DNA from: Bacillus renqingensis
GTDB lineage: Bacteria; Bacillota; Bacilli; Bacillales; Cytobacillaceae
Assembly (NCBI GenBank): GCA_016464375.1
Contig: JADDIU010000034.1
Coordinates: 1 to 24,000 of the forward strand
DNA: 24,000 nt
Reading direction: 5' to 3'
The notes below the pieces were generated by a model. It was not told the DNA's origin and ran no database searches. It saw only the letters and a list, made by a program, of their open reading frames with translations. Shown one piece after another: positions 1-24,000 of the stretch; positions within the stretch are counted from its first letter, which is position 1, and every line of letters starts with the position of its first letter. The translations under genes and the position numbers were made by a program.

Positions 1-1736
1 GCGATATAACCGCCATCGAAGGTGGCTGCGGACAAGATAGCGAGAAATTAAATAAGCATACGATGGAGGGGGATGAACGAACAAATAATTTTGCCAATCA
101 AAATCACCGTGTCACTTATCTATTGACACGACTTTTATTAGCAGAAGGTTTTATTAAATTGGAAAGTTTCATCGATGAAATGTTCGTATCGATGTCGACC
201 ATTAAAAATGATTTAAAACTTGTGCGTAAAATCTTGAAAAAATATAATTTAAGATTAACCAATCGCCCCCACTATGGTTCGAAAGTAGAAGGGGAAGAAT
301 ACATGAAAAGGCTATGTCTCTCTAATCATTTACCCATTGGAAATCAAGAAACGATGATGACGGATCAAGCGTTAAATCTGGTTAATGAGACATTATTTTT
401 AACAATAAAAGAAATTTTAATCCAAAAGGTCAATCAATTTAAGTTGGATATTTCAGATATATCGCTTGAAAATTTAGCCACACATATTGCAATAGCTTGC
501 AAACGGATCAAAGAAGGATTTCTTATTGAAAACTTCCAAGATGGTTTAATGGATGAATATCCTTTCGAAAAAGTTGTAGCAAAGGAAATTGTTCAAGAGG
601 TTGAAGAATATACCGGGCTGACTTTTCCTACTTCTGAAATGGATTATATTATTGTCCATCTGGTGGGAACCAAACTTTTGCATAAACAAGAACTAACTAG
701 CTACAGCGGGTATGATGAAGTCGGGAGAATTGTAACCAGCATACTTGAAAAATTACAAGCAGAACTAAATTGGGATTTCAGCGGCGATAAGGAATTTATT
801 CAAGCCTTAACTTTGCATATCCGTCCTGCCATGAATCGATTAAGATATAAAATGAACATTCGGAACCCATTAGTCAATGAGATTAAGACCAAATATCCTA
901 CAGCTTTTGAAGGAGCGGTTATCGCCGGTCAATGTATTGAAGAATATTTAAACATTGAAGTGGTAGAAGATGAAATAGCTTATATTGCCCTGCATATTGG
1001 CGTAGCTCTTGAACGGATGCAAATGAAGAAGCGGAAGATTAAAAGGGTCTTAGTCGTTTGTGCCTCTGGTGTCGGCAGTGCCAGATTACTATACTATCGA
1101 TTGCAGAATAAATTTGAACACCAAATTGAGGTTGTGGACACGATCTCGTATTACAAATTATCTTCCTATGATCTTTCAACCATAGACTTAATCATTAGCA
1201 CCGTTCCAATAAAGGAAGACTTCCAAGTTCCTGTAAAAGTTGTCAATACCTTTTTAGATGAAAAGGATGTTGAATCTATTAAAAACTATATCGCAATGAA
1301 TCAAAGTGACGTTGAAACATTTTTACACCCTTCAAGAATTTTCATTCATCAACACTTTGATAATAAAGAAACGGTCATTTCATTTCTATGTGATCAACTA
1401 TACAAGCAACAACTAGTACCGGATCATTTTAAGGCTCTCGTTTTAGAAAGGGAATCCATAGCCCCAACCTGTTATGGCAATCTTGTAGCTATCCCTCATC
1501 CAATTCGTGCTGTTACAGCAGAGACCTTTTGGACCGTATGTACATTAGTCCGGCCGATTCTATGGGATGAGCAGCAAATGGTTCAATTCATTTGTTTATT
1601 AAATGTCAAACAAGGCTCTCATAGTGATTTAGATAGAATGTTCAAAAAACTCATTTCTATTATTGAAAATAAAACCATTGTACAAAAATTAATTGAGAGC
1701 AAAACACCCAATGATATTATTGAGTTAATCAGATAG
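1..1736 (+). CDS. licR: PRD-domain PTS-controlled transcriptional activator, LicR/CelR type (5' end outside window)
   Basis: The reading frame (phase starting at nt 3) stays open to the window edge upstream of the listed ATG at 63, so the N-terminal HTH is probably missing. The translation shows an Mga-type HTH region (VTYLLTRLL...STIKNDLKLV), two PRD-like segments, an EIIB(Gat)-like Cys motif (VLVVCASGVGSARLL) and a C-terminal EIIA(Mtl/Fru)-like His motif (VAIPHP). It sits directly upstream of lic-type EIIB/EIIC genes, as in B. subtilis licRBCAH. Confidence 0.85.
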   Translation, partial: DITAIEGGCGQDSEKLNKHTMEGDERTNNFANQNHRVTYLLTRLLLAEGFIKLESFIDEMFVSMSTIKNDLKLVRKILKKYNLRLTNRPHYGSKVEGEEYMKRLCLSNHLPIGNQETMMTDQALNLVNETLFLTIKEILIQKVNQFKLDISDISLENLATHIAIACKRIKEGFLIENFQDGLMDEYPFEKVVAKEIVQEVEEYTGLTFPTSEMDYIIVHLVGTKLLHKQELTSYSGYDEVGRIVTSILEKLQAELNWDFSGDKEFIQALTLHIRPAMNRLRYKMNIRNPLVNEIKTKYPTAFEGAVIAGQCIEEYLNIEVVEDEIAYIALHIGVALERMQMKKRKIKRVLVVCASGVGSARLLYYRLQNKFEHQIEVVDTISYYKLSSYDLSTIDLIISTVPIKEDFQVPVKVVNTFLDEKDVESIKNYIAMNQSDVETFLHPSRIFIHQHFDNKETVISFLCDQLYKQQLVPDHFKALVLERESIAPTCYGNLVAIPHPIRAVTAETFWTVCTLVRPILWDEQQMVQFICLLNVKQGSHSDLDRMFKKLISIIENKTIVQKLIESKTPNDIIELIR

Positions 1737-1747
1737 CTATTTACTTG

Positions 1748-1773
1748 GGTGATACAAAAAACGCTGTATCACC
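1748..1773 (+). terminator. Stem-loop after licR (GGTGATACA-N8-TGTATCACC); possible terminator or attenuator without a clear T-run
   Basis: A perfect 9-bp inverted repeat begins 12 nt after the licR stop codon. It is followed by TAATCAAAC rather than a U-tract, so function as an intrinsic terminator is uncertain. Confidence 0.4.
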
Positions 1774-1817
1774 TAATCAAACTACACTGTAAATTCGATT
1801 CAAAATGATCATTAACG

Positions 1818-1840
1818 TGTAAGCGTTTCCGTTGCGGAAA
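1818..1840 (+). promoter_or_regulatory. cre-like CcpA box (TGTAAGCGTTTCCG) overlapping a perfect palindrome TTTCCG-TTG-CGGAAA upstream of licB
   Basis: Positions 1818-1831 match the core of the Bacillus cre consensus TGNAANCGNWNNC; the flanking W positions do not match. Positions 1826-1840 form a 6+3+6 perfect dyad. The site lies about 85-105 nt upstream of the licB ATG. Confidence 0.4.
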
Positions 1841-1924
1841 GGAAATTACTCCTCTCCTAATCAAATTACCATTCAGTTACAATAAATAGTGTAGAAGATA
1901 GATTATTTTTGTGGAGGAGATTAT

Positions 1925-2245
1925 ATGAACACCATTATGTTAGTATGTGCAGCCGGAATGAGTACAAGCCTGCTCGTCACTAAAATGCAAAGGGCTGCAA
2001 AGGAAAAAGGAGTCGACGCAGATATATTCGCTGTTTCTGCAGGTGACGTCGATTCCATTTTAGAAAAAAAGGTGATTGATGTATTATTGCTAGGTCCTCA
2101 AGTAAAGTTTATGAAAGAACAACTCGAGGAAAGGTTATCAAATAAACAAATCACGATTGATTCCATCAACATGCAATACTACGGTATGATGAATGGGGAA
2201 AAAGTATTAGAACAAGCCTTGAGTCTTATCGAAAAAAAATCATAA
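1925..2245 (+). CDS. licB: PTS lactose/cellobiose-family EIIB component
   Basis: The 106-aa product has an N-terminal MLVCAAGMSTSLLV motif carrying the phosphorylatable Cys typical of cellobiose/lichenan EIIB. The RBS GGAGGAG lies 5 nt upstream of the ATG. Confidence 0.9.
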   Translation: MNTIMLVCAAGMSTSLLVTKMQRAAKEKGVDADIFAVSAGDVDSILEKKVIDVLLLGPQVKFMKEQLEERLSNKQITIDSINMQYYGMMNGEKVLEQALSLIEKKS

Positions 2246-2368
2246 AGCTTTTCCAGCACGTAAATCTAAAAAAGATGGAACGTTCGAATGAACTGTCTTT
2301 TAGTAAATGTAAAGATGCGTAGTTTTTTCAACTAAAACTCTACTATGAGGTGTGAGGAGGGATTTTTG

Positions 2369-3634
2369 ATGGATAAATTTATGGATTTCTTACAAAACAA
2401 GCTTATTCCACCTCTTACGAAAATCGGGAATTTACGTTATCTCTTGGCTGTAAGAAATGGACTTGTTGTGACGCTACCCGCCATCATCGCCGGAAGTATA
2501 TTTTTAATAATAGGTAATATACCTATACAGGCTTGGTTAGATTTTATTAAACCGTACGAAGATATGATTAATGTTGCTGTCAGCGCTTCTTTTGGAATTA
2601 TTTCCTTGCTAGCCGCAATCGGAATTGGTTACGAACTAAGCAAAAGTTATTCGTTGGATGCCATTTCTGGAGGGGCATTGGCATTAATGGCCTTTATCAT
2701 CACACAATTTAATAATAAGTTTGTTTTAGATACCAGCAGTTTTGATTCTTCTGGTTTATTTACGGCCATTATTTCAGCCATTTTAGCTACAGAAATCTAC
2801 CGCTTTTTTGTTAAAAGAAATATTGTCATCCGTCTACCTGAAGGAGTTCCGCCAGCAGTTAGTAATTCCTTTATTTCGTTAATTCCGGCGATTACTGTAT
2901 TGTTTTTATTTTGGCTGGTGCGTGTTCCTATCGGTTTTGATATTAGCGCTTTTATTGAACACATTTTTTCGCCGCTTTTATTTGCTTTAAATAGTTTACC
3001 TGGGATATTAATCTACACTCTCTTAGTAAGCTTGTTATGGTGTGCAGGTGTGCATGGTGATATGACATTAGAAGGTGTGGCCGATCCAATCTTTATTCAA
3101 TTTCTCACGGCTAATGCTCTAGCCTATGCACATGGTGATCCACTTCCTTATATCACGGCTTCTGGATTTTCCAGTTTATTCGTTAATGTGGGCGGTACGG
3201 GTGCAACATTGACACTCGTTTTACTTATGCTTCGTTCACGCAGTAAAACGTATAAAGAATTAGGAAAAGTGGCCTTTCCAGGAGCATGTTTTGAAATTAA
3301 TGAACCGGTCATTTTTGGGTTTCCTATCATCATGAATCCATTAATGATGATTCCCTTTATAGTGGTCCCCCTAATTCTAGCAACACTAAGCTATATCTTA
3401 ATGAGCGTAGGGATTGTTGGACAGCCTGTTACGATGGTTCCTTGGACAATGCCGCCGATTATTGGTCCTCTTATGGCAACTGGTTGGGATTGGAAAGCCG
3501 GAGTTTGGTCGGCAATTGAAATTATCATTGCCTTGTTCATATATTTCCCATTCTTCAAAATGGCGGAAAAACAAATGCTTGCCTCTGAAAAAAGCGAGGA
3601 AAATATCGCTAATTCTATTAATCCAAGCATTTGA
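2369..3634 (+). CDS. licC: PTS lactose/cellobiose-family EIIC permease
   Basis: The product is a polytopic membrane protein with an N-terminus (MDKFMDFLQNKLIPPLTKIGN...) and length (421 aa) typical of LicC/CelB EIIC. The start was moved from the track ATG 2345 to ATG 2369 because GAGGAGGG sits 7 nt upstream of 2369. Confidence 0.9.
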   Translation: MDKFMDFLQNKLIPPLTKIGNLRYLLAVRNGLVVTLPAIIAGSIFLIIGNIPIQAWLDFIKPYEDMINVAVSASFGIISLLAAIGIGYELSKSYSLDAISGGALALMAFIITQFNNKFVLDTSSFDSSGLFTAIISAILATEIYRFFVKRNIVIRLPEGVPPAVSNSFISLIPAITVLFLFWLVRVPIGFDISAFIEHIFSPLLFALNSLPGILIYTLLVSLLWCAGVHGDMTLEGVADPIFIQFLTANALAYAHGDPLPYITASGFSSLFVNVGGTGATLTLVLLMLRSRSKTYKELGKVAFPGACFEINEPVIFGFPIIMNPLMMIPFIVVPLILATLSYILMSVGIVGQPVTMVPWTMPPIIGPLMATGWDWKAGVWSAIEIIIALFIYFPFFKMAEKQMLASEKSEENIANSINPSI

Positions 3635-3674
3635 GATTTCATCAGCAAAAATGTAGTCTTTCTAGTTTACTGTA

Positions 3675-3705
3675 TCAGGGCAGCCCATTTCATGAGCTGC
3701 CCTGA
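3675..3705 (+). terminator. Stem-loop terminator after licC (TCAGGGCAGC-N11-GCTGCCCTGA)
   Basis: A perfect 10-bp GC-rich stem lies 41 nt after the licC stop codon. It is followed by a T-rich stretch (TTAGTATTATCTCTT). Confidence 0.6.
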
Positions 3706-3771
3706 TTAGTATTATCTCTTCCTGTTGTTCCAATCTATTTTGTGCTAGGGATTTTTCACATAAACAGCACT

Positions 3772-3805
3772 AAGGCACAACTAGCTAATCCGCCAATTGT
3801 GCCTT
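3772..3805 (-). terminator. Stem-loop downstream of the Rpn-family gene (AAGGCACAA-N16-TTGTGCCTT)
   Basis: A 9-bp perfect inverted repeat lies about 50 nt past the minus-strand stop at 3854. The trailing sequence on the minus strand (AGTGCTGTTTATG) is only weakly U-rich. Confidence 0.35.
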
Positions 3806-3853
3806 AAAACGAGTAAAACTTCCGATTGACCCTTAAAAATCGTCAACTTGCAT

Positions 3854-4069
3854 TTAATTTAACTTTTTAATTTCCTCCTCCGTCAGTCCAGTGACTTTTA
3901 ACACAACTTCGATACTTATCCCTTCATTTAACATCTTTTTGGCTGTTTCCTTTATTGCCTTTTCGATTCCTTCTTTTCTTCCTTCTTCTCTTCCTTCTTC
4001 TCTTCCTTCTTCCATTCCAAGCTTCTTATAGTACTTAGCAATCGAAGTATCGTCCAATGTCAGTCCCAT
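3854..4069 (-). CDS. Candidate intragenic small protein (71 aa, in frame with the C-terminal domain of the Rpn-family gene)
   Basis: The minus strand reads CGAAAAGGAGGAAAAAGAAATGGGACTG. A canonical AAAGGAGG (4078-4085) lies 8 nt upstream of an in-frame ATG (4069-4067), which would start MGLTLDDTSIAKYYKK... The signal is seen directly in the sequence, but expression is not shown. Confidence 0.3.
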   Translation of the reverse strand: MGLTLDDTSIAKYYKKLGMEEGREEGREEGRKEGIEKAIKETAKKMLNEGISIEVVLKVTGLTEEEIKKLN

Positions 4070-4768
4070 TTCTTTTTCCTCCTTTTCGATTAACGGTGAT
4101 ATTTCCTGCACCAATTGTTCCGTATCTTCTATTGGTAATTCAATTAAATGGTCAATAAAAATGAGTAATGGACGGATTTTTTCCCTCGGCAGTTTTTCAT
4201 CTGTAAGCAGTAATCTAAATAATTTTGCCTTATAATCCTTTTTGTTTCGTTTCCTAGATTTTAACATATAAAGGCCTGCGAGAACAACCAGTGCAAATGG
4301 ATTTTCAGAGCGTAGTAATTCTTCTTCTTGTTGTTCCAAAATTTTGTAGGTATTAAAAGTGTAGGTTAAGGTAGTGCCGAAAAAAGAATAATGATAAGAA
4401 TTGGGGTTAAATATTTTGGTTTTATCCGTGTACAGTGCTAATGTGTACAATTGTTGGTCATAGCTATCTAGGATTCGGTAAAAGTATTGAAACATCCGTT
4501 TAGGAAAATCCTCTTCTAACGTTCCCTGTATTTCGATATGAACGAGAACCCACTGTTCCTTTCCATCTTTTAATCTTACTTTCATCAACTTATCTGACCT
4601 GCGATTTTTTGAGCTTGCTTGGGGAAAGAGTTTGTGTAGTTCTTGTTCTAATGAAATCGGAGCAGTTGAAAAATCCACTTGTTCATATAGGGTCGGGGCG
4701 AAAAATAAAAGGAATTCCTCAAATAATTCAGTGATAATTTCCTTCCATAGTCGATCGTAGTCAGCCAA
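3854..4768 (-). CDS. Rpn/YhgA-like PD-(D/E)XK recombination-promoting nuclease ('putative transposase') family protein
   Basis: The N-terminus DYDRLWKEII..., the D-x(n)-HIEIQ nuclease-core pattern (SDKLMKV...VLVHIEIQG) and a C-terminal EG-rich linker plus the helical tail ...AKKMLNEGISIEVVLKVTGLTEEEIKKL are typical of this family. It uses a TTG start with the RBS GAAGGAG upstream. Confidence 0.8.
   Translation of the reverse strand: MADYDRLWKEIITELFEEFLLFFAPTLYEQVDFSTAPISLEQELHKLFPQASSKNRRSDKLMKVRLKDGKEQWVLVHIEIQGTLEEDFPKRMFQYFYRILDSYDQQLYTLALYTDKTKIFNPNSYHYSFFGTTLTYTFNTYKILEQQEEELLRSENPFALVVLAGLYMLKSRKRNKKDYKAKLFRLLLTDEKLPREKIRPLLIFIDHLIELPIEDTEQLVQEISPLIEKEEKEMGLTLDDTSIAKYYKKLGMEEGREEGREEGRKEGIEKAIKETAKKMLNEGISIEVVLKVTGLTEEEIKKLN
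3978..4013. repeat. In-frame 12-nt tandem repeat x3 (CTTCCTTCTTCT) encoding (EGRE)n in the Rpn-family gene
   Basis: Three consecutive 12-nt units are present, the last carrying one substitution. They translate on the minus strand to EGREEGREEGRK. Confidence 0.9.
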
Positions 4769-5030
4769 AACACGTCACTCCTTCATCTTTTTGAAATAGT
4801 AAAAGCCACAGTTCTTGGAACAATCACAGATAGGAATCATAGTTTGAAGGGCTTTTGATGGTCAATGAGGGGTAAGAAATGAGGCAATTTTTATACAACA
4901 ATAAAATTATAGCATGGTTTTATTAGACCTTTTTATTCTTTAGCTAATTTTCACAAAAGTGTTGAAAATTTGGGGTGGAACAGAAGGTCAAGTCCCTTTT
5001 CCCACGGATTCACTGTATGCAAATGCAAAC

Positions 5031-5057
5031 GGGACAAGGTGCCTGTCCCCTTGTCCC
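5031..5057 (-). terminator. Intrinsic terminator of the sigma-54 PTS/SIS/HAD operon
   Basis: The minus strand reads GGGACAAGG-N9-CCTTGTCCC followed by GTTTGCATTTGC. It starts 9 nt after the HAD gene stop (5066). Confidence 0.6.
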
Positions 5058-5065
5058 TAATTCCA

Positions 5066-5716
5066 CTAGTTTATTATCTCAATCACTCGATTCAAATCCA
5101 CCGCAATTTCATAAGCGTGTTTTTTCATTTCATCATTAGGTTCGATTAAATCGGGAACAATAATGCAATTGATATTAGCCCCGACTGCTGCCCTTAACCC
5201 GTTTAGGGAATCTTCTAAAACAATGGAAGAGCCTGGCGACTCCTGAGCACGGTTACAGGCTTCTAAGAAAATATCCGGATAGGGCTTCCCCCTTTGTACC
5301 TCATCACCGCTTATATAAAAATCAAAACGATTCGTTAACCCTGTCATTGCTAAATATTGTTGAATTGTCTCCCGGCTGCTTGAAGAGGCAATACATTTTT
5401 TCAATCCCCGTCTCTCAATATAATCTAATAATTCATTAGCCCCGGGTTTAATCGTTAATCCTTCATTTTCAAGAATCTTTTTAAATGCCTTCAGGTAATC
5501 ACTTGTAATACGCTGTAGAGAAACCTCCTCTCCGTAAACCTCTTTTATTATTTCATCACATTTATGATCTGAAGCACCAATCATCCGTTTATAGATAGCC
5601 ATCGGAAAAGCCAAACCAAGCATCTCCAGCGCTTGCTTCATTGCCAAATAGGAAGGGCGCTCCGTATCAAACAATAGTCCATCCATATCAAATATAACTA
5701 ATTTTAAATCCTTCAA
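5066..5716 (-). CDS. HAD-IA family hydrolase (sugar-phosphate phosphatase / beta-phosphoglucomutase-like)
   Basis: HAD motif I (VIFDMDGLLFDTE), a cap region and a C-terminal DS..G motif (LEDSLNGLRAA) are present. It uses a TTG start with a G-rich RBS 9 nt upstream. Confidence 0.85.
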   Translation of the reverse strand: MKDLKLVIFDMDGLLFDTERPSYLAMKQALEMLGLAFPMAIYKRMIGASDHKCDEIIKEVYGEEVSLQRITSDYLKAFKKILENEGLTIKPGANELLDYIERRGLKKCIASSSSRETIQQYLAMTGLTNRFDFYISGDEVQRGKPYPDIFLEACNRAQESPGSSIVLEDSLNGLRAAVGANINCIIVPDLIEPNDEMKKHAYEIAVDLNRVIEIIN

Positions 5717-5817
5717 AAAATAGATCCCCCCTTAACATTTTGAAAAAAGACAGAGAGCTGACCCCCCTGCCTTATTTTGTAGAATTTTCGAGACTAGATA
5801 CTTTGTCCTTGCTTTTT

Positions 5818-6831
5818 CTAGTATTCTACCACCCGATAATATCTTCTAGTTGATAATGGGTGGTTTCTTTCCTTTTCTAAATGTGTACTAACTCTTTCAA
5901 ATAATGATGCAATAATGATAGGTGATAAGTATTTACGATACTTTTCACTGATTCCTTTAAGCTCGTATTGTTTAGTATCAAATATACTAAGTTTATCTGT
6001 AACCTTCAATGCAAAACGTTCAACCCGTTCCATTAATGGCCGGCTTTCATCCTCCCCCTTCATGAGAATCATACTAGTATCTTTCTCCACCAATTCTAAA
6101 GTACCATGAAAGAACTCAGCAGCATGAATGGCCTTAGTACGAATCCATTGCATTTCCTCAAGAACGCACATAGCATAAGAGTAGGTCTCCCCCCACACAC
6201 TTCCCGATCCAACAAGCATATGATAATCTTCATCTTTATTTAATTTGGCAAATTGGCTTGCTTGACTTTCAGTTGCCTCCTTTACATCTAAGAGGACTGA
6301 TGGCATTCTTTCAAGCTCATCCGCAAACTCCGTATATTCAGAAAACTCTCCTCTTACTTGAAGCAATTTGAAAATAAGCAAATATAATTGAAGATAAATG
6401 GATTCTGACGCAGTGTCATTCTCAGAATAATTCACTAATGTATAATCTGATAGATCAGCCAAAGGAGTTCCTAACTCACCAACCAGCCCAATAGTGGTGG
6501 CTCCCTTTTCCTTACAGAATTCTGCCGCCTTTACTGTTTCCTTAGTAGTTCCTGACAATGAGGAAAGGATCACTAAGGAATCCGGTCCAAATTGTTTGTG
6601 ATTATATAAAACAAATTCAGCTGCAATTTCAGCAAATACCGGAAGTGTAGAAGTCGTTTTAATTATATATTCAAACGGATACATAATAGCGATGGAACCA
6701 CCAGATCCAATTAAAAATAAATTTTTATAACCTCTCTCGTTAAGTGTTTCTACGATATCCTCAATTTGACCTCTTAAACCCAGGGCTCCATTCGTTACTT
6801 TTAAAAAGTTGTCTTTATTAAAATTAAACAT
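5818..6831 (-). CDS. SIS-domain protein, FrlB-like fructosamine-6-phosphate deglycase candidate
   Basis: SIS motifs are present (LFLIGSGGSIAIMYP; SSLSGTTKETVKAAEF...GATTIGLV). The ~337-aa length and double-SIS layout resemble FrlB/GfrF-type deglycases. The RBS AAGGAG lies upstream of the ATG. Confidence 0.7.
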   Translation of the reverse strand: MFNFNKDNFLKVTNGALGLRGQIEDIVETLNERGYKNLFLIGSGGSIAIMYPFEYIIKTTSTLPVFAEIAAEFVLYNHKQFGPDSLVILSSLSGTTKETVKAAEFCKEKGATTIGLVGELGTPLADLSDYTLVNYSENDTASESIYLQLYLLIFKLLQVRGEFSEYTEFADELERMPSVLLDVKEATESQASQFAKLNKDEDYHMLVGSGSVWGETYSYAMCVLEEMQWIRTKAIHAAEFFHGTLELVEKDTSMILMKGEDESRPLMERVERFALKVTDKLSIFDTKQYELKGISEKYRKYLSPIIIASLFERVSTHLEKERNHPLSTRRYYRVVEY

Positions 6832-6888
6832 GTAAATTTCTCCTTTATTTTGTCACCTAATTTCTTTAGAAAAAGTAGTCGTCTAAAG

Positions 6889-7959
6889 TTAAATTTTACT
6901 TTTAAGAACCTTATCAAAATCACTAAAAATGTCCTCTTCTATATCAATTCCTCTGCCTAATGTAATACGATAGGCAAGTACTTGGAATGGAATTACCAAT
7001 AATAGAGGGCTCTTAAATTCATCAACATCTGCTCCAATAGACATTGTTTTTCCATCATCTTCTAATCCACATGTTATTGAAAAACAATGTTCAGTATAAG
7101 TGGAGAAATAGGTTTTTAATTTTTTCGCACGCTCAACATGTTGACTTTTCGTTTGGATTACAATCAATCCATAATTTTCATCCACTTCTAAATATGGACC
7201 ATGCATGAAAGCCTCTAATTCAAATCCCTGAGTTGGGACACGAACCGTTTCTGTGAATTTCGTTTCACTTTCCTTCGCCGTACCATATGTTGGACCATAC
7301 CCCACTACCGCAAAACGCGGAATACTTGTTAATTCTTGTTCATATTGACTATAAAATTTTTCTGTCCGCTCAATAATACTTGGAATCTGCTTGATTGCTT
7401 GTTCCAATTCTTTAATTTCTTGCATCTTAGCAGTTTCTGTTAACTTTCCTAGAGTAGAACCCGCAACAACACCCATCAGCATTAAGGTTAACACTGTTGC
7501 TGAGAAGCCTTTTGTCACATAGCCAACTTTTTCAACACCACAGCCAATATCAAGAACTAAATCTGCATATTCCGTAATCGGGCTATCTAAGTTTGCTGTT
7601 AAAACAGCAGTGGGAATGCTTCCAATTGTACCAGCCTTCTTTAAGGCTTCAATCGTTGAAGAACTTTTTCCACTTTGCGATATGGCAAGAATAAAGTCAG
7701 TGGACGGTTTTACCTGTTCATAATGGACAAAGGAAAAAGGCTCAACTATTTCAATTGATATTCCCGCCGTTTTTTCCAAATAATATTTTGCTGATAATGT
7801 CGCATTATAGCTGGAGCCAGTAGCGATAATCAGCCAGTTTTTTGCTCTTCCCTTTTCCATTAATTGTCTGAATAACTGAAGGCTTTCCTCATAATGACTT
7901 AAAATTTTCGAACATGTTTGTTCTTGTTCATGTATATAATCCATCATTGTCTCTTTCAA
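6889..7959 (-). CDS. SIS-domain sugar-phosphate isomerase/deglycase (GlmS-isomerase-domain / AgaS / GfrE-like)
   Basis: Two SIS-type segments are present (WLIIATGSSYNA...; ISQSGKSSSTIEALKKAG). The TTG start at 7959 has AGGTAGGA 7 nt upstream; an ATG at 7947 is an alternative start. Confidence 0.7.
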   Translation of the reverse strand: MKETMMDYIHEQEQTCSKILSHYEESLQLFRQLMEKGRAKNWLIIATGSSYNATLSAKYYLEKTAGISIEIVEPFSFVHYEQVKPSTDFILAISQSGKSSSTIEALKKAGTIGSIPTAVLTANLDSPITEYADLVLDIGCGVEKVGYVTKGFSATVLTLMLMGVVAGSTLGKLTETAKMQEIKELEQAIKQIPSIIERTEKFYSQYEQELTSIPRFAVVGYGPTYGTAKESETKFTETVRVPTQGFELEAFMHGPYLEVDENYGLIVIQTKSQHVERAKKLKTYFSTYTEHCFSITCGLEDDGKTMSIGADVDEFKSPLLLVIPFQVLAYRITLGRGIDIEEDIFSDFDKVLKSKI

Positions 7960-7992
7960 TTTTCATTCCTACCTTTCTTGATAATAATCAAC

Positions 7993-8844
7993 TCAGCCAA
8001 ATATACCAGCCCAAGCTCCAAGAATACTTACTACACCAATTCCTAATAAAATCGTAGTGGTCTTCCACTGTTTTCCTAACAGCCAATAAATAATACCAAA
8101 TGCAGCTAGAGGCAATAATCCCGGCATAATCCCGTTTAAAATATCTTGTACAGCTGTGGCTGATTTACCAGTTCCGATTTTTAAAGGAACATTCAGGACA
8201 ATCATTTCTGAACTCATTCCACCAATGACCATTAACCCAAGAATAGCTGCACCTAAAGTCAAATAACCCATCGTCCCATTATCTTGTAATTTTTTTAAGA
8301 AACCAGTCCCCATTTTATAACCAAGCGATGTCAATATATAACGCAAAGCAATATGCGGGATATTGAATATAAGGAAAAATAGGATCGGACCTAGAATATT
8401 TCCTTTAAGGGCTAAAGATGTCCCAACACCAGTTGCAATGAGGCGAAGTGTACCCCAAAAAAAGGAATCCCCTATACCAGAAAGTGGTCCCATTAGGGAA
8501 GCCTTTACCGTATTAATGGATGAAGAATCAAACTTTGAATTATCAGCATTTTGTTTCTCCATTGCGACTGAAATTCCCAATATCATCGTTACAATATAAG
8601 GAGTACAGTTGAAAAACTCTAGGTGTCTCTTTAATGCCTGGGAAAGGTCTTCTTTTTTCTTATATAATTTTTTTAATATAGGAATCATGGCATAGACGTA
8701 CCCTAAACTAGCTTGTCGTTCATAGTTCCAAGAAAATTCCATTTGGAACGAACGCCAAAAAAGTCTATTTAAATCTTTTTTACTAATCTCTGTTGATTCA
8801 TCCTTTTGATTAGCAGCACTTTCATTAGAAGTCTTCATCGTCAT
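7993..8844 (-). CDS. PTS mannose/fructose/sorbose-family IID component
   Basis: The hallmark IID N-terminal motif FWRSFQMEFSWNYERQASLGYVYAM is present. The start is set at ATG 8844 because GGAGG lies 11 nt upstream, whereas the track start 8865 has no RBS. The gene overlaps the IIC stop. Confidence 0.9.
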   Translation of the reverse strand: MTMKTSNESAANQKDESTEISKKDLNRLFWRSFQMEFSWNYERQASLGYVYAMIPILKKLYKKKEDLSQALKRHLEFFNCTPYIVTMILGISVAMEKQNADNSKFDSSSINTVKASLMGPLSGIGDSFFWGTLRLIATGVGTSLALKGNILGPILFFLIFNIPHIALRYILTSLGYKMGTGFLKKLQDNGTMGYLTLGAAILGLMVIGGMSSEMIVLNVPLKIGTGKSATAVQDILNGIMPGLLPLAAFGIIYWLLGKQWKTTTILLGIGVVSILGAWAGIFG

Positions 8845-9601
8845 CGTCCACCACTCCTCCTTCATTTGTCGCCAATTTTTGTTTTTGCATAATATTGACC
8901 ATTATTATAGCCACAATAGCTCCAAGAAGAGCAATACCTGTTACAGGTATTTTTAAATAACCCGATAGTAAAAACCCTAAGAAAAAGTATGGTGCCACTT
9001 GTTTATTAATGAGTAATCTAGCAAGCAGTGCAAAACCTAGAGCAGGTATAAGCCCAGTTGCCACTTCAAGACCTTTTTGGATTGGTCCTGGAATTGCATC
9101 TAGGATAAGCTTAATTGTGTCGCTGCCAACATAAAATGAAACACCAACGATGATAGCGATAACCAAAGGCAAACCTATACCACCCAAGAGATGCATGGCT
9201 GATATCCCTCGAGTATTGGCTTCATCTGCATACCGATCTGCTTTATGCAAAAATATTGGTAAAACAAGAGCATAATAAAGATTTTCAAAGATAAGGGCCA
9301 ATGTCGCAATTGGTAATCCAAGTAATAATGCAGTTTCTGCACCCGCCCCGGAAGAAATAGCAAACGCTGTACCTAAAATACCGCCGGTTACAACGTTAGG
9401 CGGAATCGATGCTCCAACCGAAAATGCCCCAACAAACGCTAACTCAAGAGTAGCACCCATAATTATCCCGGTTTTTATATCTCCCATAACAATCCCGGTA
9501 AAAAGGCCTGTTACAATCGGACGTGCTAAATTGCTTGTACCAAGGGCAGTCTCACCCTGTGCTATAAAGGCAATTAAAGCTAATAATATCGCTGTAACCA
9601 C
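8825..9601 (-). CDS. PTS mannose/fructose/sorbose-family IIC component
   Basis: The 258-aa membrane protein resembles ManY/AgaC/LevF-type IIC proteins (ARPIVTGLFTGIVMGD..., GATLELAFVG). It uses a GTG start with GGAGGG 7 nt upstream. Confidence 0.9.
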   Translation of the reverse strand: MVTAILLALIAFIAQGETALGTSNLARPIVTGLFTGIVMGDIKTGIIMGATLELAFVGAFSVGASIPPNVVTGGILGTAFAISSGAGAETALLLGLPIATLALIFENLYYALVLPIFLHKADRYADEANTRGISAMHLLGGIGLPLVIAIIVGVSFYVGSDTIKLILDAIPGPIQKGLEVATGLIPALGFALLARLLINKQVAPYFFLGFLLSGYLKIPVTGIALLGAIVAIIMVNIMQKQKLATNEGGVVDDDDEDF

Positions 9602-9619
9602 TTATAGTCCCTCCTCATG

Positions 9620-10093
9620 TTAATTTACTACGTTTTTTGCGTTTATTTTTTTGTCACTAGGGACCTGCCTAATTTCTACCTCTACACCCTGATGAATCAT
9701 TTTTTTCACCAATTCTTCTTCTTCAGGCAATAAGTTCACTGCCTTGCTAATATTTCTTGTTCCTTCCCTTGCCTTCACCCCCCCTAAGTTCACTTGTTTA
9801 ATTTCCGGATATGCGCTTACAATTTTCTCTGCATCGGCAACAGACTCAACGACAATAAACAGTTTGTATTTATCTGTCACCCCGCTTTTCAGTGCCTCGA
9901 TAGAATCTGTGATATTTTTGATAACCAACCTGACCCCTTGCGGTTTTGCCAACTTAATTGTGGTTTTTCGTAATTCATTTACCGGTACATCATCGTTGGC
10001 GATTAAAATGCAATCAGCGCCAAGAGTTTGCGTCCAAGAAAAAGCAACTTGTCCATGTAATAGGCGATGGTCTACACGTAACAGTTTAATCAT
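9620..10093 (-). CDS. PTS mannose-family IIB component
   Basis: The N-terminal LLRVDHRLLHGQV motif carries the phosphorylatable His of EIIB(Man). GGGAGGA is the RBS. Confidence 0.9.
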   Translation of the reverse strand: MIKLLRVDHRLLHGQVAFSWTQTLGADCILIANDDVPVNELRKTTIKLAKPQGVRLVIKNITDSIEALKSGVTDKYKLFIVVESVADAEKIVSAYPEIKQVNLGGVKAREGTRNISKAVNLLPEEEELVKKMIHQGVEVEIRQVPSDKKINAKNVVN

Positions 10094-10107
10094 TTTAAAT
10101 TCCTCCC

Positions 10108-10527
10108 TTAAAATTCCTCATCCTCTGTGTCAATTTCAATTTCTAGATTGCAATATTTTATCGAGTTTTTTGAATTACTTAGAGCTGTTTTAATCAATCT
10201 CAACGTATCCGTTTCCATGTTTCTCATCGATACTAGTTCAATGACCAATGGCAAGTTCAGTCCGGCAATTAAATGGATTCGCTTGTCTCCTAATAAATTC
10301 ATAAATTCGTTATTAACGCTCCCGCCAAAGATGTCGGATACTACTATCAATTCATCTTCTTTCCCAAGCTTGTTTATCACATCGCTGATCTGGGAATGAA
10401 GATCCTTCTCTTCATCAACGTAAGCGGATATTGTCCAAACATTTTCCTGCTTACCTGTGATCATTTCGACTGAATGGAGTATCCCTTCTGCCAGTTTGCC
10501 ATGCGAGGCAAATAACAAATATCTCAT
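10108..10527 (-). CDS. PTS mannose-family IIA component
   Basis: The N-terminal LLFASHGKLAEGILHS motif (EIIA-Man His) is present in a 139-aa product. The RBS AAAGGTGGTG lies upstream. Confidence 0.9.
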   Translation of the reverse strand: MRYLLFASHGKLAEGILHSVEMITGKQENVWTISAYVDEEKDLHSQISDVINKLGKEDELIVVSDIFGGSVNNEFMNLLGDKRIHLIAGLNLPLVIELVSMRNMETDTLRLIKTALSNSKNSIKYCNLEIEIDTEDEEF

Positions 10528-10566
10528 GTTGCATCACCACCTTTTAACCAATCTATCTATATACAA

Positions 10567-10582
10567 TGCAAAAAGCGTGCCA
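10567..10582 (-). promoter_or_regulatory. Sigma-54 (-24/-12) promoter of the PTS operon: TTGGCACGCTTTTTGCAT
   Basis: The minus strand reads TGGCAC-N5-TTGCA, an exact match to the consensus TGGCAC-N5-TTGCW. It lies 40 nt upstream of the IIA ATG and directly downstream of a sigma-54 enhancer-binding-protein gene. Confidence 0.85.
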
Positions 10583-10596
10583 ACTTAGTGGCACGC
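10570..10596 (-). terminator. Terminator hairpin of the LevR-like gene (GCGTGCCA-N6-TGGCACGC + T5); its 3' arm is the -24 box
   Basis: The 8-bp GC-rich stem starts 13 nt after the activator stop codon (10610-10612). It is followed on the minus strand by TTTTT. Confidence 0.6.
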
Positions 10597-10609
10597 CTTT
10601 TTTAAAAAA

Positions 10610-13390
10610 TTAAAATTCCTCGTAAGCGCTTGATTCAGCAACGATATAATCGTAAATGTATCCGATTTCAGCCGTGGTGATTTTGACATTATAAATGTCT
10701 TCTATGACACTAAACGCTTCTTTGATGTATTTTATCATTTCCTTTTGACACTGTTCAAAATCTGCCAGATTTGCATAATTCTCGATCGGCGCCTGGCGAA
10801 TGAGCCTTTCCACCAAACAACTAACATGAACATATAATGCGACCTTTTTGTCATTTGACAGTCGCTTGTTTAGCCGGATCTCTAACCGATGAATAAATTC
10901 TTCGGCGTGGGAGAGGATTTTCTCCGAATCCAAAATGGTAATCGATTCAATGACACGTTCAAGGGAGCAATTGCGAATCAAGTTATCATTGATTTCTTTA
11001 AAACGCTCTTCCTTCATGATCGGCAGGAAGATTTTGCGCATCTTAGCCTCCCCTTGTCCAGAGATAATATCCTCTAATGAAAGATACGGGACGTTATCTA
11101 GACCGGGGTCGGTTGTCCCGACGATGGCAAGGACATCATAAATTTGAAAGATGGCCTCTGAAGTCCCCACTTCTTTAAGACGGTCATAATCATAAGCCAT
11201 GACTTGGATGGATAGATCCTCCGGTATACTGGCCTCGAGTAACTTCTGAATTTGGCAGGCCGTCCCCATCCCCGTTAAACACGAAGTGATGATGACCTTA
11301 TCTTTTTCCTTTTCAGGATAAATGATGTTATATTCTGTTTCATTTGCCGATTGCAATTTTTCAATCATTTCTTCTAAAAATAAATCCTTCTCCAGCATAC
11401 TGCCGAGAAATAGCGCCATTTGTGTGGAGACGTTATTTATAATCGCCACCGGGGCGTTTACATGTTTTTTAAATTGTGAATAGATATCTTTCAATGAACC
11501 CATATCGACTAAAATGACAAGCCCTTTTGAGACATCGTTATGTTCAATATAATCGACGACCTTGGCAGCGGTTTCCTCTACGGATATATCAATCGGCATA
11601 TCGAAGGCCTCAAAGACGTTCTTCTTCAGCAAACGATTGGCGACGTTGGCAATGCTGCTGGCGGTTGCATACCCATGGGCAAGAATGATTGCCTTTACTT
11701 GTTGATTTGTTCGTTCAATCGCCAAACTTCGCAAATAGAGGGCCAAAAGGATTTCATCCATTTGATAAAGCTTCACCTCTAGTTTGCTTTCCAGCAGATG
11801 GACAAATTGCTTCGCCAGCTGCTGCTCCATCCTGTAGGATACTTCAATATGATGGGCCAGCTTTTTGATGGTCGCCTCTTGTTTTTCAGACCATCTTATC
11901 ACCGTGCTGCCCTTGTAATAAAGGAAATGAGCAATGGCATAGATACTATTGCCATTAAATTTTATATGATAGTTATTTTCTAGATGCTGAATAATCTCTT
12001 GAACACTGACGGTCGTTAATTCCAACCTTACACCAGCGTCTTCTTTTGTATGATTAAAAATGAGCTGATCAAAGAGTAAGAGTATGTCGTTGATTACCTT
12101 TTGCTCAAAATATTTCTCATCCCAGCTTTTTGCCTGACGTTGTTCGAATAGGTCCAGCATTTTTTCAAATGTCTGTTTAATTAATTGCATATGCGAAATA
12201 CTTGTCTCGTATAATTGATCGAGGGTTGAGTCGGGATGAATCACCATATCGTGATGTTGCTTTAATTTGTTGTCTGTAAACCGGATCGTCTCTTCCAACA
12301 GTTGATCGGGCAAATCATGTAAAGTTACCTGAACTTCATCTGCGTCCTGATTTTTCACAAACGAGGAGGCGGCAATGTATTTGATCGTGTTTTTCAAGTC
12401 ACCCATGTTTCCCGTGTAATGGTATTTGGTTAAGGCATCAAGGGCCCGGTTCGTAATCCGAATCGGCTTGCCAAGTTTTTTGGCCTCGTTGATTAAAAAC
12501 AGATAAATAAATTGTTTCTTCTCTTTCTCCCCGCGTTCATCGAGGCTCGGTATCACGACACGAATGGGAATACGCCGCAAAAAGGTTGGTAAAAAACTCT
12601 CCTCCAAATTTTCCGTTGTTGCAAAGATCAGACGGACATTTGCTTGATGGCTGCCTTCACTTTCGCCCATACGACGAAAAACGCCTTGATCAAGGAAAGT
12701 GAACAGCTTCTCTTGTCCCTCGGCATTTAACCTGTGGACTTCATCTAAAAATAAGATTCCCCCATCGGCTGCGGCAAGCATCCCATCTTTTGTTTTATCA
12801 GCGCCGGTAAAGGCACCTTTGACATAGCCAAACAAATTACTCGACATGAGCTCGGGGTTGTTCGCATATTGGGCACAATTAAAACTAATAAACGGAGCAT
12901 CTTTCGCCAGTATCCCTTTTTCCACACTGTAACGATAGATTAATTCTGCAGTATAGCTTTTTCCTACCCCGGTCGGGCCGGATAATAGAATCGGCAGCCC
13001 GCCATCCGGGTAGAAAATGGACGTTTTCATCTGTTCGATCGCTTTTTCAAGACTACCGTCCGCGCCTATCAAACTTTCAAGGATATCTTGCGGAGGCTTT
13101 ACCTCCGGCTGACATTGCAGCAACTCTTGAAAACTAGAAAAAACATAGGTTGGCAGCGGAAAAAATTTTCGTTCAAATAGAGCGCGGCTTATGAAGTAGA
13201 CCGGTCTTGTGTTGATCTTAATAATCTTTTCCTCATCCACCAACTGATTGAGATAGTGACTCACGGTATTACGCTTCACAGCAAATAGTTCCGAAATTAC
13301 CCCAGCCGTCAACCTCTCTGAAGGCCTCTCCAAATCCAACCCATCTGTCTCCTTATCCAGAAAATCTAATAAACTCTCTTTTAAGCCCAT
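10610..13390 (-). CDS. Sigma-54-dependent, PRD-containing transcriptional activator (LevR family)
   Basis: The product contains an N-terminal HTH, an AAA+ sigma-54 interaction module (Walker A LLSGPTGVGKS; GAFTGA motif in GYVKGAFTGADK; Walker B ILFLDEV), a PRD, an EIIA(Man)-like segment (AIILAHGYATASS), an EIIB(Gat)-like Cys segment (VIITSCLTGMGTA) and a second PRD. The start is set at ATG 13390, where AGGTG lies 6 nt upstream. The track start 13459 adds 23 aa with no RBS. Confidence 0.9.
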   Translation of the reverse strand: MGLKESLLDFLDKETDGLDLERPSERLTAGVISELFAVKRNTVSHYLNQLVDEEKIIKINTRPVYFISRALFERKFFPLPTYVFSSFQELLQCQPEVKPPQDILESLIGADGSLEKAIEQMKTSIFYPDGGLPILLSGPTGVGKSYTAELIYRYSVEKGILAKDAPFISFNCAQYANNPELMSSNLFGYVKGAFTGADKTKDGMLAAADGGILFLDEVHRLNAEGQEKLFTFLDQGVFRRMGESEGSHQANVRLIFATTENLEESFLPTFLRRIPIRVVIPSLDERGEKEKKQFIYLFLINEAKKLGKPIRITNRALDALTKYHYTGNMGDLKNTIKYIAASSFVKNQDADEVQVTLHDLPDQLLEETIRFTDNKLKQHHDMVIHPDSTLDQLYETSISHMQLIKQTFEKMLDLFEQRQAKSWDEKYFEQKVINDILLLFDQLIFNHTKEDAGVRLELTTVSVQEIIQHLENNYHIKFNGNSIYAIAHFLYYKGSTVIRWSEKQEATIKKLAHHIEVSYRMEQQLAKQFVHLLESKLEVKLYQMDEILLALYLRSLAIERTNQQVKAIILAHGYATASSIANVANRLLKKNVFEAFDMPIDISVEETAAKVVDYIEHNDVSKGLVILVDMGSLKDIYSQFKKHVNAPVAIINNVSTQMALFLGSMLEKDLFLEEMIEKLQSANETEYNIIYPEKEKDKVIITSCLTGMGTACQIQKLLEASIPEDLSIQVMAYDYDRLKEVGTSEAIFQIYDVLAIVGTTDPGLDNVPYLSLEDIISGQGEAKMRKIFLPIMKEERFKEINDNLIRNCSLERVIESITILDSEKILSHAEEFIHRLEIRLNKRLSNDKKVALYVHVSCLVERLIRQAPIENYANLADFEQCQKEMIKYIKEAFSVIEDIYNVKITTAEIGYIYDYIVAESSAYEEF

Positions 13391-13508
13391 ATTTTTCACC
13401 TGCCTTGTAGGAATTGCCTCCTTCTTTGATGAAAGACGTAAGGCCAGCCGGACTGGCATATAGGAGAGGGCTGTCCACTAATCCTCTCGCTAGGTACCAC
13501 CTCAATTT

Positions 13509-14058
13509 TTGCGCGGCGGGCTAGCTGGATAATTAAAAGTGCGCGCGGCGGACGCCTTTTCTTTCTCACGCGTACTTTGAAACGCTCTAGGTGCGCGTGA
13601 CGGCCGATTTTTCTCCTGCACACGTACTTTGGATCGCTCTAAGTGCGCGCGGCGGGCACTTTTTCTCTTGCACGCGTACTTTGGATCGCTCTAAGTGCGC
13701 GCGGCGGGCACTTTTTCTCTTGCACGCGTACTTTGGATCGCTCTAAGTGCGCGCGGCGGGCACTTTTTCTCTTGCACGCGTACTTTGGATCGCTCTAAGT
13801 GCGCGCGGCGGGCACTTTTTCTCTCGCACGCGCACTTTAGATCGCTCTAAGTGCGCGCGACCGACACTTTTTCTCTCACATGCGCACTTTGGACCCCTCT
13901 AAGTGCGCACGGCCGACACTTTTTCTCCTGCATGCGTACTTTGGATCGCTCTAAGTGCGCGCGACTGACACTTTTTCTCTCGCACGCGTACTTTGGACCC
14001 CTCTAAGTGCGCGCGACCGGCACTTTTTCCCCCGCACGCGCACTTTGGACCATTCTCA
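13509..14058. repeat. GC-rich 52-bp tandem repeat array, ~10 units plus one degenerate partial unit
   Basis: Unit starts are 13539, 13591, 13643, 13695, 13747, 13799, 13851, 13903, 13955 and 14007. The consensus is GTGCGCGCGGCGGGCACTTTTTCTCTTGCACGCGTACTTTGGATCGCTCTAA. Units at 13643, 13695 and 13747 are identical and the outer units diverge. There is no unique spacer between units, and the period is not a multiple of 3. Confidence 0.95.
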
Positions 14059-14087
14059 AAAAGGCAGCTGAATAAAATCGCTGCCTT
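14055..14087 (-). terminator. Intrinsic terminator of galE (AAGGCAGC-N11-GCTGCCTT + TTTGAG)
   Basis: An 8-bp stem lies 18 nt after the galE stop, followed by a T-run on the minus strand. It abuts the last unit of the 52-bp array. Confidence 0.75.
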
Positions 14088-14104
14088 CTATCTATCAATT
14101 GATA

Positions 14105-15112
14105 TTAATACCCATTAGGGTTGTTCTTTTGCCATCTCCATGAATCGCGGCACATGTCTTCGATACCGTGTTCTGCAGCCCAGCCGAGTTCTGTTTTCGC
14201 CTTAGATGGATCGGCGTAACAGATGGCAACATCCCCTGGCCGTCTATCAACGATCTTATGAGGTATTTCCACACCAGACGCCTTTTCAAATGCGGAAACG
14301 ATTTCTAACACACTATAACCCGTGCCGGTTCCCAAATTATAGGCTTCCACACCGCTTGTGGGCAGTATTTTTTCAAGTGCCTTTAAGTGGCCCTTTGCCA
14401 AATCAACGACATGAATGTAGTCACGAACACCGGTACCATCAACTGTCGGATAATCATTACCGAACACTTGCAGCTCCTGCAGTTTGCCTACGGCAATCTG
14501 GGTAATAAATGGCATGAGGTTGTTTGGAATCCCGTTCGGATCCTCGCCAATCCGGCCGCTCTCATGTGCCCCGATTGGGTTAAAATAGCGCAATAACGCA
14601 ATGCTCCAGTCGTGATCGGACACATATATATCGCGCAAAATCTCCTCAATCATCAGCTTCGTCCGACCGTACGGATTCGTGGCGCTAAGCGGGAAGTCCT
14701 CGGAAATCGGCACCGTCTCCGGCATCCCATACACCGTTGCCGATGAACTGAACACAAGATTCTTCACATCATACTTTTTCATAACTTCACAAAGAATCAA
14801 TGTACCTGTTATATTATTATGATAATATTTAAGTGGAATCGATACCGATTCCCCCACTGCCTTCAAGCCAGCGAAGTGGATAACCGCTTCAATTTCATTT
14901 CTTGAAAAAATCTCTTCAAGGTCTTCGCGGTCAAGAAGATCCACCTCATGGAATGGGACATCCTTTCCCGTAATCTCTTTCACCCGTGTCAAGACTTCAG
15001 GCTTGCTGTTTGAAAAATTATCGACCACAATGATCTCATAGCCGGCATTCAGCAGCTCAACACAAGTATGGCTGCCAATATACCCGGCACCGCCTGTCAC
15101 TAATATCGCCAT
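14105..15112 (-). CDS. galE: UDP-glucose 4-epimerase
   Basis: The N-terminal Rossmann motif [15 protein letters not shown], the SSSATVYG and YGRTK (catalytic YxxxK) motifs, and the 335-aa length are typical of GalE. The RBS AAAGGAG lies upstream. Confidence 0.92.
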
Positions 15113-15216
15113 AATTCGATTTCTCCTTTTTAAGAAATTTACCCAGTCTTATCTTAACACAAATTTGAAAGTACGGGGCGGATCTTCTGCTTCAACCTAA
15201 TTTTTACAGAGCAAAC

Positions 15217-15252
15217 ATTATGGTTCTGTTTAAGATATTGTGAAAACAATAT
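15217..15252 (-). promoter_or_regulatory. Candidate sigma-A promoter of galE with an overlapping 18-bp palindrome (ATATTGT-GAAA-ACAATAT)
   Basis: The minus strand carries TTCACA (15244-15239), a 16-nt spacer and CATAAT (15222-15217). A perfect 7-bp-arm dyad at 15235-15252 covers the -35 box. The site is about 100 nt upstream of the galE ATG. Confidence 0.4.
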
Positions 15253-15345
15253 CGTCTCTTTACACCACAGGCCAATATATATCATGTTGAATTAACGAAG
15301 GGCACCATAATTCATTTAAACAAAATGATATTTATCTTTATGTAC

Positions 15346-15376
15346 GAAAAATACCACAGTATCATGGACTGTGGTA
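15346..15376 (-). terminator. Intrinsic terminator after the aldehyde dehydrogenase gene (TACCACAGT-N7-ACTGTGGTA + T5)
   Basis: A perfect 9-bp stem lies 54 nt after the stop at 15430. It is followed on the minus strand by TTTTTCG. Confidence 0.75.
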
Positions 15377-15429
15377 AGAAAAATATCGGGATAAGCAGAG
15401 TATTCGTAAAGGATATAGAGTTCATTCAT

Positions 15430-16911
15430 CTAGTCTAAGTTCACCCAAACACTTTTAATTTCTGTATAGCTTTCAAGGGCATATGCACTCAAATCTCTGC
15501 CAAATCCTGATTGTTTGTAACCGCCGAATGGGGAGGCCGGGTCGATAGCGTCGTAACAGTTAATCCATATGCTGCCGGATTTTAGTTGATTGGCAATTTT
15601 GTGAGCCGTATTGACGTTTTCTGTCCAGATGCCTGCACCTAATCCATATGGTGAGTTATTGGCCCGTTCAATTACTTCTTCAACCGTATCATATACCATT
15701 ACCACGACAACAGGACCGAAGATTTCTTCCTTGGCAATAGTCATGCTTTCTTCAACATCCACAAAGATGGTCGGTTCAATAAAATACCCTATGTCTGTTT
15801 TTCCACCCCCTGCTACAATCCTTGCCCCCTCTTGTATACCAATTTTGATATATTCAAAAACACGTTCCTGCTGCCTTTTTGATACAAGTGGCCCCATTGA
15901 TGTATCTTCTTCTAATCCGTTTCCTATCTTAACTTTTTTCGCTAGTTCAACCAGTCCGGCAACAACTTCATCGTATTGCTTCCGATGAACATATACCCGA
16001 GAACCGGCACTGCACACTTCTCCTTGATTGAACATAATACCATAAAACACCCCGGGAATGGCTTTTGAAAGATCCGCATCCGGAAGAATAATATTAGGTG
16101 ACTTTCCTCCAAGCTCAAGGGTTAATCGTTTCATGGTATCAGCGGCTTTTTTCATAATTTGCTTTCCGATTGCCGTTGAACCTGTAAACGAAATTTTGTT
16201 AACATCAGGGTGTTCTACGATCGCATTCCCGGCAATCGCCCCAAAACCAGGAACGATATTGATGACACCAGGAGGAAAACCAGCTTTTTCAACAAGTTCT
16301 GCAAAATAAAGAGCTGATAACGGAGTCTGTTCTGCCGGCTTTAATATAATTGTACAGCCGGCAGCTAATGCTGGCGCTACTTTCCAAGAAACCATATTAA
16401 TTGGGTAGTTCCAAGGAATAATTTGCCCTACTACGCCAACCGGCTCTGGACGAGTATAATTCAAGAAAGAACCGGCAACCGGAATAGTTTGTCCCATTAC
16501 CTTCGTCGCCCAACCGGCAAAATAGCGGAATTGTTCAATTGTTCCCGGCAGATCTACTGTCCGTGTTTCATTAATCGGTTTCCCATTGTCAATCGTATCT
16601 AACTGGGCCAATTCTTCCTGATGTTCCTCTACCAAATCCGCTAATTTATAGATTAATCTTGCCCTTTCAGCAGCGGATATTTTTAGCCATGGACCCTCTT
16701 CAAAAGCAGCTTTTGCTGCCTTTACCGCTAAAACGATATCTTCTCTTCCCGCTTCATAGACTGTAGCCAATACCTGTCCGGTAGCTGGATTATAGGTTTC
16801 AAATGTTTTAGAAGAGTGGGATTCTACAAATTCACCATTTATATAAAGCTTTTTTGTTTCTTTTAAAAACTCTGTCACTTTACTGCTCATTTTTAATAAT
16901 TGATTCGCCAC
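15430..16911 (-). CDS. NAD(P)+-dependent aldehyde dehydrogenase (ALDH superfamily; aminoaldehyde/betaine-aldehyde-DH-like)
   Basis: The catalytic motifs LELGGKSP (Glu) and FNQGEVCSAGSR (Cys), plus the C-terminal PFGGYKQSGFGR, are present. The start is probably GTG 16911, which has AAGGAGG 7 nt upstream. The track ATG 16917 is only 1 nt from the RBS, and ATG 16890 is another option. Confidence 0.88.
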   Translation of the reverse strand: MANQLLKMSSKVTEFLKETKKLYINGEFVESHSSKTFETYNPATGQVLATVYEAGREDIVLAVKAAKAAFEEGPWLKISAAERARLIYKLADLVEEHQEELAQLDTIDNGKPINETRTVDLPGTIEQFRYFAGWATKVMGQTIPVAGSFLNYTRPEPVGVVGQIIPWNYPINMVSWKVAPALAAGCTIILKPAEQTPLSALYFAELVEKAGFPPGVINIVPGFGAIAGNAIVEHPDVNKISFTGSTAIGKQIMKKAADTMKRLTLELGGKSPNIILPDADLSKAIPGVFYGIMFNQGEVCSAGSRVYVHRKQYDEVVAGLVELAKKVKIGNGLEEDTSMGPLVSKRQQERVFEYIKIGIQEGARIVAGGGKTDIGYFIEPTIFVDVEESMTIAKEEIFGPVVVVMVYDTVEEVIERANNSPYGLGAGIWTENVNTAHKIANQLKSGSIWINCYDAIDPASPFGGYKQSGFGRDLSAYALESYTEIKSVWVNLD

Positions 16912-16940
16912 CAACATTCCTCCTTATCTTTATAAAGAAA

Positions 16941-16981
16941 CAGGTCAGAGATCAGGCAGTTTCCACTTTTTCTCTAACCTG
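16941..16981 (-). other. Intercistronic imperfect stem-loop between the aminotransferase and ALDH genes
   Basis: CAGGT.AGAG ... CTCT.ACCTG forms 5+4 bp with one internal mismatch and a 21-nt loop. It is followed on the minus strand by TTTCTTT. It could be a weak attenuator or an mRNA processing/stability element. Confidence 0.2.
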
Positions 16982-16996
16982 TACAATTAAATTTAA

Positions 16997-18373
16997 TTAA
17001 AGTGTTTTTTCAAAAGCAGTAAGGGAATCATCTATAATACTAATGATCTCCTCAACCTCTTCTTTATTAATAATTAGCGGCGGAGCAATGGCAACGATAT
17101 TCTTACCTTCCTCAAAATCAGCAGCTCTTAAGATTAATTTGTTATTAAAACAATGATCAACAACAAAAGCAGCTGCACGAATTGATTGTTCAAATGGTGT
17201 ATCTGTATCACGATCTGCTTGTAAGTCAAAACCGGCAAGTAAACCTAATGCCCTTGGCTTTGCGAAATGAGGATGCTTATCTGCTAAATAAGCAAAACCC
17301 TTTTTAAGTACTGCCTCCATGTTGTTTACATTTTCAAGAAGATTATCTCTTTCAAAAATTTCTATATTCTTTAACGCTACAGCACAGGCGGTTGGATGAC
17401 CGCTATACGTAAATCCGTGGCCTAAAATTTGATCGTATTCAACAATGGCATCTCTAATCTCCTTATTAACCAATACTCCTCCTAATTGTGCATAGCCGCT
17501 TGTAATTCCTTTTGCGACACTCATAATATCAGGAATAACATTCCAATTATCTACACCAAACCATTTTCCCGTCCGTCCGAAACCGCAAATAACTTCGTCT
17601 GCGATTAATAAAATGTCATTCGCTTGACAGAGATTTTTTACAGCCTTTAAATAACCATCTGGGGAAACATGAACTCCTCCTGCCCCTTGAACTGGTTCAA
17701 GAATAACCGCCGCAATATTTTCGGAACCTACTTTTTCAATTGTGTCGCGGATACATCCTTCATAATTTGGATCCGTTTTATCACCTAATTCACAATTGGT
17801 TACTTGCCCTCTGGCATTGATGATATCTATATCCCTTGAGCCTGCAAAATTATGGAAGGCATCGATACCTGTTGCAGTACCAGCTGAAACAGTAGCTCCA
17901 TGGTAGCTTCGATTGATGGAGATAATTTTCTTCTTAGTTGGACGCCCTTTTAGATTCCAATAAAATCTTGCCAATTTAAAAGCTGTGTCGTTAGATTCAG
18001 AGCCGCCAGAAGTAAAGAAGATGGCAGATAAATCTCCTGGCGTGATGGAAACTACCTTTTCCGCTAAGCGAACGGCATTGGGATTGGAGTATCCGTAAAA
18101 TGAAGAGCTGTATGCAATTAAGCTCATTTGATCAAATGCAGCCTGAGCAAGCTCCTTATTTCCATGACCTAAGTTGACATTCCATAACATTGAAACACCA
18201 TCAATATAGGTATCTCCCTTTATATCGGTTACATAAATCCCATTTCCTTCTTTGAAAATAATTTTCGGCCCTTTTTCCTGAAACAATCTGGGTACCGTTG
18301 TCGGATGTAAAAAATGTTTTTTGTCTGCTTCAATTAATTTTTCAATTTGGGAAACTGTTTGCGGACTTGCCAT
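16997..18373 (-). CDS. Class-III PLP-dependent aminotransferase (omega-amino acid / diamine:pyruvate or 2-oxoglutarate type)
   Basis: The motifs FFTSGGSESNDTAFKLAR and LIADEVICGFGRTGKWFG are present, together with the PLP-lysine context SVAKGITSGY. The product is 458 aa, with the RBS TAGGAGG upstream. Confidence 0.88.
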   Translation of the reverse strand: MASPQTVSQIEKLIEADKKHFLHPTTVPRLFQEKGPKIIFKEGNGIYVTDIKGDTYIDGVSMLWNVNLGHGNKELAQAAFDQMSLIAYSSSFYGYSNPNAVRLAEKVVSITPGDLSAIFFTSGGSESNDTAFKLARFYWNLKGRPTKKKIISINRSYHGATVSAGTATGIDAFHNFAGSRDIDIINARGQVTNCELGDKTDPNYEGCIRDTIEKVGSENIAAVILEPVQGAGGVHVSPDGYLKAVKNLCQANDILLIADEVICGFGRTGKWFGVDNWNVIPDIMSVAKGITSGYAQLGGVLVNKEIRDAIVEYDQILGHGFTYSGHPTACAVALKNIEIFERDNLLENVNNMEAVLKKGFAYLADKHPHFAKPRALGLLAGFDLQADRDTDTPFEQSIRAAAFVVDHCFNNKLILRAADFEEGKNIVAIAPPLIINKEEVEEIISIIDDSLTAFEKTL

Positions 18374-18615
18374 GTATCATTACCTCCTAAAATAAAATAA
18401 TAAATAGTTGAATATGTTTAAACCTTGGCTGCTCCTTTACTATAAAACAATAAGACTTACAATATAGTTGTGAAATTCAGGAACTATTAAGGAAATATTC
18501 CATAAATATAAAGTACATAATATTTTGAATATTGTCAACAGTTTTATTCTATCATCTGTCTACTCTATAGGGACAAATGCTATACTTTGTTCATAATCAG
18601 TGGCGCCTCCTACTG

Positions 18616-20055
18616 TTAGGATGTAACCGGTGAATTCTTCGATTGATCTAAGAGTACTTCCTGTTCTTCCACTGGCAAACGGTTGATCCTTATATTTGAG
18701 TATCCATAGATGATCGCAACAAAAGTGCTGATGTAACAGAAAAAGGCATATGGGGCATAATCTAAAGCAGAGACTTTAAGGACAGAGAACATGAAAATAC
18801 CACATGTTGTCCATGGAAGAAGACAAGCTGTTACGGTACCACAATCCTCTAAAGTTCTTCCTAATAATTTTGGATGAAAACCTCGTTTTTTATATTCATT
18901 TAAAAACATACGGCCCGGTATTACGACTGACATAAATTGGTCACAACCAACAATATTCGATGTTATACATGTAGCAGCTGTTGCTCCGATTAAACTTCCT
19001 GTACGTTTTATTTTCCTTAGCATTCCACCAAGGATTGCTTCTAGTACTCTTACTTTCTCAAGCGTGGCTCCGAAAGATAACGCAATTAGAATCAGAGACA
19101 CCGTATACATCATGCTTTGAATTCCACCTTGGTTCAACAGCTCATCCGTTACTTTATTTCCTGTTTCAGTACTAAAGCCATTATTCATGATTGATAGCAT
19201 GTCACCTAATGAAACATGTTGGACAATCATAGCAATGATGGCACCGATAATAACACCAACTGATAAACCTGGAATTGCGGGAATCTTTAATACAAAAATT
19301 AAAAAGATAAAGATTAAAGGCAGTAATAACCATGGTGAAATAGTAAAATGCTCCGAAAGAATTTTTTGAACATTTGTGGCCATTGATAAGTCGACATGAT
19401 CTCCATGAAATTTAAATCCCAGTAGTGTATATAAAAGCAGTGAAATAAGGAGTGTGGGAACAGTTGTATTCATAAGATTACGAATATGTTCAAAGAGATC
19501 TACCCCTACTACCGCCGAGGTGAAATTTGTTACGTCTGATAAGGGGCTCATTTTATCCCCAAAATAGACTCCGGAAACTACTGCACCTGCCACCATTGGT
19601 AATGGAATTCCTAAACCTTGACCAATTCCCATTAATGCTACACCAATAGTCCCGGCAGCAAACCAAGCATTCCCTGCCATACTAACAAGAACAGATATAA
19701 TACAAGCAGTAACCAAAAAAAAGGTTGGCGATAATATCCCAATCCCATAATAAATCATCGAAGGAACAATTCCTGCAGCCACCCATGCACCAATAAATGC
19801 CCCAATTATCACAAGGATTAACAATGCTTTAATAGATACAGCTATTGTTTTTGAGATATCTTCCTCAATTGATTTCCAAGAATGCCCCAGTTTCAAGGCA
19901 ACAATCACTGCAACAACTGTACTTAATAAAAGAGGAACATGCGGGTCAGCACCGTATACTCCGATACCAATTGCAAGGGCAGCTCCCATAAAAACAATTG
20001 GTATTAGTGCAATCCATACGGGAGGTAATTCATTCCCAGCCTTTCCCTGTTTCAT
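18616..20055 (-). CDS. NhaC-family membrane transporter (Na+/H+ antiporter family; substrate unknown)
   Basis: The 479-aa polytopic protein has an N-terminal pattern (...HVPLLLSTVVAVIVALKLGHSWKSIEE...) typical of the NhaC/MleN family. The RBS AGGAGAG lies 7 nt upstream of the ATG. Confidence 0.8.
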   Translation of the reverse strand: MKQGKAGNELPPVWIALIPIVFMGAALAIGIGVYGADPHVPLLLSTVVAVIVALKLGHSWKSIEEDISKTIAVSIKALLILVIIGAFIGAWVAAGIVPSMIYYGIGILSPTFFLVTACIISVLVSMAGNAWFAAGTIGVALMGIGQGLGIPLPMVAGAVVSGVYFGDKMSPLSDVTNFTSAVVGVDLFEHIRNLMNTTVPTLLISLLLYTLLGFKFHGDHVDLSMATNVQKILSEHFTISPWLLLPLIFIFLIFVLKIPAIPGLSVGVIIGAIIAMIVQHVSLGDMLSIMNNGFSTETGNKVTDELLNQGGIQSMMYTVSLILIALSFGATLEKVRVLEAILGGMLRKIKRTGSLIGATAATCITSNIVGCDQFMSVVIPGRMFLNEYKKRGFHPKLLGRTLEDCGTVTACLLPWTTCGIFMFSVLKVSALDYAPYAFFCYISTFVAIIYGYSNIRINRLPVEEQEVLLDQSKNSPVTS

Positions 20056-20247
20056 TCACTCACTCTCCTAACATCAAAATTGATTTGCCAGTCGGTATTA
20101 CCCAGAAGTATTTATATCCGCCATTTTCCTTGCTTCGAAATTACCATCATCTAAACCTTTAAGATATATTCCACCTCCTTTACAGATTTCTTTATCACTT
20201 TCCTTCATTTTACAATCGGAATATATCCTTAAATATTCCTTATTTAC

Positions 20248-20276
20248 ACTATACAAATAGTTTTTTTACAAGTCAA
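20248..20276 (-). promoter_or_regulatory. Strong sigma-A-type promoter for the NhaC-family gene (TTGACT-N17-TATAGT)
   Basis: The minus strand carries the -35 box TTGACT (20276-20271), an exact 17-nt spacer and the -10 box TATAGT (20253-20248). This predicts a leader of about 185 nt before the ATG at 20055. Confidence 0.6.
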
Positions 20277-20401
20277 TAATAACATCGAATATTTAGAAAA
20301 TTATAATTATATCAAACTATATTGTTAATTGTCCGATTTTTAAAGGCATTTCAAACTTACCTTTCCACACCCTCATCCATGTTTAATTAAAATCTGCGTA
20401 T

Positions 20402-21643
20402 TTAGTCTAGTTGCTTATCAAGATGAATCAAAGCGTGCAGCATCAGGTTTCCAGCTTTTCTAATATCTTCAGGGCTGCTATACTCTTCAGAACAATGACT
20501 TTTTCCGTCTTTACTTTTCACAAAAATCATCGCGGACTTTGTAACTGAAGCCATATGTGCTGCATCATGAACCGCCATACTGGAAAGTGTCAGATATGGC
20601 TCATTTAATTCTTCCGCTGTATTTTGCAGAACTGAAACAATTTCTGAATCCAGGATAATAGGACTTTGATTTAAAAAAACCTTCTCCTCGATTTCCACTT
20701 TTCTTTCATTTGCAATCTGCATCCAATTATCTTGTATTTTTTTTACTACTGTTTGGATTTGCTCTTCTGAGTCTCCTCTTATTTCAAATGTAAACTCAAC
20801 CATTCCAGGTATGATATTGGTCGCATTCGGAAATACATGGAGCTTTCCAACCGTTCCTACCAAATCATTTTTCTCACTTTTACAAATATGTTCAATATGC
20901 AGGATAATTTCCGCTGCTGCCGTCAAGGCGTCCTTTCGGTGTTCCATCATAGTCGTACCGGAATGGTTCGCTTGACCGTTTACCCTCACCCTACTTCGAT
21001 ACATCCCCACTACCTTATCGACAACAGCGACTGAAATGTTTTTACTTTCAAGACGCTTTCCCTGTTCAATATGAAGCTCAATAAATCCCTTTTTTTCCTT
21101 GAATGATCTTTCCATCTCGGGGAAATTTTCTAGTGATCCGCCCACCTCTCTCAATTGATCCTTTAAGAAGTTCCCTTTTGAATCCCGTACATCTTCCAGT
21201 GCTGTTTTTGTCAATTTCCCTGTATATGCCCTGCTACCGAACGTTGATAAATTGAAATCATTTGACTCCTCAGCTGTAAAAGATACAATCTCTACATCAT
21301 GATCTAAAATGATTCCATTCTCAATAAGTGTCCTTATTACTTCCTTCGCTGTTAGAACACCAAGTGGTCCATCATACTTACCACCATTGGGAACAGAGTC
21401 CAAATGGGAACCGATGACAAGACAACCTTCCTTCTTTCCGGATCCTTTTAACCTTCCCCAAGTATTTGCGGCACCATCAATTGTAACCGCTAATCCCATG
21501 TCCTCTAATTCATTGATAAATAGCTCACGGACAAGCTTGTCAGCCTGTGAAAAACTAGGTCTGGTAATCCCCCCTTCTAAACTTTCTCCATACTTTGCAT
21601 ATTTTTCAAGGTCCACCAACAATCTTTCAATATTTATCTGCAT
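20402..21643 (-). CDS. M20-family Zn-dependent amidohydrolase (allantoate amidohydrolase / N-carbamoyl-amino-acid hydrolase / beta-ureidopropionase family)
   Basis: The characteristic motifs ITRPSFS...D and IGSHLDSVPNGGKYDGPLGV are present in a 413-aa product, matching the 'hydantoinase/carbamoylase-family amidase' group. Confidence 0.85.
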   Translation of the reverse strand: MQINIERLLVDLEKYAKYGESLEGGITRPSFSQADKLVRELFINELEDMGLAVTIDGAANTWGRLKGSGKKEGCLVIGSHLDSVPNGGKYDGPLGVLTAKEVIRTLIENGIILDHDVEIVSFTAEESNDFNLSTFGSRAYTGKLTKTALEDVRDSKGNFLKDQLREVGGSLENFPEMERSFKEKKGFIELHIEQGKRLESKNISVAVVDKVVGMYRSRVRVNGQANHSGTTMMEHRKDALTAAAEIILHIEHICKSEKNDLVGTVGKLHVFPNATNIIPGMVEFTFEIRGDSEEQIQTVVKKIQDNWMQIANERKVEIEEKVFLNQSPIILDSEIVSVLQNTAEELNEPYLTLSSMAVHDAAHMASVTKSAMIFVKSKDGKSHCSEEYSSPEDIRKAGNLMLHALIHLDKQLD

Positions 21644-21685
21644 GTTCCAATCTAACCCTCACTTTTCTCGAAATGACCATAATAA

Positions 21686-22363
21686 TCACTCGTCCCCTTT
21701 CACACCATAGGAAGGAGCGGTTTCGGGTTCAAGCGCTCTCACTTTATAATTTTCCGCTTGAGGGCCATATATCCCCCAAAGTTTCTTTAAATTATTGAGA
21801 GGGTCATCGTCATAATCAATTCTTAAGTCGACATATGCAAATGGAAGATCCGGCTGATAAATCAACAGTGCAATCGAATGCTCCTGGTCAAGCTCCCCTC
21901 CCATATCAAAACCTAATTCAATCGTAGAAATCAGCTTTTCTGCTAAAGGAAGATCCTGTAGTTTACTAAAATGAAGACCCATCATGCTAGGTATGGTTGA
22001 ATCGCTCAAAAGATTTCCAATACAGGCTACATTGTCTGTATAAAATTCGCCATAATTTCCAAGCACCCGGTTACCGGTAAAAACACTCGCCCCTCCATGT
22101 GTATCAATAACAGCTAATTGTCGATATTCAGGATAATCTGAAGCCGCTGCCATCGTCCGGATTGCTGCTTGTGCATCATACCCTTTTTCTAAAGTGAGTA
22201 ATCCAATATCAGCTAAGCGGGGGTCGGTCACATTTTGTGTAAGTATTACTCCAACGTTTGATTTGATCCAGGGACATCGCGCCCCAACAGCTGGACTGCT
22301 TGATGTAACAATTGCCCCTAATGCACCAGTAGTTGCACATCGTGCCGCCACGGAAAAGGTCAT
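21686..22363 (-). CDS. DUF1028-family protein (Ntn-hydrolase-like fold), function unknown
   Basis: From ATG 22363 the N-terminus is MTFSVAARC..TGALGAIVTSSSPAVGARCPW, typical of DUF1028, with Thr directly after the initiator Met. A perfect RBS AAAGGAGG lies 7 nt upstream. The track start 22405 adds 14 aa with no RBS. Confidence 0.75.
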   Translation of the reverse strand: MTFSVAARCATTGALGAIVTSSSPAVGARCPWIKSNVGVILTQNVTDPRLADIGLLTLEKGYDAQAAIRTMAAASDYPEYRQLAVIDTHGGASVFTGNRVLGNYGEFYTDNVACIGNLLSDSTIPSMMGLHFSKLQDLPLAEKLISTIELGFDMGGELDQEHSIALLIYQPDLPFAYVDLRIDYDDDPLNNLKKLWGIYGPQAENYKVRALEPETAPSYGVKGDE

Positions 22364-22382
22364 TTTATTTCCTCCTTTAAAT

Positions 22383-22428
22383 AAAAAGCGGAGCAGCAAA
22401 AACAATTCACCTCTAAATTGCTGTCCGC
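22383..22428 (-). terminator. Weak terminator-like hairpin between the RidA and DUF1028 genes
   Basis: The minus strand reads GCGGAcAGC-N22-GCTgcTCCGC followed by TTTTTATTT, immediately before the DUF1028 RBS. The stem is interrupted (5+3 bp) and the loop is large. Confidence 0.25.
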
Positions 22429-22471
22429 ACTATTCGGTATTGTAAAAGTTTACTAGTTTCCAATAAATTAT

Positions 22472-22903
22472 TTACTCTTCATCACTAATAACTGCTTCAA
22501 CATCAATCTCTACAAGCATTTCCGGAAGGGCAAGTCCGCTGACAACAAGACCAGTGCTAACAGGGTAAACACCTTTAAAATGTTTCGCAATTACACTATA
22601 AGCATCCTTACGATAGGATCGATCTGTTAAATACGTAGTAATTTTACAAACATCCTCCATTTTAGCGCCTGCTTCTTCCAAAAGCTGTTTAATACAGCGG
22701 CATGCATTTTCTGTTTGCTCAATTACATCTCCTACACCATGAAAATTCCCCTCTATGTCAAATCCTGTTTGTCCTCTCATATAAATATGGTTCCCAGCAC
22801 GCACAACCATGCAAAACTCATTTGAAACATGATGAGATTCTTCTCCAAAATTAGGAGGATAAAACTTGTTGGTTTCAAATTTACGCAATCTTTTATGGAC
22901 CAT
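22472..22903 (-). CDS. RidA/YjgF/YER057c-family protein (enamine/imine deaminase family)
   Basis: The 143-aa product has the family pattern ...YMRGQTG...G....QT...C.KQLLEEAGAKMEDVCKITTYLTD...Y and a C-terminal ...LVEIDVEAV. The RBS AAAGGAG lies upstream. Confidence 0.8.
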   Translation of the reverse strand: MVHKRLRKFETNKFYPPNFGEESHHVSNEFCMVVRAGNHIYMRGQTGFDIEGNFHGVGDVIEQTENACRCIKQLLEEAGAKMEDVCKITTYLTDRSYRKDAYSVIAKHFKGVYPVSTGLVVSGLALPEMLVEIDVEAVISDEE

Positions 22904-22954
22904 TTTCCATTACTCCTTTTACTTTATAATGATAAAGTGATTGTCATAATACCC

Positions 22955-24000
22955 TTAAACAGTAAGAGTTGTTGTTGTGTTAAGATTCGCTGCTTTTCTA
23001 ACTAATTCACGTATTGGCTCTGCATCAAAGTTGTTGTATGTTGCCATGTATTGGGCAAATGGCGGACTTTGGGCAAACAACTCAAATGTTACCATATGGC
23101 CAGCATAAGAAGAATTGAGTAAGTCACGTGCAAAGTAAAGTAATTTCCCACGTTCTTCTGCAGTCCATTCTCCTACTGAATAGTAACGACCAATATAATC
23201 GATAATCGCTGGATCAGACATAGTTGATGTGTCTGGAGTAACAGCCAGCTGTCCTCCCACAAGTTCTCTCGTTAAATGGGCCATTTCCGGAAAGTTTTGT
23301 AAGGCAAATAATCTTCCGGTGTATAATAACGATTGATTTGGCATCATTAAGCCGCCAGGACTGCGCTCTGCATTGGCTACTGCTGCTGTTAAATGGGCAT
23401 TGATTCCTTCACGGTACGTAATCAATTGGGCAATTTTTTCCTTTACTGCCTGCAGCTTAGTCAATCCAGTTTGTTCTACATTCAATAATGCTGTACCCAG
23501 TAAATAGTCTGCTCTCCTTAATATCCTTAGAGTGTAATTAAAAGCTGAATAGCGGTGCAACGTTGAGCGAATATAGGCAGCAGATTCCAGCGAACGGTGG
23601 AACAGTACATTTTCCCAGGGAATCAGTACGTTATCAAAAATTAGTAATGTATCAATCTCCTCAAATTTAGTTGAAATAGGATAATCGGCTTTTCTTTTCC
23701 CTGCTCCAATCGAAGAACGGCAGATATGTTTTAATCCGGGTGCACCCATATCACAAATAAATCCACAAGCAAACGGCGCCATTGCCTCTTTCCCTGCTTC
23801 CCAGTCTAAAATCGTTGGTTTAACAAAAGCCTGGTGGGCATAAGCAGCTGCTGTTTCAAACTTTGCCCCTTTCACCACAATACCATTATCGTTTTCTTTT
23901 ACCACATGGAGCAATGTACCGCCATCTGTACCACTGAATAACTTACTGCGGTCACCCTTAGGGTCTGTATTTGCTGATACGTGGAACAAGTCCTCTCTTG
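22955..24000 (-). CDS. HpaB-family protein: 4-hydroxyphenylacetate-3-hydroxylase-type flavin-dependent oxygenase component / 4-hydroxybutyryl-CoA dehydratase family (5' end outside window)
   Basis: The frame stays open to nt 24000; the listed 'M' at 23989 is a TTG inside a longer ORF. The segment ..DPKGDRSK..., LHVVKENDNGIVVKGAKFETAAAYA and the C-terminal helical domain resemble the HpaB/PvcC/AbfD family, which is typically 480-500 aa. Confidence 0.7.
   Translation of the reverse strand, partial: REDLFHVSANTDPKGDRSKLFSGTDGGTLLHVVKENDNGIVVKGAKFETAAAYAHQAFVKPTILDWEAGKEAMAPFACGFICDMGAPGLKHICRSSIGAGKRKADYPISTKFEEIDTLLIFDNVLIPWENVLFHRSLESAAYIRSTLHRYSAFNYTLRILRRADYLLGTALLNVEQTGLTKLQAVKEKIAQLITYREGINAHLTAAVANAERSPGGLMMPNQSLLYTGRLFALQNFPEMAHLTRELVGGQLAVTPDTSTMSDPAIIDYIGRYYSVGEWTAEERGKLLYFARDLLNSSYAGHMVTFELFAQSPPFAQYMATYNNFDAEPIRELVRKAANLNTTTTLTV

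Follow-up and report, generated by a model that had tools for sequence, protein, structure and literature searches.

A GC-rich array of 52-bp tandem repeats fills the space between galE and the gene of a sigma-54 activator in a contig from Bacillus renqingensis, and the question is what kind of element this is and whether it does anything for the genes beside it. We analyzed 24,000 nt of this DNA (contig JADDIU010000034.1, positions 1 to 24,000), referred to below as the window.

Structure and setting of the array

The features of the locus, from galE through the array to the promoter beyond the activator gene, are as follows.

14105-15112, minus strand: galE (UDP-glucose 4-epimerase; TIGR01179, 478 bits), transcriptionally upstream of the array
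14058-14089, minus strand: intrinsic terminator of galE, AAGGCAGC-loop-GCTGCCTT followed by TTTTTG, directly adjoining the last unit
13537-14056, no strand assigned: ten head-to-tail 52-bp units (TRF, in-register listing, HMM and covariance-model matches), with the plus-strand unit consensus AAGTGCGCGCGGCGGGCACTTTTTCTCTTGCACGCGTACTTTGGATCGCTCT
13641-13796, no strand assigned: units 3-5, mutually identical (52/52), the homogenised core (in-register listing, mismatch matrix)
13509-13536 (approximate), no strand assigned: degenerate partial unit at the activator-proximal edge, retaining GCGCGGCGGGC, which is common to the unit
13391-13508, minus strand: leader from the array to the activator start, with hairpins at about 13464-13488 and 13443-13457 and the ribosome-binding site AGGTG
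10610-13390, minus strand: GfrR/LevR-type sigma-54 activator with PRD and EIIA-man domains (926 aa, start corrected to 13390)
10568-10582, minus strand: sigma-54 (-24/-12) promoter TGGCACGCTTTTTGC, serving the downstream mannose-family PTS / SIS-deglycase operon

TRF reported a single array (13537-14049, period 52, 9.9 copies, 88% matches, no indels, score 711), and cutting it in register gave ten units, the non-identical ones matching the consensus at 43-49 of 52 positions. Both results agree with the ten units and one degenerate partial unit described in an earlier note on this DNA, and the identical central block placed there at 13643-13798 is the block at 13641-13796, offset by 2 bp. The exactly periodic stretch is 184 bp long and comprises units 3-5 together with 28 nt of unit 6. 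The 27-nt core of the unit gave eight matches at three or fewer mismatches, against none in 100 shuffles. Towards the activator, the degenerate partial unit was matched weakly by the covariance model (15.3 bits, 13507-13561), and it is kept in a related strain. Each unit is built of a conserved imperfect palindrome across the junction, a fast-evolving GC-rich spacer and a conserved T5 run. The array stands out as had been claimed, with a GC content of 57% against 39% for the window, and on its plus strand C exceeds G.

A coding repeat was ruled out, as the note had concluded from the period, since stop codons occur in all six frames at about one per 156 nt on both strands. A CRISPR-like array was likewise ruled out: the copies are homologous over the full 52 bp of the unit, leaving no unique spacers, and the ORFs of the window include no cas genes.

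Both borders of the array lie where they had been reported. The last unit adjoins the terminator stem of galE (14063-14068 / 14080-14085), which folds at -17 kcal/mol (z -3.96) on the minus strand and is kept in the related strain. At the other end, the degenerate partial unit begins 119 nt upstream of the activator start codon at 13390, where about 120 nt had been stated. A longer activator ORF from 13459 is without a ribosome-binding site, and homologues of the protein, which carry the source name 'gfr operon transcriptional activator', start at the later ATG. The host belongs to Neobacillus and is closely related to N. mesonae, and the GalE proteins of the window and of N. mesonae are 90% identical. 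All credible genes between 3854 and 23989 are on the minus strand, and the few plus-strand ORFs there overlap them. No sigma-A promoter was recognisable between the galE terminator and the activator start codon, and no -24/-12 promoter was found ahead of the activator gene. The array occupies the place expected for the expression signals of the activator, and from this position it might contribute to such signals.

Distribution of the unit and variation between strains

Look-ups by exact sequence matched no record for the window's galE, activator, aldehyde dehydrogenase and aminotransferase products; related loci were reached through searches with the EIIB protein and homologues. Looking for copies of the unit in relatives had been proposed as a check, and in about 670 kb of related DNA, including some 75 kb from the same species, neither the HMM nor the covariance model found a second copy. 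Exact searches with one junction pattern gave no match in 185,579 species-representative genomes, and the same was true of metagenome contigs (two patterns) and viral contigs (one pattern). Comparison with plasmids and phages by blastn returned no match. Rfam yielded nothing at gathering thresholds and, with E-values relaxed to 10, only matches at chance level, and the STAR consensus was not found in the array at two or fewer mismatches. A translation of the array, compared with 5.8 billion predicted proteins in search of spurious ORFs from sister arrays, found nothing, this search being of low power with such short peptides, and the literature on a Bacillaceae repeat of this kind held nothing relevant. 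The statement that the array belongs to no named repeat family therefore stands in all the collections searched.

In strain ERR15097057 an array lies at the same position with about eight different units (7.9 by TRF), against ten in the window. This assembly covers the full array with both its borders, the galE terminator and the activator leader, and its units are mutually distinct. A third strain carries a further array allele, marked by a different activator-side unit (seen in SRR13994265 and SRR25666313), and its assembly breaks inside the array. Because copy number and unit content differ between strains at the same position, the array is a VNTR, which had been one of the possibilities raised earlier. 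Variation of this sort, in number and sequence of the units among close Neobacillus relatives, makes it a bacterial minisatellite of an ordinary kind.

The polymorphism is concentrated in the array. Between the window and the related strain the flanks are 99.6% identical over 13.6 kb on the activator side and 96.1% identical in galE, with 91% for the leader, while the array reaches only about 80%. The edge units are mutual best matches across the strains (W1 of the window with S1 of the related strain, W10 with S8, six mismatches each), and the interior units cluster inside each strain's own array in the mismatch matrix. Judged by these mismatches, the edge units are orthologous between the strains and the interior units are homogenised.

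The array is absent from orthologous activator loci at which the activators are 89%, 84% and 83% identical, and also from the region downstream of galE in N. mesonae. N. paridis and B. rubiinfantis also have tandem repeats at this position, which at first suggested an array conserved upstream of this activator. This parallel was rejected because those repeats are a different, AT-rich 21-bp family, which is also present elsewhere in the window's own species; the array-free closer orthologues (83-89% identity) are a further argument against it.

The junction hairpin and explanations of the array

The earlier note had claimed a 9-bp hairpin, CGCG(T/C)ACTT-N11-AAGTGCGCG, at every unit junction. 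All nine internal junctions in the window have it, one of them (2/3) with an A.C mismatch. The whole structure is a 12-bp bulged stem, with a bulged T42 and a variable tetraloop, and it recurs each 52 bp. Two junctions serve as reference below.

13673-13701, plus strand: example of the junction hairpin, 9-bp stem CGCGTACTT/AAGTGCGCG extended by GGA/UCU
13881-13909, plus strand: junction 7/8, the sole two-sided (compensated) change, C-G to T-A

Across 15 modules, 96-98.5% of the hairpin cells are paired. Nucleotide diversity (pi) is low in the T-run (0.04) and the stems (0.10) and higher in the spacer (0.32) and the loop (0.39), and the lower variability of the stems is significant by permutation (p = 0.002). 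The T5 run and the ACTTT tract show the highest conservation outside the stems and recur roughly in phase. Stem variants comprise 11 transitions and no transversions, compared to 16 and 12 elsewhere (Fisher p = 0.009). With conserved stems, a variable loop and transition-only stem changes, the junction hairpin appears to be constrained. In a neutral array, one would expect variation to be spread evenly over the unit. Given the marked conservation of the stems and the T-run, either of these elements could instead be of use to the cell. The compensated pair at 13881/13909 is real, as had been described; covariation in the hairpin was not significant and did not rise above shuffle controls.

The two strands fold differently. 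Per module, the plus strand reaches -14.6 to -20.1 kcal/mol and the minus strand -12.2 kcal/mol, with z-scores of -3.25 (at -20.1) and -0.61 (at -12.2), and four consecutive units fold at -88.1 (z -4.9) on the plus strand against -68.4 (z -2.6) on the minus strand. A preference for the plus strand had also been read from G-U pairing. The consensus agrees with it, since two U.G pairs of the stem on the plus strand would be C.A on the minus strand, but the derived wobble-type changes do not, as a hand count gave three on each strand.

A second, terminator-like fold, AAGTGC-N9-GCACTT followed by a T-run, had been attributed to every unit. Units 3-6 and 10 have it complete, units 7-9 only in weakened form and units 1-2 not at all; in 11 of the 15 modules the closing pair is lost, and covariation was not seen. 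This fold was rejected as not conserved across modules, and with it falls the proposal that each unit offers two mutually exclusive folds. An array of tandem intrinsic terminators was rejected as well: a scan of the array found no terminator-like site, and a stem abutting the T-run is not conserved, the conserved junction stem lying about 11 nt from it. The trinucleotide GGA is present at the hairpin tip in 10 of the 15 modules and is variable (pi 0.38 at G44). A sponge RNA of the Csr/Rsm type was rejected on this variability and because a plus-strand transcript would have neither promoter nor terminator.

We consider the array to be, with a probability of about 0.55, a lineage-specific, non-coding, hairpin-driven minisatellite (VNTR) that fills the stretch from the terminator of galE to the gfrR-like activator gene, changing by slippage or unequal exchange. 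Copies would be gained and lost through replication slippage and unequal exchange between units, and this turnover would homogenise the interior while the edge units are left to diverge. The hairpin would be the maintained part, either by driving misalignment so that intact units are copied or by bringing a small benefit. In established models of repeat instability, hairpins on the nascent lagging strand favour expansion over deletion. The plus strand folds into the more stable hairpins and, being C-rich and opposite to all genes, is probably the nascent lagging one; gene orientation and base skew within the 24 kb are the basis of both the slippage and the replication-strand arguments. The effect on the neighbours is probably passive, the array acting as a structured spacer of about 0.5 kb that separates galE termination from the activator. 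The array is probably not a dedicated regulatory device.

The same hairpins might instead be under purifying selection, forming about ten strand-specific single-stranded hairpins (RNA or DNA) with U/T-runs that titrate or scaffold a protein or control transcription into the promoter-less activator, so that copy number would tune a sugar-amine PTS of the fructoselysine/glucoselysine type; we hold this to be improbable. Equally doubtful are plus-strand RNA modules, with G.U pairs and U-runs, working as a small RNA, as a protein sponge or scaffold, or as serial antisense stops. Structured RNA modules had been among the original proposals, and the conserved hairpin, with its transition-only stem changes and variable loop, the much better folding of the plus strand, the consensus U.G pairs and the GGA tips fit this part of the note. 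The lack of covariation above shuffle controls does not, nor does the promoter scan, which found nothing in the array on either strand; no plus-strand site reached 8/12, the best candidate being GATAAT with a poor -35, and credible genes over 20 kb are all on the minus strand. The even strand distribution of wobble-type changes, the distance from the stem to the U-run, the poor conservation of the stem that would adjoin it and the absence of an Rfam match also argue against RNA modules. Moreover, the hypervariability of the array between strains and its absence from the closest orthologous loci are not what a conserved regulatory RNA would show. A role as double-stranded DNA, in which phased protein-binding palindromes or curved DNA set activator expression or insulate it from galE, appears unlikely as well. 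By arithmetic, the 52-bp period is about 4.9-5.0 helical turns and places the units on one helical face, as the note had inferred; the T5 run and ACTTT tract recur roughly in phase, the conserved half-sites flanking a variable 4-bp center would suit a dimer-binding site, and the activator is without a visible ordinary promoter. In a wedge model, the ratio of end-to-end distance to contour length was 0.58 for the array and 0.81 for other 520-bp windows, and only 6% of shuffled-unit arrays were as bent; the model is rough, and the curvature signal is weak and model-dependent. However, the palindrome is asymmetric, the bulged T42 shifting the outer half-sites by 1 bp, and transition-only stem changes fit base pairing better than protein contacts. 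Binding sites for the neighboring activator were rejected since the unit motif does not occur ahead of the sigma-54 promoter at 10568-10582, where the activator itself should bind, and the array shares no motif with that region. The activator orthologues of 83-89% identity, moreover, have no such array.

It is quite unlikely that the array belongs to a dispersed REP/BIME-, BOX- or MITE-like family of this Neobacillus lineage, spread by a hairpin-recognising enzyme and out of view in 24 kb of DNA. A GC-rich imperfect palindrome that is extragenic and beside a terminator resembles REP-type elements, a constraint on the hairpin would be expected from an enzyme that works on single-stranded hairpins, and related Bacillaceae carry other dispersed intergenic repeat families. 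Against this stand the missing second copy in the related loci, the empty pattern and blastn searches, the absence of a transposase or RAYT-like gene among the ORFs of the window and the arrangement of the units, which are all direct repeats and never alternate in orientation. That the array is an assembly artefact, not existing in the organism in its present form, is hardly credible. The exactly periodic stretch is one in which short reads cannot count copies reliably, and two related short-read assemblies break within the array. Yet the independent assembly of ERR15097057 spans the complete orthologous array of mutually distinct units, and the array edges agree across three samples. The existence of the array in the organism is thereby confirmed; the exact number of identical central units is provisional.

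The array can be used as it is as a typing marker of high discriminating power in this Neobacillus lineage, and it marks a place where short-read assemblies break or miscount. As a minisatellite with orthologous edges, a homogenised center and conservation focused on hairpins whose stems change by transitions alone, it is a clean small case of concerted evolution in bacteria, and the idea that expansion is driven by hairpin stability and replication orientation could be tested on it. Should the hairpins or their copy number affect the sigma-54 activator, the locus would provide a contingency-type control over an operon for sugar-amine utilisation in a soil member of the Bacillaceae.

Comparison with known repeat systems

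The STAR element of S. aureus, with the 14-nt GC-rich consensus T(G/A/T)TGTTG(G/T)GGCCC(C/A), is a short repeat whose copies are separated by intervening sequences and lie at many loci. The array resembles it as a set of GC-rich repeats in AT-rich intergenic DNA that is hypervariable between strains, but it is without the STAR consensus. In pneumococcal BOX elements, tandem boxB modules are flanked by boxA and boxC, and the elements are dispersed in more than 100 copies. Shared with BOX are a unit length of about 45-52 bp, a variable number of copies, hairpins predicted to be stable and an intergenic location in a low-GC Firmicute. In contrast to BOX, the array is flanked only by the degenerate unit and the galE terminator, with no boxA- or boxC-like modules, and was found at a single locus.

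Enterobacterial REP/BIME-2 elements are GC-rich imperfect palindromes at the 3' ends of genes, with up to about a dozen per cluster, and their hairpins are bulged and tolerate G.T pairs. In BIMEs the palindromic units alternate in orientation, hundreds of copies are dispersed, and cognate RAYT transposases exist. The units of the array are also GC-rich, bulged-hairpin palindromes, extragenic and beside the 3' end of a gene. They differ in having all the same orientation, no other copy in about 670 kb and no RAYT-like gene nearby among the window ORFs.

Mycobacterial MIRUs and staphylococcal SIRUs are intergenic VNTRs of tandem non-coding units of about 40-100 bp, present at many loci. MIRUs lie inside operons and have small ORFs overlapping the stop and start codons of the neighboring genes, whereas a strong galE terminator precedes the array and no ORF continues into its neighbors. 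The sequence of the array is unrelated to these systems, and one locus was found in about 670 kb as opposed to their many loci. The likeness to MIRUs and SIRUs lies in the arrangement: the array is tandem, non-coding and intergenic, its 52-bp period is within their range, and copy number and unit sequence vary between strains at a fixed locus. A tandem unit of 10-100 bp that is strain-variable and non-coding is what characterises VNTRs and minisatellites, and this is what the array presents.

Organization of the array and its surroundings

Tandem Repeats Finder reported one large array at 13537-14049 with a period of 52, 9.9 copies, 88% matches and zero indels, and cutting it in register gave ten units (13537-14056). 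Three of them, units 3-5 (13641-13796), share one sequence; the remaining units match 43-49 of the 52 consensus positions. The GC content of the array is 57%, compared with 39% for the window. Stop codons occur about once per 156 nt in all reading frames of both strands, so the array is non-coding. The array is genuine and the earlier note had described it accurately: the hairpins at the unit junctions and the compensated junction at 13881/13909 were recovered, and the placement between the galE terminator and the activator gene is correct. Every flanking gene lies on the minus strand.

Features of the array and its neighbourhood
14105-15112, minus strand: galE (TIGR01179, 478 bits)
14058-14089, minus strand: galE terminator, fold of -17 kcal/mol and a U-run
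about 13509-13536: degenerate remnant of the array, retaining GCGCGGCGGGC
downstream of the array, minus strand: sigma-54 activator gene, with PRD and EIIA-man domains
10568-10582, minus strand: sigma-54 -24/-12 promoter of the operon, TGGCACGCTTTTTGC
after the activator, minus strand: mannose-family PTS IIA, IIB, IIC and IID, two SIS-domain enzymes and a HAD hydrolase

The window GalE and its Neobacillus mesonae counterpart share 90% identity, which identifies the host as a Neobacillus close to N. mesonae. Homologues of the activator are named 'gfr operon transcriptional activator' in the sources, i.e., the fructoselysine/glucoselysine type. The longest activator ORF begins at an upstream ATG at 13459 that lacks a ribosome-binding site; because homologues and gene calls also start later, the ATG at 13390 (926 aa, RBS AGGTG) was taken as the true start. 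The leader (13391-13536, minus strand) is GC-rich with two hairpins. The scan of 13300-14150 found no terminator-like site and, on either strand, no sigma-A-like promoter scoring at least 8/12; no ordinary promoter of the activator's own is visible between the galE terminator and its start. By eye, the N. paridis and B. rubiinfantis orthologues appear to carry promoter-like sequences downstream of a strong terminator. An apparent activator terminator hairpin, GGCGTGCCA...TGGCACGC with a T-run, lies at 10568-10601 (minus strand), and since its 3' arm is the PTS-operon promoter, promoter and terminator overlap. Elsewhere in the window, a 12/24-bp tandem repeat, TTCCTTCTTCTC (3958-4018), lies within a 304-aa minus-strand ORF (3854-4768) that matches no Pfam family; the repeat is probably coding and Glu/Lys-rich, and it also occurs in related strains (L041 9623-9668).

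Variation between related strains

Related contigs from three further samples were retrieved through exact look-up of the window EIIB and a 98%-identical GalE. The ERR15097057 contig covers the entire spacer, comprising the galE terminator, about eight mutually distinct units of 52-53 bp, the same degenerate edge as in the window, and the activator leader. In SRR13994265, the 2.7 units nearest galE are the same as in ERR15097057; on the activator side the second unit differs, an allele also present in SRR25666313, and the assembly is broken within the array. The array is thus a VNTR across related strains, with approximately 80% identity and unequal copy number between them and the window.

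When units of the window (W1-W10) were compared with those of ERR15097057 (S1-S8), the edge units proved to be positional orthologues (W1 with S1 and W10 with S8, six mismatches each), and interior units were most like neighbours in their own array. Orthologous edges with an array-specific interior are what unequal exchange or slippage, with concerted evolution, typically leaves behind. Outside the array, window and related strains are 99.6% identical across 13.6 kb on the activator side, 91% in the activator leader and 96.1% in galE, and are unrelated upstream of the galE promoter. Recombination breakpoints may cluster around galE and the array, as suggested by this unequal divergence on the two sides (0.4% versus 3.9%, then non-homology). 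Homology ends about 80 bp upstream of galE (window 13300-15200 against the related-strain loci L041 and L045), where the window carries an aldehyde dehydrogenase and an aminotransferase and the other strain a PTS EIIBC and an MR_MLE (mandelate racemase/muconate lactonizing enzyme family) gene.

The conserved hairpin and its interpretation

Fifteen distinct modules, i.e., repeat segments centred on the unit junctions, were aligned. Their conserved core is a plus-strand hairpin in which CGCGYACTT pairs with AAGTGCGCG of the following unit over 9 bp, T42 is bulged and GGA-TCT adds 3 bp; the loop is 4 nt long (variants TCGC, CCCC, ACGC, ACAC, ATGC and ACGA). Standard plus-strand pairs fill 98.5% of the 9-bp-stem cells and 96.1% of the 12-bp-stem cells. 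Across 17 distinct units, the stems had a nucleotide diversity of 0.10 and the T-run one of 0.04, compared with 0.39 for the loop and 0.32 for the GC-rich spacer; a permutation test showed the stems to be less variable (p = 0.002). All 11 variant stem alleles are transitions, whereas positions outside the stems show 16 transitions and 12 transversions (Fisher p = 0.009). The low diversity and the transition-only variants together indicate a constraint centred on the hairpin. Covariation was not significant, with one two-sided change and the observed measures reached in 33-106 of 500 shuffles. The second fold put forward previously, AAGTGC-N9-GCACTT before the T-run, did not hold up as a conserved structure: 81% of its cells are paired, 11 of the 15 modules have a broken closing pair, and it lacks covariation.

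With its tandem structure, strain polymorphism, orthologous edges around a homogenised centre and hairpin-centred constraint, the array is best explained as a hairpin-bearing minisatellite altered by slippage and unequal exchange. In established models of repeat instability, expansion is favoured when stable hairpins form on the nascent lagging strand, and deletion is disfavoured when hairpins on the lagging-strand template are weaker. Being C-rich and opposite to all genes, the plus strand is probably the nascent lagging strand. Stem conservation could then stem from preferential copying of intact units and not from a cellular benefit.

The earlier note had also proposed RNA modules or a protein-binding array. 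Plus-strand RNA modules would agree with the folding energies, since single modules reach -14.6 to -20.1 kcal/mol (z about -3) on the plus strand versus -12.2 (z -0.6) on the minus strand, and four units -88.1 (z -4.9) versus -68.4 (z -2.6). Two T.G pairs in the consensus stem account for this difference. Derived transition-type mispairs, counted manually, do not favour either strand, with three plus-strand wobbles (positions 2, 8 and 33) and three minus-strand wobbles (positions 7, 34 and 44). No Rfam family matches the array. A dedicated plus-strand transcript is unlikely because all credible genes in 3854-23989 are on the minus strand, plus-strand ORFs there only overlapping them, and we regard RNA modules as improbable. 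A phased protein-binding or curved-DNA element appears similarly doubtful; in a rough wedge model, the predicted end-to-end/contour ratio is 0.58 against 0.81 in other windows and lies below that of 94% of shuffled-unit arrays. Given the hairpin-centred constraint and the fact that no promoter is visible for the adjacent activator, there is a small probability that the hairpin array has a genuine strand-specific function. That the array is an assembly artefact is hardly credible.

Distribution and relation to known repeats

A dispersed REP/MITE-like family, unseen in the window, is quite unlikely. One junction-spanning exact pattern had no match in one genome per species of 185,579 species, two had none in JGI metagenome contigs and one had none in viral contigs, and blastn against plasmids and phages did not match the array. 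Neither a unit HMM nor a covariance model detected an additional copy in about 670 kb of comparison loci, including about 75 kb from the window's species as well as 21 kb from N. mesonae. Downstream of galE, N. mesonae has neither array nor activator, and orthologous activators (89%, 84% and 83% identity) have different neighbourhoods and no tandem array upstream. Within the sequences searched, the 52-bp array is confined to this lineage and locus.

Tandem repeats do occur upstream of the activator orthologues of N. paridis and B. rubiinfantis; they were rejected as the same family, being a distinct AT-rich family of about 21 bp (41/42-bp dimers; among its motifs are GACGG(G/A)TAAA, GGCGGATAAA and TTCGCTAATAAAC).

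AT-rich repeats of about 21 bp in the comparison loci
L001, 2475-2616
L002 (B. rubiinfantis), 5542-5910
L045 (related strain), 390-630

These repeats sit on either side of a terminator hairpin, GTGCC(A/T)GGCAC, and look like a dispersed Bacillaceae family. They are absent from the window; another locus of the window's species carries them, with cbiQ and an MFS gene as neighbours on the two sides. B. rubiinfantis also carries, following a gene end (L002 14585-14784), 3.9 copies of a 51-bp unit with a hairpin, TTGTCCA...TGGACAA, beside GAAAAAG/CTTTTTC, which is loosely alike in layout to the window unit but unrelated in sequence. An uncultured Clostridia MAG has a CRISPR array (L034 9502-11264; repeat GTTGTTAGTCTACCTATAAGGAATTGAAAC) close to a distant homologue of the activator; this CRISPR array is unrelated to the 52-bp array.

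The 52-bp array itself is neither a CRISPR array, nor a set of canonical terminators, nor an Rfam family. It operates like MIRU, BIME-2/REP, BOX and STAR, but belongs to none of them: its sequence is unrelated and, unlike them, it shows no evidence of dispersal. Its units are all direct repeats, in contrast to BIME-2/REP, and it lacks the boxA or boxC flanks of BOX, the STAR motif and the operon-internal ORF coupling of MIRU. The array has the defining features of a bacterial VNTR/minisatellite.

Follow-up and report, generated by a model that had tools for sequence, protein, structure and literature searches.

A probable histamine/imidazole-4-acetate catabolic regulon with an HpaB-clade oxygenase in a Bacillus-like genome

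The Hin pathway and the layout of the locus

The closest described system is Hin, the genetically defined histamine/imidazole-4-acetate pathway of Pseudomonas, in which hinFLHG converts imidazole-4-acetate to aspartate (PMC8231116, PMC6467879). The enzymes of this operon are the FAD monooxygenase HinF (EC 1.14.13.5), the enamine deaminase HinL, the amidase HinH and HinG (EC 3.5.1.8), and the other parts are the permease HinA, the aminotransferase HinC, the aldehyde dehydrogenase HinD, the aspartase HinI and the LysR regulator HinK (PMC6467879, PMC8231116). In Pseudomonas putida U and P. aeruginosa PAO1 the genes are hinFLHG (PA5393-PA5390), hinDAC, hinI and hinK. We take the structure PDB 6M5F to be that of HinK.

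The stretch of DNA analysed here (the window) covers positions 1-24000 of contig C72, and the operon of interest continues past 24000. Four co-oriented minus-strand genes had been recognised in the original prediction and all were found as open reading frames of the expected families, separated from the HpaB to the M20 side by 51, 108 and 42 bp. The HpaB gene is cut at its 5' end by the window, as had been supposed, starting at C72:24415 and encoding 486 amino acids, and the flavin reductase and regulator expected beyond nt 24000 were both present when the window was extended along the contig. The four genes are thus real, but the unit is larger, taking in the reductase and also nhaC, a class III aminotransferase and an aldehyde dehydrogenase, the last three of which lie at 15430-20055 and are joined to the oxygenase operon by a common operator.

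15352..15376, minus strand: terminator-like hairpin with a T run, 3' of the aldehyde dehydrogenase gene (L001 1377-1353; consensus match only)
15430..16917, minus strand: aldehyde dehydrogenase (PF00171), proposed imidazole-acetaldehyde dehydrogenase (HinD role)
16997..18373, minus strand: class III (omega-amine) aminotransferase (PF00202), proposed histamine transaminase (HinC role)
18477..18538, minus strand: promoter and operator serving the aminotransferase and aldehyde dehydrogenase genes (third-highest score genome-wide)
18616..20055, minus strand: NhaC-family transporter (TIGR00931, 465 vs 370 bits), proposed for amine uptake (HinA role)
20215..20276, minus strand: promoter and operator of nhaC (palindrome GGAA-N14-TTCC immediately following the -10 box; shares the top score genome-wide)
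20402..21643, minus strand: M20 amidohydrolase of the hydantoinase/carbamoylase subfamily (Peptidase_M20), proposed N-formylaspartate deformylase
21686..22363, minus strand: DUF1028 protein (E 1e-53), predicted Ntn-hydrolase with N-terminal Thr, HinH-type candidate amidase
22472..22903, minus strand: Rid-family protein of the HinL-type clade (Ribonuc_L-PSP, E 1e-20)
22955..24000 (start at C72:24415), minus strand: oxygenase subunit of a group D two-component flavin monooxygenase (HpaB_N+HpaB), proposed imidazole-4-acetate monooxygenase
24463-24960 (beyond the window), minus strand: flavin reductase (PF01613, E 7e-40)
24984-25046 (beyond the window), minus strand: promoter and operator of the oxygenase operon (palindrome matrix, promoter and operator pattern)
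25194-26510 (beyond the window), plus strand: divergent regulator, 438 amino acids (no Pfam match; Atlas neighbours named regulators)

Like Hin, the locus has a flavin oxygenase, a Rid protein, a DUF1028 protein and an M20 deacylase in that order in one operon, with Rid and DUF1028 proteins of the same clades, and it has a transporter, a class III aminotransferase and an aldehyde dehydrogenase that are probably under a common regulator, while an aspartase is found in several homologous loci. Unlike Hin, its oxygenase is two-component with a separate reductase (HinF is a single-chain FAD enzyme), its deacylase is carbamoylase-type (HinG is ArgE-type), its regulator is a 438-amino acid protein outside the LysR family, the operator lying over the transcription start (HinK is a LysR), its transporter is of the NhaC family and its host is Bacillus-like. 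We consider it probable that this regulon serves histamine/imidazole-4-acetate catabolism as a Bacillota version of the Hin pathway of Pseudomonas, and we infer the substrates of all its enzymes. The route had been thought undescribed, but HinL, HinH and HinG have their equivalents in its block of Rid, DUF1028 and M20 genes, and so the overall pathway is most likely one already known, the lower operon being the lower half of Hin, with the ring-attack enzyme, the last enzyme and the regulator each most likely swapped for a protein other than the Pseudomonas counterpart.

A shared operator and conserved neighbours

One palindromic operator is common to the promoters of the oxygenase operon, nhaC and the transaminase/aldehyde dehydrogenase pair. 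When a matrix built from 18 other loci was run over the 4.58 Mb genome, these three promoters took the top ranks, and the promoter and operator pattern has exactly three matches in the genome, all at this locus. Because the operator stands at these three promoters and at no other of this kind in the genome, the eight genes together are probably a single regulon, in which the transporter, aminotransferase and aldehyde dehydrogenase are co-regulated with the lower operon, as in Hin. The operator also lies directly 5' of the aminotransferase gene in 9 of the 11 Bacillota loci holding that gene. We infer that it is bound by the divergent regulator, which is present in 26/36 Bacillota loci. In Hin the regulator is the LysR HinK, and a similar LysR occurs in 34/44 non-Bacillota HpaB loci. 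The operator and gene context point to an amine as the substrate of the NhaC-family transporter. The aminotransferase shares only 32-34% identity with its HinC-like equivalents in Pseudomonas-like hin loci, and the aldehyde dehydrogenase 41-44% with the one found there, and these two proteins and the transporter would be functional analogues of their Hin counterparts, with orthology not implied.

The original prediction had looked to a conserved gene neighbourhood, and this was found. Of 70 homologous HpaB loci for which 3 kb or more of downstream DNA was available, 60 had the same Rid clade and 51 had DUF1028 within a search distance of 7 kb, so that the association is not a matter of chance. 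The operon is conserved in several phyla, and those of the HpaB clade usually also hold an FAD synthetase-like gene. More than 30 Pseudomonas-like loci have the order FAD monooxygenase, Rid, DUF1028, ArgE, and one (L176) has the whole set with a LysR, an aminotransferase, an APC permease and an aldehyde dehydrogenase. An even sample of 400 Gammaproteobacteria yielded 12 loci of this Rid clade: five with an FAD monooxygenase nearby, three with an HpaB-clade enzyme (one being the seed genome), four with neither oxygenase in the DNA examined and none with both. Two Paracoccaceae plasmids carry both oxygenase types in a single cluster, their HpaB copies lying on long branches, and the two types therefore need not share one job.

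Other, imidazole-specific neighbours of the HpaB clade include a histamine dehydrogenase (L061 matches PDB 3K30 at E 3e-299; seven non-Bacillota loci), HutD (L091-L093) and, in eight loci, an aspartase, which is clustered in the close homologues L014, L021, L022, L027, L028, L030 and L031. The aspartase of the genome studied here is unlinked (C91) and without the operator. One subclade lacking Rid and DUF1028, counted as a single event when taken as support, has a HutI imidazolonepropionase directly downstream (TIGR01224 passed) in place of those two proteins. The Hut pathway (HutU, HutI, HutG) resembles the one proposed here in its imidazolone intermediate, ring hydrolysis and subsequent removal of a C1 unit, but its imidazolone arises by hydration (urocanase) and not oxygenation, and it ends in glutamate. 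A separate hut-like operon is found on C35 of the same genome.

The predicted hydrolytic enzymes and the proposed pathway

The protein originally assigned to RidA does belong to the Rid family but is not RidA proper, falling below the TIGR00004 cut-off (50.7 vs 106 bits) and having, as does its whole clade, a serine (Ser116) at the position of the catalytic Arg105. RidA-type imine quenching needs this arginine (Arg105 in RidA / Rid1-3; PMC4433059), so the imine-quenching role first suggested does not fit, and a role in the pathway itself is more likely for this protein than one in damage control. It is 48-51% identical to the Rid proteins of FAD monooxygenase-Rid-DUF1028-ArgE operons, with a common N-terminal signature, and 29-32% identical to other Rid proteins of its own genome. 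It lies next to the oxygenase as HinL does, HinL being equated with this clade by gene order and published descriptions.

The mature N-terminal Thr predicted for the DUF1028 protein agrees with an ATG behind a GGAGG ribosome site, giving Met-Thr-Phe-Ser, and is invariant in 56 sequences. A structure model (pLDDT 95.5) gave Z scores of 30.5 against 2IMH, 14.6 against Taspase1, the closest fold outside the DUF1028 family itself, and 11-12 against proteasome beta/HslV. The modelled Ntn sandwich fold and N-terminal Thr nucleophile are those expected of an Ntn-hydrolase and agree with the earlier suggestion of a second amidase, the activity being putative. The protein is 38-44% identical to the DUF1028 proteins of FAD-monooxygenase-type operons, with invariant residues in common, and its gene takes the place of the third gene, that of the HinH amidase; as HinH is equated with DUF1028 by gene order and published descriptions, the family would correspond to a member of a genetically defined pathway rather than having no assigned function.

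The M20 enzyme is of the hydantoinase/carbamoylase family, as first assigned (TIGR01879, 373 vs 204 bits), with intact metal-site motifs, but fails the AllC (241 vs 598) and ErtE (400 vs 520) cut-offs. It is like the L-N-carbamoylase / allantoate amidohydrolase subfamily (PDB 3N5F, AllC, ErtE) in its metal-site and substrate-binding motifs, and differs in clade-specific conserved changes by the active site (EESNDF for EEGARF, SMAVHD for SGAAHD). No BLAST match to the ArgE-type protein was obtained at E 1e-3, but it has the superfamily and the operon slot of HinG, a slot which in other phyla is taken by ArgE-like or other M20 enzymes. This carbamoylase-type protein most likely stands in for the ArgE-type HinG, and would then be a deformylase and not the carbamoylase first envisaged.

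In the pathway that we propose, the NhaC-family protein would import the amine, and the transaminase and aldehyde dehydrogenase would convert histamine to imidazole-4-acetate. With reduced FAD from the reductase, the HpaB-clade oxygenase would hydroxylate the imidazole ring to yield an imidazolone-acetate; Rid would aid hydrolysis of the unstable ring and DUF1028, as a Thr-nucleophile amidase, would take off ammonia to leave N-formylaspartate, the presumed order of these two steps running via N-formylisoasparagine or N-formiminoaspartate. The M20 enzyme would then release aspartate and formate, and the unlinked aspartase would convert aspartate to fumarate. The regulator would repress the three promoters through the operator over the transcription start. 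The original idea of a flavin-dependent oxidation of an N-heterocycle with subsequent hydrolyses is thus retained, with a presumed imidazole substrate.

The oxygenase clade and alternative substrates

The oxygenase has the HpaB fold (TM 0.89-0.91 at 25-27% identity) and a partner flavin reductase, found in 34/36 Bacillota loci, which places it in group D, and its clade, named HpaB, shows 57-93% identity across Bacillota, Proteobacteria and Actinomycetota. The clade invariants are R101, D104, E105, H145, S147, R283, H287, R288 and Y289. HpaBC (TIGR02309) and the group D enzymes TftD, TcpA, HadA, PnpA1 and SgcC are alike in fold (TM about 0.9), HpaC-type reductase partner and the conserved Arg101, but identity to them is 23-27% and no phenol-catabolic neighbours were seen. 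No close homologue of the FAD-type monooxygenase was found in the locus or genome (best E 1.6e-7, 30%, partial match), nor was this type found in 80 HpaB loci, and the two-component enzyme most likely stands in for HinF.

A paralogous operon on contig C74 of the same genome has an oxygenase 80% identical to this one and a different transporter, and the presence of two such operons suggests more than one substrate. The locus might therefore apply the same chemistry to another imidazole or amine (N-methylhistamine / methylimidazole-acetate, imidazole-propionate, imidazole-lactate or imidazole-carboxylate), leaving imidazole-4-acetate to the C74 paralog, and the two or more operon copies in several Bacillaceae, the plasmids with both oxygenase types and the HutI-linked subclade, which suggests a propionate side chain for certain members, would agree with this. 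We think it unlikely, as the C72 copy has the full Rid, DUF1028 and M20 block and an operator in common with a primary-amine transaminase and aldehyde dehydrogenase, and the aspartase clustered in close homologues fits an acetate side chain.

A non-imidazole N-heterocycle is less probable again, being quite improbable whether pyrrole-2-carboxylate or the pyrimidine, hydantoin or ureido substrate of the original prediction is meant; imidazole is most likely instead. In favour of such a substrate, PMC6165268 lists pyrrole-2-carboxylate monooxygenase in group D, Rhodococcus species have the HpaB clade and the M20 enzyme is in the carbamoylase subfamily. A literature search for the monooxygenase (EC 1.14.13.130) found no sequence or gene-cluster paper. 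Against it, pyrrole-2-carboxylate would yield 2-oxoglutarate, with no need of a deformylase and aspartase. Rut (RutABCDEF) does bring a reduced-flavin oxygenase to an N-heterocycle with a Rid protein and amidohydrolases, but the likeness holds in general logic only: RutA is a luciferase-type enzyme, a RutB or RutD homologue is absent from the operon, the Rid protein fails RutC (TIGR03610, 42 vs 169 bits) and the reductase fails RutF (TIGR03615, 91 vs 255). The AllC and ErtE scores also argue against a ureido route, ArgE-type deacylases in the M20 slot elsewhere mean that a carbamoyl group is not required, and the informative neighbours are imidazole-specific.

Tyramine / 4-hydroxyphenylacetate catabolism, in which the transaminase and aldehyde dehydrogenase would make 4-hydroxyphenylacetate for hydroxylation by HpaBC, would suit the name 4-hydroxyphenylacetate 3-hydroxylase given to homologues by their sources, and the best NCBIfam match of the aldehyde dehydrogenase, phenylacetaldehyde dehydrogenase (under cut-off). 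It is very improbable, as the oxygenase falls below TIGR02309 (243 vs 480.2 bits) while another gene of the genome passes it (contig C1, 541 bits), a ring-cleavage dioxygenase was not seen among recurring neighbours, and Rid, DUF1028 and M20 would be left without explanation. Tyr104 and His142 of Thermus HpaB, which we take to be phenol-binding, are replaced by Glu105 and Ser147 in 78/78 aligned sequences, and the position of His289 is the invariant Tyr289. A 4-hydroxybutyryl-CoA dehydratase (AbfD), left open earlier, has the same fold (1U8V, TM 0.87, 23% identity) but can practically be set aside, since AbfD binds a 4Fe-4S cluster through three conserved Cys and a His, whereas this clade has a single invariant Cys (C232) and, at what we take to be the AbfD Fe-S cysteine positions (the R-x3-Y region of HpaB), Arg101 and Glu105, the operon has a flavin reductase and usually the FAD synthetase-like gene, and true HpaBs outscore AbfD.

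Beyond the histamine/imidazole-4-acetate reading of this locus, we suggest tentatively that the HpaB-named clade might be an undescribed family of imidazole-ring-hydroxylating group D monooxygenases, its paralogs split among imidazoles, one branch feeding a HutI-type hydrolase (an oxygen-dependent imidazole-propionate route) and another receiving its substrate from a class II aldolase-like enzyme, with the Bacillota members under an uncharacterised regulator family and the operator defined here.

The original survey reported that sequenced Gram-positive bacteria lack hin genes (PMC8231116), and the HinF type was later found in Brevibacterium (PMC6467879). If our reading is true, the locus would define a set of genes with which Bacillaceae can use histamine, and histamine removal is relevant to fermented fish and cheese. 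The reading would also assign roles that can be tested to DUF1028, to a regulator family lacking a Pfam model and to a Rid protein in which the catalytic arginine is missing, and it would add a further enzyme family, unrelated to the first, for the attack on the ring in histamine breakdown, a family now labelled phenol hydroxylase in databases.

Gene order and conservation of the oxygenase cluster

The original prediction described four co-oriented minus-strand genes and placed a flavin reductase and a regulator, if there were any, past nt 24000. The four open reading frames were found, all confirmed by Pfam, and the two further genes are present on the continuation of contig C72 (52 kb, whose first 24 kb form the window):

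20402-21643, minus strand, M20 protein (Pfam)
21686-22363, minus strand, DUF1028 protein (Pfam)
22472-22903, minus strand, Rid protein (Pfam)
22955 to the window end, start at 24415 on C72, minus strand, HpaB-family oxygenase, 486 aa (Pfam, contig continuation)
24463-24960 on C72, beyond the window, minus strand, flavin reductase (contig continuation)
25194-26510 on C72, beyond the window, divergent (plus strand), regulator, 438 aa (contig continuation)

The genes from reductase to M20 are separated by 47, 51, 108 and 42 bp, and genes for an NhaC-family transporter, a class III aminotransferase and an aldehyde dehydrogenase (ALDH) follow downstream of M20 on the same strand. The genome has 40% G+C and its closest homologues come from Bacillus sp. 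MUM 116 and Neobacillus.

Conservation of the neighbourhood, proposed earlier as a check, was found across 80 homologous loci (36 from Bacillota at 71-93% identity and 44 from other phyla at 57-60%), in which neighbour families were assigned with reference proteins: Rid lies within 7 kb of the oxygenase gene in 65 loci and DUF1028 in 54, or, counting only the 70 loci whose downstream sequence is long enough, in 60 and 51. In the deacylase position, 27 of the 36 Bacillota loci have the carbamoylase type, and loci outside Bacillota have ArgE-like enzymes or different M20 enzymes. The spread is patchy: of 200 other genomes from the family, 4 had the oxygenase, and a sample of 400 genomes from across the phylum gave no match to the Rid. 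A stand-alone FAD-synthetase-like gene, present in 31 of the 36 Bacillota loci and directly 3' of the oxygenase gene in the two closest relatives, is absent from the C72 copy (window 22904-22954) and retained in a second copy in the same genome (C74, 38220-47714; reductase, HpaB, FAD-synthetase-like, Rid, DUF1028, M20), which is 80% (oxygenase), 76% (Rid), 71% (DUF1028) and 61% (M20) identical to that on C72. Tandem extra oxygenase copies or fragments are frequent in Neobacillus and relatives (L004, L006, L007, L011, L021, L121, L013, L032, L024-L025).

Elsewhere in the window, a mannose-family PTS operon (5066-13459) also encodes two SIS-domain proteins, a HAD hydrolase and a LevR/DagR-type activator, and is similar to Amadori-compound (fructoselysine-type) utilisation loci. 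A 304-aa ORF (3854-4768, minus strand), by eye Rpn-type nuclease/transposase-like, gave no Pfam match at E 1e-6. Beyond the window, C72 26638-42215 holds an aromatic-catabolism cluster with Rieske ring-hydroxylating alpha and beta subunits, short-chain dehydrogenases, an aspartate-dehydrogenase-like gene, an ALDH and a TPP enzyme and, by eye, glyoxalase-like, cupin-like, MFS, IclR-like regulator, hydrolase and ABC transporter genes.

The encoded proteins

Structurally the oxygenase is an HpaB-fold protein (TM about 0.9), yet its identity to any solved member is only 23-27%. Against the HpaB model it reaches 243 bits, below the cut-off of 480 which another gene of this genome passes (541), and tyramine/4-hydroxyphenylacetate catabolism is thus very improbable. 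In an alignment to Thermus HpaB, Arg100 is retained but Tyr104, His142 and His289, the residues contacting the phenol, are replaced by Glu105, Ser147 and Tyr289, which do not vary across 78 clade members; Asp104, His145, Arg283, His287 and Arg288 are likewise invariant. Just one cysteine is invariant in the clade, which speaks against an Fe-S dehydratase, and so the AbfD-like (4-hydroxybutyryl-CoA-dehydratase) alternative raised earlier retains almost no probability. A literature search, with most subscription journals outside its coverage, found no published HpaB-type histamine or imidazole oxygenase.

Assignment of the gene at 22472-22903 to the Rid family stood, but the protein lacks the RidA catalytic arginine: Ser116 occupies the position of Arg105, the feature dividing imine deaminases from the remaining Rid family (PMC4433059). 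The DUF1028 protein begins Met-Thr, with the Thr invariant in 56 sequences, and its model (pLDDT 95.5) has an Ntn-hydrolase fold, for which the closest match outside the family is Taspase1, followed by proteasome beta subunits. This bears out its description as an Ntn-hydrolase-style protein with an N-terminal Thr; a literature search on DUF1028 gave a single, unrelated paper. The M20 protein passes the hydantoinase/carbamoylase model and fails the AllC and ErtE models, and it has intact metal motifs with conserved changes adjoining the active site.

A shared operator

Immediately 3' of the -10 box of the reductase promoter lies a GGAA-N14-TTCC palindrome conserved in 18 homologous upstream regions. 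When a matrix trained on these regions, own genome left out, was scanned over 4.58 Mb, the top three sites were at 24984 (before the reductase gene), 20215 (before nhaC) and 18477 (before the aminotransferase gene), with two sites of the C74 copy ranking 4 and 7. Four sites scored above 20, compared to none with column-shuffled matrices, and the promoter plus operator pattern had exactly three genome matches, all at the C72 locus (control matches 0). Weaker matrix matches, which fall within uvrB (C87) or close to unrelated genes (C100, C1), were taken as chance, and the scan found no operator in C72 26638-42215. The operator also lies directly 5' of the aminotransferase gene in 9 of the 11 Bacillota loci holding that gene. 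Its presence at three promoters, together with these sites in relatives, indicates joint regulation of the oxygenase operon with the genes for amine uptake, transamination and oxidation, paralleling the control of hinDAC and hinFLHG by the LysR regulator HinK in Pseudomonas histamine breakdown (the Hin pathway).

The position of the operator suggests repression, and the divergent regulator gene, found in 26 of the 36 Bacillota loci, likely encodes the repressor. The C74 operon has no adjoining regulator gene; an SsuA-type ABC transporter and a class II aldolase-family gene are oriented divergently from it, and operator sites lie at 43361 and 43740. A second member of the regulator family (C122, 26-1231; 56% identical) starts at a contig end, so that the assembly stops short of its upstream region, and adjoins a transporter which by eye is of the glycine-betaine ABC type.

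Relationship to the Hin pathway and the probable substrate

Genes of the window's Rid and DUF1028 clades are also found between a single-chain FAD monooxygenase gene and an ArgE-type M20 gene, an order matching that of hinFLHG, which encodes an FAD monooxygenase, an enamine deaminase, an amidase and an EC 3.5.1.8 amidase and takes imidazole-4-acetate to aspartate in Pseudomonas (PMC6467879, PMC8231116). The window's proteins are 48-51% (Rid) and 38-44% (DUF1028) identical to those of FAD-type loci and, by gene order, are the probable counterparts of HinL and HinH of P. putida and P. aeruginosa. One such locus (L176) holds the full published Hin set (LysR, Rid, monooxygenase, DUF1028, ArgE, aminotransferase, APC permease, ALDH), and the LysR protein of a similar locus (L200) matches PDB 6M5F/3FZV nearly residue-for-residue (E 1e-164), 6M5F presumably being HinK, although a literature search gave no paper confirming this. 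Neither the 80 HpaB-type loci nor this genome yielded an FAD-type enzyme, and 12 loci of the Rid clade in 400 sampled Gammaproteobacteria comprised 5 of FAD type, 3 of HpaB type, 4 with neither and 0 with both; the two oxygenases do occur together on two Paracoccaceae plasmids. In a plasmid collection, FAD-type monooxygenase and DUF1028 genes are each on more than 100 Klebsiella plasmids.

Neighbours of HpaB-type loci point the same way as this kinship. A histamine dehydrogenase gene (E 3e-299 to PDB 3K30) adjoins the reductase gene in L061, with homologues near six further loci; aspartase is in eight loci; and an Aminobacter locus combines reductase, HpaB, Rid, DUF1028, LysR, ArgE and aspartase with HutD close by. 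The Rut-like route for N-heterocyclic or ureido compounds first proposed is, on this evidence and even when pooled with other non-imidazole heterocycles, improbable. Pyrrole-2-carboxylate was dropped as a candidate, since gene context is against it; a literature search found no sequence or gene cluster for its monooxygenase.

One Bacillota subclade, counted as one event, lacks Rid and DUF1028 and has imidazolonepropionase (HutI) 3' in their place, which fits an imidazolone product. A quick IQ-TREE tree of a subset of loci (L001-L045 and 15 others), with very long outgroup branches, was used only for this subclade and for branch lengths. Its loci L033, L035 and L036 carry HpaB, then a PepT-like M20 and HutI, a sigma-54-type activator and (L035, by eye) a sodium-solute-symporter-like transporter, with no operator found at any of the three; these loci may serve the breakdown of some other imidazole, for instance imidazole-propionate. 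For the C72 copy another imidazole is an unlikely substrate, and catabolism of histamine/imidazole-4-acetate by a Hin-like pathway is the probable function.

In such a pathway the transaminase would convert histamine to imidazole-acetaldehyde and the ALDH would oxidise this to imidazole-4-acetate, from which the oxygenase, with FADH2 and O2, would form imidazolone-acetate. Rid would assist hydrolysis of the imidazolone-acetate ring, DUF1028 would release ammonia to leave N-formylaspartate (the intermediate between these two steps may be N-formylisoasparagine, on which a literature search gave no paper, or N-formiminoaspartate), M20 would yield aspartate and formate, and an aspartase on C91, which passes TIGR00839 and at which no operator was found, would give fumarate.

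Other genes recur beside the operons. A class II aldolase/adducin-family gene (L088, the C74 copy, 16906-17715; L026, L071, L087, L094, L111, L115; 28-35% identity across phyla; 33 further matches among L127-L206) may supply the imidazole acid by a further route; in L111 a dioxygenase-like gene and an amino acid ABC transporter accompany it. A histone-deacetylase-family gene or amidohydrolase joins the cluster in L009, L015, L030 and L084, and L003, L014, L024 and L025 (in L015 with the operator directly 5' of the histone-deacetylase-family gene), and could release histamine from an N-acyl form. The formate dehydrogenase accessory gene fdhD is near the cluster in three loci (L084, 3254-4066; L009; L005), which would fit formate release.

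The locus would work like the Hin pathway but lacks HinF, an ArgE-type HinG and the LysR HinK, which makes it a variant rather than an ordinary member. The "undescribed oxidative route" of the original prediction gives way to a real, conserved locus that is most likely a variant of a known pathway, to which it adds a Bacillota form, a second replacement (at the M20 step), an operator-defined regulon, and HutI-linked and paralogous copies.
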